This document shows positions 1-64,000 of a DNA stretch of 64,000 bases, one piece after another. The DNA is from Mesotaenium endlicherianum (Eukaryota). The first letter of the stretch is position 1; every line of letters begins with the position of its first letter. The notes beneath the pieces were generated by a model. That model made no database searches, was not told the DNA's origin, and saw only the letters and a program-made list of their open reading frames with translations. The DNA lies in contig WELA01003378.1 of the NCBI GenBank assembly GCA_009602735.1, positions 189,712 through 253,711 on the forward strand. The letters are read 5' to 3'. The translations under genes and the position numbers were made by a program.

Positions 1-1411
1 GCAGGCTGAAGATGAAGAACAGAGGAGAATCAGCAGCTACCGCTACACAGTGCTGGGCAAGGGCTTTGATCTGCTAGAGGAGGCCTTCAAGTATGCCCAG
101 AGAAGTCGCAGTGAGTCGCAAACGGAAATCCTCCTGAAGGAAGGGGAGACATCCGAGAACTTTGACAAGTATATAGAGGTCAGCACAGGGCTCCTCCTCT
201 ACCACGATTACGCCAGGATGGTAGGATATACGGTCAAAGAGGCCAAGGCAATGGCCCAGGTGGACGAAGCAGGGGCTGTCTCGATTCCTGGTATCTGGGG
301 GGAGGATAGGGTCATCAGGATGATCCCCATGGACGCGGACAGCTTCAAGGACTCAACACCCCAGAACAGGTTCAAGGCCATGTACAATGAGGTGGAGAGG
401 AGGAGCTGGGAATTCTTGGCCAGGGAAACAAGTCAGCTGGACTTTGCAGGGCACTGGTACCCTTGAACTCTTAAAAAGACAGACGCTGCCTTCTTCCAAA
501 AGCCCACTGATTGGCAGTGGATGACCATCAACATGGGGGACCAGCAGAATGAAAGGGCGACAGAAGAGGATTTCTTGACAGACCTAAAGGGGAACATAGT
601 ATTGCCCCCTCACATTGCGGCTTGGGACCCACGATTGGATGGAGTCAGAGACTGCATGAGCCAAGAGATGTAGGGGGACAGAAGCAGGGCCCGAGAATCA
701 TTCTCCAAAGGGAAGCACGCTTATGCCAAATGGGCAAGTAAGCAGGGGGAAAAGGACCTCTATGCGGTCCGGACTCAGCAGCCCCCACCAGCACCCAAAA
801 GTGGAAGGTCAGTAGGATATTCTTTTTCTCGGGAAGAGCTGGAGCAGCTGACAGAAGAGACCCCAGAAGTCTCAGAGGAACCCGGGGGCGGCGAGGAGGA
901 GGAGTCAGAGGAAGACGAGGAGGAAGGCGAGGCGCAGGACACTAGCCCCGCCGTGATCCTGACACCTGCCACATCCCCTGTAAGGGGGAACACGGGGTTG
1001 GCCCTGCAGCAACTTGCTGAAGAGGAGGATATCACTTGGCTGGGGACTGCCAGAGGACAAAGCCCATCTCCAGGCAAGGAGACCCAGTCAGAAAGGGCAG
1101 ACAGGAGGGCTGCTCGGGAGATAGCCAGAGGCCTGCCAGCATCTCCCTCGCAGAGAGGGCATGTACCCTTGGCTCATGTCATGCAACATCCTTCTGGGAT
1201 GCCGGTATACGTACCTGTCAGTTTGAGGGCTGCCCAGGAGAAGGCTGCCTCCCTTCAGTTTCAGACTGTGCAGGAGGAAACAGCCCAGTTATTGCGTTCT
1301 CCGCTAGGTCCTTACACGGAATCTCCTTCTCTGACAGGCTTCAGAAGACCCCAAGACAGGAGGAGGTCTGGCTCCCCTGAGTATAGGGCCTCAGGGACAT
1401 CTTCCTCCTAA
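1..1411 (+). pseudogene. Family A extra (post-pol) ORF, 5'-truncated by the window, with in-frame stops
   Basis: Translation (LGKGFDLLEEAFKYAQR...RGHVPLAHVMQHP) is near-identical to 49399-51096; stops at 464-466 and 671-673. Confidence 0.85.
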
Positions 1412-1483
1412 GGGCAGGAGGCTGGGGACAAGAGGGACAGCACGCTGTTATTAGTGTTAGTGTTGTCGAGGCGACAACATGAT

Positions 1484-1524
1484 AAGTTGGAGGGATTGTA
1501 ATGAATCAGTATATTGGTTGACAT
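1484..1524 (+). mobile_element. Family A polypurine tract and first ~28 nt of a 3' LTR, truncated
   Basis: AAGTTGGAGGGAT (1484-1496) then TGTAATGAATCAGTATATTGGTTGACAT; the sequence then switches to family B 3' sequence. Confidence 0.85.
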
Positions 1525-2839
1525 CTGACTTGAAGGTGTTGACTAGTCTGCCTTCACATGTGTAAGACCTGACTTGACGCGCCGAGACGTCGCTTTTTTT
1601 GGCGGGGGGATGATGTAGTGATTTGAGTTATTATGTATTAGTTTGCATATATTTTAATATTTTCAAATATATTTGGAGTAATATTGTGTGGATTCAAGTG
1701 TGAATAGGTACTCTAGTGACTTGGTTCATGTCCTTTGAACCTTCTAAGGCATTTTTGAAGTTAGAGGAAAGACCTAGAAGCACTCCACGTGGCAAAAGTC
1801 AAATGTGCCATTTTAGGTCAAAAGAACATGTGTACATTATTCTAAAAGGAGGTGGCAAGTTTGGGATGTGTTGGGTGCTGTAATGAATCAATATATTGGT
1901 TGACATAATATTCATTTAAATAATATAGTTAAATAAGTTCAGCCTGCTGAACTCTAGTTAATGATCAGTCTGCTGGACTTTATATTTAATATCAGTTGAA
2001 TGACTCGGCCGGAAGTAGCAGGCTGAGGTCACCTTAAGTCAGCTTGCTGACACATTCTTTGACAGCCAGCTGACTTCCGTACTCGGTAGCAGCGAATTGC
2101 CCCGATATGCATCTAAGTGTGGTATGCTAGATGAATGGCCAAATGACATCCCTATGATGGATGGCGATTCGGGATGATGGGAGATGGCGGTGGATTTGGT
2201 TAACCGAGGTCCTACCAACGTGGTTAACTCTCGGGTAGGCGGTGCCATCGCACTGACCGTTGAACAGTAAACTCATTCTATGTACATATGCTAGGCATTG
2301 CTCTCGAGTTCGGCATTCGGAAACGAGGCCAACTCTCTTGTACAGCTTACTGAGAGAGATCTGAATCCAAGGCGAGAAGCCATTGATACGCACTGTCTTC
2401 TAACCTTGCTTATGTATGAGTTTACTGATTGCATTATTGATGCTAGTTTACTCGCATTTGACTTACGAGTGTTGTTCACTGCTAGTGTGTTGTCCTTTTG
2501 CCGTTTAATCAGTTAACGGATAATCCATAAAGATTACTTGCTGATATAAAGATCTTTATTAATTGTTAATCGCTTATTTTGTAAGTCGATTCATTTCAGG
2601 TGCCAACACATCAACATACACCTTCCTAAAAATTACTTATTTAGCAAGTATATAAACAAGAGCTAGAGCATAGAAAGACATTCGAGAATCACTCTTGTAC
2701 TTGCCAAAATCCAGAAATATATTAAATTCCAAGAAGCCATCTCTCTTTCAAGAAGCTACCACTTGTGTTCAAAGATCCTTGTCTTGAATAGATAAAGTAT
2801 TATATTTCACTAAGTACTTCATCTATCTGTTTCACTACA
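1525..2839 (+). mobile_element. Family B 3' end remnant: 3' UTR, PPT and 3' LTR (1614-2839, interrupted by a solo LTR)
   Basis: Matches 45295-45889; LTR termini TGTAGTG...TTTCACTACA; G-run PPT just before 1614. Confidence 0.9.
1879..2598 (+). mobile_element. Family A solo LTR (720 bp)
   Basis: TGTAATGAATC...ATTCATTTCA flanked by 5-bp TSD GGTGC (1874-1878 and 2599-2603); no PBS or PPT adjacent. Confidence 0.95.
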
Positions 2840-2869
2840 ACGCCCATTCCGTGGTTGCTTTCCCACGAG

Positions 2870-3810
2870 GAGATTACAGTGTTAGACTTGTTTGCGGTAG
2901 TGTCCTCTACAACGGTTGGTCTACTGTAGAGTGGACCCTGTATTGCGCACTATTATCTCTGCGAAGTCAATCCCATTGCACAACTTGCAAGTCAAACGCA
3001 CCTGGCTGCTCCACACCTTGCCTTCCCCACCTTGCTCCCTACATCCGCATATGCCACAACCTATTTTGCACTACGCCACGATATTTGACTCCTACAACAA
3101 GATCACTTGCTTGCCATAGGTCCACTCCACCTTGTCGTCGGCGGTTGGGAGTGTGAGGGTCTTTCTCAGGCTGGTAGCGGCAAGGGGCTTGCCGATCCCC
3201 GTTCCCAATTATTTTATGAGCTGGTTTGGGTCTAAGGTCTCCTTCAGACTTCCCATTCCTCTTCGCTTGCATACTTGCTCAAAAATGTTAAATCCACGGA
3301 TGATGCTCGTGCTCCCATCCGTGCTGACTTCCGCACCATCGCCTCCATTCTGGGGCCCGGTGTTACCCTCGATGCCGCTGCTGTTGGGTCTTACGCCCAC
3401 CATTTGCGGGTGTTTTGGCAAAATTTTGTGCCTCACACTACCCTTGAGCCTATCCTTCACCACATACACTCGCACCCTCCTCGCATCACCGTTTCCTCCA
3501 TCCTGGTCCCTCACCGTTGCCCCATGGAAGTCAGTCGTCCCGACCACTCTTCTTTCTGTCAAGTCAATTTTCCTGGCCACCCTCGGGCCGCATTTCTTAC
3601 CCTCGTCAGCCGTCCCCACGCTTTTGCATTCCGTCACTATGGGCCTGGCATGTTGTTTGATTCCCACACCCTCCCATATGCTGAGCCCTCCCCGTCTAAA
3701 CACGAGCTCATTCTTGATTTTATTCCCCACGCCACTGCCTCTCCTTCCTTATCCTCCGCCCAGCAGTGCCACCTTCTTGGTTGAGTCATGGATATTCATG
3801 CTCTCACATA
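2870..3810 (+). pseudogene. DNA (cytosine-5) methyltransferase domain within Gypsy pol (family E)
   Basis: One frame with several stops reads ITVLDLFA (I), YYLCEVN (II), HDI (III), LVVGGWECEGLSQAG...GLADPRSQLFYEL (IV/V), YLLKNV (VI, degenerate ENV), LDAAAVGSYAHHLRVFWQN (VIII), EPSPSKHELILDF (IX), QQCHLLG*VMD (X). Confidence 0.85.
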
Positions 3811-3994
3811 GCTTTTCTCTGTCCTCCCTGTCCTCAATGCTCGGCTTCCTGACCCTTTCCTCCACATTCCAGCCTACCACTTACATGCTTTTGACTGGGG
3901 GGGGGGGGTTCCGTCAGAATTCTTTACGTCTGCATAGCACTTACAGTCCTCAGACCCCTCATCTGATACTTTCGCATCCAAACCTAAGGACGGC

Positions 3995-5236
3995 TGGGAT
4001 GTGGGTACACAATTAACTAAGGAGGAAACCTTACAATTCACTACAATGCTCGAGCGGAACAAGGCTGTTTTGCACGGTCAGTCATGGATTTAGGAAGGTG
4101 TACGGTATCCCAATTCAATTGATCTCACTACCACAGAACCGGTAATTCTGAGGGACTATTGGCACGCTAAAGTTGAACACGATATTATGCAAGAGAAAGT
4201 TACTGAGTTGTTAAAGGCTGATATAATTGAGAAGTCGATGTCGGATTTTGCGGCTCCCACTGTTATGCCTGCTAAAAAGGACGCAATGGGTGATTATACA
4301 TAAAAACATATGTGTGGGGATTATCGGGGACTTAACGCTGTTACGAAATTGGATCCCTATCCCATGCCCGTGCCCGAGGATATCTTTGATGTTCTTGAGG
4401 ACGCCAGCGTTTTTAGTGTGTTTGACCTGTGTCAGGGGTTCAACCAGATTCTTATTGATCCCAACGTTAAACATAAGACGGCCTTTTGGGCAAATCGTCA
4501 TTTGTACGAGTGGAAGGTCCTGCCGTTTGGGTTAAAGAACGCACCTGCACGTTTCCAGCGCATTATGGATTGAGTGCTTAGTGGGTTGCATTTCGCTCGT
4601 TGTTACATTGATGATGTGCTCATTTTTAGTCGTACGATAGAGGAACACTTGACACACGTGGAACAAGTCATGCAATGCTTGAGATCTGCGGGTTTGAAAT
4701 GTCATCCAGCAAAATGCATGATTGCAACCCTTTCAGTTCCTTACCTTGGTCACCATATTGTCCCCGGGAGGTTAACACCGCAACAAGTTAAAGTCGATGC
4801 TGTTTGCCGACTGCTAGTCCCGACTGATGTGTCTAGGTTGAGGGCCTACATGGGGATCATTGGGTATTATCGTCGTTTTTGCCCTGATTTTAGTGCGATT
4901 GCCGCGCCTTTAAATGAACTTCTAAAGAAGGATGTGCCTTGGGAATGGACTAGTGAACGTCAGGTAGCCTTTGACAAATTGAAGGACCTCCTCTCCTTTG
5001 CTCCTATCTTGCACAACCAGATTATAGTAAGCCATTCTCCCTTCACAGTGGATGGAGTCATCTTGGATTGGGGGCTGTGCTTGCTCACGAGGATGAGGAA
5101 GGTCATGAATATGTTGTCGCTTACGCTAGCCGTAATAACAATTATCCCGCACAAAATTAGCATTCATATGAAGGGAAACGTTTGGCTGCAGTTTGGGCTG
5201 TAGTGCATTTCCGCCCCTACCTCTATGGTACCCACT
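3995..5236 (+). pseudogene. Reverse transcriptase / RNase H (family E)
   Basis: MCGDYRGLN, DLCQGFNQI, LPFGLKNAPARFQR, CYIDDVLIFS, GYYRRF; TGA at 4571 and a frameshift near 5015; ends in RNase H VHFRPYLYGTH. Confidence 0.92.
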
Positions 5237-5956
5237 TGTAATGAATCAATATATTGGATAGATTTAGTACTCATTTAGATATAATAGTTTATATTTAGTA
5301 TGCTGGATTTAAGCGAGCTGGATACTTAATACTTAGTTAAATGACTCAGCCGAAAGCAGTAGGCTAAAGTCCAATAGGTCAGCCTATTGACTGGGGTCAG
5401 CTTGTTGACACATTCTTTGACAGTCAGTTAACTGTCGTACTCGGCAGCAGCGAACTGCCTAGCTACGCATCTAAGTGTGGTGTGCTAGATGAGTGGCCAG
5501 ATGACACCCTTAAGGTGGATGGCGGTTCGAGATGATGGGAGATGGCTGTGGATTTGGTTAGCCAAGGTCCTACCAACGTGGTTAACTCCAGGGTAGGCGG
5601 TGCCATCGCACTTGCCGTTGAACATTAAACTCATTCCATGTACATATGCTAGGTATTGGTCTCGAGTTCGGCATTCGAAAACGAGGCCAACTCTCCGTGA
5701 CTGCATATCGAGAGATATCTGAATCCAAGGAGAGAAGCCATTCATACGCACTGTCTTCTAGCCTTGCTTATGTATGAGTTTGTTGATTGCAATATTGTTG
5801 CTAGTTTACTTGCATTTGACTTGCGAGTATTGTTCACTGCTAGTGTGTTGTCTTTTGGTGTTGAATCAATTAATTGAAAATACCATAAATATAACTCGTT
5901 GATATAGAAATCTTTATTGATTGATAATCGCCTATTTGTAAGTCGATTTGTTTTAG

Positions 5957-5968
5957 TGGTATCGGAGC
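5957..5968 (+). promoter_or_regulatory. Primer-binding site (tRNA-iMet type) of A1
   Basis: TGGTATCGGAGC immediately after the LTR end. Confidence 0.9.
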
Positions 5969-7329
5969 AGTTATCACAGTAGTCGTGTATGGTAAGGACT
6001 AGGTCTCAAGCTAGCAACTCTCGGGAAATGGAGGGCGAGGACAATGATAACATTGTAGAAGGGCAAGACGAAAGTCGCGTCTTTGGACCCCGTACCTACT
6101 TGGAAACGCTGTACAATGCAGGAGCTAGAGAAGCTGCTGAGCAGGCAGCAGCTCTTGCTGCAGTAGCGGCCCTGCTGGCAGAGGATGAGCGTTTAGCCAA
6201 AGAGGTAGAGGAGGCAGTAAACAAGAGGGCTCCTGATGAAAGGACGGTGAAAGAGCAGATGGCAGAAAGGGCCAATCTCCGAAACCAATCTCCTGCTGTG
6301 CCCATTGTCATACCTCTCGCTCAAATTCGCAGACAGGTAAGCGCAACAAGCATAGCCGGGACAGTAGCAATCGGGAATGCTGAAGCTGCTACTAATCGAG
6401 CTAATGTTGCTGCTGCTGCGTTTGCTGGGCTACCACTTCAGAATGTAGATTTGGGAGCATTATTTGTGCAGATGCAATCACAATCGGCGAGCATGTATCA
6501 GTCCCAACAGGAGGACAAAAGGATCATGATGGCATTGCTGCGTGACAGAGACCAGCTCGATTGTCAAATAACTGGTGGTGGTGGCAGAGGGCCTAGTAAG
6601 CCTAAGCCAAACTTCCCCAGGACTATGATCCTGAGGGAAACAAAAAGTAATACGTGATGAAGTTTCTCGCCCTAGTTTAAAGGTTCGTATACGGCGTACA
6701 CGTGTGGGCGTACAGGTTATTCGTACAATACGTGATGACTGATTCAAACCGGCAATATTCGTCGAACTACGTTGGTGTCGGTCATTAAAATCGTTTTTCA
6801 TTTTTAAAACGTGTGTGGCCGACACCCTTGCGCGAGCCTTTTAAAAGTTTTTCAATTCGGTCCGTCAGAGTCCAGTCATCGCATCACACGTTTTGTGTTT
6901 CACGGAAGACCGTCGTGGCACTAGTTAAGCTAACGGCCGTGCTGATAACGTCGTGCCTTCGTAGCTTAGCAGCCGGCCATGTCTGGCTTCAACACTTCAA
7001 AAAGATGAACCTAGCGGGAAAAGGAACCAAAAGTTAGAACTCGTGTTTCCTTCCCGCTCCACCAAATGTGTGTTCTTCTAACTTTGTTACTCGCGTATCC
7101 AACAGGATACGTATTTTACCACACTTATCTGTCCCCTGTCCAATCACAGAGGGAAGGGAGTTGCTTACAGCAGCATTAGTGGTAGTATCCGCTTACTGAC
7201 AAGCCGCGTACGAATGCATCTGGTAAGGAGTCTCAGCCGAAACTCATACCTCACGTTGAACGCTGTATCTATTACTGCTTTATGGATTTGAGGATCCTCA
7301 CTCTTACTTAGCTCTTCTCATATCCTGCA

Positions 7330-10300
7330 ATGTCTGAACAGGACGTAGACGACATTTATTCAAGTCAATTCGACGACGAGGAGGAATGTGAGCTAGTTAC
7401 TCCCTGCATCACTTCTTGCTTGACATCGGCTGAGAAGGGCAAAACCAACGTCTACCCGATTCTACCCTCAGAGCATGACCACGTTCATAAGGTAGACAAG
7501 CGTGATTCCCCAGGTGCCTACCAAAATAATTGTACGTATTGTGGCCGTATCAACTTGGGAGGTGCATTTAGAATTAGGTACCATTTGGGGTGTGTTCAAG
7601 GGCAAGGAATCGCAGGCTGTCCTCAAGTTCCATCCAACGTTCAGGCTTTCTTTGCTGCCCAGTGCTATGAGAATGATAGGTCTAGATCTTACAAAGTTCC
7701 TCTTGCTCAAATGAAGCTTCTGCAAAAGCGTTCACGTCATGAGCGGACTATGGAGCAGCTGGCATTTGAGAAAGAAATGAAGAGGAGCGGCAATCTTTGC
7801 CCTTCCTTTTCCTCTGGAGGATCTGCTAAAGGTTTTGGTAGGCAAACTGACCTCCCTAAGGTATGGAAACCATGTTTCCGTGATCTAGCAGATCATGCAA
7901 TTGCCAAGTGGTTTTATGCCAATGGCATATCGTTTAATGCTGCCAATTGTGCGTCCTATGGACTCATGCTGGACTCCATATCCCGTGCTGGGCCTAACTA
8001 CTCTGGACCCCAAATGTGGCACCTAAGGACAAAGCTTCTGGATCGGGAAATGGTATGTTGTGACATCGAGCTTCGCCAATTCATGGAGAAGCTAAAAGTC
8101 ACAGCCTGTGTCATATGCTCCAATGGCTGGTAAGTCTTCTGCTACTGCTGCTGCATTGTAGCTTTGCTTTGCTGTTGCTGCTGCTGCTGGCCTGTTGCTT
8201 ACTTTGCTTGTGCTTGCGCTTGTGCTTCTGCTGGTTTTCTCTGCTGCTGTACTCATATATTATGTGCCCTAGGGTTGTGTGCTAGTAGATTGGTTTGCTA
8301 ATCTGCTGCTGCTGTTGTTGTGCTGCTGTGTTGCTGTTGTATTTACCTTATTCTTACCTCGCCTTCTTTTTTCGTGCCTAATAATTTGTTTTTTATTCAT
8401 GTACAGGACCGACATCACCAAAAGACCAATCATCAACTCCATTGTTGTGACTTCCATGGGTGAAAAAATGGTGAAGGCGGTCAACTGTGACGGCAAGTTC
8501 AAGAGTGGCAAGTTTATCGCCAAATGCTTTGAGGAGGTCATAGCAGAGATTGGTGCAGAGCATGTTCTCATGATATGCACAGATTCTGCTAGAGCATGCA
8601 AGAATGCAGGTATGTCCTTTTGTCTTTTTACTTTACTATATCGCGATGTTGTATTGCAAGTATGGAGGCCTGGTTTTGCGTAGTTGTGTTGCTTTGCTTG
8701 CTTTATTTCTATGCTGTGTTGGTGTGAGGCTAATTCTCTTGTGCTGCTGTCACAGAGCTGTGCAATCTAGTGTCAGCTGCTGTGATGCTACTCATTCTTC
8801 CGTGTGCTGTTGCTGTCATGCTGTGGAAGGTAGACTCATAGGAGCTAAGTACCCTGCCATTACGTGGAGTGCGTGTGCGGCACACGGCTTGGACCTCATG
8901 TTGGAAGCTATCGTGAAGATTGATTGGGTTCAACAAACTGTGGAGCGGGCGAGGAATCTTGTGAAATTCATCAGGAACCACCACAAGCCTCTATCTCTCT
9001 GTCGTGAAGAAGGCCAGTTGGAGCTCAAATTACCTAACGCGACGCGATTTCTTACCTCCTTCATCCTCTTGGAGCGGCTGAATAAAGTATGCATTCAACT
9101 TATGAAGCGATGCTTGTGCTGACCTCATGCATGCTACTCACACTACATTTAGCAAAGGGCCTCCACGTTGCTTTAATGTGCTTTTGCTTGTGTTGCTGCT
9201 GTAGTTCAGTAAGTGCTGCTTTGAGGTGCTAATGTTCTGCTGTTGGCTTGATATGGTGTGCTGCTGTGATGTGTCTGCTGGCTCTCTCTCTGTCGTGCTT
9301 GCTGTCTTGGGTGGTTAGCTGGTTTGTTGTGCTGCTGCTTTTCTCTCCTCTCCTTTGTCTCTCTTCTCACTCTCTCTCTCCCTCTCTCTCTTGCTTGCCT
9401 TCTTGGCTCGTTTCTGGTCTGTTGGTCTGCTGGTCTTCACTCTCCTCTCCTCTCCCTCCCCTCTCACTCTCTGGCTGGTTTTCTATTTTGCTCGTCTGCT
9501 GGTTCTCTCTCTCCTCTCTCCTCTCTCTCTGTCGCTTGCTTGTTGGCTGCTCTCTTGGTTCTCCTCTCCTTTCTCTCTCTCCTCTCTTTTGCTCGTATGC
9601 TCGGCTGGTTTGCAGGTCTGCAGGTTTGCTGGTTGTCACTCTCCTCTCCTTCCTCTCTCCTCTCCTCTCTCCCTTTCCCTCTCTCTCACTCCCTTGCTTG
9701 CTCGCTTGTCTAATCTGTTGGTTCTCCCTCCTATCTCTCCGCTCTTCTCTCTCTCCTCTCTCTCTTTCCCGCTTTCTTGGCTGGTCTGATGCTTTGCTGG
9801 TTGCTTCTCTCCTCTTCTTTCTCTCTCTCCTCTCCTCTCTCCTCTCTCCTCTTGCTCTTCTCTCCTCTCTCTCTGTCGCTTTTTTGCTTGGATGCTCTGT
9901 TTGTTCTCCTCTCTTCCCTCTCTCCCTCTTCTCTTCCTCGCTTGCTTGGCCGATCTGCAGGTCAGCTGGTTGTATCTCTCCTCTCATTCCTCTCTTTTCT
10001 TCTCTCTCTCTCTTTCTTCTATCTCTCTTTGGCAATCTCTCTCCCTCTTCCTGGCTTTGTTGGCTTGTTTTCAGGTTGGCAGTGTGATGGTTCTTACTTG
10101 GCTTGTTTTCTGTTCTGCTGGTTTGCTGGTCCTCTCTCTCCTCTCTCCCCTTCTCCTCTCTCCCCTCTCTTCTTGTCGCTTGCTTGCTTGGCCGCTCTGT
10201 TGGGTCTCTCCTTCCTCTCTTCTCGCTTGCTTGCTTGGCTGCTCTGTTGGTCCTGTCCTTTCTCTCTCCTCTCTCTTGCTCGCTTGCTTGGCTGGTCTGG

Positions 10301-12275
10301 AAGTATGCCGGACCTCTCTCCTCTCCCCTCGCTCTCTCTTTATCGCTTGCTTGCTTGGCTGCTGTGCTGGTTCTCCCCTCCTTTCTCTCTCCTCTCCCTT
10401 GCTCGCCTGCTTGGCTGCTCTATAGATCTGCTGGTTTTCTCTCTCCTCTCTTCTCTCTCCCCCTCCCTCTCACCCTCTTTTTTGCTTGCTTGCTTGTCTA
10501 GTCTGTTGGTTCTCCTCTCTCTCCTCTCTCCTCTCTCTCTCCTCTCTCCCTTGCTCGCTTTTTGGTCTGGTCTGCAGGTTTGCTCGTTGTCTATCTCCTC
10601 TCCTTTCCCTCTTTCGGAGTCTCTCCTCTCTGTTCTCTGGCTCTCTTTCGCCCTCTTGCTCAATTTCTTGGCTGATTTTGAAGTCTGGTGGTCTGCTGGT
10701 CCTCTCTCTCCCCTCTCTCCTCTTTCTCCTCTCTCTCTCTCTTGCTCGCGCTGTCGCCTGGTATTGACGCCTACTGGTGTGCTGGTCCTTTCTCTCCTCT
10801 CTCTCCTCTCTCCTCTCTCTCTCTCTCTTGCCCACGTTGTCGGCTGCTTCTGAAGTCTGGTGGTCTGCTGGTCCCGTCTCCTGTCACTCCTCTCTCCTCT
10901 CTCTCTCTCTTGCCCAAGTTGTCGGCTAGTTTTGAGGTCTGCTGGTATGCTGGTTCTTCTCTCTTGCTCGCTTGCTTGGCCGGTCTGCTGGTCTACTGGT
11001 TCTCTCTCCTCTCTCCTCTCTTTCTCTCCCCCTCTCTCTCCATTGCTTGCTTTCTTGGCTGGTTTGCAGGTCTGCTGGTCTGCTGCCTCTCTCTCCTCTC
11101 CTTTCTCTCTCTCTTCTCTGTCCCTCTCCCCCTCTCTCACTCTTGCTTGCTTTCTTCGTTGGTTTTCAGGTCTGCTGTTCTGCTGTTCTGCTGGTCTGCT
11201 GTTCTGCTGGCTCTCTCTCTCCTCTCTCTCCTCTCTTCCTCTCTCTCCTCACTCTCTCACTCTCTATTGCTATATTTTGTCCCGACTGTGTTGTTGTGCT
11301 TCTCCTTGTCGCCACTAATAGTGGGCTACATCTGTGTTCCTCGTGATACTGCAGGTGAAAGAGGGCTTGAAGTGCATGGTGGCCAGAGATGCTTGGACCC
11401 AGTGGAAGGACAAGCTCTCTCTTGATGAGTATGCGAAGTGCAACGAGCGTACTCAATGCATCAACGACCCCGTCGTTTGGAAGCAAGTGGAGAAGATCAT
11501 CAAGTTGGTGGAGCGGATCGTGCAGCTGCTTCGACTATGTGACGGGGTCCAGCTTGTCATTGGGCAGGTGTGGTGTAAGCTGTGTGACTACGTGAAGTTC
11601 ATCAAGAAGCTTCCTGGCTTTACCGCTGCGGAGAGGAACTTCTTTGTGGACCTTGTCCAAGATAGGTGGGACTTTTTTCACTCACCTATGCACGCAGCTG
11701 GCTATGTTTTGCACCCTCAATACCAGGACCATGCCCAGCATAGTGTGAAAGAGGTTAAGGCTGGGTGGAATTTGATTTTGGAGCGTTTGGTGCCTCACAA
11801 GGCTGACAGAAAGGTCATAAAGGAGCAGGTGAGGGTGTATCTGGCTAAGTAAGGAAGCTTTGCTGCTCCAGATGCTGATGATGATTGCACAGAACTTAGT
11901 GCTCCTGCATGGTGGCATGAGTATGGTTCTAGCACTCTTGAGCTGCAAGAGCTTGCCATTAAGGTCTTAGGCCTGTGTACGTCAGCGAGCTCTTGTGAGC
12001 GTAACTGGTCTGAGTATGACTTTGTGCATAACAAGAAGCGGAATCGTCAAACACAGGTTAGAGCTGTGAAGTTGGTTAACGTCCATTCCAACCTTCGCCT
12101 ATTGGAAGGCAAGAGGCGTGCGGGTAAAGAACCTGTGCCTGAGAGGTTCATTGAGGCTTACATTCAAGCAGAGGAGGGTGCTTTTGAGAATCCTGAAGAA
12201 GATGCACTAGATAGTGAGTCATGGCCCCTAGTAGAGGAGCCAGAATACTTCTCTAACGATGATCCATGTGAGTAG
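7330..12275 (+). pseudogene. hAT transposase (BED-like finger, DUF659-like core, C-terminal dimerisation domain); exons 7330-8129, 8407-8609, 8830-9086, 11355-12275
   Basis: CTYC...YHL...C; ICSNGW|TD; ICTDSA; CAAHGLDL; TRF; HAAGYVLHP; WWHEYG...ELQELAIKVL...SASSCERNWS. GT-AG introns keep phase. In-frame TAA at 11850-11852, and the usual DGW reads NGW. Confidence 0.92.
9250..11270 (+). repeat. Composite CT-rich microsatellite-like repeat in transposase intron 3
   Basis: (CT)n tracts alternating with TTGCTTGCTTGGCTGG and CTGCTGGT modules. Confidence 0.9.
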
Positions 12276-12459
12276 TAGCGTCGTACTTCACAGTTTAAAG
12301 TGCTCGCATATGTGAGGTCATTTAGGTTACTTTGCATTGACAGTGTAGGCTTTCATAGTCATTAGTTGAGTATTACTTTCATTACCATGTGGTGTAATAA
12401 TACCATTTTCCATAATTCTATGTACATAATTCCGACATTTTTTATAAATCCTCCATAAT

Positions 12460-12465
12460 TTGTCT

Positions 12466-12519
<54 letters not shown>

Positions 12520-13143
12520 TTGCTTGCTTGGCTAATATGCAAGTCTGCAGGTCTGTTGCCTCTCTTCTCTCTATCTCCCTCTTGCTTGCTTGCTTGGCTG
12601 ATCTGCTGGTTTTCTCTCCTCTCTCACACCTCCTCTCTATTTCTCTCTTTCCTCTGTCCCCTCTCTCCCTCTATGTCTCTCTGGCTTGCTTGCTTGGATG
12701 AGTTGCTGGTCTGCTGGTTTGCCGGTCCGCCGTCTCTCTCCTCTCTGTCTCTCACTCTCTCTTTCTATCTCCCTCTTGCTTTCTTGCTTGGCTGGTTTGC
12801 TGGTCTGCTCTCTCTCACTCTTTCTCTCTCTCTCTTGTCTCTCTCTCGCCCCCCCCTCCCTCTCTCTCCTCTCTCCCTCTATGTGTCTCTTGCTTGCTTG
12901 CTTGGCTAATCTGGTGGTCGGCTGGTATGCCGTCTCTCTCCCCTCTCTCTCTCTCCCTTGCTTGCTTGCCTGCCCAGCCTGCTGGTTCTCTCGCGTCTCT
13001 CCCTTCTCTCTCTTTCTCTCTCTCTCTCTCTTGCTTGCCTTGTCTGCTGATTTGGAGGTTTGCTCTCTCCTCTCTCGCTCAGCCTATATTATTGTTTGCT
13101 TGCTTGGGTGGTCCACTCGTTCTCTCTCCTCTCTCTCTCTTGC
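12460..13143 (+). repeat. Same composite CT-rich repeat downstream of the transposase stop
   Basis: Pure (CT)n at ~12473-12515 followed by the same modules. Confidence 0.9.
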
Positions 13144-14299
13144 TAGTGCATAGCATCTCTTAAATACCTAATCATCTTCATATTGTGCAGTCTAATGTTA
13201 TTGAGTATGAGATAATAGTTTTAATGCATACTCATTTAAGAGGCTAAGCTAAAGAGAATACAGCAAACACATATTAGTTTACTATAGGCTAAAAGCTAGT
13301 ATAGGATGAAGAGAAGCTGTGATTAATTGACAATTTCACTCGACGCGTGAAATTATGATACGACAAAGAAGTCTCAATAGTGCCAATAACAAACAATGAA
13401 CGACATGAGCGCTACATTGTAAATCAGTTAGACCTAAGGTCATATTTTCCTAATGGAACTTGCTTGCAGGCCTTACAGCTATCCTCCAGCTACAAGTGTG
13501 ACAACAAACTGGTACTTGGGCATAAGAGCATAGTGCGCGCACTCTCTCCAAGACTGCCCACATTATCCCCCCAAAGGACATAAACACATAAGACAAATAT
13601 TCATGCCATCGGAGGGCAAATATTACAGAATTGTGCAAAAGTCAAAAAGCCATATAGAGCCCAAAGTCCCGTACACTAAAGAGTACACCAAAGCAAAGCA
13701 AAGCAGAGTAGAGCACTGCAGATGCATGCTGATATTAGAACTATGAAACACATGCAAAAGAGAAAGTCTCAGAGTGTGTCGTGACGTACCTCGTCAAAAT
13801 GTTGTCAAATAAGACAGGCTGGTCTGGCAAGGAGTACACGACCACATGCGTCACACTTGGTGATGGGTCCGTTGCCAAGCACCCTCCGTACATAACCACC
13901 TCAAGTGACAATTGCCGCAGCGTCATTGCATCAACAGCTTGAAAGTGGGGGTTGCTGCATGTGAAGAGGTTGCACAGGTTCTGCATAATCAAGCATCAAA
14001 GCAAAAGAAGCAAGAGTAGCACAATACACAGCAGCACAACACAGCACAGCAAAGAAGAGCAAGACAGCAGCACAAACACAGCAGCAGCAGGTGCAAAGCA
14101 ACCTAGGCACACAGCAGAACACCAACATCCCCTAGCAGCAGCAGGTGCAAAGAAGCCTAGCAGCACGGCAGAACAGCAGCACCCCCTCGCAGCATAACAC
14201 CACAGCAGAAGGAAAATACCACAGCAATATTGCAGCAGCAAAGCAAGGTAGCAAGCAGAGAGCACGGCTCAACAGTACCATAGCAGCAGCGGCACAACG

Positions 14300-16866
14300 A
14301 ATGCGTAAGAGAGAGAGAGAGGAGAGAGAGAAAGGACAGAAGAGGACCAACAAGCAACTAAGCAAGCATGCAATAGAGAGAGAGAGGAGAGAAGGGAGAG
14401 AGAACCAGTAGCCAACAGGACCTGAAAACCAGCCAAGAAAGCGAGCAAACAAGAGAGGGCGAGAGGGGCAGAGAGGAGAGAGAGAGAGGAGAGAGAGGAG
14501 AGAGGAGAAGGAGGACCAACGAACCAGCAGAGTAGACAAGCAAGCAAGCAAGGGAGAGAGAGAAAGAGAAAGAGACCAGCGGGGGGGGGAGAGAGGGACA
14601 ACTAGCAGATCAGCCAAGCAGCGAAGCAAGAGAAACAGAACCACCAGACCAACAGACGTCAAAACCAGCCAACAAAGCGAGCAAGCATGAGGGAGAAAGG
14701 GCATACAAGCAAACCAACATCACAAAGAGAGAGAAGAGACGCAAGAGAGCACCACCAACCCACAATACCTAAAGAAAATTGCCAAGAGAGCAAGCAAGAC
14801 AGAGAGTGGGAGAGAGAGATAGGGGAGAGAGGAGAGAGAGGCCAGCAGACCAGCAGACCTAAAAACCAACCAAGAAAGCAAGCAAGAGAAAGAGGAAGGC
14901 AGAGAGAGGGAGAGAGAGGCGAGAGACAAAGGAGAGAAGAGAGAGAACCAGCAGACCAGCAAACTTGCAAAACCAGCCAAGAAAGCAAGCAAGAGAGAGG
15001 GGGGGGGAGAGAGAGAGGGAGAGGCGAGGAGAGAGAACCAGCACACCAGCAGACCAGAAGAGTAACGAAGCAAGCAAGCAAGGGAGAAAGAGAGAGATAG
15101 AGAGAAAGAGAAAGAGAGAGACTGAGGGGGAGGGGAGAGAGGAGGGAAGTGGGACAACCAGCAGAGGAGAGATCCGGCCAAGCAACAAGCAAGAGAGACA
15201 AAACTAGCAGCTGAGCAGACCTCAAAACCAGCCGAAAAAAGCGAGTACGAGTGATGGACAGAGAGCACCCAAGTAAGCAACATGAAAGAGAGAGACCGAA
15301 GAGAGGAGAGAGAGAACCACCAGCTCACCGGACCAAAAACCAGCCAAGAAAGCAACTAGGACAGAGAGGGGGAGAGAGAGAAGGGGAGAGAGAGAGGAGA
15401 GAGAGGACCAGCGGACCAGCAAACCAGAACACCAACCCAGAAAGAAAGCAAGAGAGAGAGGGGGGAGAGAGGGAGAGTGGAGAGAGAGAAAGGAGAGGAG
15501 GGAAAGAACAAGCACACCACCAAGCCTCCAACACCAGCGACGAAAGCCAGAAAGAGAGATAGGGGGGAAGAGAGAGAGGGGGGGGCGAGNNNNNNNNNNN
15601 NNNNNNNNNNNNNNNNNNNNNNNNNNNNNNNNNNNNNNNNNNNNNNNNNNNNNNNNNNNNNNNNNNNNNNNNNNNNNNNNNNNNNNNNNNNNNNNNNNNN
15701 NNNNNNNNNNNNNNNNNNNNNNNNNNNNNNNNNNNNNNNNNNNNNNNNNNNNNNNNNNNNNNNNNNNNNNNNNNNNNNNNNNNNNNNNNNNNNNNNNNNN
15801 NNNNNNNNNNNNNNNNNNNNNNNNNNNNNNNNNNNNNNNNNNNNNNNNNNNNNNNNNNNNNNNNNNNNNNNNNNNNNNNNNNNNNNNNNNNNNNNNNNNN
15901 NNNNNNNNNNNNNNNNNNNNNNNNNNNNNNNNNNNNNNNNNNNNNNNNNNNNNNNNNNNNNNNNNNNNNNNNNNNNNNNNNNNNNNNNNNNNNNNNNNNN
16001 NNNNNNNNNNNNNNNNNNNNNNNNNNNNNNNNNNNNNNNNNNNNNNNNNNNNNNNNNNNNNNNNNNNNNNNNNNNNNNNNNNNNNNNNNNNNNNNNNNNN
16101 NNNNNNNNNNNNNNNNNNNNNNNNNNNNNNNNNNNNNNNNNNNNNNNNNNNNNNNNNNNNNNNNNNNNNNNNNNNNNNNNNNNNNNNNNNNNNNNNNNNN
16201 NNNNNNNNNNNNNNNNNNNNNNNNNNNNNNNNNNNNNNNNNNNNNNNNNNNNNNNNNNNNNNNNNNNNNNNNNNNNNNNNNNNNNNNNNNNNNNNNNNNN
16301 NNNNNNNNGGGGGGGAGAGAGAGAGGAGAGAGAGGCAAGAAAGATGAGAGAAGACGAGCGGACCAGCGAACCAGCAGATCTGAAAACCAACCAAGAAAGC
16401 AAGCAAGAGAGAGGGGGAGAGAGGGAGAGAGGAGAGAGAAAAAGAACCAGCAGAACAGCAAACTTGCAAAATCAGCCAAGAAAGCAAGCAAGAAAGAGAG
16501 GGGGGGAGAGAGAGAGGAGAGAGAGGCAAGAAAGATGAGAGAAGACGAGCGGACCAGCGAACCAGCAGATCTGAAAACCAACCAAGAAAGCAAGCAAGAG
16601 AGAGGGGGAGAAAGGGAGAGAGAGGAGAGAGAGAAAAAGAACCAGCAGACCAGCAAACCTGCAAAATCAGCCAAGAAAGCAAGCAAGAGAGAGAGGGGGG
16701 GAGAGAGAGAGGAGAGAGAGGCAAGAGAGACGAGAGAGGACGAGCGGACCAGCGAACCAGCAGATCTGAAAACCAACCAAGAAAGCAAGCAAGAGAGAGG
16801 GGAAGANNNNNNNNNNNNNNNNNNNNNNNNNNNNNNNNNNNNNNNNNNNNNNNNNNNNNNNNNNNN

Positions 16867-16911
<45 letters not shown>

Positions 16912-17100
16912 AACAGACCAGCCAAGCAAGCAAGAAAGAGAGAAGAACCAGCATACGAGCAGACCTCAAAACCAGCCAACAACGTGAGCAACAAAGAGAG
17001 AGAGGAGAGAGAGGAGGAGACCACTAGACCAGCCAAGCAAGCGAGCAAGAGATAAAAAGACAACCAGCAGACCCAGGACCTGATAACCAGCCAAAAAAGC
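14300..17100 (-). repeat. Composite CT-rich repeat (GA-rich on +) in the LIG4-fragment intron; includes ~190-bp tandem units at 16309-16805
   Basis: Reverse complement of the modules seen at 9250-11270; the unit containing GACGAGCGGACCAGCGAACCAGCAGATCTGAAAACCAACC recurs three times. Confidence 0.9.
15590..16308. other. Assembly gap (N run); a second gap lies at 16807-16866
   Basis: N bases inside the GA-rich repeat. Confidence 1.
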
Positions 17101-18762
17101 CCTGAAAAACTAAAACCTGAACCCTACAGCACAAGAATGTACAACAGTCTGAATGTTGATTTTATCTTACACAGATTGAAGAGGACATGAAATGGAGATT
17201 TCACAGGAGTTGAACAGCCCTTGCAAGGCAGACGGCCACTCCTCTTGTTGACATTGAATAATTTGGGCTTGTGTGATAGGCAAATCAATCCCATCCATGC
17301 CTGCAAAAACCTGCAAGGCAGAGGCAGAGAATTAGTGATGGGGAGGAAGGACATTGCATATAAAATGCTGAGTAGTTCCGAAAAGGTATCTATTCGCCTG
17401 GATAGGTGTAATTTTCATGTGCACTGGCGTCAGTTACTTATAGAAAACCTTACCTGCCGTAAATCTGCAACACTGAGTGAATTGAAGAAGGCGTCCCCGA
17501 AGACGTCGTCCTCCCCCCTAACCTTCTCGCGACGTGACATTTTACTTTCTTGTTTTGCAGAGGTGCGCAGATGCTACGAACATGCACAGCAATGGAGTAG
17601 CTTAATGTGCATGACGAAGCATCGACCCGGCAGATAGAGTGTAGAGATAAAATTACTTCTCACGTAAAGTTAAAATGCTTAAGTTAAGCCGGCACCTATC
17701 GTGAGCACACTCCGTTTACACCAAACACGCGTGTACTCCCTCTACGTCATTCTGTATGACAGCGTGTTAGAATGGTACGTATTGGGATCCGAGCTGGTTC
17801 ATGTGAGCGAACAAAGAGTGCTGTGCTAAAGAAAACGACTGCGCTTAAAAAAAACTATCAAATCGACAACGACTTATACTTGAATTGTGCCGTACGAGAA
17901 TATGGCGTACAAAATTCGTACAATACGTCACATGCAGCCTGTACGGCCGAATTTTTAAACTAGGTTTCTCGCTGATGTTGAGTAGTGGCTATAAAACTAC
18001 AGGATTACGAGAAGGTCAAGCACACTGGTGCTTTACTGAAAGGCAGTGCAGCAGACTGGTGGCCGTATTGGAAAGGAGAGTGTAATGCTCAGCAGCTCGG
18101 TGACCCTACTTGAGTAGAGTTTGTCGAGAAACTGCATGAGAAGTTTGATGTCATCAATTAGCAGGAGAAAGCTATCTATGCAATGACCTTGACACTGAAG
18201 CAGACCACTTCAATTGCCGAGTTTGCTCAAAAGTTCCAGGAGAACATGATGAGCAGCCAGACTTGCCAGAACAGTGTAGGATAGCATACTTCAGGTATGG
18301 CTTGAAATTTGAAGGCTCAGGTCGTTTTGCTAAAAAGAAGTACGAGAAACTGGCCAACTTGATCCAGGACGTTGATGCCTGGGATCAGCAACAGTTCAGT
18401 CACAAGCGCCAGAGTAATGCTTTGGTGTCTACGATTGTCAGAAAGCCACACGGTTCCTACAATGCAATTGAAGGAGACCAGGCTCAGGACCATCAGGGTG
18501 ATGAGTATGAGTAAAATGCTATGCAGTCTAGAGGGAGAGGTGGTTACTCTTGAGGTGGCTATAGAAGAGGTGGTGGTAGGATTAAGCCGAGACCAGTCTC
18601 AGCAAAATCTAAGCTGGGTCACTCCAAAGAGCAGTGTCCAGTGAAGCACCTGTCAAAGGTTGAGAGAAAGGACCAGCCTTTAAAAGACAGCAACAGTCAG
18701 TAATCCTGTCTACTGACTGTGAGGATGCTAGAGATAGTAAGTCATCACTAGCTGCCCTCTGG

Positions 18763-21208
18763 ATGCTCTTGTTCCACCTGATGTCCAACATTTCTTTGGT
18801 GAGTCAGGAGAACAATGCAAATGTCAAGAAAAGACAGTCCCCCCTATCCTACTGCATTTGCATGATTGCAGGTAGGAAGGTGAGGACATTTGTTGACGGA
18901 GGGGCGTCACATACCTTTATCCACAAGGACTTAGTTAAGCGGCTAAGGTTGCCTACTGTCACCCAAGGGAACAGGAAAATATTCCTTGGAGATGCCTCAA
19001 GTATCCCGGGAGGAGTTATAACCAAGCCTATTGAGGTCCAGTTAGGATCTGGCATTGCAGTTCTAACTGAAACGCTTACATTTGTGGTACTCAACACTGG
19101 CTTTTATGATCTCGTGCTAGGTCCTAGCTTAACAGACATCAAGCTGAAGTGTGTTAGAGCAGAGGTACAGTTAAAGTGAGAGGAGCCAGTGATGGGAAGA
19201 CGAACTTGGCACCTACCATTGCTCTTCCTCTTGTCCCGTATGGATGGCAAATGAAGGAAAAGAAGAGGCTTCCAGGAGGATGCAAATTTCTGAATGCCAT
19301 GGAGTTCATCAAAAGTTGGAAGCAGAAGGAAGACAAAATGTTGTGTCTGCTGCTAAAAGAGGTACCTCCTCAACCTGAAGAAGTGATTCACAAAAAGGTG
19401 ATCCCTCCGAAGCACCCTACTGCTGCAAAACTTTTTGCTCAGTATACTGATGTTTTAATGTGCCTCCACGACTGTCCCCTAAGAGGGAAGTAGATCATAA
19501 GATTGATCTATTACTTGGGAGTCAGCCACCTTGGCAGCGCACCTATGGCATGTCTTATGTGGACGGAAAAGAGCAGAGCTGGAAAAAAATGGTTATATTT
19601 CCTCCAGTAAATCACCTTATGGTGCACCCATTCTATTTGTTAAGAGCAAGGATGGTAGTATGCGAATGTGTGTGGATTACAAAACTCTTGACCGTAAAGA
19701 ACAAGTATGCTATACCCAGAATCGAGGACTTGCTTGATATCCTGTCTGGTGCTAAAGTGTTCAGTAAGATAGATCTCAAGAGTGGTTATCATCAAATCAG
19801 AATTGCTGAAGAAGATCATCACAAGACTGCCTTCCGCACACGTTATGGACACTATGAGTTTAATATGATGCCGTTTGGACTGACTAATGCTGTTGCAACC
19901 TTCATGGGTGCTATGAATGACATTTCCAGGCCGTACTTGGATAAGTTTGTGCAAATCTTCTTGGATGATAATTTTATTTTCTCTAAAAATGAAGCTGAGC
20001 ATGCTGAGCACTTAAAGACAGTGATGGACACTCTCAGTTATATGCTAAAATGAGCAAGTGTGATTTCTTTAACGAAAGTATTGAATTCTTGGGCCACATG
20101 GTCAGCAAGGAAGGCATCAGTGTGAATTCTAAGAAAGTCCAGACCATAAGGACTGGCCAATACCACAGTCTGTCTCGGAATTTAGATTCTTCTTTGGGTT
20201 GGCTAGCTACTATAGAAGATTCATTGACAATTATTTTACAAAGGCCAGTAAACTAACTGACCTTACTAAGGAGGACATAGGGTATGTGTAGGGGAAAGAG
20301 CAGCACGCTGCCTTCCAGACCCTTAAAGGTGCTCTCTGTTCTGCCCCAGTCTTAGCAGTGTATGACCCCAGCAAACCTGTGCAGGTAGTCACTGATGCTT
20401 CTCACTTTGCCATGGGTGCTATATTGTTGTAGCCTGCTGACAAAAGCACAAAGGATGGTAAGGTAAGGCAGGAGTAGCATCTTGTGTTGTATGAGTCTAT
20501 GAAATTTAATCCAGCTGAGATTAATTACTCTGTGCATGATAAAGAGCTGCTAGCTATCATTCATGTGCTCAAACAGTGGAGAGCATGCTTACATGGTAAA
20601 ACTTTTAAGGTGATTACAAATCATCTAGCTCTAACTCACTTTTAGAAGAAGTCCATGCTGTCGAGGAGGGAGAACCGCTGGAGCCAGATGCTGGAGCAGT
20701 TCCAAGTCCACATTGACTACAAAGCAGGGAAGTTGAATCCTGCTGATGCACTCTCTAGTCGACTTGACTTGCAACACCGGAACTTTAGTTAGCATGCGGT
20801 AGATAAAGTTCTTTGTGCACTCACGTCACTAAAGGTGAAAAAGTCCTTCCTTGAACAACTTAGGAAAGCCTACCTTTTTGACGCAAGCCCAATCCCACTG
20901 ATGGTGTATGTCCTACTACTGCACTCGGATGTAGGCTAAAGCAAGGGGTCTGGATGACTGAAACCACTACAGGCAGGCTAAAGCTGGTCATTCTTAATAA
21001 CTTGGAAATATAGTCACTCTTATTGAGTCAAGCACATGACAGTTTACTGGGTGGGCATTTGGGGCAGGCCAAAACTGTTGGCAAACTGGCAAAACATTAT
21101 CACTGGGAGGGGTTGCCTCGGGAGGTCGTGAAATATGTTAAGTCTCGTGATCAATGTCCGAAAAATAAGTCTAGGCACACACCACGGGAGTGGCTATTAC
21201 AACCACTA
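18763..21208 (+). pseudogene. pol: A1 pol, 5' part (protease, RT, RNase H, start of integrase), decayed
   Basis: [43 protein letters not shown]; many stops and frameshifts. Confidence 0.92.
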
Positions 21209-21938
21209 TGAAAGGGGCAGAGTGCCCTAGTGGAAGCGTAATAACTCACGAGGAAAGGAAGCGGTTGCAATCATACTAAAGAGTGCAGCGGCATATCACT
21301 AAGAAAGCTTAGAAAAATTACTCAACATTTTGAGTACTAAGAAACTGTTCACAAATAATGTAGGATGGAAGGCCTTGTCATTACCAACCCGTAGAAATCT
21401 ACAGAAGTGAAAATTGATAAGAAACAAAGAATTTCTGCCTATTTACAATTTTCTGCCTAAGTGCTCCTCTCTAGGAGGAAGCTATGGATTTTCCTAAGTG
21501 TTCGTCAAATCGTCCCTTACAGAATATTCGTGAGTAAGCCAGATCAGTCGTATCTGACGTGTCGGGCCGAATTGACGTCCACATACATGCATCGACATTA
21601 CTAGAATATTCTATCTTAGACGCGCTAGGCTAAACCGAAACTTCTAGGTAAATCGACCTAGTCGGCACTCGGCGTCTGCCGAACTTACGTGAAGGTTTGA
21701 GTTCATTCTAACGGGCCAGATCGCTCGACGCTGTCGGTCAATCCGACGGTCGCGCTCACCGCGAATTAAGGACAGTCGTCAACCGACCTCAAAACTAATC
21801 AAACTTCGGAAATCCATAACTCTCTCAATACTTGGCCAGATTTGATGAACTTTATATCAAAATGACCACAAAATGCACTCTATACTACTATACAATCAAA
21901 ACATACTTTCATGAATCTCAAAAATGCACTTTATAAAC

Positions 21939-24900
21939 CTATGACCTTACATCATCCCCTTCCTCAAGATGCGACGTCCTCGACGCATACTGCAGATAAC
22001 GTCTCAACTTACTCCTACAATGAGTCAAGTTGGCCTCTGGCTCCCAAGTGTTGTCGTTCGCATGGTAGCCTTTCCACTTGACCAGATACTCTTGGACAAA
22101 TCGTTGACCTCGTTTCACTCGTGGATCGCCGAGAATCGCCTCCACTTCATACTCCAACACATCATCGATCTCGACCGGTGGTGGCGGTGTAGGTAGTCGT
22201 CCTGGATGTCCTTCATTCGGGTCAACGTATGGCCGCAGACAACTGACATGGAACACAGCATGGATACGCCTGCCTGAAAGAAGGTCCAACTTGTAGGCCA
22301 CTGGATCCACCTGCTTGAGCAGTACAAAGGGACCTGTAAACCGTGCCCGCAATTTCCTCTTGCCTGTGAAAGGTAGGTTCTCTGTGGACAAGAGTGCTTT
22401 GTCGCCCACATGGACTGTCACTTCCCTCCTGTGCTTGTGAGCATGCTTGACCTGCTCTTCGTGTTCCTTCCGAATACACGTCTTCGCCATATGCCAAGTG
22501 TTGGCCACCTGCTCCATAAAAGCTTGTGTAGTAGGAACCTGAGTCTCCTTGGCCTTCTCCAACAAGATGTTCCCTGGATGATATACTTCTCGCCCATAAA
22601 CCATAGCGTATGGTGACTGCTTGGTCAATCCCTGCATACTGTTGTTGTAGGCAAACTCCAATCCTGGCAGCTTCCTGTCCCACTCTGAAGGGTCTTCCAT
22701 AGTGAAACTCCTGAGCACCTCTTGCAAAGTTCTGTTGAGCCTCTCACTCTGCCCGTCTGTTTGAAGATTATAGGAAGTGCTCATACTCAGCTTGTTCCTC
22801 ATCAAAGTAAACAATGACCGCCAAAAGTTGCCAGTAAACCTTGGATCTCGATCTGAAACAATCTCCTTCGGCAACCCATGTAGCCTGAAAATATGATCAA
22901 AGAATAGCCGTGCCACATCCGCTGCCGTAGAAGTTTCCTTTATGGGAATGAAGTAAGCCATCTTGCTGAGTCGATCAGACACAACCCATACTGCATCATG
23001 CCCTTGATCACTCATTGGTAAAGATGTGATGAAGTCCATACCAATTTGCTCCCAAGGATACTCTGGAAAAGGCAGGGGTTGCAATGTACCTCCCTTCTTT
23101 TGATTTGGTGTCTTGTTTCTCTGGCACGCATCGCAACTCTTGATCCACTCCTCGATGTTCTTGTCCATAGTTCTCCAGTAGTATTCCCGTTTCAGCACGC
23201 TTGCCGTCTTCTCGCTTCCAAAGTGTCCAGCATATAAGCAGTCATGATGCTCCGCAAGTAGTGAGTCACGTAGCTCCTTGCTGTCAGGTACCACAACTCT
23301 GTTCAAATCACCATAATACCATATGCCATCCTTCTTCTGCATACTCGAGTTGGACTCAGCTGCTCCACCATCAGCAAACTCTGGGTCCTCCTCATAACCT
23401 GTTTGAAGCTTCTCCTTGAAGTCCATATTCTCCTTGATGACTAAGACAGCTGTAAGGTCACACCTCCTGGATAAAGCGTCTGCAGGGTTGATCTTCTCAG
23501 GTAAGTACTCAATCTTGTGGTGAAAATGTTGCAGAAACTCCATCCACCTTGCCTGTCTTGGTGTCAACGTTGGCTGCGTCATTAACTTCTCCAAGCTCTT
23601 GTGGTCGGTCTTGATGAACACCCTCCGTCCGTCCACATAACATCGCCAATTCCTCAAAGCCTGAATAATAGCCAACATCTCCCGCTTGTGTGCTGCATAA
23701 TTCTGCTCAGCAAGACTCAACTTCCTGCTCTCGTATGCCACAGGCTGCAATCCCTTGCCCTGGTCCTGGAGAAGAATGGCCCCCACTGCAAAGTTTGATG
23801 CGTCTGTGATGATGGTAAAAGGAAGTTCTGGACTGGCGATTGCCAACAAAGGTGCTTGTGTCAATAACTCCTTAATCCTCTCAAATGCTTGCGGCTCCTT
23901 GTCACCCCATAGCCACTTCTCCTGCTTCTTCAACATGTCCGTGAGCGGTGCACACACCTTGGCAAATCCTTCAATGAAACGTCGATAATAATTCACCATG
24001 CCGAGGAAACTTCTGAGTTGATGAATATCAGCAGGTACCGGCCAATCTCTGACTGCTTGCACCTTCTTCTGCTCCACCTTGACTCCTTCAGCCCCCACTA
24101 TGTGCCCAAGAAACTCGACCTCCTTGAGACAGAAGTCGCACTTGCTCATCTTCCCATATAAATTTTGATCTCTCAAGACCTCCAACACCTTCTTCAAATG
24201 CTCCACATGCTCTTCCAAGGTCTTGGAATAGATTAAGATGTCGTCCAAAAATACCACCACAAACTGGTCCAAGTAGGGCCTGAAGATACTATTCATGAGT
24301 CCCATGAATGTAGCAGGTGCATTAGTCGATCCAGAAGGCATGAATGTGAACTCGAACAAACCATAGCGAGTGCTGAAAGCAATCTTCTGAACGTCTCCTT
24401 CCGCAATCCGTACCTGGTGATAGCCACTCCTCAAATCGATCTTCGAGAAATACTTCGCCCCGACAAGCCTGTCAATCAACTCGTCCACTCGTGAAAGTGG
24501 GTACCTGTTCTTGATGGTGACCTTGTTCAGTGCCCGGTAGTCGACGCACATCCTCATAGTCCCATCCTTCTTCACAAATAAGACTGGCGCTGCAAATGGA
24601 GACTCGCTGGGTCGGATGAATCCCTTCTCCAACAACTCTGTCAGCTGCTTCTTCAACTCATCCAACTTCGCAAACAATTGTCGATAGGCGGGTCTCACTG
24701 GTGGCTTGCTCCCTGGTTCCAACTCAATCTTGTGCCCCATAGCTCTCTGTGGAGGTAATCCTGCAGGTAGCTCCTCAGGAAACACGCACTTGAACTCCTC
24801 CAACAGCGCCTTAATTTGGGCAGGCATCTCAGCAGGCTTCTTCTCTTGAGCAGTTGGGCTCTGCTCCTTCTGAGCAAGGGGATCAGACACCACTACTTGC

Positions 24901-25619
24901 TCCTCCGGCGATGTACATTCGCCCAACCTGTTAGGATTCACGCTTGCTCCATCTGATGACCTGGCCAGGGCCACCGAAACAAGGTACATCTCCTTCACCT
25001 GATTCGCCCTGCATAGCTTCTTAACTTGCAGGCTCGACAGAAGACGATTACTTGTGGTCGTATCTACCTCCACCTGTTTTGCTGTCTCCATTCGACCATC
25101 ATGTCGTTGGACTTTCACTTGTCCTGTGCTCTAGTGCACTTGAGGGTTGGCTTTTCTCAGCCATGGTCGGCCCAATATCACCTCGTGGTGACCTAACTTC
25201 GCCTGCTCCATAACTTCAGTACTCTGGTGCCCCGCTACTTCCACGTGAATAGCTTCCGTAGATGCACCATACTTGAGTCTCTGCCCATTTGCCAAAATTG
25301 CCTCCTTAGGCTCATAATGCTTTTGCACAAAGATTCGCCACTCTTTCACCAGCTTCTTGTGCACAAAGTTTGCACTTGCGCCACTGTCGACCATACACTT
25401 CGCCTTGTTGCCGTCGACCACTCCTTCCACGATGATAGGATTGTCAACATCTCGTCTTTCGCTTCTCGGCAGGCTCCTGGAGATAACCTCCTTGTGAGTT
25501 CTCGTCTTCACGCCAGTAGACACCCCAGAACGTCTTACTGGCGTCCTCCTTTTTCTTGCTGTTGATGTTGCTTCGACTTCAAATGAAAGTCTCGAGCCAG
25601 ATGTCCAAGCTTGCCGCAA
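21939..25619 (-). CDS. pol: Family D pol (protease, RT, RNase H, integrase, chromodomain); one in-frame TAG at 25131-25133
   Basis: [32 protein letters not shown]...CDAC; SDRDPRF; YEVEAIL...YLVKWKGY...TWEPE. Confidence 0.93.
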
Positions 25620-26566
25620 TTATAGCAGGGTCCTCTCGGCTTGAAATTTTGCTGCCTGCGCTGGTACTGCACAAGTCCCAACTCCATAGGTACTGGACCT
25701 TGTCCACTCGTGCTTGGCGCTTGAGATCCAAATTGTCGATATGCTCCAAAGTTGTGGCTGCCCCACTGCCTCTGACTATACTCCAGAGCGTCGACCCTTG
25801 TTGCCAATGCCATCATTTCTCCAAGACTGGTAGGGTCCTTGAGCGCCACTTCCTTGGCCACAGTTGGCTTGAGTCCCCTCTTGAACTTGTCCATCATCTC
25901 CGACTCGTGCATGGATGGACATTGAAGCACCAGCTCGTTGAAGCGCGATACATACTCTTGAACGCTTCCTCGTTGACGAAGGCGCACCAATAGATCTCGA
26001 GTAGTAGCCTCGGGTGCAATAGGTTGAAATTGCCTCTTCAAGCCTTCAAAGAGCTGATTAACAGTAGCAGGGACTCCAGACAGCTGCTCCTGTCGCTCAT
26101 ACCAAGCTCCAACACTCTTCTGCAGCAAAGTTATGACAAAGGCGACTTTCCTGTGTGGCGTAAGCGCAAAATACTCCATAAACTTCTTCACACCAAAAAT
26201 CCATTGATTAACAGGCGGCGATCCACGCTCTTCAGTATAAACTTTAGGCTTAGGGGCACGCATTCCTGATGCGGGTGGAGTAACTGGTTGCACCATTGGG
26301 TTAACATGAATTGGTGGCACAACAGGTGCAGGTGCCAAACTCGTCGAAGCGGCGTTCCCCATAACAACTTGCACCATTCTCTCCACCTCCTGGCGCATAT
26401 TTTGTTGAAACTGTGTGTAGACTTCTCCTTCAATTGCGTTTGCCATCTGCCTCAACATCGCCTGCATCTCTTGTTGCTCCCTTGACAAAGGTGGTGCTTC
26501 CTGCTGCCCCGCGCGCTCAACATGCTCAACATGCTCGCCTCCTCCAGCTGCTGGCTGCGACTCCAT
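25535..26566 (-). CDS. gag: Family D gag
   Basis: 343-aa ORF with LRQRGSVQEY, PVPMELG and a degenerate zinc knuckle [14 protein letters not shown]. Confidence 0.93.
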   Translation of the reverse strand: MESQPAAGGGEHVEHVERAGQQEAPPLSREQQEMQAMLRQMANAIEGEVYTQFQQNMRQEVERMVQVVMGNAASTSLAPAPVVPPIHVNPMVQPVTPPASGMRAPKPKVYTEERGSPPVNQWIFGVKKFMEYFALTPHRKVAFVITLLQKSVGAWYERQEQLSGVPATVNQLFEGLKRQFQPIAPEATTRDLLVRLRQRGSVQEYVSRFNELVLQCPSMHESEMMDKFKRGLKPTVAKEVALKDPTSLGEMMALATRVDALEYSQRQWGSHNFGAYRQFGSQAPSTSGQGPVPMELGLVQYQRRQQNFKPRGPCYNCGKLGHLARDFHLKSKQHQQQEKGGRQ

Positions 26567-27294
26567 AGTATAATATGCAACTAGCCCAGCTCCGATACCA
26601 GATGAAAGGGGCAGAGTGCCCTAGTTGAAGCGTAATAACTCACGAGGAAAAGAGCCAGTTGCAATCATACTAAAGAGTGCAGCGGTATATCACTAAGAAA
26701 GCTTAGGATGGAAGGCCTTGTCATTACCAACCCGTAGAAATTTACAGAAGTGAAAATTGATAAGAAACAAAGTAGTTCTGCCTATTTATAATTTTCTGCC
26801 TAAGTGCTCCTCTCTAGGAGGAAGCTACAGATTTTCCTAAGTGTTCGTCAAATCGTCCGTTCCAGAATATTCGTGAGTAAGCCAGATCAGTATTATTTGA
26901 CGTGTCGGGCCAAATTGCGTCCACATACATGCATCGACATTACTAGAATATTCTGTCTTAGACGCGCTAGGCTAAACCGAAACTTCTAGGTAAATCGACC
27001 TAGTCGGCACTCCGCGTCAGCCGAACTTACGTGAAGGTTCGAGTTCATTCAAACGGGCCAGATCGCTCGACGCTGTCGGTGAATCCGACGGTCGCGCTCA
27101 CCGCGAATTAAGGACAGTCGTCAACCGACCTTAAAACTAACTAAACTTCGGAAATCCATAACTCTATCAATACTTGCCCAAATTCGATGAACTTTATTTT
27201 AAAATGACCACAAAAATGCACTCTATACTACTATACAATCAAAACATACTTTCATGAAACTCAATAACGCACTTTATAAACCTATGACCTTACA

Positions 27295-28428
27295 CACTAC
27301 CCATCCCAGCTGGACGCTGGAAAGCAATATCCTTGGACTGGGTGGTACCATTACCAAGAACTGTCAATGGACATGATTAGATAATGGTAGTAGTGGATAA
27401 ACTGACAAAAATGGTCATTTTCATCCCCACCACTGTCAAAGTAACTGCACTCGAATTTGTGAGACAGTTCTACAGCCATGTAATATGCCAACATGGGCTA
27501 CCCTCTAATATTATCTCAGATAGAGACTCAAAATTTACCTCTATGTTCTGGAGAGACTTAATGGGGTTAATGGGAGTCAAACAGTTGCTCAGCACATCAA
27601 ATCGCCCTCTGACTGATGGGCAGACGTAGAGAACTAAACGCGTTATGCAAGAGGTGCTCAAAGCATTTATTAACCAAAAACAAGATAATTGGGATGACTT
27701 GTTGCCTCAAATTCAATTTGCGGTCAACTGTGCGGTGCATGCGTCAACGGGAAAGACTCCTTCTGAACTCAGTCTTGGTCGAGTCCCTAAGTCTCCTGTA
27801 GATGTGCTAGGGGAGTCTTTAATTCACCCTGAGGGGATTGACAATCCGGTTTTTGTCCAATTTACTCAAGAGTTTGCTGACATCCTGTCAGAAGTCCAAC
27901 ACAATCTGCACAAAGCTCAGGAATGTCAGCCAAAATACGCTAATCAACACCGTCGAGAACTGGCATTTTCTAAGGGCTTTGGTCAAACTGCATTCTAAAC
28001 ACCTGTACCTGCCTGGTGTGGTCAAGAAAAGTATTGGTCCGATTTGGGTCGGTCCATATTTAGTGGTGCGCCGTGTTACTCGTTATGCTTACATACTGAA
28101 CATGTCATCGGAATACAAGGGTCACCCAGTCTTTAATGTCTCCTTCCTGGAACCATACATCAAAGGTGACACACTGTTCATAGGTCGTTTACCTGTCCAA
28201 CCGAGACCGGTCCCCGCTGTCCGGGAAGGTGACCTTGAGGAATATGAGGTTGATGAGATTTTAGAAGCTCGCTCTGTCCGTCGATCATCTAAATATGTCA
28301 TGAAATATCTGGTCCGCTGGAAGGGTTACGTTGCCTCTGGAGACACCTGGAAATTTAAGAACATTTTCACTAATGCCAAAGAGGCGTTGAAACGATTTTA
28401 CCTTCGGCAGGCTGGGACACCTCCCTAA
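27295..28428 (+). pseudogene. pol: A1 integrase core and chromodomain
   Basis: VVDKLTKM; ISDRDSKF; GPY; YEVDEIL...YLVRWKGY. Confidence 0.9.
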
Positions 28429-28857
28429 CAGTCATTTCAGTTTCCATGGGAAGGTGACAAGAGGTCCCGCCTCCATTTAAGTTAGAGGGGAAATTTGACC
28501 AAACATGGCCTAAAGTGACAGTGAGTGACACAATGTGACAGGAGTTGACAGCGAGTGACAGCTGTGACAGGCAGCTCAGTGACAGTTGAAACAGGCAACC
28601 CGCCTTAAAGAATAAGTTGGAGGGGGTGGGATGATCATCTCAAAAAGTGGCCGGTTACCAATTGCCGTCGCATATTCATCCTTCACAATAAACTCCGTTC
28701 ACTCACTTCTCTCTCAAGCACACTCACACTTTCAGCTTACATACACCAGGTATTGCATGCTCTAAACTCCCTCTGCCACGTTCTAACCTGTCAAGGCACT
28801 CAATCCTGTGCATGATGTCAGGACTACACTAACTTCATTGTGGTATGAATGAGCAGG

Positions 28858-30500
28858 ATGACTCAATTGTCTGATCTCAAGAGGAAAAGAAGGGCGGACG
28901 AGGCACAGGCGGAGTACAAGGAGTTCCAAGGCAACATCAAATCGTCCTCCATCTCTTCTTGAGAATCAGAGCGACTCCGACTACAGCGGGAGACTCAGAG
29001 GAAGGAGGAGAAAGAACAGGCCAGGCTGAGACAGGAGCAGCAGGACGAAAAAGCTGCAGAGAAAGCCAAGAAGGCGGAGGAACAAAGTTGGCTGAAGAGA
29101 GGCAGAAGCAGCAGGCTGAGGAGGAACAGAGAAGAATCAAACTCTACCGCTAAACAGTGATGGGCAAGAACTTTGATCTTTTGGAGGAGGCCTTCAAGTA
29201 TGCCCAGAGGAACTGAAGTAAATCACAGAGGGACATACTGCAGCGGGAAGGGGAGACAACCCAAGATTTTGACAAGTACATAGAGGTCAGCACAGGGCTT
29301 CTACTGTACCATGACTATGCCGAGATGGTGGGGTATACCATCTGGGAGGCCAAAGCGGTGGCCAAGATAGGTGAATCTGAAATGGTGCCAAATCTTGGAA
29401 TTTGGGGCACAGATAGGGTCATCAGGTTGATCCCTATGCATACAGACAGCTTCAAGAATTCCACTTCCCACAACCGATTCAAGGCCATGTATAACGAGGT
29501 GGAGAGAAGAAGCTGGGAGGTCTTGGCAAGGGAGACCAGCCAGCTGGATTTCTCAGGTCACTGTTACCCCTATACTTTGAAGAGGACGGACCCTGCTTTC
29601 TTTCTACCGCCCACAGACTGGCGCTGGATGACCATCACCATGAAGGACCAGCAAAATGACAAAGCTGAGGACGACAATTTCCTGGCAGATTTGCAGGGGA
29701 AGATAGTGCTGCCACCTCACATTGCAACATGGGATCCAAGACTGGGTGAAGTCAGAGATTGCATGAGTCAGCAAACACAGGAGAATAGGACCAGGGTTAG
29801 GGACTCTTTCTCTAAGGGGAAGCATGCTTATGCCAAATGGGTAAGACCTGTATGTGGTCAGGACCCAGCAACCCCCACCTGCACCCAAAAGAGGGAAGTC
29901 AATGGGATAATCTTTTTCTCGAGAACGGCTGGAGGAGATGACCAAAGAGGCTTCAGAAGTCTCAGAGGAACAGGAGAATGAAGAGGAGGAAGGCGCCGAA
30001 GAGGAGTCTAGCCCTGCTGAGGCACAGACCCCAACTACATCCTCCACTTTGGAGCAGATTGGAAGGTCCTTGGCACCGGCAGCCTTGCAGCAGCTTGGGG
30101 ATGCCAGCCCACCAGGAGACCCATATCTCCAATGGCTGGGGAGTTTCAACAGGAGAAGTCCCACCCCAAGAGGTGAGACTCAGTCAGACAGAGCAGACAG
30201 AAGGGCTGCCAAGGAGGCCGCCAGAGGGCAGCCAGCATCTCCCTCTCATAGAGGGCATGTACCCTTAGCCCATGTCATGCAGCACCCCTTCGATATGCTA
30301 GTGTATGTCCCTGTCAATTTGAGAGTTGCACAGGAGAGAGCGATCTCCATCAACTTGCAGATAGTGCAGGAGCAGGCTGTCCAGTTGCTGCTTCCACCCC
30401 TTGGTTCAACCTAGCCTGAGCCTCCAGGTTTCTGGAGACCATTAGACAGGAGAAGGAGATCCGGTTCCAGGTCTCGCTCCCCAGATGACCGAGCCCCTGG
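28858..30500 (+). pseudogene. Family A extra ORF, divergent A1 version
   Basis: HNRFKAMYNEVERRSWEVLARETSQLDF, VLPPHIATWDPRL and RGHVPLAHVMQHP align with 49399-51096. Confidence 0.85.
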
Positions 30501-31649
30501 TACTTAGTTTGCTGTTGAATTTGTTTTAGATTCAGTTGGTTGTGTTGCATTTGTGTGACTTTGTTGTAAATGCTAATGAAAGGGTTGTCGAGTCGCATGA
30601 CTTGCCTGAAATTTTTGCGTCAAACGTCATACTTAACCCCAAAGAAGCTTTATGCATCCCTAGCAATGTCCTCGCCTTGAGAGGAATGTGGGATATATGG
30701 AGGGCCTTTACCAAAATCTCATTTTGCATTGCCGATCGCGCTTGAAACCGAGTAATCGGGTCAAAGTACAAGCGTTTTCTCGTGAATGCAGCAATATAAA
30801 TTGGTGCAAGACAGTTGTGCATTTGTCGTAGACGCCACAGAGGACAAGAATCTGCGGTGGATGGAAACAAACACCGAGAATTTCTTATTCACTCAGCAGT
30901 GTTGTTGATAGCTCGGAAATTGGCACTTATCAAGTTAAATGCAATGTCAACCTTGACATGATTTGAGTGAGCGTTGTGATAAGCAGGGCAATGTTCTTAT
31001 CACTTCCAAGCTCAAATTCATGTGAGAGGGGTGAGTCACAAATGGACGAGATAGAACAAATGCAAAAGCATCGTGCCAAAGCAATAGAGAAAGGGAATCA
31101 ATCCACAAACTCAAATGAGCAACAAAATCAACCCAATGTCAAAGAAACATGTCAAATCTGGTCAAATTGTGACCAAATGTGGACGACAATGTTCTGAATC
31201 CAAAAATGTGAGCGAGAGTCAATTTTCGTAGAATGACAACAAGTGCGGTAATGTCATGGAAAAGACCCGTGGGCAAAAATCCCTTGTATATATCAAAACA
31301 CGCGCATAGCATCCAAAAACACAAGGTGGGTGGGATGGATGGGGTGGACCCCTTTTGTGTGCAACGGTGCAAATAGTCCCAAACAGGTGCAGATTTTGAC
31401 TTGAACATGTGCAAAGGGCTGAAGAAATAGGCGCCCTTCACCACAAAAGTCAAAAGCATCTGAAAAAGAAACAAGCGGCGTGGTTAGTAACGGCGAAAGA
31501 TTTCTTGTGGAAAAAAAAAGGGGGTTTCGTTGGCAAAACGCCGCCAGCGCCTAGTTGGCCCGGGGGACCGTTGAGGATGTCATTGGTGCCAGCGAGGAGT
31601 GCAGCAGCAGTATTGGCACTAATGTTGGTTCCATATGGAAGCCGAGGTT

Positions 31650-31842
31650 TCTGCCCAGGAACTACGATAAGTGATCGTAGCGCACGGCAGGACTGGGATG
31701 AGTGACTGTACCAATAATCTGCCCCAAAAACTATGATAAGCGACCGTCGCGCAGGGCAAAATTGGGATGGGTGAGCGCTCGACGATCTGCCCCAGAAACT
31801 ATGATAAGCGATCGGAGCGCAGGGCAATACTGGGATGGGTGA
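31650..31842 (+). repeat. Three tandem ~57-bp imperfect repeats with a 68-bp period
   Basis: TCTGCCC..AACTAYGATAAGYGA.CG..GCGCA.GGCA...TGGGATG.GTGA at 31650, 31718 and 31786. Confidence 0.85.
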
Positions 31843-32214
31843 CCTTCCCAATACAAAAAATTTCCCCAAACCACTAAAAAACAATTTCATTGGAGAAACC
31901 GAGATCAGCTGTCGTGCCTAACAGTGTTGGTCCCTCGGCACGCGCGTAGCCTTCCAGCACGTGTGCCTTCGACTTGGTCGATGTGTCGGTGGCCCTCCTC
32001 ACGTGTGGGCAGACATGGTCTATCGACCTTCGCACGTGTGTCGGTGACAAGCCTTACCAAGGTTGACCCATTCCTGGGCTCCTGAACTTGCACCATGCAA
32101 CCATGACCAACACTCAAAGCAATGTTGTCCTTCACCCAGCTCTCACCATCTGCTTATCCTAAAACTTAGCAATTTTTTTTTAAAATGCTTGCCTTGCCTT
32201 AATTCCTCTTACAA

Positions 32215-34106
32215 GGACGGAAGTCTCTTACTTCCACATAGGCTTTATGCCTTAAGGTTCTTGGGTTCACAGGCGAGCAGATTGTAGTTTGCAGAAATCA
32301 CACTCTAAGCAGCTTGACATACAACGTCAGATTCAGAGAAAATTGCCCTTCAGGCTTTCGCATAACTTTCACAAAGTCACAGCTCACAAAACTTTGAAAC
32401 TACACGTCTATGCTGGCCTGGGTCAAGCTCTTCACTTAACACCGCGCCTTGACAGCTCTTCACTGCCAGGCTAGGCTCACTCAGTTCTTCACTGAGAGCT
32501 TTATCTGCCAATACTACCCTCTCTCTTCGAGATGCGAATGCGACTTCTGAGAACTTGGAAACCAACACACAACTCACCATTTTAAGGCTGCTTCACACAC
32601 ACTTGTGGCGTTCGGCCGAATCTGTGCCAATCTCCTAGCAAATTCTATTCTGCAGTTCTCCTACTATCAACAGTAAAATTCCCTATTGAGAACTCCAAGA
32701 ATCCTAACTTATCTATGATACAGTGAGCAGAATCTTCAACGTCGGCAGAAGCGTGGGGCCTCGGCTCTCCAATGGCCTTGGGAACTCCTACTTCTTCTTC
32801 GCGTCCTTCTTCTTCTTCCTTCTGCTCCTTCTGCTCCTTCTGCTTCTTGGCAAAAGTGCGTGAGGGTGAATGACATGTCTCAGGCAAGATTCGTGCCTTT
32901 CGCAGGCACCTCACAGCGTCATCTTTCGAGAATGCCGTGCTTAGTCACAAAGCTTAGCTGCATGTCGCTTCTGCCTAGCCATGCTCAACTGAAACTCGTA
33001 GTCACTCAGCATGCATGCACACCTCGTGACTGTCCCGCATGGCTGCTTAGCTTCTCAGCTGGCAGTCACGCCTAATTGGCTCATGGCTAAGAACTCCTGA
33101 GCGGCGTGTACAAGCAAATGCCACTTGCTCAAGATTCCCAACTAGGCGGCCGTAACCTATCTTGGCATTGCGGCCATGACCTGGCTTAATCTGCCAGTCA
33201 CGCAGTACCTGACTTGGTACCTGCTGGGCGGCTCATCACTGATCCCCAGCTTCTAGCCTCGCGGCTGTCTATGCTGTAAAAACCTCCCCCATCCCTGGGT
33301 GTGGGGCACATTGACATTGACCCCTTGCCAGTGGTCTTGACGCCGACATAACCGCTGACTGCGACGTAGTCAGTCAAGTGGTCGGTGAGTCAACGTTGAC
33401 TTTCCGTACCTAGGTGGCCGTAGCTTGCGCTGCACGTGCGGCACCGTCAAACGGATAGTAGTCGCGACACAGCTCTGATACCAATGTAACGTTTCTGCTT
33501 TTCAAGAGGATCTTTCCTCGGTATTCAAGGAATATTTGGTTGAAGTGGAAAGAAAATCTGTATACTTGTGCAAATTGACGAATAGTTGAAATAGCGGAAA
33601 TGAAAACTCACGTAGAATGTGTGCTTGTGAGAGTTGCACTCACAATGACTCTTGCAAGTATTTATACTTGCAAGTCGTGAGGCACTGGAGTGCTTCGAAT
33701 CACCACCTAGGGCACTGGTTCATGTTCAACGAAAACAGTTGAAGGGGTACGACCCATTCGGCCGAATGCTCGAAACGCACCGTTTGGCGGTTTGGAGACT
33801 TTTCGACGGTTTCCGAAAAACCGTTTCACGCCAAACGGGCGTTTTCGCGTTTGCGCGACTTTTGAAAAGTCGCGACTGTTTTCGGAGTCGCGTACACATG
33901 CTTTGGTCATGAACCGGGAGTTATAAATAACTACTTTGCCAATCGGTTAGGTGTGAACGTTTCAAACGACGAGTCGCGGGTTCGAATCCGCTCGGATGCA
34001 AAGTCTCTTTGCATATTATGTGTCGTTTGACTTTTACGACTGTTTCTTCGTCTTAACGACTGGTCGTAAATGTGAAATCCATGACTGTGCATTATCCAAA
34101 ATAATG
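32215..34106 (-). mobile_element. Family C copy C2: partial LTR (33485-34106), PBS (33472-33483) and 5' leader
   Basis: Matches 52442-53062 (LTR) and 51898-52440 plus 46468-47198 (leader); PBS TGGTATCAGAGC on the minus strand. Confidence 0.9.
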
Positions 34107-35100
34107 CTCGTTCATGGCTTTCTCCTAAGCTTCTGTCCACACAAAAGGCACATTTTTTTTCAGGAGTTCCGTCAGGGGTTTAGCAATTCTGCTATAATCC
34201 TTCACAAACTTACCATAATATCCGCTTAGCCCTAACATACCTTTCAGCTTAGATACATTCGCAGGTGCAGGTATTTTGTAAATAGCCTCAGTCTTCACAG
34301 CCTGAAGGGACATAGCATTGTTCCCAATCTCATGTCCTAGGTAAGGCACGTGTGTCTCAAAGAATCTGCACTTCCCAGGATGCAGCTTCATCTGGTATTT
34401 CTCGAGGCGCTAGAACACTTGTTCCAAGTGCTCGAAGTGCTCTTCCATGGACTTGCTGAATACTATCACATCGTCAATGTACGGCTTAGCAAAATCCAGC
34501 CTCTCCAGCACTTTATCCATAGTCCTCTGAAATATGGCTGGGGCATTTTTTAGCCCAAATAGCATTATTGTCCATTGCCAAAGCTCCCTTTGAGCCCAAA
34601 AAGCGGTCTTACCTCGATCCTCTGTTTTCACACGGATTTGGTTGAAGCCTTGGCGCAGATTGATGATGCTGAACACCTTCTCGGTGGCGGTAATCGCAAA
34701 GATCCGCTCCGGCGTAGGCATCACATAGCTGTCTGGCTCCGTGTAGAGATTCAGTTGCCTGTAATCTCCACACATACGAGTGGCGGTGTAGTTGCCGGCC
34801 TCGTCCTTTTTAGCGACAACTACTGTGGGAGCCCCATGCACTGAGGTAGATTTTACAATCATGCGGAGCTTATGCAGCTCTTCGCAAGTTTTCTCCACAC
34901 AGTCCCACTCTGTCTGACTGAGCTTATGCGGCCCAAGCCTGACTGAGTTATCAGTAGTTAGTGTGATCTCACACACACTGGCAGTGGTTCTACCAATCTC
35001 TTCCTTAGTAAAAGCAAACACCTTGCGGTGTTTCTTTAGCAACCTTTCTACTTGTGCTCTCTGCTGGGCTGAGACCATTTTCGCAATGGCAAAAGTCTCA
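34107..35100 (-). pseudogene. Reverse transcriptase of C1
   Basis: RMCGDYRQLN; NLRQGFNQI; LFGLKNAPAIFQR; PYIDDVIVFS; GYYGKFV; TAG at 34410. Confidence 0.92.
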
Positions 35101-37179
35101 ATTTCAGGTTGCTTCTCCCCAACAAAGGCATCTAGTAGTTGCTACTCCTTGGGTGCAGGTGGGGGCTTTTTTCCCTCATCCCGGCCCTCAGGCTTTTCTG
35201 CCTGATTCTTAGAAGGTGGGGTAGCAGGCTTTGCAGCTTGCTCCTCCGTTGCCATAGGCTCTGCAGCCTGTTTCGTAGGCTTTATACCATTCCCAATGAC
35301 GCGTCGCCTCTCTTGCTGTGAGGTGTACGTCAGGCGCCTTGAAATAGGTTGCCTCAGGAACCTTTCTTCGTCGACTGCAGTCCAACTGGTCCCGGTTCCT
35401 CCTTCTTCACGTGGCCGAGGTTAGTTTGCCATTGGCCAACCTGCAGGATCTGTCCTAGGGCTGATTACCCAACCCCACTTTTGCTCAACAATAGTCATGC
35501 AGGCGACGGTCGTGTCATACTCCTCCCTTGCGGGTGGTGTGACCGTCCATGCTTGCGCCAACGTTTGCGGCCTTTGAGGTGCCGCTAGTTGTGCGAGGAA
35601 AACATCATCTGCTGCGGTCAAGCGGCTGATGGTGTTTCTCAGATCCATCAGTTCCCATTCTGGGATTGCAGGTGTCATGGGAGCAGGTGCCTCCGACCTC
35701 TGCATCCTAAGATCTGATAGTTGCAACAAGGGCGTGTTAATGCCTGGCGGCACACTAATGCCCAATGCCATTGCCCTGTAAATCAAGCCGTCCTCTCCCT
35801 CTCTCCGCAGAATATCCCGCGGGGGCGGAGGAGGTGGGGCTGTGGTTCCTCGCGGAACGCCCTCTCTCTGAGCCTTCTCCTTATGCTTGAAATATCGCTT
35901 AAGCATCCTCCTAAAAGATGCGTTACCCTCACGGGCCACCTTCCTTGGTCTGCTTGCGCGACCCTCGGGTTTACCTTGCGCTGTCTCTACTTTAGCAGTG
36001 CAGGCAGTCACCTCCTGCCGTTCGGCGGTCGTGCGGTTGACTTGGGCTCTGCCACTGAAAGACTGGCAGTTGGGGTACTGGATGTTGGTGACCTTAGTTC
36101 TTCATAAAGGTCTGCCGGGCTTGGCCCCATCAGGTGGTCAGTTACCCAATCGTCTGTCCTCAGCACCTGCAAGTCAAGCAGATCCAACTCTGGCGTGGGA
36201 AAACGTGGAATTTCTTCCCTGGCTTCCCCTCCATTGTTGAGTGATGGCAACTCAAACTCTGGGAGGTCTTGCATCTCTGCATCCTCTCTCTCCTCCGGCT
36301 TCTCTGTTCCAGGAGGCGGCGATTCTTCATCCCCTCCTGTGTTGAGCCTCGCCATGGTGATGATGGCTGACAGTAGACGCGAGCTGCTTTCGCCACTTTC
36401 TCTTCCTTGAGTCGAGGGGCGCTCGCTTCCAGCAACTGCTTCATGATTTGCCTGGTGATTGACTCAGCTGTGCTGCCAACTGTGTCTTGTGGTTGCCCTT
36501 TGGCCTCTGGCTCTGGGCTCATCAGAACAAGTGTGGCGGGCAATCTCTCGACCGTCTCCTTCCTGCGTTCTTCAAAGATCACCTCCCGGCAAATGGTCTT
36601 TCCAAACCCTCCAGAATTTCCTGAATTTTGACTGCATTCTTCGGCCCGTTTGCCAATATTGCACTGGCTTTCTTCATATTTTGACGTTGTTGCGTCTGGG
36701 GATGAGTCTCCAAAGACCTGGTCTGGGGCCATGTTCTGTAACTCAAAAGTGGTCTCTTCCTCCCCTTTCGGCATCCTCAGAGATATTTGGCTGGAGCGTT
36801 CTGCAAATGATGGGATCACCTGTGATTCGCTTGCTGCAGCGCTCGCCAAAGGGTTTGCTTCACCAGTTGCCTGGTCTTCCATGGCTACGTCTCCTCGCAG
36901 CCTTCGCAGCTCTCTTTCCAGAGGGTCGTGTAGAGCTGTCATCCGATTGTCAATTCGCTCCAGTAGGTCTTGACACCTGGTCAGCTCCGCCACTCTGGTT
37001 TCTCTGAGTGCTTCACCTTGGTCAGCCTCAGCTGCGTCCCTTCAACACCATATTCTTCTTGTCGATGATGCGCTTCCCTGATAGCTCTCTGATCAGAGGT
37101 TGGCACCACATGAACTCCAATCGTTACTGGTCTCGACCTGGGCATAGGCTTGTCAGAGAATGTCATCTGCTGCCAAGTC

Positions 37180-38115
37180 ATAATCGTCTCCACCAACCAC
37201 GTCATGGAGTGATGCCCAATCATATTGCCGAATATCTTCCCAGCGTCGTCCTGTCCCACCATCACAACAATTTCTTGTGCAATGGAGTTGGGTACCCCCA
37301 GGCACCTTCCCTTCTCTTCAGTTGTCGGCTCTCTCCACTGAGCTTCTCTGTCGTGCGCATTCTTGACCGTGATCCTGGGTTGGCCGTGAAGGTGGGCAGC
37401 ACCACCCTTGGCCGGCTTGGCTCGTTGACGACGAACTGTGGGTAGGAATCCCTCCTGATCACTGGTTTGGTTTCCACCATCAGTGCTTCTCCCACTCATA
37501 CTGCCGTTGGTGAGCGCCGTGTAATCTCCTCCATCTCCCTCAAGACTTCAATGGACATGCCGTTGGTCCAGAATAGTCTGGCCCGGTGTAAGAGTCCTCC
37601 GTGCCTGGCGTCGTTGATCAATACATGATGACCAAGGGTGGAGTCGAAGACCAGCCATCGATCTCCTGGCTTCATCTAGTTGTAATTCATCCCTGGATGT
37701 ACATTCTCAATCACAAACACTGGTGGGTAGAGATGCTGGCGTTCCCGCAGCATACCGATGATTTTCACCATCCAACCCCAGTGTTGTGCTCGCGGGTCAT
37801 TGAACTCCCTCCTGTGCCCAGCTTGCGAGAAAGGTTGACAAGGGAACCCCGCGAAGATCCAGTCAACTTGTAACCATACAGGTCCTCAGACTTCACATCG
37901 AGAATGTTTCCTCCAGCAAGACGCACCAAACTAGAGTCAGTAGGCACCAACGCCTTGTAATGATGCATTTGCCGCATCTGACTTATGACCTCCCTAAATG
38001 CTGTGAAAGCACTCTCATCATTGTCCACATACAGCACTTTGAATACTTGGATACCTCGCTGAATCAGTGAGATGGTTCCAAAACCAAGTCCAACGAACAA
38101 CTCCAGCACTACTCC
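37180..38115 (-). pseudogene. DNA (cytosine-5) methyltransferase domain within C1 pol
   Basis: VVLELFVGLG (I), VLYVDND (II), GNILDV (III); after a frameshift near 37873, VDWIFAGFPCQPFSQAG..EFNDPR (IV/V), VFVIENV (VI), HRARLFWTN (VIII); after a second frameshift, REPTTEEKGRCLGVP (IX), KIFGNMI (X). Confidence 0.93.
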
Positions 38116-38479
38116 TCTCCTGCGAAAAGGATCTTCCATCCTCACAATGCCTTGCGGCAGCGGGTCTACTCCTGGCATCAAATTGGCAGCAGACTTAACT
38201 GGATAAGGAACTGGCAGCAGCTCTTGCGGGCCACGGTCTCTGTTACTCACAGCTTCCAGTTGCTCCATAATCCGAGGTTGCCCAACCAAGGAAGTTGGCA
38301 TGTTGATGCTGATGTAGCCCTCTTCTTCGCGTTGCATGATGAGGTCATAATTGCCTGGATACCGGTCATTCACACAACAGTCTACCAGTCCGTAGTTTGC
38401 CTCTCCCGAGCAAACCATTTTTACAGGAATTTCTCCTGTTGGTTGCCCATCTGTTGACTGGTAAGTCACCCTCTGCTTC

Positions 38480-38790
38480 CGCAGGTCAATGACCATACCC
38501 AGGGAAATCAGAGCTTCTGTCCCCAAGAGAACATCATAGTTCTCTGCCTCTGTCACCGTGCATTCTATGAGTAGTGACGCCTCCTCAGGTTTCCCCAAGT
38601 TTACTGTGATTTTCACAGGCTTGCGGGTCATTCCACAAGACTTTGGAATCTGCCCAGATGCAATCATCAACTGAAAAGGAGTTTCTTTCAGGTCCCTTGC
38701 CGTCAATCCCAGAGCTTTCACAGCTCGCTTTCCCAAGATTACTGGCTGTGCGCCAGTGTCCAATAGGATATTGGGAGCGGCCCAGTTGTT
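38480..38790 (-). pseudogene. Aspartic protease of C1
   Basis: NILLDTGAQPVILG ... YDVLLG, in the same ORF (37765-38997) as DNMT motifs I-III. Confidence 0.88.
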
Positions 38791-39748
38791 GAACGTCAAA
38801 ACTCTATCCTTGTTTTGCACTCTCACAGTGCTGAAATTAGTAGGCAGCGAAGCGCTGTTCGCGCCTTCCTCAGCTATGTTTAGCTGCTGTCCGACTTCTT
38901 CAACCGTGAAAGGATACGTAAGACGCAGATCAGCGAGTGAAAGACAAGGAATGTGCTGAATCCGGTGTTTCACCAGAGCCTTCAGCTTCTCCAGCAAAAA
39001 CTATATGTCTTGCGTGGCCCAGGCTTGGCTTGTCGTAGCTGCGCAATCTCGTTCTCATCGAGAATGATCCGAAAGGTTTGAGAAAGCTTCCCAGCATTCC
39101 TTAGAACCAGACGGTCATGATCTGCACGCTCTGCAGCCGTTGCAGCCACTGCCTTCTCTAGCGTCAGCTTCTCGCCATTGCAGACGGTCCTTTTGGCCAC
39201 ATCTGCATTGTAGTGATTTGAGTTATTATATATTAGTATGCATATATTTTAATGTTTTAAAATATATTTGGAGTGGTATTGTGTGGAGTCAAGTGTGAAT
39301 AGGTACTCTAGTAACTTGGTTCATGTCCTTTGAACCTTCCAAGGCATTTTCGAAGTTAGAGGAAAGACCTAGAAGAACTCCATGTGGCAAAAGTCAGATA
39401 TGCCATTTTTAGGTCAAAAGGACATGTGTACATTATTCTAGAAAGAGGTGGCAAGTTTTGGGATGTGTTGGGTGCCAACACATCAACATACACCTTCCTA
39501 GAAATTACTTATGTAGCAAGTATATAAACAAGAGCTAGAACATAGAAAGACATTCCAGAATCACTCTTGTACTTGCCAAAATCCAGAAATATATTAACTT
39601 TCAAGAAGCCATCTCTCTTTCAAGAAGCTACCACTTGTGTTCAAAGATCCTTGTCTTGAATAGATAAAGTATTCTGTTTTACTAAGTACTTTATCTATCT
39701 GTTTCACTACAGTGGTATCGGAGCTAGGCACTTTGGTAGCACAAGAAG

Positions 39749-41029
39749 ATGGCCGATCCTCAAGACCAACAGCAAGCTTTCGAAGGAAGCCCTTCCTCTC
39801 CAAGACACCCTCCTCCAGCGCCGATGGGAGAGCCCACTCAAGAAAATCTGCAACAACAAGAAGCACCACAAGGAGGAGCACACCCTCCTCCAGCGTCGAT
39901 GGGAGAGCCTACTCAAGGAAATCTGCAACAACAAGAAGCACCACAAGGAGGAGCACCGTCAAATCCCGTGGCAGCCGCTATAGCAAAGTTGACCCCACCA
40001 CAAGGAGTTCCCGCAAATGAGTGGGCAGCCTTCCTAATGACCGTCCACAACCAAGTGGGCTTGGCCACCTATGAAGCAACCGTGCAAGCGTCAAGAGAAG
40101 CTATGGCTGCCATGGTTGCCCCTATTGCGAGCAATGCTCAAAATCCAGCCCCGGCTCAAGCGCCTCCACAAGAGCCAACGAGAGCAAGGAAACTCATCAA
40201 GCCCGGCAAACCCGACACTTTCAACCCCGGGAAAGGTGCCAACCTGAATTTATGGCTCTACCAAGTGGAGACGTACCTCGCGTTCCTTGAAGTACCCGAG
40301 GAGGACTACGTTCCCTTTGCCGTTACCTTACTTAGAGGAGCAGCAACATCATGGTGGCGTAACTATCAAGCGGCTATATATCAAGCTATGGCGCACCCCA
40401 TGCTCGGCCAAGAGCCCCCACCATCATATGCAAGATGGGCAGATTTTCGTGAGGCCCTCAAGAAGCAATTCATGCCCATCAATGCGGAGAAGATTGCCCG
40501 AGGAAAGCTCCACCATCTCAAGCAAACGACGTCCGTTCAAGAGTATACATCCAGATTTCACGCCCTCACTCTTGAGATCCCCAACATGTCTCTCGAGGAG
40601 AAGATTGACCGTTACATCTTTGGCCTCAAACCCAAGGTGGCAAAGGAAGTGGAGTTACGCGACTTGACGGACTTCTCAAAGATCATTGAAGTGGCCCAAA
40701 AGGTGGATACCTTGGATTTCAAGCACTCCGTGCCTTCATCTTCACGGGTACCGACGACGCGGGTGTACGCAGCCCCTTCCACATCCGAATCTGGACCCAC
40801 ACCCATGGAAATCGGAGTTATTAAAAGGGACCCCGCGGCTGCCCGGAAGAGTGGAAGACCCTCCAATGACACTTATGATGCAAGAAACCAGCAAGGAGTG
40901 AAAGCAAGACTCTCCCCGGCTGAAAAAGAAGCTCTCATGACGGCTGGACTATGCTTCTATTGCAAGGAAAAGGGCCATCGTGCACTTTCATGCCCCAAAA
41001 AGTTGTCAAAAAACGGACAGCGCCGGTAG
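39749..41029 (+). CDS. gag: Family B gag (intact, 426 aa)
   Basis: [18 protein letters not shown], zinc knuckle [14 protein letters not shown]. Confidence 0.95.
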
Positions 41030-44000
41030 GCCAGGAGCCTACCACCCCAAGACCCACTTCACGAGAAGGCAACACGCCAAGTGAGGTGGAGACCCCCGTT
41101 GAAGACGACGTTCCAGCCCCAATGAGTTTGAGAGGTTACCTTGGAGGAGAGAAGGTCCACATCTTGGTGGATAGCGGAGCTCAAGGCAACTTCATTGCTG
41201 CAGATTTTGCCACCAAGCACGGTATTACTATGCGAACTCTTGACCACGACGAGGAGATTATGATGCCCGATGGATTCTCCTATACTACCCCTTCCAAGAA
41301 GACGTACCCCTTGGCACTCTCTATCAAGTCCTTCAAGGATAGAGTAGTGTTCTCCCCCATGCAATTGGGCAAGTACGACGTCATCCTAGGGACGCCTTGG
41401 TTGACCAAGCACAACCCCCAAGTTGATTGGAGGACCGGTACTATCAAGATCAAGAATGACATCACTTCAAGAATCTGTATTTTGCGCGCAATCCAGAATA
41501 TCCAGACCCAAGACATCCAGAAGCCGGCACACGAGATACTATTGTCCGCCCTCCAACTCAAGAGACTTGTGAGGAAGGGACACGAGCTTCTTTTGGCCTT
41601 GATCACGCCAAAAGACATCAAGAAAGACATCGAGAGTCAAGAAGGCAGCCCCGTTCCCAAGGAGATACAAGAAGTCTTTGAGGACTACAAAGAAGTGTTC
41701 TCCCCGGAATTGCCCAAGGGCCTACCCCCCAAAAGATTCGTAGACCACAAGATAGAGTTGGAGCCCGGAAGCAAGCCCATCTCTCGGCCTACGTTCAAAA
41801 TGTCATACACGGAGCTAGACGAAGTCAAGAAGCAAATCAAGGAGCTACTGGAGCATGGCTTCATTCGACCTAGCAAGTCGCCATTTGGAGCCCCGGTGCT
41901 ATTTGTCAAGAAGAAAGATGGTACCTTGAGGATGTGTGTGGACTATCGCGCCCTCAACAAGATCACCATCAAGAATCGATACCCGCTGCCGCGCATGGAT
42001 GAGCTCATGGACCGGCTGGTTGGAGCCAAGTACTTCACGAAGATTGACTTACGGAGCGGCTACCACCAGATTCGCATCGCAGAACCGGACATAGAGAAGA
42101 CGGCATTCAGGACAAGATATGGACATTTTGAGTTCATGGTCCTGCCATTTGGACTCACCAACGCGCCAGCAACTTTCATGACTATGATGAACACCATATT
42201 TCAGCCCATGTTGGACAGATTTGTGGTGGTATTCATCGATGACATCCTTATCTACAGCAAGACCCTTGAAGAGCATGCGAGACACTTGAAAGAAGTCCTT
42301 GAAGTATTGAAGCAAAACAAGCTGTTTGCGAAGGAGTCAAAATGCGAGTTTGCCAAACAAGAAGTGGAGTTCCTAGGTCTCCACGTGACTGCTGATGGCA
42401 TCAAGATAGACCCCAAGAAGACCACGGTGGTGGAGGAATGGCCAACCCCCACGACCAAGAAAGAACTCCAGTCATTCTTGGGATTTGCCAATTGGTACAG
42501 AAAATTCATCCAAGGCTTCTCGCACATAGCAGCCCCCCTGACAGATCTACTCAAGAAGGACAGGCTATATACATGGACCGAGAAAGAGGAAGAGGCATTT
42601 CAAGAGTTAAAGCGAAGATTGACCACATCCCCGGTGCTCACACTCCCAAGTCCAAACCCAGATTGGCCCTTCCACGTCATCACCGATGCATCTTCCTATG
42701 CAATAGGAGCAATCCTGCTTCAAGACCAAGGCAAGGGACTGCAGCCCATCGCCTACGAGTCAAGGAAGCTAAATCCAGCCGAGCAAAATTATACAACCAC
42801 GGAGCGAGAGGCATTGGCGATTGTACATGCCTTGAAGGTTTGGCGCTGCTACGTTGAAGGACGCAAAGTACTGGTCACCACGGACCACGAGGCGTTAAAG
42901 CACCTCCAGACGCAGCCGTATCTCTCAAGGAGACAAGCAAGATGGAGCGGATACTTGCAACAATACAACATCACGATTCAGTACCAGCCCGGCAAGACAA
43001 ACCCGGCTGACCCCCTCTCAAGACTGCAATTAAATGCAGTGATGGTATCCCTAAAGACAGATCTGGAAGCTCGATTTTCAGCCGCCTATGAAAGAGACCC
43101 TTACTACAAGAACGAAGAAGCTGCCTTGGACCCACGTAAGAAGCAAGAAGGCAATTATTGGGTGAGGCAAGATACGGGCCAGAGATGTGTTCCTAATGAC
43201 ATCAACCTCCGGCTCTTGCTTCTACGAGAAGCACACGACAACCCTCTTGGAGGACACTTGGGAATCCTAAGGACCACGGGCGTTCTAGCTAGGACTTATT
43301 GTTGGCCAGGCATGTCTAAGCAAGTCAAGGAGTACTGCAGGAGCTGTGACACATGCCAAAGAATCAAGCCATCATCGCAAAAGGCGGGAGGACTCCTCCA
43401 ACCACTACCAATCCCCGAAAGACAATGGACGGACATCTCAATGGACCTTATCGTGGACTTGCCCGTGACACCTCGAGGCCATAATGCAATACTCACGGTG
43501 GTGGACAGACTTACCAAGATGGCTCATTTTATTCCCACGACGACTAAGGCTACAGCACCACAACTTGCAAGACTCATCTTTGACAACATCTTCCGACTCC
43601 ATGGACTACCATCAAGAATTGTGTCAGGTAGAGATCCAAGATTCACAAGCCATTTCTGGAAAAATCTCTTCAAGAACTTGGGTACATCGCTGGATATGTC
43701 TACTGCCTACCACCCACAATCAGATGGGCAAACCGAGCGTATGAATCGTACCCTAAAGACCTCTCTAAAGGCCTACGTGTCTACCCTCGAGCAAGACTGG
43801 GACATGTACTTGACCCCCCTCGAGTTTGCCTACAACAACACTACGCAGGCCTCTACCCAAGAGTCCCCATTCTTCCTCAACTATGGCTTCCATCCGACCA
43901 CGCCACTGAGCTTCACGGCTGGCCATGATGAAGTACCTGCAGCCACAGATTTTATGGAGACATTAGAAGCAGCCCTTACAGCAGCGAAGAAAGCTCTACA

Positions 44001-44616
44001 ACACGCGCAAGATGCTCAAGCAAGAGTGGCGAACAGATCCAGAAGAGAAATTACGTACAGAGTGGGTGACAACGTGTTACTATCATCCAAGAACATTTCC
44101 CTGAACAACAGGCCTGCCGGCAGCAAGTTCTCTCCCAAGTATTTGGGACCCTTCAAGATTATCCAGCAAGTCAACCCCGTTGCTTTCAAGCTAGAACTTC
44201 CCCAGACTATGCACATCGACCCCGTATTCCACGCTTCCCTCTTCAAGCCATATGTGCAACCCGACAACAAGTTCCCAGGACGTGTGACAACCCCACCAGC
44301 CCCAACAATAGTGGATGATCATTTGGAGTACGAAGTGGAAGACATAGTGGCTATGAGAAATTTCAGGAGACAGCAGCAATACTTGATCAAGTGGAAAGGA
44401 TATCCAGATTCGGAGAATAGTTGGGTGGCGGCGCACTACCTTGACAAAGTTCAACGAAAGTTGAAGCGCTTCCATACCGCCAACCCCCATCTTGGACCAG
44501 CCCCAAGTCTCTCTACTAGAAGCCCGAAGACTTCAGGGAGGCAGCCTGCCACCATCAAGAAGCAGCAGAAGACCCCTTGGAGGCAGCCTGCAAGAACAAG
44601 AAAGAGGAAAAATTGA
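41008..44616 (+). CDS. pol: Family B pol (PR-RT-RH-INT-chromodomain), uninterrupted, in the -1 frame relative to gag
   Basis: [46 protein letters not shown]. The usual integrase SDRD reads SGRD. Confidence 0.95.
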
Positions 44617-45889
44617 CATTAGACACTCTTCTCTTCTCGCAGTTTCTGGACAGAAAAATAAAATTGCTACTGGCAATACGTCTCTTCATAATAAATTCTG
44701 AAACTTTACCTGGCTGTAGTCCATGAGTAGCCGGTCATTTAGAGTCCAAGTTTGCTCAATTTGGAGCACTGGTGAGAGAGATATGATGCTCTAAGTAGAA
44801 GGGGGTCAGGCTGCTGGCATTGTTAGGACAGAATATGCCTTCTGACATTGTGCCTTCCCCTGAACTTGGAATGCTCTAAAACTCAAAAGTTTTGTAGAAC
44901 ATCTTACAGCGCCCAGTTTGAGACTTAGTTTGCAGAATTTGGAGAAGCATAGAAGGACTTATGATTTTCAGAAGTTTCTGCACAGATTTGGAGGAGTGCC
45001 TACTCTCTCAGCTCTCAACGACACTCCAGAAATGACAATGCTCTCAAATTTGGTGACCCCGTAGAGTTCTCCGACGCGGTCCGTCTGGCACTCAAATTTT
45101 AAGATTTGGAGCAGTTCTGTGGCCGCTATGAATGTTTGAGTTTGTGGCAGATTCTGGGCCAACTTATACAATTTTCTTTATCATTAAGGAGTAGGCTAGC
45201 CAATAAGGTCACACCACCTACGACCTTGCCTAGTCTACCTTACATGTGTAGCACCTGACTTGGCGCCTGTGACTAGTCCTCTTCACATGTGTGGCATCTG
45301 ACTTGAAACTGTTGACTAGTTTGCTCCACATGTGTAAGACCTGACTTGACGCGCCGAGACGTCGCTTTTTCTATCGGGGGGGTGATGTAGTGATTTGAGT
45401 TATTATATATTAGTATGCATATATTTTAACGTTTCCAAATATATTTGGAGTGGTATCGTGTGGAGTCAAGTGTGAATAGGTACTCTAGTAACTTGGTTCA
45501 TGTCCTTTGAACCTTCCAAGGCATTTTCGAAGTTAGAGGAAAGACCTAGAAGAACTCCATGTGGCAAAAGTCAGATGTGCCATTTTTAGGTCAACAGGAC
45601 ATGTGTACATTATTCTAGAAAGAGGTGGCAAGTTTTGGGATGTGTTGGGTGCCAACACATCAACATACACCTTCCTAGAAATTACTTATGTAGCAAGTAT
45701 ATAAACAAGAGCTAGAACATAGAAAGACATGTGGAGAATCACTCTTGTACTTGCCAAAATCCAGAAATATATTAACTTTCAAGAAGCCATCTCTCTTTCA
45801 AGAAGCTACCACTTGTGTTCAAAGATCCTTGTCTCGAATAGATAAAGTATTATGTTTTACTAAGTACTTTATCTATCTGTTTCACTACA

Positions 45890-46330
45890 TGCATCCTTGT
45901 CCAAGTACAGAACCAAGCTTGTAAAAGCGACTAACTGAGTGTAAGAAGAATCCTTTTGGATTCTCTCAAAGAAATTAGCCCAATAGATCTCATCAAACTC
46001 TTCGAAAGTGAGACTATTTCCACCGGTTCGTCCACTAAAACACTTTGTAGACAGCTTGAACTTAGGATTTTCAACCTTATCATCACCAGTCATTTGGAAT
46101 GGCGACTAAGACTCACTATCTTTACCCCACACGTCATGCTCTCTGCCCAAATTAGGTACAAAGGCTTGCGTGTTATACGGATTCTCACCGTTCGTGGCGG
46201 TTTGGCGAGACTCGTCTCCCAACGGTTGCTCACTCCACAGGTTATCCGTGCGCTCAGATGTCTCACTTCCTCGTGGACTCTGGCTTGAATCAAAACCTTC
46301 TGCAGGCTCCACAGGTAGTAGAGTCTTCCA
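45890..46330 (-). pseudogene. Probable C1 gag N-terminal part (continues at 39208-~39000 after the B insertion)
   Basis: Coding-like frame (KCFSGRTGGNSLTFEEFD...YLDKDA|DVAKR) placed between the leader and the protease; no zinc knuckle seen. Confidence 0.5.
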
Positions 46331-47437
46331 CTCCTCAACCGCATGTACAGTTGAATTTCTTCGGGTCCCCTTCCAGGTTGAGCACCGGCAGTCCTCACAG
46401 GCCTCAATCCCCAATTTGCTTGGGAATTTCTATTCACCTGAACCATAGAACCGAAGTTCTCAGAAGTAGGACGGAAGTCTCTTACTTCCACATAGGCTTT
46501 ATGCATTAAGGTTCTTGGGTTTACAGGCGAGCAAATTGTAGTTTGCAGAAATCACACTCTAAGCAGCTTGACATACAACGTCAGATTCAGAGAAAATCGC
46601 CCTTCAGGCTTTCGCTTAACTTTCACGAAGTCACAGCTTACAAAACTCTGAAACTATACGTCTATGCTGGCCTGGATCAAGCTCTTCACTTAACACCGCG
46701 CCTTAACAGTTCTTCACTGCCAGGCTAGGCTCACTCAGTTCTTCACTGAGAGCTTTATCTGCCAATACTACCCTCTCTCTTTGCGATGCAAATGCGAAAT
46801 CTGAGAACCTGGAAACTAACACACAACTCACCATTTTAAGGTTGCTTCACCCACACTTTTGGCGTTCAGCGAAATCTGTGCTAATCTCCTAGCAGACTTT
46901 ATACTGCAGTTCTCCTACTTTCAACAGTGAGATTCCTTCTTGGGAACTCCTACAATCCTAACTTATCTATGATACAGTGAGCAGAATCTTCAGCGTCGGC
47001 AGAAGCGTGGGGCCTCGGCTCTCCAATAGCCTTCGGAACTCCTTCTTCTTCTTCACGCCCTTCTTCTCCTTCCTTCTGCTCCTTCTGCTCCTTCTGCTTC
47101 TTGGCAAAAGTGCGTGAGAGTGAATGACATGTCTCAGGCAAGATTCGGGCCTTTTGCAGGCACCACACAGCGTCATCATTCGAGAATGCCGTGCTTAGTG
47201 TAAAGAATCAGTATATTGGTTGACATAATATTCATTTAAATAATATAGTTAAATAAGTTCAGTCTGCTGAACTCTAGTTAATAATCAGTCTGCTGGACTT
47301 TATACTTAATAGCAGTTTAATGACTCGGACGGATGTAGCAGGCTGGTGTCACCTTAAGTCAGCTTGCTGACACATTCTTTGTCAGCCAGCTGACTTCCGT
47401 ACTCGATAGCAGCAAACTGCCTCGGTATGCATCTAAG

Positions 47438-49113
47438 CTATCGAGGAGGGAGAACCGCTGGAGCCAGATGCTGGAGCAGTTCCAAGTCCAGATCGACTAC
47501 AAACCAGGGAAGTTGAATCCTACTGATGCACTCTCTAGAAGACCTGACTTGCACGAAGCGAACTTCAGTCAGCATGCTGTAGATAAAGTCCTGTGTGCAC
47601 TCACTTCACTAAAGGTGAAAAAGTCCTTCCTAGAACAACTTAGGAAAGCCTACCTTTCTGACCCAATATTTGAGCCCAGCCCCACTACTGGTGTGTGTCG
47701 TGCTACTGCACTCGGGTATAAGCTTAAGGGAGGGGTCTGGGTGACTTAAACCACTTCAGCCAGGCTGAAGCTGGTCATTCCTAATAACTTGGAAATACGG
47801 TCTCTCTTACTGAGTCAAGCGCATGACAGTCTCTTGGGTGGACATTTGGGGCACGCCAAAACTGTTGGCAAACTGGCAAAACATTATCATTGGGAGGGGT
47901 TACCCCGGGAAGTCTTGAAATATGTCAATTCTTGTGACCAGTGTCAGAGAAATAAGTCTCGGCACACACCACCCGGAGGTCTCTTGCAACCACTGCCCAT
48001 CCCAGCTGGACGCTGGGAAACTATATCCATGGACTGGGTGGTCTCATTACCAAGAATTGCCATGGGCATGATTCAATACTGGTAGTCGTGGGTAAACTGA
48101 CAAAAATGGTCATTTTTATCCCCACAACTGTCAAAGTGACTGCACTCAAAACAGCGAGGCAGTTCTACAACCATCTGGTATGCCAACATGGCCTCCCTTC
48201 TAATATCATCTCAGACAGAGACTCAAAATTCACCTCTAAGTTCTGGAGAGCTTTAATGGGGTTAATGGGAGTCAAACAGCTGCTCAGCACAGCAAACCAC
48301 CCTCAGACTGATGGGCAGACTGGAAGAACTAACCGAGTTCTGCAGGAGGTGCTGAGAGCATATATTAACCAAAAACAAGATAATTGGGATGACCTGTTAC
48401 CTCAAATTCAGTTTGCGGTCAACAGTGCGGTGCACACGTCAACGGGCAAGACTCCTTTTGACCTCAGCCTGGGTAGAGTCCCTAAGTCTCCTTTAAATAA
48501 ACTGGGGGAGTCTTTAACTTGCCCCGAAGGGATGGACAACCCGGTCTCCCTCCAGTTAACTCAGGAGTTTGTCAAAAGTCCAACAAAACATGCACAAAGC
48601 CCAAGAAAACCAACAAAAATACGCTAATCAACACCATCGGGAGCTGACATTTTCCAAGGGCGATTTAGTCAAACTGCATTCTCAGCACGTGTACCTCCCT
48701 GGTGTGGTCAATAAAAAGCTTGGCCATGTCTAGGTCGGTCCATGTTTGGTGGTACGTCGTATCGGTCAGAATGCTTACAAACTGAACATGTCAGCTGAAT
48801 ACAAGGGTCACCTGGTCTTTAATGTCTCCTTCCTGGAACCATACATCAAAGGTGATACACTGTTTAAAGGTCGGTTACCTGTCCAACCGGGATCGATCCC
48901 TGCTGTCCGGGACGTCGATCCTGAGGAATATGAGGTCGATGAGATTTTAGACGCTCGCTCGGACCGTCGATCGAATAAATATGTCATGAAATACCTCATC
49001 CGATGGAAGGGTTACGATGCTTTGGGGACACTCGAGAATTTAAAAATCAGCTAACCAATGCCAAAGGGGCGTTGAAACGGTTCCACCTTCGGGCGGCTGG
49101 GACACCTCCCTAA
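47438..49113 (+). pseudogene. pol: A2 RNase H end, integrase and chromodomain
   Basis: HDSLLGGH..CDQC; ISDRDSKF; HPQTDGQT; YEVDEIL..YLIRWKGY; stops and frameshifts. Confidence 0.9.
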
Positions 49114-49398
49114 CTGTCCCTTCAGTAGACATGGGAAGGTGACAAGAGGTCCTGTCTCCAAATAAGTTGGAGGGGGATGTGATTGTTAGTGACAGTTGTG
49201 ACAGGCAGCCCACCTTTAAAATTAAGTTGGAGGGAGTAGTATTCTCTGACCACCATATTACACACTCAACCTTCGCTCACACTCACTTGCTCTCTAACTC
49301 AATTTTCCCTTATATTCACTCAAACCAGGTATTCCACACTAGGAACTCTCCCGATCGCGTTCCTCTTCATCAAGGGCACTCGATAGCAGCAAGATATT

Positions 49399-51096
49399 AT
49401 GACTTCACTAACTGCATTGTGTTTACAATTGAGCAGGATGACTCAAAAGTCGGAACTCAAAAGGGCGAAAGAGGCACATGCAGAATACTTGAAATTCCGT
49501 GGAGACATCGAATCATCTTCCATCTCCGCTCGGGAATCACAACGACTCCAACAACAGCGGGTGGCACAGAAGAAGAAGGAGGAGGAGGAACAGGCCAGAT
49601 TGAGGCAGGAAGAAATAGACAAAAAAGCTGCAGAGAAGGCCAAGAGAGCAGAGGAGGAGAGGCAAGCTGAGGAGAAGCGGAAGCAGCAGGCTGAAGAAGA
49701 AGAACAGAGGAGAAGCAGCAGCTACCGCTACACAGTGCTGGGCAAGGGCTTTGATCTGCTGGAGGAGGCCTTCAAGTATGCCCAAAGAAGTCGCAGCGAG
49801 TCGCAGAAGGAAATCCTCCAGAGGGAAGGGGAGACATCCACAAACTTTGACAAGTATATAGAGGTCAGCACAGGGCTCCTCCTCTTCCACGATCATGCCA
49901 GGATGGTAGGATATACAATCAGGGAGGCCAAGGCAATGGCCCAGGTGAACGAAGCAGGGGCTGTCTCGATTCCTAATATCTGGGGGGAAAGTAGGGTCAT
50001 CAGGATGATCCCCATGGACGCGGACAGCTTCAAGGACTCAACACCCCACAACAGGTTCAAGGCCATGTACAATGAGGTGGAGAGGAGGAGCTGGGAATTC
50101 TTGGCCAGGGAAACCAGCCAGCTGGACTTTGCAGGGCACTGGTACCCTTGTACTTCTAAAAGGTCAGACCCTGCCTTCTTCCAAAAGCCCACGGATTGGC
50201 GGTGGATGACCATCAACATGAGGGACCAGCAGAATGACAAGGCGACGGATGAGGATTTCCTGACAGACCTAAACGGGAACATAGTATTGCCCCCTCACAT
50301 TGCGGCTTGAGACCCACGATTGGATGGAGTCAGAGACTGCATGAGCCAAGAGATGAAGGGGGACAGAAGTAGGGCCCGAGAGTCATTCTCCAAAGGGAAG
50401 CACGCTTATGCGAAATGAGCAAGTAAGCAGGGGGAAAAGGACCTCTATGCGGTCCGGACTCAGCAACCCCCACCAGCACCCAAAAGGGGAAGGTCAGTAG
50501 GATATTCTTTTTCTCGGGAAGAGCTGGAGCAGCTGACAGAAAAGACCCCAGAAGTCTCAGAGGAACCCAGGGACGGAGAGGAGGAGGAGTCAGAGGAAGA
50601 CGAGGAGGAAGGCGAGGAGGAGGACACTAGCCCCGCCGTGATCCTGACGCCTGCCACATCCCCTATAAGGGAGAAGACGGGGTTGGCCATGCAGCAACTC
50701 GCTGAAGAGGAGGATATCACTTGGCTGGGGATCGCCAGAGGACAGACCCCATCTCCAAGCAAGGAGACCCAGTCAGACAGGGCAGACAGGAGGGCTGCTC
50801 GGGAGATTGCCAGAGGCCTGCCAGCATCTCCCTCGCAGAGAGGGCATGTACCCTTGGCTCATGTCTTGCAACATCCTTCTGGGATGCCGGTATACGTACC
50901 TGTCAGTTTGAGGGCTGCCCAGGAGAAGGCTGCCTCCCTTCAGTTTCAGATTGTGCAGGAGGAAACAGCCCAGTTATTGCATTCTCCGCCAGGTCCTTAC
51001 ACGGAACCTCCTTCTCTGACAGGCTTCAGAAGACCCCAAGACAGGAGGAGGTCTGGCTCCCCTGAGTATAGGGCCTCAGGGACATCTTCCTCTTAA
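49399..51096 (+). pseudogene. Family A extra ORF, ~565 codons in one frame, unknown function
   Basis: Only two stops (TGA 50308, TGA 50416), both TGG in other copies; N-terminal charged coiled-coil-like region, aromatic-rich core, acidic and Pro-rich tail. Confidence 0.85.
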
Positions 51097-53360
51097 GGGC
51101 AGTAAGCTAGGGACAAGAGGGAGAGCACGCTGTTGTTAGGTTTAGTGTTGTCGAGGCGACAACATGATAAGTTGGAGGGATTGTAATGAATCAGTATACT
51201 GGTCGATATAATATTCATTTAAATAATATAGTTGAATAAGTTCAGCTTGCTGAACTCTAGTTAACAATCAGTCTGCTGGACTTTATACTTAATATCAGTA
51301 TAATGACTTGGCCGGAAGTAGCAGGCTGAGGTCACCTTAAGTCAGCTTGCTGACACATTCTTTGACAGCCAGCTGACTTCCGTACTCGGTAGCAGCGAAC
51401 TGCCTCGATATGCATCTAAGTGTGGTATGCTAGATGAATGGCCAGATGACATCCCTATGATGGATGGCGATTCGGGATGATGGGAGATGGCGGTGGATTT
51501 GGTTAACCGAGGTCCTACCAACGTAGTTACTCCCGGGTAGGCGGTGCCATCGCACTGTTGAACAGTAAACTCATTCCATGTACATATGCTAGGCATTGCT
51601 CTCGAGTTCGGCATTTGGAAACGAGGCCAACTCTCTTGTACAGCATACTGAGAGAGATCTGAATCCAAGGCAAGAAGCCATTGATACACACTGTCTTCTG
51701 ACCTTGCTTATGTATGAGTTTACTGATTTGCATTATTGATGCTAGTTTACTCGCATTTGACTTACGAGTATTATTCACTGCTAGTGTATTGTCCTTTGCG
51801 GTTTAACCAGTTGACGGAAAATACCATGAAGATTACTTGCTGATATAAAGATCTTTATTAATTGTTAATCGCCTATATGGTAAGTCGATTCATTTTACTT
51901 ACTCACAAAGCTTAGCTGCATGTCGCTTTTGCCTAGACATGCTCAACTCAAACTCGTAGTCGCTCAGCATACATGCACACCTCGTGACTGTTGCGCGTGG
52001 CTGCTTAGCTTCTCAGCTGGCAGTCACGTCTAATTTGCTCATGGCTAAGAATTCCTGAGCGGCGTGTACAAGCAAATGCCACTTGCTCAAGATTCCCAAC
52101 CGGGCGGCCGTAACCTATCTTGGCATTGCGGCCATGACCTGGCTTAATCTGCCAGTCACGCAGTACCTGACTTGGTACCTGCTGGGCGGCTCATCACTGA
52201 TCCCCAGCTTCTAGCCTCGCGGCTGTCTATGCTGTCAAAACCTCCTTCATCCCTGGGTGTGGGGCACATTGACATTGACCCCTTGCCAGTGGTCTTGACG
52301 CCGACATAACCGCTGACTGCGACGTAGTCAGTCAAGTAGTCGGTGAGTCAACGTTGACTTTCCGTACCTGGGTGGCCGTAGCTTGTGTGCGCGTGCGGCA
52401 CCGTCAAACGGATAGTAGTCGCGACACAGCTCTGATACCTATGTAACATTTCTGCTTCTCAAGAGGATCTTTCCTCGGTATTCAAGGAATATTTGGTTGA
52501 AGTGGAAAGAAAATCTGTATACTTGTGCGAATTGACGAATAGTTGAAATAGCGGAAATGAAAACTCACGTAGAATGTGTGCTTGTGAGAGTTGCACTCAC
52601 AATGACTCTTGCGAGTATTTATACTTGCAAATTGTCAGGCATTGGAGTGCTTCAAGTCACCACCTACGGCACTGGTTCATGTTCAACGAAAATAGTCGAA
52701 GGGGTACGACCCGTTCGGCCGAATGCTCGAAACGCACCGTTTGGCGGTTTGGAGACTTTTCGACGGTTTCCGAAAAACCGTTTCACGCCAAACAGGCGTT
52801 TTCGCGTTTGCGCGACTTTTGAAAAGTGGCGACTGTTTGCGGAGTCGCGTACACATGCTTTGGTCATGAATCGGGAGTTATAAGTAACTACTTCGCCAAT
52901 CGGTTAGGTGTGAACGTTTCAAACGACAAGTCGCGGGTTCGAATCCGCTCGGATGCAAAGTCGCTTGCATATTATGTGTCGTTTGACTTTTACGACCGTT
53001 TCTTCGTATTAACGACTGGTCGTAAATGCGAAATCTATGACTGTGCATTATACGAAATAATGTCAATCATATCAACTTAGTCAGTTGGAGATTTATTAAG
53101 TTATTGGCTCATAATCAATCAAAGTAACTTTATGAATAAATATGCCGTACTTTTGCGAAGTAGTCGAGTTACGTTACAACGCTTTTTGCAATAGTATCTC
53201 GGTCGTTTTGCCAATCGACCAGGAATTAATCGGCACACGCGTGTGGTGAATTATTGAGTATGACTCAATCATGTATCAAATAATATGATGAATAGTATAA
53301 CGTACTTTAGGTAACTGGGAAAACGTCCCAAATACGCCTAAAATAGCTCGGATCGTTACA

Positions 53361-53953
53361 CCTTATGACTTGACCTCCGACTCTTGCTTCTACAAAGAAG
53401 CGGATGACAACCCTCTTGGAGGGCACATTGGGATCCTAAGGACCACGGGCGTTCTAGCCAGGACTTATATCTGGCCACTCATGTCTAAGCAAGTCAAGAA
53501 CTATTGCAAGAATTGTGACACATGCCAAAGGGTCAAGCCATCGTCGCAAAAGGCGGGAGGACTCCTCCACTTACAACCAATTTCGGAGAGGCAATGGACG
53601 CACTTTCCAATGAACCTTATCGTGGACCTGCCCTTGACACCTCGAGGCCATAGTGCAATACTAACGGTGGCACACAAACTTACCAAGATGGCTCATTTGA
53701 TTCCCACTACGACTACGACTACAGCACCACAACTTGCAAAACTCATCTTTGACAACATCTTCCGACTCCAAGGACTACCATCAAGAATTGTGCCAGAACA
53801 GATCCAAGATTCACAAGCCAATTTTGGAAAAAGCTCTTCAAGAACTTCGATATATCGCTGGCTATGTCAACCGCCTACCACCCGCAATCAGATGGACAAA
53901 CAGAGCGTATGAATTGTACTTCAAAGACCTCTCTAAAGGCCTACGTATTTACC
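53361..53953 (+). pseudogene. Family B-related integrase fragment (host of C1 and of an A-type LTR)
   Basis: [36 protein letters not shown] aligns with 43190-43785. Confidence 0.88.
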
Positions 53954-55250
53954 TAAAATGAATCGACTTACCAATAGGCAATTAACATTTAATAAACATC
54001 TTCATATCAACGAGTAATCCTTATGGTATTTTCTGTTAACTGATAAAATAGCAAAAGACAAACACATTAGCAGTGAACAATACTCGCAAGTCAAATGCAA
54101 GTAAACTAGCATCAATAATGCAATCAGTAAGCATAAGCAAGGCTAGATGATAGTGCATATCAATGGTTTTTCGCCTTGGATTCGGATATCTCTCAGTAAG
54201 CAGTACAAGAGAGTTAGCCTCGTTTCCAAATGCCAAACTTGAGAGCAATCCTAACATATGTACATAGAATGAGTGTACTGTTCAACGGCAAGTGCGATGG
54301 CACCGCCTACCCGGGAGTTAACACGTCGGTAGGACCTCGGCTAACCAATCCACTGCCATCTCCCATCATCCCAAATTGCCATCCACCTTAGGGGTGTCAT
54401 CTGACCACTCATCTAGCACACCACACTTAGATGCATAGCTAGGCAGTTTGCTGCTGCCGAGTACGGTAGCCAACTGACTGTCAAAGAATGTGTCAGCAAG
54501 CTAATCCAAGTCAACAGGCTGACCTAATTGACCTCAGCCTGCTGCTCTTGGCTGAGTCATTTAACTAAGTATCAAATATCCAGCAGACTTAATATTAACT
54601 AAAGTTCAGCCTCCTGAACTTATTTAAGTATTGCTTGAACGAATATTATATCTATCCAATATACTGATTCATTACAATCCCTCCAACTTAAATTGGACGA
54701 GTATTATTCACTGCAAGTGCGTTGTCCTTTTGCCGTTAAACAGTTAACGGAAAGTACCATAAAGATTACTTGCTGATATAAAGATCTTTATTAATTGTTA
54801 ATCGCCTATTTGGTAAGACGATTCATTTCACAAGGGGTGAACGCAGCAACTGGGTAGCCTGCTTTTGCACTGTCTGCAAGTTGATGGAGATCGTTCTCTC
54901 CTGTGCAGCTCTCAAACCGACAGGGGCATACACTGGCATATCGGAGGGGTGCTGCATGACATGGGCTAAGGGTACATGCCCTCTATGAGAGAAGGGTGCT
55001 GGCGGCCCTCAGGCTGCCTCCTTAGCAGCTCTTCTGTCTGCTCTGTCTGACTGAGTCTCACCTCTTGGGGTGGGACTCCTCCTGCTGAAACTCCCCAGCC
55101 ACTCGAGATCTGAATCTATGGGTGGGCTGGTATCCTTAAGCTGCTGCAGGGTTGCCTGTGCAAAGGCCCTTCCAGCCTGCTGTAGGGTGGGGGATGTAGC
55201 GGGGGTCTGTGCCTCAACAGGATTAGACTCCTCTTCAGCTGTTGTAACAG
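53954..55250 (-). mobile_element. Family A-type 3' end: LTR 53954-54676, PPT 54677-54689, opposite-orientation partial LTR 54698-54830, extra-ORF fragment 54831-55250
   Basis: Similarity to the other A LTRs and to 30000-30410. Confidence 0.85.
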
Positions 55251-56135
55251 TGACCATCGGCGGACGCTAGGCATCGACACAACTAAGCAAAACAAGTACT
55301 GACATAGCAAGGACAGGACATCGGGAGGAGTGACTCCAAGGACCAGACGAGGACTGGCTAAGCTAGGTGCTGTGGGTAAAAACCCCCCCAATTAGGGGGA
55401 AAAGCCCACAGCTTATGAACTGAAATGAATCGTCTTACCAAATACGCGATTAACAATTAATAAAGATCTTTATATCAGCAAGTAATCTTTATGGTATTTC
55501 CGTTAACTGGTTTAACGGCAAAGGACAATACACTAGCAGGGAATAATACTGGTAAGTCAAATGCGAGTAAACTAGCACCAATGATGCAAATCAGTAAACT
55601 CATACATAAGCAAGGTTAGAAGACAGTGCGTATCAATGGCTTCTTGCCTTGGATTCAAATCCCTCTCAGTAAGCTGTACAAGAGAGTTGGCCTCGTTTCC
55701 GAATGCCGAACTCGAGAGCAATGTCTAGCGTATGTACATGGAATGAGTTTACTGTTCAACGGTCAGTGCGATGGCACCGCCTACCCGGGAGTTAACCACG
55801 TTGGTAGGACCTCGGTTAACCAAATCCATCGCCATCTCCCATCATCCCGAGTCGCCATCCATCATAGGGATGTCATCTGGCCATTCATCTAGCACACCAC
55901 ACTGAGAAGCATATCGAGGCACTTCGCTGCTACCGAGTACGGAAGTCAGCTGGCTGTCAAAGAATGAGTCAGCAAGCTGACTTAAGGTGACCTCAGCCTG
56001 CTACTTCCGGCCAAGTCATTAAACTGATATTAAGTATAAAGTCCAGCAGACTGATTGTTAACTAGAGTTCAGCAAGCTGAACTTATTTAACTATATGATT
56101 TAAATGAATATTATATCGACCAGTATACTGATTCA

Positions 56136-57844
56136 TTACAATCCCTCCAACTTATCATGTTGTCGTCTCGACAACACTAACACTAATAACAGCGTGCTGT
56201 CCCTCTTATCCCCAGCCTGCTGCCCTTCGGAGGGAGGCGTCCCTGAGGCCCTATGCTCAGGGGAGCCAGACCTCCTCCTGTCTTGGGGTCTTTTGAAGCC
56301 TGTCAGAGAAGGGGGTTCCGTGTAAGGACCCGGCGGAGAACGCAGTAACTGGGCTGTTTCCTCCTGCACAGTCTGAAACTGAAGGGAGGCAGCCTTCTCC
56401 TGGGCAGCCCTCAAACTGACAGGTACATATACCGGCATCCCAGAAGGATGTTGCATGACATGAGCCAAGGGTACATGTCCTCTCTGCGAGGGAGATGCTG
56501 GCAGGCCTCTGGCTATCTCCCGAGCAGCCCTCCTGTCTGCCCTGTCTGACTGGGTCTCCTTACCTGGAGATGGGCTCTGTCCTCTGGCAGTTACCAGCCA
56601 AGTGATATCCTCCTCTTCAGCGAGTTGCTGCAGGGCCAACCCCCGTCTTCCCCCTTACAGGGGATGTGGCAGGTGTCAGGATCACGGCGGGGCTAGTGTC
56701 CAGCGCCTCGCCTTCCTCCTCGTCTTCCTCTGACTCCTCCTCCTCGCCGCCCCTGGGTTCCTCTGAGACTTCTGGGGTCTCTTCTGTCAGCTGCTCCAGC
56801 TCTTCCCGAGAAAAAGAATATCCTACTGACCATCCCCTTTTGGGTGCTAGTGGGGGCTGCTGAGTCCGGACCGCAAAGAGGTCCTTTTCCCCCTGCTTAC
56901 TTGCCCATTTGGCATAAGCGTGCTTCCCTTTGGAGAATGACTCTCGGGCCCTGCTTCTGTCCCCCTGCATCTCTTGGCTCATGCAATCTCTGACTCCGTC
57001 CAATCTTGGATCCCAGGCCGTAATGTGAGGGGGCAATACTATGTTCCCGTGTAGGTCTGTCAGGAAATCCTCATCCGTCGCCTTGTCATTCTGCTGGTCC
57101 CTCATGTTGATGGTCAAGGGTACTAGTGCCCTGCAAAGTCCAGCTGACTGGTTTCCCTGGCCAAGAATTCCCAGCTCCTCCTCTCCACCTCATTGTACAT
57201 GGCCTTGAACCTGTTGTGGGGTGTTGAGTCCTTGAAGCTGTCCGCGTCCATGGGGATCATCCTGATGACCCTATCTGTCCCCTACATACCAGGAATCGAG
57301 ACCGCTCTTGCTTCGTTCACCTGGGCCATTGCCTTGGCCTCTCCGACGGTATATCCTACCATCCTGGCGTAATCGTGGTAGAGGAGGAGCCCTGTGCCAA
57401 CCTCTACATACTTGTCAAAGTTTTCGGATGTCTCCCCTTCCTTCTGGAGGATTTCCTTCTGCGACTCACTGCGACTTCTCTGGGCATACTTGAAGGCCTC
57501 CTCCAGTAGGTCAAAGCCCTTGCCCAGCACCGTGTAGCGGTAGCTGCTGATTCTCCTCTGCTCTTCTTCTTCAGCCTGCTGCTTTCGCTTCTCCTCAGCT
57601 TGTCTCTCCTCCTCTTCTTTCTTAGCCTCTCTGCAGCTTTTCTGTCCATTTCTTCCTGCCTCACTTTGGCCTGTTCCTCCTCCTCCTTCTTCTTCTGTGC
57701 CTCCCGCTGTTGTTGGAGTCGTTGTGATTCCCGAGCGGTGATGGAAGATGATTCGATGTCTCCACGGAATTGCAAGTATTCTGCATGTGCCTCTTCCGCC
57801 CTTCGCTTCCTCTTGAGTTCCGACTTTTGAGTCATCTTGCTCAA
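56136..57844 (-). pseudogene. Family A extra ORF in A3
   Basis: Same peptides as 49399-51096, with frameshifts and a deletion near 57115. Confidence 0.85.
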
Positions 57845-58158
57845 TCATAAACACAATGCAGTTAGTGAAGTCATGATATTTTGCCGCTACGGAGTGCCCT
57901 TGATGAAGAGGGACGCGATGGGGAGAGTTCCTAGAGTGGAATACCTGGTGTGAGTGAATATAAAAAAAATTGGAGTTAGAGAGCAAGTGAGTGTGAGCGC
58001 AGGTTGAGTGTGTGATATTGTGATCAGAGACTACCACTCCCTCCAACTTAAATGTAAAGGTGGGCTGCCTGTCACAACTGTCACTAACTGTCACATCTCC
58101 CTCCAACTTATATGGAGACAGGACCTCCTGTCACCTTCCCTTGTCAACGGAAATGACT

Positions 58159-60960
58159 GTTAGGGAGGTGCCCCAGCCGCCCGAAGGTGGAACCGTTTCA
58201 ACGCCCCTTTGGCATGGGTCAGCCGATCTTTAAATTCCCAAGTGTCCCCAGAGGCATCGTAACCCTTCCATCGGATGAGGTACTTTATGACATATTTAGA
58301 CGATCGACGGACCGAGTGCAGTCTCGCAGTCTCGCTGTTTCGAGTGCAGTTACTTTGACAGTTGTGGGGATAAAAATGACCATTTTTGTCATTTTATCCA
58401 CGACTACCAGTATTGAATCATGCCCATTGGCAGTTCGTGGTAGTGAGACCACCCAGTCCATGGATATAATTTCCGAGCGTCCAGCTGGGCAGTGGTTGCA
58501 AGAGACCTCCGGGTGGTGTGTGCCGAGACTTATTTCTCTGACACTGGTCACAGGACTTGATACATTTCAAGACCTCCCGGGGTAACCCCTCCCAATGATA
58601 ATGTTTTGCCAGTTTGCCAACAGTTTTGGCCTGCCCCAAATGTCCACCCAGGAGGCTGTCATGCGCTTGACTCAGTAAGAGAGACCTTATTTCCAAGTTA
58701 TTAGGAATGACCAGCTTCAGCCTGCCTGAAGTGGTTTCAGTCACCCAGACCCCTCCCTTGAGCTTATACCCGAGTGCAGTAGCACGACACACACCAGTAG
58801 TGGGGCTGGGCTCAAATGTTGGGTCAGAAAGGTAGGCTTTCCTAAGTTGTTCAAGGAAGGACTTTTTCACCTTTAGTGAAGTGAGTGCACACAGGACTTT
58901 ATCTACAGCATGCTGACTAAAGTTCCTTTCTTGCAAGTCAGGTCTTCTAGAGAGTGCATCAGCAGGATTCAACTTCCCTGGTTTGTAGTCGATCTGGACT
59001 TGGAACTGCTCCAGCATCTGGCTCCAGCGGTTCTCCCTCCTCGACAGCTTGGACTTCTTCTGAAAGTGGGTCAGAGCTAGATGATCTGTAATCACCTTAA
59101 AAGCTTTACCATGTAAGTATGCTCTCCACTGTTTGAGTACATGAATGATAGCTAGCAGCTCTTTATCATGCACTGAGTAATTAATCTCCGCTGGATTAAA
59201 TTTCATAGACTCATACAACACAGGATGCCACTCCTGCCGTACCTTACCATCCTTTGTGGTTTTGTCAGCAGGCTGCAACAAAATAGCACCCATGGCAAAG
59301 TCAGAGGCATCAGTAACCACCTGCACCGGTTTGCTGGGGTCATACACGGCTAGCACTGGGGCAGAACAAAGGGCATCTTTAAGGGTCTGGAAGGCAGCCT
59401 GCTGCTCTTCCCCCCGCACATACCCGATGTCTTTCTTAGTAAGGTCAGTCAGTTAATTGGCCTTTGTGGAATAATTTTTAGTAAATCTCCTATAGTAGTT
59501 AGCCAACCCGAGGAAGGATCTAACTTCAGAGACAGACTGTGGTACTGGCCAGTCCCTTATGATCTGGACTTTCTTAGGATCCACACTGATGCACTCTTTA
59601 CTGACAACGTGGCCTACGAATTCAATACTTTCCTTGAAAAAATCACACTTGCTCATTTTAGCATATAAGTGATTTTTCCGCAGAGTGTCTAGGACTGTTT
59701 TTAAGTGTTGAGTGTGCTGAGCTTCGTCTTTAGAGAAAATTAAAATATCATCCAGGAAAACTTGCACAAACTTATCCAAATAAGGTCTGAAAATGTCATT
59801 CATAGCACCCATGAAGGTAGCAGGAGCATTAGTCAGTCCAAATGGCATCACGTTGAACTCATAGTGCCTATAACGTGTACGGAAGGCAGTCTTGTGTTCA
59901 TCCCCCTCAGCAATTCTGATTTGATGATAACCACTCTTGAGATCTATCTTACTGAACACCTTAGCACCAGACAGGGTATCAAGCAAGTCCTCGATTCTGG
60001 GTAAAGCATACTTGTTCTTTACTGTAATTCTGTTCAGGGCTCTGTAATCCACACACATCCGCATACTGCCATCCTTTTTCTTAACAAATAGGATGGGTGC
60101 GCCGTAAGGTGATTTACTGGGAGAAATATAACCATTTTCCTTAAGCTCTGCAATCTGTGTTTTCAACTCCTCGCTCTCCACATAAGACAAGCCATAAGTG
60201 CGTTGCCAAGGTGGCTGACTCCCAGGTAATAAATCAATCCTACAATCTACTTCGCTCTTAGGGGGTAGTCCTGGAGGCATATTAAATACATCAGTGTATT
60301 GAGCAACAATTTTTGCAGCAGTAGGGTGCTTCGGAGGGCTTACCTTTTTCTCAACCATTTCTTCAGGTTGAGGAGGTACCTCTCTTAGCCGCAGATAGAA
60401 CATTCTGTCCTCCTTCTTGTTCCAGCTTTTGACGAACTCCATCGCATTCAGCAACTTGCATCCTTCTGGAAGCCTCTTCTTTTCCTTCATTTGCCATCCA
60501 CACAGGACAAGAGGAAGAGCACTGGTGGGTGCCAAGTTAGTCTGCCCATCACTGGCTCCTCTCACTTTAACTGTACCTCTGCTCCAACACACTTCAGCTT
60601 GATGTCTATTAAGCCAGGACCTGCCTAGCACGAGATCATAAAAGCCAGTGTTGAGTACCTCAAATGTAAGCTTTTCNCTCAAATGTAAGCTTTTCAGTTA
60701 GGATTGCAATGCCAGAACCTAACTTGACCTCAATAGGCTTGGTTATAGCTCCTCTCGGGATACTTGAGGCACCTCCAAGGAATAACTTTCTATTCGCTTG
60801 GGTGATAGTAGGCAGCCTTAGCCGCTTACCTAAGTCCTTATGGATAAAAGTATGTGACGCCCCTCCGTCAACAAATGCCCTCACCTTCTTACCTGCAATC
60901 ATGCAATCATGCAATGCAGTAGGATAGGGGGGACTGTCTTTTCCTGACTTTCGCATTATT
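58159..60960 (-). pseudogene. pol: A3 pol (PR, RT, RH, partial INT, chromodomain)
   Basis: [38 protein letters not shown]. Confidence 0.93.
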
Positions 60961-61169
60961 CTCTGACTTAGCAAAGAAATGTTGGACATCAGATGGAACA
61001 AGAGCATCCAGAGTGTGCACACTCTGGACATCCATATTGCTGATGGTCTCCTTTATCTGGTTGTCAGGCATGCATAGTGAATCCAGTTCAGCAGGACCCA
61101 TAATACCTGCTACGAGGGCAGCTAGTGACGACTCACTATCTCTAGCATCCTCACAGTCAGTAGACTGGA

Positions 61170-62651
61170 TTACTGACTGTTGCTGTCTTTTAAAGGCTGG
61201 TCTTTTCTCTCGACCTTGGGCAGGTGCTTGACTGGACACTGTTCTCTGTAGTGGCCTTTCTGCTGACAATGGTAGCAAGTGGATTTTGCTGAGGCTGGTC
61301 TCGGCTTAGTCCTACCACCACCCCTTCCATAGCCACCTCGAGAGGAATCACCTCTACCTCTAGACTGAATAGCATTGTACTCATACTCATATTCATCATA
61401 TCCCTGATGATCCTCAGCCTGGTCTCCTTCAATTGCATTGTAGGAACCGTGGGGCTTTTGGACAATCTTAGACACCAAAGCGTTGCTCTGGCGCTTGTGA
61501 TTGAACTACTGCTGATCCCAGGCGTCAGCATCGTGGATCAAGTTAGCCAGTTTCTCATACTTTTTCTCAGCAAAATGACCAGAGACCTCGGATTTCAAGC
61601 CATACCTGAAGTATGCTATCCTATACCGTTCTGGCAAATCTGGCTGCTTCATCATGTTCTCTTGGAACTTTTGAGCAAACTCAGCAACTGAAGTGGTCTG
61701 CTTCAGTGTCGGGGAGATCATCGCATAGATAGCTTTCTTCTGCTGGTTGATGACATCAAACTTCTCATGCAACTTCTTGACAAACTCTACCTACGTAGGG
61801 TCACCGAGTTGCCGAGCCTTACGCTCTCCCTTCCAGTAAAGCCACCAGTCTGCGGCACTGCCTTTCAGTAGCGCACCGGTGTGCCTGACCTTCTTGTAAT
61901 CTTGGAGTTCTGGGTAATTCTCCAGCCACTGCTCAACATCCGCGAGAAACTTGATCAAGTAATATTTTCTGTTCCCCTCAGGATCATATTGCTGGGGGGG
62001 TTTTGGCTTGGGCTTACTTGGCCCTCGACCACCACCACTAGTGGTGTGAGACCCCAGTTGGTCTCTGTCCCGGAGTAGGGACATTATGATTCTTTTGTCC
62101 TCCTGCTGGGACTGATACATGGTCGCCATTTGCGACTACATTTGAACGAACAATGCTCCCAAGTCTACACTCTGGGGTGGTAGTCTAGCAAATGCAGCAG
62201 CAGCATTGGCATCTACTCGCTGAGTAGTGTCCTCAACAGTCCCTCTCGCTCCTGCAGCAGCAATTCCTGCCGCATTCAGCCGGTCACGTATTTGACCTAG
62301 GGGTACGTTGAGTTGTACAGCGAGGGGTGGGTTCAGAACATTGGCCCTTGATGCCATGAGTTCCTCGACAATGCGCTGGTCAGCTGGCTGTCTTTCCCTC
62401 ATTTCTGTATCTTTCGCGGCCTTTGCTACTTGTTCAGCTTCTAGCCTGGCTCTCTCCTCCTCAGCTTGCTGAGCTGCGACTGAGGCAATAGCAGCTGCCT
62501 CCTCTGCAGCCTCCCTAGCTGCATAATCTGCTACTGCTTCCGAGTAGGTACGGTTTCCCGCTACATGGCTTTCCGCCTGGTTTTCGACATTCTCGTTATC
62601 CTGGTTCTCCATGTCTCGGGAGTTGCTAGTTTGAGACCTTGTCCTTACCAT
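61170..62651 (-). pseudogene. gag: A3 gag
   Basis: MVRTRSQ...; LKQTTSVAEF; zinc knuckle CYHCQQKGHYREQC; in-frame TAG stops at 62136, 61791 and 61506. Confidence 0.9.
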
Positions 62652-64000
62652 ACAAAGAAGACTGTGATAACAGCTCCGATACCACTGAAATGAATCGTCT
62701 TACCAAATAGGCGATTAATAATTAATAAAGATCTTTATATTAGCAAGTAATCTTTATGGTATTTCCATTAACTGGTTTAACGGCAAAGGACAATACACTA
62801 GCAGGGAATAATACTCGTAAGTCAAATGCGAGTAAACTAGCATCAATGATGCAAATTAGTAAACTCATACATAAGCAAGGTTAGAAGACAGTGCGTATCA
62901 ATGGCTTCTCGCCTTGGATTCATCTCTCTCTCAGTAAGCTGTACAAGAGAGTTGGCCTCGTTTCCGAATGCCGAACTCGAGAGCTATGTCTAGCGTATGT
63001 ACAGGGAATGAGTTTACTGTTCAACGGTCACTGCGATGGCACCGCCTACCCAGGAGTTAACCACGTTGGTAGGACCTCGGTTAACCAAATCCACCGCCAT
63101 CTCCCATCATCCCGAATCGCCATCCATCATAGGGATGTCATCTGGCCATTCATCTAGCACACCACACTTAGAAGCATATCGAGGCAGTTCGCTGCTACCG
63201 AGTACGGAAGTAAGCTGGCTGTTAAAGAATGTGTCAGCAAGCTGACTTAAGGTGACGTCAGCCTGCTACTTCCAGCCAAGTCATTAAATTGATATTAAGT
63301 ATAAAGTCCAGCAGACTGATTGTTAACTAGAGTTCAGCAGGCTGAACTTATTTAACTATATTATTTAAATGAATATTATATTGACTTGTATACTGATTCA
63401 TTACATGAGATATAAATGAAGAGGAATACGAGAAGTCTGAAGTGGGCACTACTGGGCCCTAATGGGCATCTAAGCAGCTACTAGGCATTATATAAGGAGC
63501 AAAAAATGAGCTATGAACCCCCCCCCCCCCAGCTGGAGGCGAGGGACCGTGAGCGCAGTTGAACGCGGAGGAGCTAAAATGCAAACATCAGGAACAAGGG
63601 AAGTGTGGACGGTCTCTAGTGAGCCAGGGAAGTAGAATCGAGGCGGGAGGTACTCCAGGTGATACTCGTGGCAAACGGACACTGGATATGAATCCGAAAC
63701 GGAAAAGAAGTGGGACGACGAGGCCGACTGACGACCACGGGGCCACCGAGATGGCGTACGCGCGCGCTCCAGGAAACTCCCACGAAGAGCGTCTGCAATA
63801 GCAGGTGTTAGCATCTGAGGCGGGAGGCTCCGCAAATTGTGAAGCAGGGACTCCATCCACCATGAAAGAGGAGGGTGACCTGCAACAACGAATAGACGAA
63901 GACAGACCGCATACGGAAAGAAGCAGCGGAAATATAAAAAGGGAAGGAAGTAATGAGAGGGTCCTAAGCTAGAGGTGGTGGTCTGCCCAATGGGCAAAAC

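Follow-up and report, generated by a model that had tools for sequence, protein, structure and literature searches.

Does the stop-riddled reading frame upstream of a Ty3/Gypsy reverse transcriptase (RT) in Mesotaenium endlicherianum hide a cytosine methyltransferase (DNMT), and, if so, which element carried it and is its unusual catalytic loop a product of decay? We addressed this question within the window, i.e., the whole stretch of 64,000 nucleotides analyzed here, to which all coordinates refer. The region at 2840-5236 (+) very probably represents a decayed, doubly truncated Ty3/Gypsy fragment, hereafter family E, whose pol frame includes a DNMT3-type C5 cytosine methyltransferase directly upstream of the RT, as in elements of the Gypsy-DNMT3 kind. 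The surviving parts are as follows:

2840..5236, + strand: surviving family E fragment, comprising DNMT, linker, RT, and the first part of RNase H (tblastn collinearity with polyproteins P0158/P0027)
2867..3784, + strand: relic of a C5 cytosine methyltransferase domain of DNMT3 type, spanning 306 codons (phmmer, profile against PDB, AlphaFold2, Foldseek)
3785..4300, + strand: linker between DNMT and RT, frame unchanged, with stops at 3809, 3935, and 4091 (collinear with P0158 and P0163)
4301..5229, + strand: RT and N-terminal part of RNase H (RVT_1, E 2e-29; weak RT_RNaseH_2 start)

The original prediction had read a methyltransferase through the stop codons, in frame with the Gypsy RT. An exhaustive phmmer search with the 306-residue read-through translation against 1.84 billion proteins returned 786 proteins at E ≤ 1e-3, of which 83 reached E ≤ 1e-30 (all matches being cluster representatives), the best at E 3.9e-45 with 39% identity, and the alignments spanned domain residues 3-305. 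Retroelement domains were found in 24 of the 28 top homologues scanned, the other four being DNMT-only fragments. A profile built from the window copy and 32 relatives matched DNMT3A in the PDB at 1.5e-25 and DNMT3B/3C at about 1e-22, with the same 33-sequence profile reaching DRM at 3e-14 to 3e-10 and M.HhaI at 5e-9; DNMT3A aligned in three stretches, one with motif I, one with motifs IV-VIII, and one with motifs IX-X. The AlphaFold2 model of the domain was confident (pLDDT 92.8, pTM 0.89), and its top Foldseek matches were again DNMT3A/3B/3C (E 1e-15, TM 0.70/0.74, about 315 columns). Motif I precedes motif IV, i.e., the domain is unrearranged, unlike DRM. By profile and predicted fold, the nearest characterized DNMTs are DNMT3, which identifies the domain, at the level of sequence and model, as Dnmt3-type.

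This domain is largely invisible to routine annotation, as the prediction had also noted for the open reading frame (ORF) track. None of 136 scanned ORFs matched PF00145 (the scan took ORFs ≥90 aa, 136 of 175, leaving out 39 in the low-complexity stretch 8050-17100), the 182-aa ORF 3236-3781 had no match in the domain scan, and its ESM Atlas value of 0.81 to PF00145 clusters lies below the level that counts. On 2867-3784 alone, PF00145 scored E 4.3e-4 and 20.2 bits, under the gathering cut-off of 22, while 24 of the 28 scanned top homologues matched it at E ≤ 1e-3, 21 of them above the cut-off. The PF00145 search proposed at the outset thus fell short for the window copy itself but succeeded for these homologues and in its structural counterpart, the match to DNMT3A/3B/3C; the sub-threshold score reflects decay and divergence and is no argument against homology. 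A word-index protein search at near length yielded none among 1832 candidates, a null that is uninformative because the DNMT relatives are long polyproteins, and metagenome contigs searched for loci with P0004 gave one 16-residue match only. ORF-based and Pfam-threshold annotation overlooks domains such as this one, and the interest of the window copy itself is limited to annotation.

Read through its stops, the frame (mod 3 = 2) presents VLDLFAVVSS, VVGGWECEGLS, DPRSQLFYELVWV (3194-3232), YLLKNV, GSYAHHLRVFWQN, AEPSPSKHELILDF (3680-3721), and QQCHLLG*VMDIHALT*LF (3761-3817), so that motifs I, IV, VI, VIII, IX, and X occur in the predicted canonical order. The motifs and their basis are:

2879..2908, + strand: motif I region (SAM loop) in degenerate form, VLDLFAVVSS against [LV]ELFGG[LMI]CAG in the family (homologue alignment)
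3134..3166, + strand: motif IV catalytic loop, VVGGWECEGLS (alignment of 117 homologues)
3272..3289, + strand: motif VI, YLLKNV, the ENV glutamate replaced by Lys (Glu in 117/117 homologues)
3386..3424, + strand: motif VIII, GSYAHHLRVFWQN, of the Dnmt3-type AHRxRxFWxN form (aligns to DNMT3A SAAHRARYFWGN)
3680..3817, + strand: motifs IX-X region (EP..E.E..G; LLG.[..]D.H.L..LF), interrupted by stops 3782 and 3809 (third stretch aligned to DNMT3A, whose counterpart reads ERVFGFP ... LLGRSWSVPVIRHLF)

Beyond the domain, the same frame runs, as anticipated, through the pre-RT linker WDVGTQLTKEE at 3995-4027 and on into RVT_1, which the ORF at 4574-5200 (+) also matches (E 5.8e-12). This continuity is mirrored in P0158/P0027 and P0163, CCHC-(PR)-DNMT-RT-RH-INT polyproteins with intact frames from public assemblies. 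By tblastn, residues 965-1659 of P0158/P0027 align to 2843-5011 in one frame (35.5% identity) and residues 1659-1731 to 5008-5229 in another (joint E 5e-135), with the single frameshift of the fragment near 5011-5015, and P0163 is likewise collinear from DNMT through RT to RNase H. Neither an LTR, gag, protease, or integrase of family E nor, by tblastn, any further piece of it was found within the 64-kb window; its assignment to the LTR retrotransposons is drawn from RT homology and from polyproteins of other origin with which it is collinear.

Both ends of the fragment are set by nested LTRs, a double truncation that the original prediction had missed:

1519..2839, + strand: nested, unrelated insertions that removed the DNMT element's 5' portion (self-BLAST; alignment with LTR sequences of intact copy 39209-45889)
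1519-1613, + strand: chromovirus internal 3' end and polypurine tract (match upstream of that family's 3' LTR)
1614-1878 and 2599-2839, + strand: chromovirus 3' LTR, in two pieces (alignment to intact-copy LTRs)
1879-2599, + strand: 720-bp LTR of another family, splitting the chromovirus LTR (self-BLAST)
5237..5956, + strand: LTR belonging to a further element (81% likeness to 1879-2599), truncating the DNMT element 3' inside RNase H (self-BLAST)
5983-6654, + strand: gag-like ORF of the element of the 5237-5956 LTR (adjoins that LTR)

The chromovirus LTR terminates in ...TTTCACTACA at 2839, an ending identical in all three copies, and where the intact chromovirus copy continues with a PBS-like GTGGTATCGGAGC and gag, the DNMT frame follows at 2839 instead. 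At the other end, the alignment of P0158 stops at 5229 and the next LTR starts at 5237. The intact chromovirus (39209-45889) has a standard PR-RT-RH-INT-chromo pol and no DNMT; known proteins include none nearly identical to its pol (40924-44613), and among named matches the best are Closterium, at 48%, and assorted land plants.

Family E is not confined to this locus. In sequencing run X1, 536 contigs, which may mix subfamilies, aligned to the fragment at ≥80% likeness, and summed contig depth per bin was 389-3253, while individual contigs listed had about 65-78. Other copies are represented by contig pieces at 2977-3447, 3436-3881, and 3761-4318, the last joining the DNMT end to the RT, and each listed difference in the DNMT part is backed by 8-22 contigs. 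The prediction would have been refuted by other copies of this RT family lacking the domain; instead, these alignments identify family E as multi-copy in the host, with tens of related copies, DNMT part included. As for expression, one read aligned to the fragment from the roughly 6% of RNA run X5 that was covered, and 27 reads did so from the roughly 13% covered of RNA run X8, none ≥95% alike and all within 4120-5236. The X8 reads probably derive from other RT families and say nothing either way about expression of family E.

Three other origins of the DNMT frame were weighed against this reading. The open frame starts immediately after the LTR end at 2839, as would be expected if the DNMT stretch belonged to the chromovirus whose LTR (1614-2839) ends 27 bp upstream of the domain, making one odd LTR-DNMT-RT element without gag. 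We regard this as very unlikely: the intact member of that LTR family places a PBS-like site and gag after its 5' LTR and has a standard pol without DNMT, the internal 3' end and polypurine tract at 1519-1613 mark 1614-2839 as a 3' LTR, and, by blastn, 2840-5400 resembles no part of the chromovirus interior. Still less probable is a pseudogene of a cellular DNMT3 gene of the host that lies beside the RT by accident. Cellular DNMT3A/3B/3C are indeed the best solved relatives, yet DNMT and RT share a frame, the collinearity with polyproteins takes in the linker, the DNMT part recurs in tens of host copies, and the closest relatives are transposable-element polyproteins (the 24 of 28 with retroelement domains). 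Least credible, to the point of being negligible, is the idea that a frame full of stops resembles methyltransferase motifs by chance, in favor of which only the sub-cut-off Pfam score of the window copy could speak; the full-length phmmer match amid 1.84 billion proteins, the DNMT3A profile match, and the confident fold with DNMT3 as its best Foldseek match refute it. The evidence thus favors a methyltransferase that was part of a Gypsy polyprotein.

In the window, this methyltransferase is a relic. The fragment contains 10 in-frame stops, of which those at 2927, 3086, and 3233 lie inside the DNMT domain, with another at 3782, and 18 of the 53 columns conserved in ≥80% of homologues have lost the family residue. 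Within the catalytic set, the motif IV Cys is kept, but the ENV Glu, the first motif VIII Arg (His here, Arg in 117/117 homologues), and the motif I Gly (Val here, kept in 111/117) are lost. Since it combines these 10 stops and the frameshift with ENV→KNV, motif VIII Arg→His, loss of the motif I Gly, and the lack of gag, protease, and integrase, the copy is, judged from its sequence, a C5 methyltransferase relic without function and would be enzymatically dead even apart from the stops, which the original prediction had also overlooked. Most other host copies keep the family residue at aa 97, 244, 252, and 279 and have a sense codon at two of the window copy's stops. At 0.68, the CpG observed/expected ratio of the DNMT part falls within the 0.49-0.78 measured for the rest of the window; it is not distinctive, and methylation-driven decay as a special signature was set aside.

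The catalytic loop follows a different pattern. The prediction had read it as GGWECEG rather than PCQ and left open whether the consensus dipeptide is PC or EC. Among 117 aligned homologues, sampled from the cluster representatives, the motif IV dipeptide is Glu-Cys in 67 and Pro-Cys in 41, with the Cys present in 117/117 and the following Gln in 102/117, and most other host copies of family E display AGWECQG[HL]S. The reading of the loop was right, with one correction: only the Gln→Glu change after the Cys is private to it, with Gln in 15 contigs (95% of aligned depth), and the Trp-Glu-Cys loop is, on these alignments, the usual state of the family and not decay.

Whether the Glu-Cys lineage is catalytic is a separate question. 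The Pro-Cys dipeptide counts as almost invariant among C5 methyltransferases, and this would fit a non-catalytic domain whose fold is kept for, e.g., DNA or chromatin binding. The report of de Mendoza et al. 2018 (PMC5890265) points the same way to a degree, in that the KnitGypsy-Dnmt3 enzyme of Klebsormidium nitens gave no methylation in yeast, in an inconclusive assay. Nonetheless, all 67 Glu-Cys homologues retain the Cys, the ENV Glu, and both motif VIII Arg at only about 30-40% overall identity, which is hard to explain without catalysis, and Glu and Pro have interchanged at least 12 times on the homologue tree while the catalytic residues stayed unchanged. We thus consider a non-catalytic role doubtful and the Glu-Cys loop likely to be a working enzyme variant. 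In intact relatives, the DNMT would be translated within Gag-Pol, freed by the protease of the element, and could then methylate cytosines of new element cDNA or of host DNA. Such methylation may help the element to pass unnoticed in the methylation landscape of the host, or to manipulate that landscape, an idea put forward as a hypothesis in de Mendoza et al. 2018 (PMC5890265).

A broader reading, which we put forward tentatively as one possibility, is that selection maintains G-W-E-C-Q as the norm in a very large retrotransposon-borne Dnmt3 clade of green algae and streptophytes. This family would reach well beyond the one acquisition described in 2018 for K. nitens, with two pol insertion points and members in Chlorophyta (Scenedesmus) and Zygnematophyceae (Closterium), besides the window host with two anciently diverged lineages. 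If active, its Glu-Cys enzymes would form a natural lineage of C5 methyltransferases dispensing with the “invariant” motif IV proline, possibly tuned to a special substrate, e.g., nascent cDNA. The exchange of Pro-Cys for Glu-Cys in most members, with the rest of the catalytic set kept, poses a testable question on methyltransferase chemistry and on the targets of these elements. We found no literature on the Glu-Cys loop in a search that was not aimed at it, and make no claim that it is unpublished.

The second lineage in the window, family C, had been predicted to be distinct from family E:

34107..38832, − strand: second, independent DNMT-Gypsy relic, with protease, DNMT, 2.3-kb spacer, and RT (PF00145; protease scan; tblastn of P0158)

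Its DNMT reached PF00145 at E 2.9e-12 (47.1 bits) and includes LELFVGLGFG, AGFPCQPFSQAG, FVIENV, and HRARLFW, with a catalytic loop containing FPCQ; this copy is frameshifted and has many stops. The two DNMTs share 26.7% identity over 172 residues by tblastn and have no DNA-level match by blastn, and the distinction between the lineages holds. This adds a further host genome in which two DNMT-Gypsy lineages, old and independent of each other, occur side by side, family E in tens of copies.

Compared with known systems, the window element belongs, on sequence grounds, to the Gypsy-DNMT3 kind known since 2018, with named relatives in Klebsormidium nitens and Closterium. The DNMT retrotransposons of Klebsormidium and dinoflagellates that the original prediction had named are indeed described in de Mendoza et al. 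2018 (PMC5890265), as KnitGypsy-Dnmt3 of K. nitens, there grouped with Dnmt3, and the DNMT retrotransposons of Symbiodinium; the name “streptophyte Gypsy-DNMT3” is used in bioRxiv 10.64898/2026.05.21.726589. We found no literature joining Closterium, DNMT3, and retrotransposons, and nothing relevant on DNMTs encoded by transposable elements in green algae among the matches listed. With 786 cluster representatives in two architectures across chlorophytes and streptophytes, this is a large and mostly unnamed family. Retrotransposons equipped with the silencing enzyme of their own hosts represent a striking theft of epigenetic tools, of which few examples have been described so far.

KnitGypsy-Dnmt3 resembles the window element in its unrearranged Dnmt3-type DNMT inside a Ty3/Gypsy Pol, with protease then DNMT. 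However, the K. nitens representative GAQ93235.1 (P0025; CCHC-PR-DNMT) shares only 33% identity with 2873-3826 (322 residues, E 1e-40, tblastn) and has Pro-Cys (AGFPCQGFS) where the window lineage has Trp-Glu-Cys, and the window copy is dead and truncated. P0158/P0027 and P0163/P0029 from ENA assemblies, together with GJP34393.1 of Closterium sp. NIES-68 and CAI7911866.1 of Closterium NIES-53, share the CCHC-PR-DNMT-RT-RH-INT architecture and the AGWECQG[HL]S loop and are collinear with 2843-5229, at 35-37% identity and with open frames, unlike the window copy. In the homologue tree, the window copy groups with the K. nitens and Closterium relatives in a 23-row set (SH-like support 98). The “pol” of Scenedesmus sp. 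PABB004 (KAF8056149.1) also combines a homologous DNMT (E 1e-33 class) with a Gypsy pol, but its RT-RNaseH-DNMT-integrase-PHD order places the DNMT behind RNase H, not ahead of the RT, with a C-terminal PHD finger and a CQD.S loop, and this type forms a separate 96-row clade (SH-like support 98).

Mammalian DNMT3A/3B/3C (PDB 6w89, 2qrv, 6kdl, 8tci) share with the window domain the fold (TM 0.70/0.74), the motif order, motif VIII AHRxRxFWxN, and motif X LLG...(V/I)..L, yet at 18-20% identity; the window domain is non-cellular, is without PWWP/ADD, and has Glu-Cys and not Pro-Cys. SymbioDIRS-Dnmt3 and SymbioLINE-Dnmt of Symbiodinium (PMC5890265) and the EpiLTRs of Euglena and Cymbomonas (bioRxiv 10.64898/2026.05.21.726589) are likewise retrotransposons with a captured cytosine methyltransferase, but, as described in these sources, involve other retrotransposon classes or DNMT origins (a DNMT4-like sister for EpiLTRs), i.e., independent acquisitions.

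The eukaryotic window is almost wholly made up of nested LTR retrotransposons, one of which, the Gypsy fragment of family E (2840-5236, + strand), carries a DNA methyltransferase (DNMT) domain. Read through stops at 2927, 3086 and 3233, positions 2867-3784 (+) yield 306 residues in the frame named by the original prediction, and this frame holds motifs I, IV, VI, VIII and IX-X in the canonical order that had been claimed:

2879-2908, + strand: motif I region, VLDLFAVVSS
3134-3166, + strand: motif IV, VVGGWECEGLS
between motifs IV and VI, + strand: DPRSQLFYELVWV
3272-3289, + strand: motif VI, YLLKNV
3386-3424, + strand: motif VIII, GSYAHHLRVFWQN
3680-3817, + strand: motifs IX-X, AEPSPSKHELILDF, then QQCHLLG*VMDIHALT*LF

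The same frame continues through a linker into reverse transcriptase (RT; RVT_1, E = 2e-29), as predicted. The domain is indeed missed by the ORF track: Pfam PF00145 matched none of the 136 window ORFs scanned (≥90 aa; 136 of 175, after removal of 39 from low-complexity stretch 8050-17100).

For the family E copy alone, the PF00145 match is marginal (E = 4.3e-4, 20.2 bits vs. a cut-off of 22). However, when 1.84 billion cluster representatives were searched exhaustively with HMMER, 786 proteins passed E ≤ 1e-3, of which 387 reached E ≤ 1e-10 and 83 reached E ≤ 1e-30. This search settles the question of chance resemblance: alignments span residues 3-305, and the best match is at 3.9e-45 (39% identity). 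PF00145 was found (E ≤ 1e-3) in 24 of the 28 top matches scanned, 21 of these 24 scoring above the cut-off. A profile built from the family E copy and 32 short relatives recovered from the PDB DNMT3A (1.5e-25), DNMT3B/3C (near 1e-22), plant DRM (3e-14 to 3e-10), and M.HhaI (5e-9), and the AlphaFold2 model derived from the profile alignment (pLDDT 92.8, pTM 0.89) had the DNMT3A/3B/3C catalytic domains as its best solved matches in Foldseek (E = 1e-15, TM 0.70/0.74). Overall, the family E domain is real and Dnmt3-type, with motifs in unrearranged order, whereas those of plant DRM are rearranged.

Next, tblastn with the intact public polyprotein P0158/P0027 gave a collinear match across DNMT, linker, RT, and the beginning of RNase H: residues 965-1659 correspond to 2843-5011 in a single frame (35.5% identity) and residues 1659-1731 to 5008-5229 after a frameshift (joint E = 5e-135), and a second intact polyprotein, P0163, behaved alike. 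By Pfam, both read CCHC - (protease) - DNMT - RT - RNase H - integrase, and the family E DNMT domain is part of a Gypsy pol. This first architecture, with DNMT behind gag or protease and ahead of RT, was seen in 6 of the 28 scanned matches, and its members include Klebsormidium nitens GAQ93235.1 and Closterium GJP34393.1 and CAI7911866.1. In a second architecture (18/28), DNMT lies between RNase H and integrase, and a PHD finger often closes the C-terminus; the remaining four matches are DNMT-only fragments. The DNMT module can be found at two positions in pol, most scanned relatives having the second. Members of this second architecture include "pol" of the chlorophyte Scenedesmus sp. PABB004 and the following homologues:

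RT-RNaseH-DNMT-integrase, many ending in PHD: P0004, P0007, P0010, P0018, P0021, P0037, P0048, P0053

Given this second position and the Scenedesmus member, the transposon-borne Dnmt3 family appears to reach far beyond K. nitens, and its breadth and two architectures are worth a specialist's attention. A tree was built by FastTree, a quick method, from 117 homologues plus the two window copies, both of which have long branches. Families E and C (the latter a second DNMT-Gypsy relic in the window) both fell with Klebsormidium and Closterium on a side of 23 rows (SH-like support 98), and the CQD.S clade takes up the other 96.

The catalytic loop had been read as GGWECEG instead of PCQ, and this was borne out. 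Among the 117 domain-covering homologues of 150 listed (33 partial ones omitted), motif IV, for which PC and EC had been posed as alternatives, reads EC in 67 and PC in 41, with Ser or Asp before the catalytic Cys in 4 each and Cys in 1; AGWECQDLS is the commonest loop. In all 67 Glu-Cys members the catalytic Cys, ENV Glu, and both arginines of motif VIII are retained; these residues are invariant or nearly so across ≥12 Glu/Pro switches on the tree of homologues. For the most part, the unusual loop is not a product of decay. The Gln-to-Glu change is private to the family E copy: in other copies, Gln follows the Cys in 15 contigs (95% of aligned depth). The dominance of a Glu-Cys loop in a large family deserves a specialist's attention.

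The window's family E copy is inert. It carries 10 in-frame stops from 2867 to 5236 and a frameshift near 5011-5015, and keeps 35 of the 53 columns conserved in ≥80% of homologues, 18 being lost. The ENV Glu and the first motif VIII Arg, each present in 117 of 117 homologues, are Lys and His here, and the motif I Gly (111/117) is Val. Even with its stops removed, the copy could not act as an enzyme. It is also truncated, its surroundings being as follows:

1519-1613: internal 3′ end and polypurine tract, same chromovirus family as the next feature
1614-1878 and 2599-2839: 3′ LTR of an unrelated chromovirus family, directly upstream of the family E fragment
1879-2599: 720-bp LTR of a third family (family X), splitting this 3′ LTR
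from 5237: another LTR element, cutting the family E fragment inside RNase H

An intact copy of the upstream chromovirus family (39209-45889) has no DNMT. Since the upstream 3′ LTR comes from a DNMT-less chromovirus, the gag and protease of family E have been parted from the fragment, and either they are situated beyond the window or they have been lost; no further pieces of the element were found elsewhere in the window. The family X interior (1-1524) adjoins its 720-bp LTR directly in copies 49686-51895 and 57579-55420, while in 1-2599 the two are separated by 354 bp of chromovirus 3′ end and LTR (1525-1878), and 28 bp from the start of the family X LTR occur twice (1497-1524 and 1879-1906). 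Deletion, recombination, or an artefact of assembly could each account for this rearrangement.

The family E stretch is present in four DNA contig sets, all from the same study. In the two aligned at ≥80% likeness, a level at which subfamilies may be mixed, 536 and 538 contigs aligned; the 536 comprised 57 contigs at ≥99%, 60 at 95-99%, 141 at 90-95%, and 278 at <90%. Per bin, summed word depth was 389-2696 in the DNMT part and 1068-3253 in the RT part, vs. roughly 65-78 for single listed contigs; family E therefore has tens of copies, and its DNMT part is repeated too. Among those listed, pieces of other copies cover 2977-3447, 3436-3881, and 3761-4318; the third of these crosses from the end of the DNMT part into RT. 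Within the 40 of 726 differences that had most support, most other copies are family-typical at residues 97 (Gln), 244 (Pro), 252 (Ser), and 279 (Arg), and have a sense codon at stops 3233 and 3809.

The window holds two distinct DNMT-Gypsy lineages, as originally proposed, families E and C sharing 26.7% identity over 172 residues and no DNA similarity:

38832-34107, - strand: family C relic with protease, DNMT, and RT

The family C DNMT reads LELFVGLGFG, AGFPCQPFSQAG, FVIENV, and HRARLFW, with a canonical FPCQ loop, and its middle piece alone matches PF00145 at 2.9e-12 (47 bits). The DNMT end (about 37370) and the RT start (about 35060) lie about 2.3 kb apart, whereas the corresponding interval in the intact relative P0158 measures just about 110 residues; long ORFs in the family C spacer (36163-37041 and 35424-36101, -) gave no Pfam match, and no repeat match within the window.

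Elsewhere, the chromovirus at 39209-45889 (+) appears intact, with LTRs (39209-39711 and 45386-45889) 97.8% alike, TGCAT flanks on both sides, a PBS-like GTGGTATCGGAGC and then gag (ORF 39740-41026) after the 5′ LTR, and an uninterrupted 1230-aa pol (PR-RT-RH-INT-SH3-chromo); it may have been recently active. Another Gypsy/chromovirus is largely open:

21942-26620, - strand: gag ORF 25538-26620, protease ORF 25134-25619, 1063-aa RT-RH-INT-chromo ORF 21942-25130

A long strand-asymmetric low-complexity stretch (about 8100-17100), with a CT-rich side and an AG-rich side (AT skew -0.57 to +0.84), consists of diverged repeats (about 65-80% identity) whose ORFs are Ser/Leu/Pro-rich or Arg/Glu-rich strings. 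It includes two of the window's N runs (15590-16308 and 16807-16866; the third is at 60677).

Taken together, the original observation is confirmed and its interpretation supported. The direct results are homology, the domain's position in pol, and catalytic-residue conservation across the family. In intact relatives, the DNMT domain would be made within Gag-Pol and freed by the protease, and this putative enzyme may then methylate cytosines on element cDNA or host DNA, a hypothesis put forward for such elements by de Mendoza et al. 2018 (PMC5890265). That study describes KnitGypsy-Dnmt3 of K. nitens as intronless Dnmt3-related domains in the Gypsy Pol ORF with Ka/Ks <0.2, and reports a yeast activity assay that was inconclusive for this Gypsy domain, while SymbioDIRS domains gave de novo CG methylation. 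A 2026 preprint (10.64898/2026.05.21.726589) likewise cites "streptophytes (Gypsy-DNMT3)" as previously described. The Gypsy-DNMT3 kind is already known, and the family E copy is a dead, truncated further member. The K. nitens representative has a Pro-Cys loop; Glu-Cys, as in the family E copy, is found in the Closterium representative and in the closest polyproteins.

Follow-up and report, generated by a model that had tools for sequence, protein, structure and literature searches.

A hAT transposon of Mesotaenium endlicherianum carries four DNA ligase IV exons as a candidate accessory gene

The window, a 64,000-nucleotide stretch of contig WELA01003378.1 from Mesotaenium endlicherianum, harbors a hAT element in which a transposase gene on the plus strand faces a second, spliced gene on the minus strand, hereafter the cargo. 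The features are listed below by window position.

6671–17964, whole hAT element, a single insertion with both ends and an 8-bp target duplication
6663–6670, no strand, left copy of the 8-bp target site duplication, identical to 17965–17972
17965–17972, no strand, right copy of the duplication, within a Gypsy gag region
6671–6687, plus strand, left terminal inverted repeat, 11 bp perfect and 15/17 overall, followed by CGTAC-type subterminal repeats
17948–17964, minus strand, right terminal inverted repeat, with CGTAC-type subterminal repeats at this end too
7330–12275, plus strand, hAT transposase gene, four predicted exons and ~725 codons, broken in the window copy
7330–8129, 8407–8609, ~8830–9086 and 11355–12275, plus strand, transposase exons, modeled by GT-AG enumeration and not from RNA, with an ambiguous start of exon 3
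11850–11852, plus strand, TAA at transposase codon 586, the sole stop inside the model
17541–17964, minus strand, transcribed leader and right subterminal region, with six upstream ATGs and an alternative donor at ~17664 that skips exon 1
17540–17454, minus strand, cargo exon 1 (87 nt): ATG, XRCC4-interacting hairpin and helix 1
17310–17171, minus strand, cargo exon 2 (140 nt): last part of clamp helix 1, then the loop, helix 2 and the first strand of BRCT2
13955–17170, minus strand, cargo intron 2, 3216 nt including 779 N, its sense strand filled with CT-rich repeats
13954–13790, minus strand, cargo exon 3 (165 nt): BRCT2 from helix 1 through helix 2
13553–13424, minus strand, cargo exon 4 (130 nt including the stop): end of BRCT2
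13492–13490, minus strand, TAG at the BRCT Trp (codon 152), the one internal stop of the cargo, private to the window copy among the sequences compared

The element belongs to the hAT superfamily by its target duplication, its terminal and subterminal repeats, its transposase domains and its past movement. It is inserted in a Gypsy element, and a paralogous Gypsy copy in the window, which contains the 8-mer once at ~61942–61949, represents the empty site. Furthermore, three DNA contigs have other flanks exactly past 17964. A profile search detected DUF659 above the cutoff in two transposase exons (E 3e-12 and 2e-10) and Dimer_Tnp_hAT (E 3e-8), while a word-index search with one transposase exon gave no match, a weak blank. 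The window copy is not an active autonomous element: besides its internal stop, it has SNGW at position 264 instead of the expected Asp, a residue with a catalytic role.

The four cargo exons have GT-AG borders and splice in phase to 173 codons followed by TGA. The initial annotation had described such exons converging on the transposase from an ATG ~420 bp inside the right end, together with a TAG at the BRCT Trp and a single internal stop in the transposase; all of these features were recovered, the ATG lying 424 nt from the right end (17964). The assembly gaps that had raised the concern of a mis-join (15590–16308 and 16807–16866) both lie inside intron 2. RNA links exon 2 to exon 3 over both gaps, with loose read ends at this junction in 17 reads at 13954 and 37 at 17171, and a mis-join is therefore excluded. 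This continuity, the same duplication at both ends and the empty site place all exons inside one element. An alternative exon 3 acceptor at 13980 was rejected as the start of this exon because it breaks the frame. Frameshifts that compensate each other, either in exon 4 or within residues 36–60 (a strongly diverged part of exon 2), were likewise rejected after examination of the other frames and in view of a gap-free protein alignment.

That alignment pairs the joined cargo product with the protein P0002 (source name jgi/Mesen1 ME000070S09131) over 74/160 identities (E 9e-50). Matches to all four exons also occur, in order and on the same strand, in loci of plant ligase IV (L001–L009), and since both the alignment and the ordered matches hold, the similarity is not due to chance. 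Identity of the window copy to these loci and P0002 ranges from 37 to 47%. Like the plant genes, the cargo has four consecutive exons with intron phases 0, 2 and 2, and its second and third exons, at 140 and 165 nt, are exactly as long as those of L001 and L004. Locus L001 encodes, in order, PF01068, PF04679, BRCT and PF11411 (22.8 bits, cutoff 22.1), followed by the four matching exons; its exon homologous to cargo exon 1 exceeds the PF11411 cutoff and matches human ligase IV at E 5.5e-4. BRCT matches are weak but consistent. The expectation of a ligase IV C-terminus was therefore borne out by P0002, the exon-by-exon matches, the L001 domains and the human protein alike.

Other searches were less informative. 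Exon 1 alone had no Pfam match and exon 3 alone no PDB match, and word-index searches returned nothing for exon 3 and nothing for P0002 among longer proteins, both weak blanks. Among the seven full HMMER matches, four repeat proteins (P0001, P0004, P0005 and P0006) were discarded as noise. The predicted P0002 model is poor (mean pLDDT 50.8); a Foldseek search with this model produced no match with an E of 0.001 or lower, although five of the top 10 ranks were ligase IV chains, which also had the longest alignments, and the VIA Z was at most 3.4. These structural comparisons do not count as support for the ligase IV assignment. No relatives were found among viral contigs.

In extent, the captured segment corresponds to the human minimal unit. 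Its 5' end lies 11 residues ahead of the first residue (human 759) of the XRCC4-interacting region, as defined for human ligase IV in PMC4786802, and its 3' end lies three codons past the BRCT2 exon, where the donor of the ligase IV genes is read through to the TGA. Equivalents of the human hot spots F766 and F778 are kept. By exon order, phase and alignment, the cargo is four consecutive plant DNA ligase IV exons, which cover the XRCC4-interacting region and BRCT2 but not the catalytic core. It originated by DNA-level capture of ligase IV with its introns. Compared with the plant genes, it lacks the ligase domains, BRCT1 and the downstream exons, and intron 2 has grown from ~126 nt to 3.2 kb. 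The cargo has the same span and order as C-terminal fragments of human ligase IV (PDB 3II6; PMC4786802), which share the two phenylalanines and likewise have no catalytic core. However, the human fragments are engineered and their binding was shown, whereas the cargo is natural and plant-type and lacks the conserved helix 2 and linker residues.

The cargo is present in several copies: apart from the three contigs with other flanks, up to eight contigs cover one site. One sibling has an LTR inserted at 17557, and a DNA loose end there, considered as a capture junction, was rejected as the end of this LTR. The Trp codon at 13490–13492 is TGG in the siblings, in 39/39 RNA reads and at 334/398 of the DNA contig depth. 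In X20 (organism B), 0 contigs were found on 17060–17995. In X1, which holds 0.72 of the words, the allele of the window itself is missing at several sites.

RNA reads show all three cargo junctions, among them the exon 3–4 joint in 38 reads and the exon 1–2 joint in five reads and one contig. The RNA is not that of the host ligase IV, a possibility rejected because the transcript runs into the terminal repeat. The only transcribed copy seen is a sibling element ~94% identical to the window copy; none of the RNA resembled the window copy at 99% or above (0/143, 0/175 and 0/6). Splicing of this sibling is real, but it has AAG at the cargo ATG in 14/14 reads, skips exon 1 in 10 reads versus five that keep it, and uses the out-of-frame acceptor in 15 reads versus 17 with the in-frame one. 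In its FGD motif the Asp is replaced by G, and an invariant BRCT Leu has become H. RNA from three runs contained no copy with the ATG, and RNA and DNA may come from different strains. The transcript extends right up to the end of the element, and its promoter may therefore lie in flanking DNA. Both readable copies are thus broken, the window copy by its stop and the transcribed copy by the loss of its ATG.

An RNA-level role, in which the cargo would silence host ligase IV, shield the element or control the transposase by antisense with an incidental reading frame, would suit transcription of an ATG-less copy and the convergence of the two genes, and camouflage by captured sequence has been proposed (PMC13317346). 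We consider this role very improbable: no host sequence at 85% or more was seen, leaving scant small-RNA match, the cargo RNA depth drops to zero below ~13330, before the transposase stop by ~1 kb, and the conservation pattern is at the protein level.

Between the window and transcribed copies, 7 synonymous and 22 non-synonymous codons differ over 115 and 404 sites, which corresponds to a dN/dS of ~0.85 (0.34–2.0). Substitutions number 30/519 nt in coding and 37/661 in non-coding sequence (p 0.90). A dN/dS near 1 is one of the outcomes that the initial annotation had named as refuting, and it applies to the two measurable copies. Dead transposon copies, though, drift neutrally even where the gene is useful. 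The same neutral change would follow if a chance ligase IV fragment, from this host or from another species before horizontal transfer, had hitchhiked through a transposition burst, with one copy transcribed from a flanking promoter. Such passive capture is a close rival of a selected decoy, and we assign it a sizeable minority of the probability. It accords with transcription of the ATG-less copy only, with its sloppy splicing and six upstream ATGs, and with a 3' end that lies inside an intron and hence tracks exon structure, not necessarily function. Gene fragments are also often caught by plant TIR elements including hAT (PMC8903248).

A shared-allele version of the cargo takes the 13 alleles common to the RNA and DNA siblings versus the window. 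This version has the ATG and Trp and exons 2 and 3 of L001/L004 length, and its open frame and intact splice sites speak against passive capture. At positions invariant in P0002, L001 and L004, which sample two independent ortholog lineages only, it retains 48/59 outside residues 36–60 and 0/10 inside (Fisher p 1e-6; scan permutations 0/300). For comparison, P0002 as a benchmark true ortholog keeps 48/63 in the reciprocal count. Uniform neutral decay would not produce such block-wise loss, and the uneven conservation therefore argues against passive capture. So does the 5' junction, which lies a few bases from an in-frame ATG just ahead of the binding motif. A host-type second haplotype at 85% or more identity was absent from 143 RNA reads (alleles 52/53 to 71/71), six RNA contigs and the DNA loose ends of exons 3–4, an absence that filters can cause, given that at several sites X1 misses even the allele of the window itself. 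As no close host match appears in RNA or DNA, the donor was apparently not a close host gene, a further point against passive capture. From the uneven conservation and this absence, we infer an old capture followed by selection; the deeper history of the cargo looks selected.

We tentatively favor, at slightly below even confidence, an old and likely selected accessory gene that probably encoded an XRCC4 decoy and is now decaying in the copies seen. The hAT family carries the four ligase IV exons as an additional gene convergent on the transposase gene, and this mini-gene was likely kept by selection in the active ancestor. Donor sites are repaired after excision by end joining (10.1101/015289), and fragments of ligase IV disturb the assembly of XRCC4 in human cells (PMC4786802). 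The cargo protein would dampen end joining at the excision break, and homology-directed repair would then copy the element back, since such repair permits replicative transposition (PMC10288884). The fuller claim, that the transposon evolved from host ligase IV an inhibitor of NHEJ, a small XRCC4-binding protein made from its right end that turns cut-and-paste into net replication, is one we hold with less confidence.

Clamp helix 2 lies in the diverged segment of residues 36–60. As displacement of ligase IV from XRCC4 requires this helix (PMC4786802), its divergence counts against a decoy. An accessory gene with a changed job would explain the uneven pattern: the hairpin, helix 1 and BRCT2 would be kept and helix 2 released, leaving weak or no XRCC4 binding, for instance in an adaptor that brings repair factors to the transposition complex via BRCT2. 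It would agree with the need for helix 2 in competitive displacement and with the finding that BRCT2 by itself fails to block formation of the complex (PMC4786802). This possibility appears unlikely, however, as the hairpin and helix 1, known for XRCC4 contact, keep 10/14 invariant positions in the window copy (nine in the transcribed copy), and the 173 residues show no segment for targeting or for binding the transposase. Overall, the original interpretation is partly supported: it is upheld as to ligase IV identity, containment in one element, multiple copies, TGG siblings and splicing, and is weakened by the ATG-less RNA, the neutral dN/dS and the lost helix 2.

Transposon accessory genes include mudrB of MuDR and the VANC anti-silencing genes, and mudrB also shows a convergent layout from the opposite end of its element. 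Known accessory genes counter silencing or aid insertion, those of plant and fungal transposons being mostly anti-silencing, whereas the cargo derives from the end-joining machinery, is seen in one family in one organism and has a putative role. Among the known captured transposon genes in the literature searched, none derived from the end-joining machinery was found. The TET/JBP dioxygenases in fungal DNA transposons including hAT7 (PMC12730594) resemble the cargo as second genes beside the transposase that are thought to counter a host process. Copy gain of cut-and-paste elements depends on the repair pathway at the donor break (10.1101/015289, 10.1101/2022.08.01.502254 and PMC10288884). If the decoy reading is true, the element would use a component stolen from the host's repair machinery to influence which pathway the host takes, and the cargo might offer a compact, plant-type means to raise gene-targeting rates.

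The cargo shares with Pack-TYPE elements, including Pack-hAT, host coding exons between hAT terminal repeats, here with introns at ligase IV positions, as well as an 8-bp duplication, multiple copies and transcribability. Pack-TYPE elements are, however, defined as non-autonomous in PMC8903248, whereas the hAT element here has a full-length transposase gene, and unlike theirs its cargo forms a single coherent unit of four exons that has a start and a stop of its own. Even if passively acquired, it would be a clean multi-exon gene fragment in a transposase-bearing hAT family.

The element at 6671–17964 represents a single insertion, since the 8-mer at 6663–6670 is present again at 17965–17972 and occurs only once, near 61942–61949, in another Gypsy copy of the window, a paralogue that matches both flanks. 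The insertion interrupts a Gypsy element, within its gag region. The right end matches the left end at 6671 in inverted orientation (11 bp perfect, 15/17 overall), and CGTAC-type subterminal repeats occur at both ends. The terminal repeat begins with CCTAG (6671–6675), a parse fixed by the empty site; most hAT ends start with C/TAG, from which CCTAG is one base off. The plus strand encodes a hAT transposase of approximately 725 codons in four predicted exons, with DUF659 on two exons and a hAT dimerisation domain. All four features tested in the element agree with the hAT superfamily. The transposase of this copy contains one stop, at codon 586, and an Asn at the place expected for the first catalytic Asp; the copy is dead. 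The element carries a cargo gene on the opposite strand:

6671–17964, hAT element
17540–17454, minus strand, cargo exon 1
17310–17171, minus strand, cargo exon 2
17170–13955, minus strand, cargo intron 2
13954–13790, minus strand, cargo exon 3
13553–13424, minus strand, cargo exon 4

The four exons have GT-AG borders and comprise 173 codons, of which one, codon 152, is a TAG; splicing them recovered the structure that the initial annotation had described. In a full HMMER search, the reading frame that contains exon 3 yielded seven matches, three of which were judged real. The best, P0002, a 211-residue protein that its source names as a gene model of Mesotaenium (jgi/Mesen1 ME000070S09131), aligns gap-free with the joined cargo (74/160 identical, E 9e-50), which makes a streptophyte origin of the window likely. 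P0002 itself matches PF11411 (E 0.01) and human ligase IV (E 0.047) only weakly, and the identity was tested further on nine plant ligase IV loci from metagenomes (L001–L009). Locus L001 contains, in order, ATP-dependent ligase, OB and BRCT matches and PF11411, the last above its cutoff (31 frames scanned), followed by four exons matching those of the cargo. This order and the P0002 alignment bear out the proposed derivation from the C-terminal part of ligase IV. Intron phases (0, 2, 2) and the lengths of exon 2 (140 nt) and exon 3 (165 nt) are identical in the cargo, L001 and L004 (the two loci, of four, that an exon pattern could parse). These common phases, lengths and exon order show that the cargo was captured at the DNA level, as four consecutive exons of ligase IV with introns included. 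A donor-like GT follows the last matching exon in L001 and L004, and the cargo runs three codons further to a TGA. In L001 (6435–6634) and L004 (2700–2891), the equivalent of cargo intron 3 begins with a GC donor; the cargo has GT there. The cargo ATG is either the internal Met that is conserved in the host exon, accompanied by the loss of two codons, or newly arisen where L001 and L003 have Lys; the bases 5' of it bear no resemblance to the host exon. P0002 likewise starts at the XRCC4-interacting motif, without the rest of ligase IV; it may represent a further stand-alone fragment or part of a gene whose annotation was split.

In the alignment, human D759 lies opposite cargo D12, and the hot spots F766 and F778 opposite F19 and F31. 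The human XRCC4-interacting region is described as residues 759–803, with D759 first, and human C-terminal fragments as competing with full-length ligase IV for XRCC4 (PMC4786802). By analogy, an intact copy would express, from its right end, a protein of 173 residues that would compete likewise. Donor sites are reported to be repaired by end joining (10.1101/015289; 10.1101/2022.08.01.502254), and homology-dependent repair to make replicative transposition possible (PMC10288884). End joining at the donor break would drop, and homology-directed repair would restore the element by copying. We tentatively favour this reading, in which the intact cargo is an XRCC4 decoy, at somewhat less than even confidence. 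Beyond the observed structure, origin, spread, splicing and decay of the cargo, its function is plausible but unproven.

Sibling copies were sought in a DNA run (X1), which is not independent because it is possibly the window's own sample. The same cargo positions are covered by several allele contigs, up to eight at one leader site. Three contigs depart from the window sequence exactly after 17964, each with different flanks, and one contig has an LTR end inserted at 17557. The proposed check of the codon 152 stop site (13490–13492) in siblings revealed TGG in 334/398 depth units, and none of 327 depth units deviates at the cargo ATG. Taking contigs of ~50–65 depth as single-copy would mean roughly five or six further copies, depth not being a copy number and the alleles being unphased. 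The LTR retrotransposon in one sibling lies 17 nt upstream of the cargo ATG, and its family has ends in the window at ~1879, 47199 and 51182. The right end of the element also occurs in RNA reads (9 and 7) and DNA contigs, followed by other sequence at 17828–17835, 17769, 17870 and 17909; these are likely related elements or short derivatives that lack this interior, some of them transcribed.

In RNA run X24, of which 13% was read, 143 reads fell on 13150–14030 and 175 on 17060–17995. The exon 3–exon 4 joint is present in 38 reads. For the exon 2–exon 3 joint, 17 reads preserve the frame and 15 use an out-of-frame site at 13980. Five reads connect exon 1 with exon 2, and ten connect a leader donor near 17664 directly with exon 2. 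All three expected junctions were thus found, though in RNA of a sibling. No RNA read is at least 99% like the window copy. X5 carries the X24 alleles, and one 680-nt X5 contig covers exon 2, exon 1 and the leader as far as 17965, so the transcript derives from a sibling element, and host ligase IV is ruled out as its source. Six X21 reads, with every first mate on the plus strand, fit minus-strand RNA. A function of this RNA itself is considered very improbable. The transcribed copy has TGG at the BRCT Trp site (39/39 reads) and AAG in place of the ATG (14/14 reads). A stop precedes this site in frame, which leaves codon 34, beyond the hairpin and helix 1, as the earliest in-frame ATG of this copy. 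As BRCT2 alone is described as leaving XRCC4–ligase IV complex formation unblocked (PMC4786802), the transcribed copy probably does not function as a decoy. None of its private alleles occurs in X1, which may reflect a different strain or the contig filter; the window copy's own allele is also missing from X1 at several sites, e.g. 17176 and 17195.

The window and transcribed copies differ at 30 coding positions (7 synonymous and 22 non-synonymous codons), a list that is complete or about one short, judged by contig totals. The dN/dS check proposed in the initial annotation went against selection between these two copies, the ratio being near 1 (~0.85, interval 0.34–2.0). Differences are similarly frequent in coding (30/519) and non-coding (37/661) sequence (p 0.90), and the change between the copies is neutral drift. 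Such drift is what copies would show after insertion even if the gene had been of use to the active element. Passive capture of a ligase IV fragment is a close alternative to the decoy, judged somewhat less likely. Older constraint was assessed at 69 columns invariant in P0002, L001 and L004, using the cargo with the 13 alleles that RNA and DNA siblings share against the window copy. It keeps 10/14 columns in the hairpin and helix 1, 38/45 in BRCT2 and 0/10 in residues 36–60 (Fisher p 1e-6; 0/300 permutations in a sliding scan). Outside residues 36–60, its conservation equals that of a true ortholog (P0002 reciprocal count, 48/63). The ligase IV of flowering plants shows conservation of the 36–60 block. 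The main structural doubt on tight XRCC4 binding is that helix-2 residues were lost. A selected protein with a changed partner is judged unlikely. No host-type haplotype at least 85% identical to the cargo was seen among the 143 RNA reads, six RNA contigs or the DNA ends of exons 3–4. RNA alleles are uniform (52/53 to 71/71), only 2/143 reads being less than 90% alike, and DNA reads or contigs of the exons 3–4 region depart from the window sequence away from exon borders. The uneven conservation and missing host haplotype fit, short of proof, an old capture after which helix 2 and the linker were released and constraint persisted on most of the protein. Alternatively, the host lineage itself may carry an odd 36–60 block, the element may have arrived from another species, host ligase IV may be too weakly expressed to appear in RNA, or host contigs may have been lost to the filters, which drop contigs.

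The element falls outside the definition of Pack-TYPE elements because it keeps its transposase gene (PMC8903248); its cargo is comparable to accessory genes of other transposons, e.g. TET/JBP genes in fungal hAT7 (PMC12730594). No transposon with a ligase IV fragment appeared in the titles and abstract openings of the literature searched, a scope outside which subscription papers, Repbase entries and supplements lie. The main text of a 2026 review of gene capture nowhere contains 'DNA repair', and that of an Arabidopsis atlas of transposon products lacks 'NHEJ', 'BRCT' and 'ligase'. As far as searched, a ligase IV fragment is new as transposon cargo; the cargo is real and, as a structure, well supported.

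Similar CT-rich repeat units fill long introns of both genes (9087–11354, 12450–13189 and 13955–17170). They are 64–69% alike over 600–1300 nt, contain 77–79% pyrimidine, and always lie on the sense strand of the gene that contains them, hence in opposite orientations within the element. The block at 12450–13190 ends at a plus-strand acceptor-like sequence at 13190, and is possibly an intron in the transposase 3' untranslated region; RNA depth is zero at 13150–13329, and an insertion is present at 13190 in DNA siblings. A 42-nt stretch spanning exon 4 and intron 3 (13523–13564) matches an unrelated 3-kb contig in X1 and X5, which is taken as chance. Elsewhere in the window, long open frames of 1063 codons (21939–25130, minus strand; Gypsy pol, by eye) and 1230 codons (40924–44616, plus strand) lie amid many nested LTR element pieces.

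Follow-up and report, generated by a model that had tools for sequence, protein, structure and literature searches.

The closest described counterpart of the element analysed here is KnitGypsy-Dnmt3 of Klebsormidium nitens, in which a DNMT3-related domain is part of a Gypsy element (de Mendoza et al., 2018; PMC5890265), and whose type is given the name 'Gypsy-DNMT3' of streptophytes in a later preprint (bioRxiv 10.64898/2026.05.21.726589). The former source also describes SymbioDIRS-Dnmt3 and SymbioLINE-Dnmt of Symbiodinium, which are dinoflagellate DIRS (tyrosine recombinase) and LINE elements with a DNA methyltransferase (DNMT) inside the retrotransposon coding region, that of SymbioDIRS being of the DNMT3 type and located in Pol. 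The preprint reports EpiLTRs from Euglena gracilis and Cymbomonas tetramitiformis, i.e. LTR retrotransposons encoding a cytosine DNMT that is sister to DNMT4 and is accompanied by a chromodomain and a Dam-like adenine methylase. Our literature searches returned no such elements beyond these two sources. According to the account in PMC5890265, the DNMT3 domains of SymbioDIRS were shown to carry out de novo CG methylation in yeast, while the same assay was inconclusive for the Klebsormidium domain, no methylation being obtained; the latter DNMT is under purifying selection (Ka/Ks < 0.2). Packaging of a retrotransposon DNMT and methylation of cDNA by it are already in print there as an inference.

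The element under study lies in a window of 64,000 nucleotides from Mesotaenium endlicherianum (the whole stretch of DNA that was analysed) and, likened to KnitGypsy-Dnmt3 by description, is of the already published Gypsy-DNMT3 kind. As far as that description goes, in each of them a Gypsy Pol ORF contains a DNMT3-related catalytic domain that is not rearranged; both belong to the green (streptophyte) lineage, are devoid of PWWP/ADD modules and have had the same role proposed for them. They differ in that KnitGypsy-Dnmt3 is described with DIRS-like split repeats (A-coding-B-A-B; PMC5890265), whereas the window element has plain flanking direct repeats, and in that the window family is high-copy and contains an additional 1.9-kb spacer. 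Like the EpiLTRs, it is an LTR retrotransposon with a cytosine DNMT; in contrast to them, Pfam detected no adenine methylase family in any of its ORFs, and the C-terminal end, the usual site of a chromodomain, is missing in this copy. It shares with the Symbiodinium elements a DNMT placed inside the coding region, but is itself Ty3/gypsy. No Klebsormidium protein occurred among the 30 relatives whose names were looked up.

Structure and decay of the window element

The minus strand of the window very probably carries an LTR retrotransposon of the Ty3/gypsy type, in the form of a decayed and truncated copy, with a Pol frame that includes a DNMT3-like C5 DNMT between the protease (PR) and the reverse transcriptase (RT). 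Along this strand, a gag-side remnant is followed by PR, the DNMT with motifs I to X in their usual, unpermuted arrangement, a spacer of 1.9 kb and RT. A sequence-only reading had already placed a DNMT between PR and RT of a Ty3/gypsy Pol; its coordinates, 37180-38790, fit the PR-DNMT stretch, and the order recurs in a 2188-aa relative, in Closterium proteins and in another DNMT-bearing element within the window.

The aspartic protease (38449..38799, minus strand; PF13975/PF13650/PF08284 at ORF residues 68-184) has its active site LLDTGA at 38749-38766. It is encoded by an ORF of 411 codons with no stop (37765-39000, minus strand) that also holds DNMT motif I (ELFVGLGFG, 38077-38103), in agreement with the earlier observation that the protease and the start of the DNMT share one ORF. 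The protease matches in this ORF reached 21.0 bits for PF08284 (cut-off 20.3) and an E value of 3.8e-6 for PF13975, and a homologue search with the 411-aa ORF as query gave no match. No PWWP/ADD reader modules were found by Pfam upstream of the DNMT, where the protease sits instead.

Two frame breaks, near 37866 and near 37367, divide the DNMT into three pieces, all on the minus strand. The first (37867..38139; frames, relatives' alignment and clade profile) extends from motif I up to the stretch preceding motif IV. The second (37370..37864; PF00145, translation and clade profile) contains motifs IV (GFPCQPFS, 37826-37849), VI (IENV, 37700-37711) and VIII (HRARLFW, 37568-37588) and the target-recognition peptide (37388-37465), and is interrupted by in-frame stops at 37676-37678 and 37496-37498. 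Motifs IX (EEKGRCLGVP, 37290-37319) and X (FGNMIG, 37215-37232) and the tail of the domain make up the third piece (37041..37367; frames, motif coordinates and clade profile). The numbering I to X follows the textbook labels of C5 DNMTs, and motifs I, IV (Pro-Cys), VI (ENV) and VIII (RxR), the target-recognition region and motifs IX and X all occur in unpermuted order, those from IV onwards following the frameshifts as previously noticed. The domain had been called complete, which is valid for its extent (motifs I to X) only, because the window copy is inactivated, the frame of its DNMT being broken twice and interrupted by two stops.

The Pfam check suggested for this domain was positive, PF00145 scoring 51.7 bits (cut-off 22; E 1.1e-13) on 37676-37885 and 48.6 bits on the read-through 37262-37885, in which stops were read as X. 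A clade profile built from 20 relatives was compared with the six-frame translation of the window, divided into 1516 fragments, and gave five collinear matches to the element, one in the first piece (profile positions 115-168, E 5.8e-5), three in the second (208-268, E 1.4e-16; 282-327, E 2.1e-7; and 340-377, E 1.7e-7) and one in the third (388-482, E 3.5e-4). Outside this element and the second DNMT element, the next best of the fragments had an E value of 3.

A coding-like spacer of about 1.9 kb, missed by the sequence-only reading, connects the DNMT to RT (35142..37040, minus strand; ORFs of 293, 151, 226 and 92 codons). It yielded no Pfam family and no Atlas match and has no counterpart in the relatives apart from about 50 residues directly before RT; contigs of four DNA runs cover it, so that it is also present in other copies of the family. 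The RT (34107..35141, minus strand; PF00078 E 9.5e-19, matching 34107-34925; YIDDV at 34467-34481; RT trees) ends at 34107, on the RT/RNase H border. A tblastn search with the chromovirus Pol covered only residues 292-561 of this query and detected no RNase H or integrase after RT in the window copy. PR and RT are in the correct sequence for Pol, RT groups with gypsy Pols, and in relatives P0112 and P0082 it is followed by RNase H (RH) and integrase (IN).

On the upstream side, a gag-side coding remnant (38985..39208, minus strand; recognized from the frames, no Pfam family) is cut by a nested younger chromovirus (39209..45889, plus strand; self-BLAST, ends and Pfam), which splits the DNMT element and is not part of it. 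This insertion has 503-bp LTRs that are 97.8% alike, a 5-bp target site duplication (TSD; TGCAT) and open gag and pol; no relative exceeds 53% identity to its intact Pol, and the best of those with a name come from Solanum and Closterium. The 5′ internal part of the DNMT element continues past it (45895..46467, minus strand), as judged from the frames and from the TSD TGCAT flanking 39209-45889. Direct repeats of 1.9 kb enclose the element, i.e. a probable 3′ LTR (32214..34106, minus strand; self-BLAST) and a probable 5′ LTR (46468..53062, minus strand; self-BLAST and junctions) into which another LTR element has inserted at 47200-51897. By self-BLAST, the former matches the two parts of the latter at 93.2% (46468-47199) and 95.5% (51898-53062); no TG..CA ends, TSD or clear primer-binding site were found at these repeats. 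A DIRS-like split-repeat reading was rejected on the layout, (BA)-coding-(BA), which lacks a third repeat on the downstream side, a comparison that is weak because the copy is truncated.

The window copy is inactivated and without function itself, a fossil. Frames and translation showed no open translatable DNMT domain, so this is a pseudogene; besides the damage to the DNMT there are more breaks downstream, RNase H and integrase are missing, and the chromovirus is nested in it. Contigs of four public DNA runs (1971, 58, 23 and 18 contigs) cover the whole stretch, and the DNMT element family is high-copy in such runs. In their alignment to the window copy, the contigs show length differences precisely at the frame breaks of that copy (near 37866, 37367, 37040, 36377, 36022 and 38995), which indicates that these breaks are private decay. 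Across the 64-kb window, no Rfam families or tRNAs were detected; Pfam was run on 107 of the 119 ORFs of at least 110 codons, the 12 omitted are frames, either antisense or overlapping, that fall within the two elements at 35.7-44.5 kb.

The second, diverged DNMT element ('family E'; 2840..5236, plus strand; frames, PF00145 E 8.3e-5) has both ends cut by other insertions and carries, in one common frame, a DNMT (2879-3781; motif IV GGWECEGLS) and an RT (4133-5011). Three pieces at 2930-3781 matched the clade profile (E 4.6e-6, 1.7e-16 and 6.2e-47). The previously noticed resemblance between the two DNMTs was borne out by BLASTP (27% identity over 172 residues, E 9e-13), in an alignment that spans the target-recognition stretch, and the two RTs are 47% identical. 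The proposal of a common ancestry for the two families was also supported, their RTs being sisters (98/81) in a PR-DNMT-RT clade (99/95), with a moderate fit in the DNMT tree (87/86).

Relatives and affinity of the methyltransferase

The window peptide from motif IV to the target-recognition stretch (P0001) matched 304 proteins at E <= 1e-3 and 41 at E <= 1e-10 in a search of 1.84 billion representatives. Among the 158 relatives with a DNMT match, 70 have this domain beside RH and/or IN and three show DNMT-RT; the names found were Closterium, Calypogeia, Mesostigma and Scenedesmus. Pfam architectures included PR-DNMT (P0002, P0048) and CCHC-PR-DNMT-RT-RH-IN (P0112, P0284), and the 2188-aa relative contains the latter order in a single uninterrupted ORF. 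The order gag-PR-DNMT-RT-RH-IN was observed in Closterium and in environmental contigs, and PR-DNMT only in the liverwort Calypogeia, while RT-RH-DNMT-IN defines a larger sister group that includes a Scenedesmus pol.

In the RT tree, the two window elements (winD and winE) grouped together (98/81) and were joined by P0082 and P0112 (99/95), which places the RT of the target element in a PR-DNMT-RT lineage also holding Closterium elements. The window rows of the DNMT tree fell in an 11-row group with PR-DNMT types (87/86, moderate support), outside the RH-DNMT-IN core (96/96), the target row standing on a very long branch (2.87). Proteins P0082, P0098, P0048, P0002 and P0112, from Closterium spp., Calypogeia fissa and environmental contigs, have the same domain order as the window element; RTs of this set form one clade with those of both window elements (99/95) and its DNMTs belong to the same group (87/86). 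They differ from the window element in that their DNMTs are only 26-36% identical to it, in having no spacer and, for some, in possessing open full-length frames. These proteins of Closterium, Calypogeia fissa and the environmental contigs are, as far as our literature searches show, unpublished. The RT-RH-DNMT-IN(-PHD) type, e.g. the 'pol' of Scenedesmus sp. PABB004 (P0040), encodes the same DNMT3-like family with the same conserved target-recognition stretch, but its domain is located after RNase H and before integrase, a PHD finger is commonly present at the C-terminus, and this type makes up a clan of its own in the RT tree (99/95) as well as in the DNMT tree (93/92).

Against solved structures in PDB, the clade profile ranked DNMT3A highest (E 1.5e-22), with DNMT3A/3B/3C at 1.5e-22 to 7e-20 and DNMT3B at about 5e-20, ahead of plant DRM (2.5e-11), M.HhaI (5.5e-9), M.HaeIII (1.8e-8) and DNMT2 (0.03-0.07); no DNMT1 or DNMT5 appeared at E <= 1. 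This ranking of structures points to a DNMT3-type affinity for the clade and is the basis of the label DNMT3-like. The domain had initially been described as bacterial-like, a reading that P0001 alone would also have suggested (only M.HaeIII in PDB, E 0.002) and that the clade profile overturned, DNMT3A being favoured over M.HhaI and M.HaeIII. The target-recognition stretch, previously regarded as variable, proved in the alignment to be conserved over the entire clade of retrotransposon DNMTs.

Proposed role and rival explanations

Intact relatives are predicted to produce the enzyme within Gag-Pol, from which the protease would cut it; inside the particle or the pre-integration complex, the methyltransferase could then stay with RT and integrase and place 5mC on double-stranded cDNA or on the fresh insertion, so that the new copy would bear the host's own mark from the start. 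That the DNMT of intact relatives methylates the element's own cDNA in this way is a plausible reading of the analysis, which we put forward tentatively.

It is rather improbable that the domain is instead non-catalytic or differently acting, e.g. a DNA-binding or chromatin-tethering part or a methylase of genomic RNA. Of 105 clade rows, 59 have Glu-Cys in motif IV and 32 the classical Pro-Cys, and the chemistry may therefore differ; in addition, RNA methylation is raised in PMC5890265 for the LINE-borne DNMT, and no methylation was obtained in yeast with the Klebsormidium domain. However, the catalytic Cys is present in 95 of the 105 rows as readable by pattern, EN[VTA] in 100 and HRxRxxW in 96, the window copy itself retains Pro-Cys, ENV and RxR, and the low Ka/Ks reported for the Klebsormidium DNMT (< 0.2; PMC5890265) likewise speaks against this reading. 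A somewhat better chance, though still a low one, is given to an enzyme acting mainly on host chromatin or integrated copies, that is, to self-silencing that limits copy number or to marking of the neighbourhood, rather than on pre-integration cDNA. This option is named as open in PMC5890265, and would be consistent with a family that, despite its many copies, is hardly represented in polyA RNA (eight reads on the stretch, 3+1+4 in three runs, out of about 29 million) and with a CpG depletion that extends over the whole window (observed/expected 0.55); the depletion is, however, equal in an element devoid of DNMT, the nested chromovirus (0.58, against 0.59 for the DNMT element).

Self-BLAST showed many other insertions nested in this region, as would suit a chance juxtaposition, i.e. 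a host DNMT3 pseudogene fragment, a separate insertion into a single gypsy copy or a chimera of the assembly. We consider this highly improbable, given that a single open frame holds PR and motif I and that the same order is repeated in the second window element, with a DNMT only 27% identical, in Closterium and Calypogeia proteins and in the uninterrupted 2188-aa ORF; the separate insertion envisaged by the sequence-only reading as the refuting case was thus not what we found. Moreover, the PR-DNMT junction is bridged by contigs of all four DNA runs, which carry labels of different organisms (e.g. 1662 letters over 37547-39208). Methylation of the element's own cDNA remains the reading that we prefer for the intact relatives.

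Origin and meaning of methylase-bearing gypsy elements

Cytosine methylation is the main weapon of hosts against transposons, and a transposon with its own de novo methylase is a paradox. To our knowledge, methylase-bearing transposons have been published for only a few algae. To these the window contributes a family of high copy number, as well as another, diverged family of the same genome, the domain being placed between protease and RT. DNMT3-bearing gypsy elements emerge as a large group of two architectures that extends across green algae to at least one liverwort, a broader spread than that of the single case, from Klebsormidium, described in the 2018 paper (PMC5890265).

It is conceivable, albeit doubtful, that one Ty3/gypsy lineage captured a DNMT3 catalytic domain in a single ancient event, before the streptophyte/chlorophyte split, and thereby founded a self-methylating clade spanning the green lineage, in which the domain later shifted within Pol from the PR-RT to the RH-IN junction and of which the window genome kept two families. 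If this were true, the presence side by side of two families with DNMTs only 27% identical would imply that carrying the enzyme has been worthwhile over hundreds of millions of years. The relatives offer natural, apparently intact proteins with which to ask whether the cDNA is methylated, and to whose benefit.

Protease and methyltransferase domain of the target

In this eukaryotic, transposon-dense window, the protease (PR) and motif I of the DNA methyltransferase (DNMT) share a single stop-free ORF of 411 codons (37765–39000, minus strand), just as the sequence-only reading had it. The protease, of the retroviral aspartic type with LLDTGA at 38749–38766 (minus), scored 21.0 bits against PF08284 (cut-off 20.3) and E 3.8e-6 against PF13975 in Pfam, and motif I, ELFVGLGFG (38077–38103, minus), follows about 200 residues past it. 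The catalytic motifs were likewise recovered after frame breaks. A first break near 37866 (minus) separates the frames of motifs I and IV, the frame beyond it carrying GFPCQPFS, IENV, HRARLFW and then the target-recognition peptide together with two in-frame stops, and EEKGRCLGVP and FGNMIG lie past a second break near 37367 (minus). The PF00145 check suggested earlier gave 51.7 bits on the motif IV–VI piece (cut-off 22). A clade profile built from 20 relatives was compared with the window's full set of six-frame fragments (1516); it matched the target in five collinear pieces (E 5.8e-5, 1.4e-16, 2.1e-7, 1.7e-7 and 3.5e-4) and the second, diverged DNMT-bearing element in three pieces at 2930–3781; no other of these fragments fell below E = 3. 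The description of the domain as complete holds for its extent, confirmed by the five collinear pieces, but not for its function, the two breaks and two stops confirming inactivation.

The target piece alone had a sole match in the PDB, M.HaeIII (E 0.002). Searched with P0001, the query peptide from motif IV to the target-recognition stretch, 1.84 billion representatives yielded 304 proteins at E ≤ 1e-3 (best match E 6.9e-17, 36% identity). When 20 of these relatives were combined into a profile, DNMT3A (E 1.5e-22) came well ahead of M.HhaI (5.5e-9), which argues against the earlier label 'bacterial-like'; DNMT3B (~5e-20), DNMT3C (7e-20), plant DRM (2.5e-11) and DNMT2 (0.03–0.07) were also matched, and DNMT1 and DNMT5 gave no match at E ≤ 1. 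From this ranking and the placement published for the Klebsormidium elements (PMC5890265), the target domain appears to be DNMT3-like. The target-recognition stretch, previously taken to be variable, is conserved in the whole clade in the alignment of relatives. Motif IV of the target copy is Pro-Cys, the classical reading; in the 105 alignment rows counted (from P0005–P0154, relatives' proteins), Glu-Cys occurs in 59, Pro-Cys in 32, Ser-Cys in 2, and Cys-Cys and Gln-Cys in 1 each, with 10 rows unmatched by the pattern. EN[VTA] is retained in 100 of the 105 clade rows and HRxRxxW in 96.

Remains of the element and its neighbours

Between DNMT and reverse transcriptase (RT) lies a coding-like spacer of ~1.9 kb (35142–37040, minus) with ORFs of 293, 151, 226 and 92 codons. 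Pfam and the Atlas gave no match to it, and the relatives, whose DNMT–RT linkers are short, have no counterpart. Contigs of four DNA runs show the spacer in further copies of the family. The gypsy-type RT (34107–35141, minus; PF00078, E 9.5e-19) ends at the border with RNase H (RH), and neither RH nor integrase (IN) was found downstream of it. This copy is dead, and its domain order is protease, DNMT, RT. On the upstream side the element is interrupted by a chromovirus (39209–45889, plus), past which its frames continue at 45895–46467 (minus). Self-comparison revealed a flanking 1.9-kb direct repeat, with one copy at 32214–34106 and the other, which has another insertion inside, at 46468–47199 and 51898–53062 (93.2% and 95.5% alike). 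These repeats are read as candidate LTRs; TG..CA ends, a primer-binding site and a target-site duplication were all looked for in them and none was found.

The nested chromovirus is apparently intact: its 503-bp LTRs, 97.8% alike, have TG..CA ends, it is flanked by a 5-bp duplication (TGCAT), its gag (429 codons) is open, and its 1230-codon pol contains PR, RT, RH, IN and a chromodomain. The stretch past its 5′ LTR resembles a primer site for initiator-Met tRNA. A second chromovirus (21208–27294, minus) has an open gag, PR and a 1063-codon pol, and its LTRs (21208–21951 and 26602–27294) are only 88% alike. A 720-bp LTR family contributes seven copies to the window, each either solo or at the end of an element (1879–2599, 5237–5956, 47199–47437, 51182–51895, 53951–54676, 55420–56140 and 62685–63405), one lying inside a chromovirus-family solo LTR and another inside the flanking repeat of the DNMT element. 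A hAT transposase remnant (DUF659 and hAT dimerisation domain; 8273–12272, plus) adjoins CT/GA-rich tandem repeats (9260–17100) that extend over several kb, with periods of ~86–195, inverted blocks and assembly gaps (N at 15590–16308 and 16807–16866).

Relatives and common descent

The set of relatives comprised the 150 best of the 304 P0001 matches, P0002 and cluster members, 158 of them with a DNMT match. The DNMT adjoins RH and/or IN in 70 of these 158, 33 showing the complete order RT-RH-DNMT-IN; DNMT-RT was seen in three, and DNMT alone, mostly in fragments, in 85. By Pfam, P0002 from Calypogeia fissa has PR-DNMT and P0048 from Closterium has gag-PR-DNMT, while P0112 (2188 residues) and P0284 (2327 residues) each hold CCHC knuckle-PR-DNMT-RT-RH-IN in a single ORF. 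Relatives with names belong to Closterium spp., Mesostigma viride, Scenedesmus ('pol') and Calypogeia, and none of the 30 whose names were checked was from Klebsormidium. The gypsy polyproteins with RT-RH-DNMT-IN, the Scenedesmus 'pol' among them, form a large group, often with a C-terminal PHD finger (e.g. P0040, P0017, P0025 and P0009); P0025 additionally carries a G-patch, P0026 a Tudor-like domain. No description of this group turned up in the literature searched.

With 34 rows (56 in a quick version), the careful RT tree makes the two DNMT elements of the window sisters (98/81, branch support) and joins them to P0082 (Closterium) and P0112, both PR-DNMT-RT proteins, in one clade (99/95). 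RT-RH-DNMT-IN elements make up a separate clan (99/95) and chromoviruses, including the window's three, a third (100/100). For the DNMT domain, the careful tree (34 rows, 321 columns; 105 rows in the quick tree) places the RH-DNMT-IN domains in one clan (93/92) and both window domains outside that clan's core (96/96), in an 11-row group (87/86) with Mesostigma, Closterium PR-DNMT proteins and P0112. The target has a very long branch (2.87), which fits a pseudogene. RT identity between target and second element is 47% (E 3e-94), and DNMT identity 27% (E 9e-13). Both trees and the pairwise identities support a shared descent of DNMT and RT within the PR-DNMT-RT lineage. Of the single acquisition envisaged earlier, a common ancestry of the two window families finds support in the RT tree, through their sister position and the 99/95 clade, and moderate agreement in the DNMT tree. 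One capture behind both architectures, PR-DNMT-RT and RT-RH-DNMT-IN, is possible.

Other copies and proposed role

Contigs of four public DNA runs with four different organism labels were compared with 34107–39208 at ≥80% likeness. The family is high-copy, since 1971, 58, 23 and 18 contigs, respectively, matched. Length differences between these contigs and the window copy fall at its frame breaks (near 37866, 37367, 37040, 36377, 36022 and 38995), and single contigs span the PR–DNMT junction (e.g. 1662 letters across 37547–39208). Because the length differences coincide with the breaks and single contigs cross the junction, the frame is probably continuous from protease across DNMT and spacer in other copies; the breaks of the window copy appear to be private decay. 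In three polyA RNA runs, carrying the same species label as the DNA run with most contigs, only 3, 1 and 4 reads of ~29 million fell on 34107–39208, all 90–95% alike. Over this interval, the window copy departs from other copies mostly by transitions (for X1, T>C 94, C>T 77, A>G 76 and G>A 48, each transversion type 8–24), and CpG o/e is 0.55–0.7 in all window elements. Both features are expected of methylated repeats and are not particular to the DNMT element.

This kind of element is already in print as Gypsy-DNMT3, published from Klebsormidium in 2018 (de Mendoza et al., PMC5890265) and cited as 'streptophytes (Gypsy-DNMT3)' in a 2026 EpiLTR preprint (bioRxiv 10.64898/2026.05.21.726589); our literature searches turned up no paper describing them from Closterium, liverworts or other land plants. 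Peculiar to the window are the 1.9-kb spacer without assignment and the presence of two diverged DNMT families within 64 kb. According to PMC5890265, the Klebsormidium gypsy DNMT domain gave no signal in yeast, a test its authors considered inconclusive, and DNMT3 domains of Symbiodinium retrotransposons carried out de novo CG methylation there. As in that work, the DNMT would be made inside Gag-Pol and released by the protease, would remain with RT and integrase, and may act on the double-stranded cDNA or on the newly inserted copy, methylating either one.
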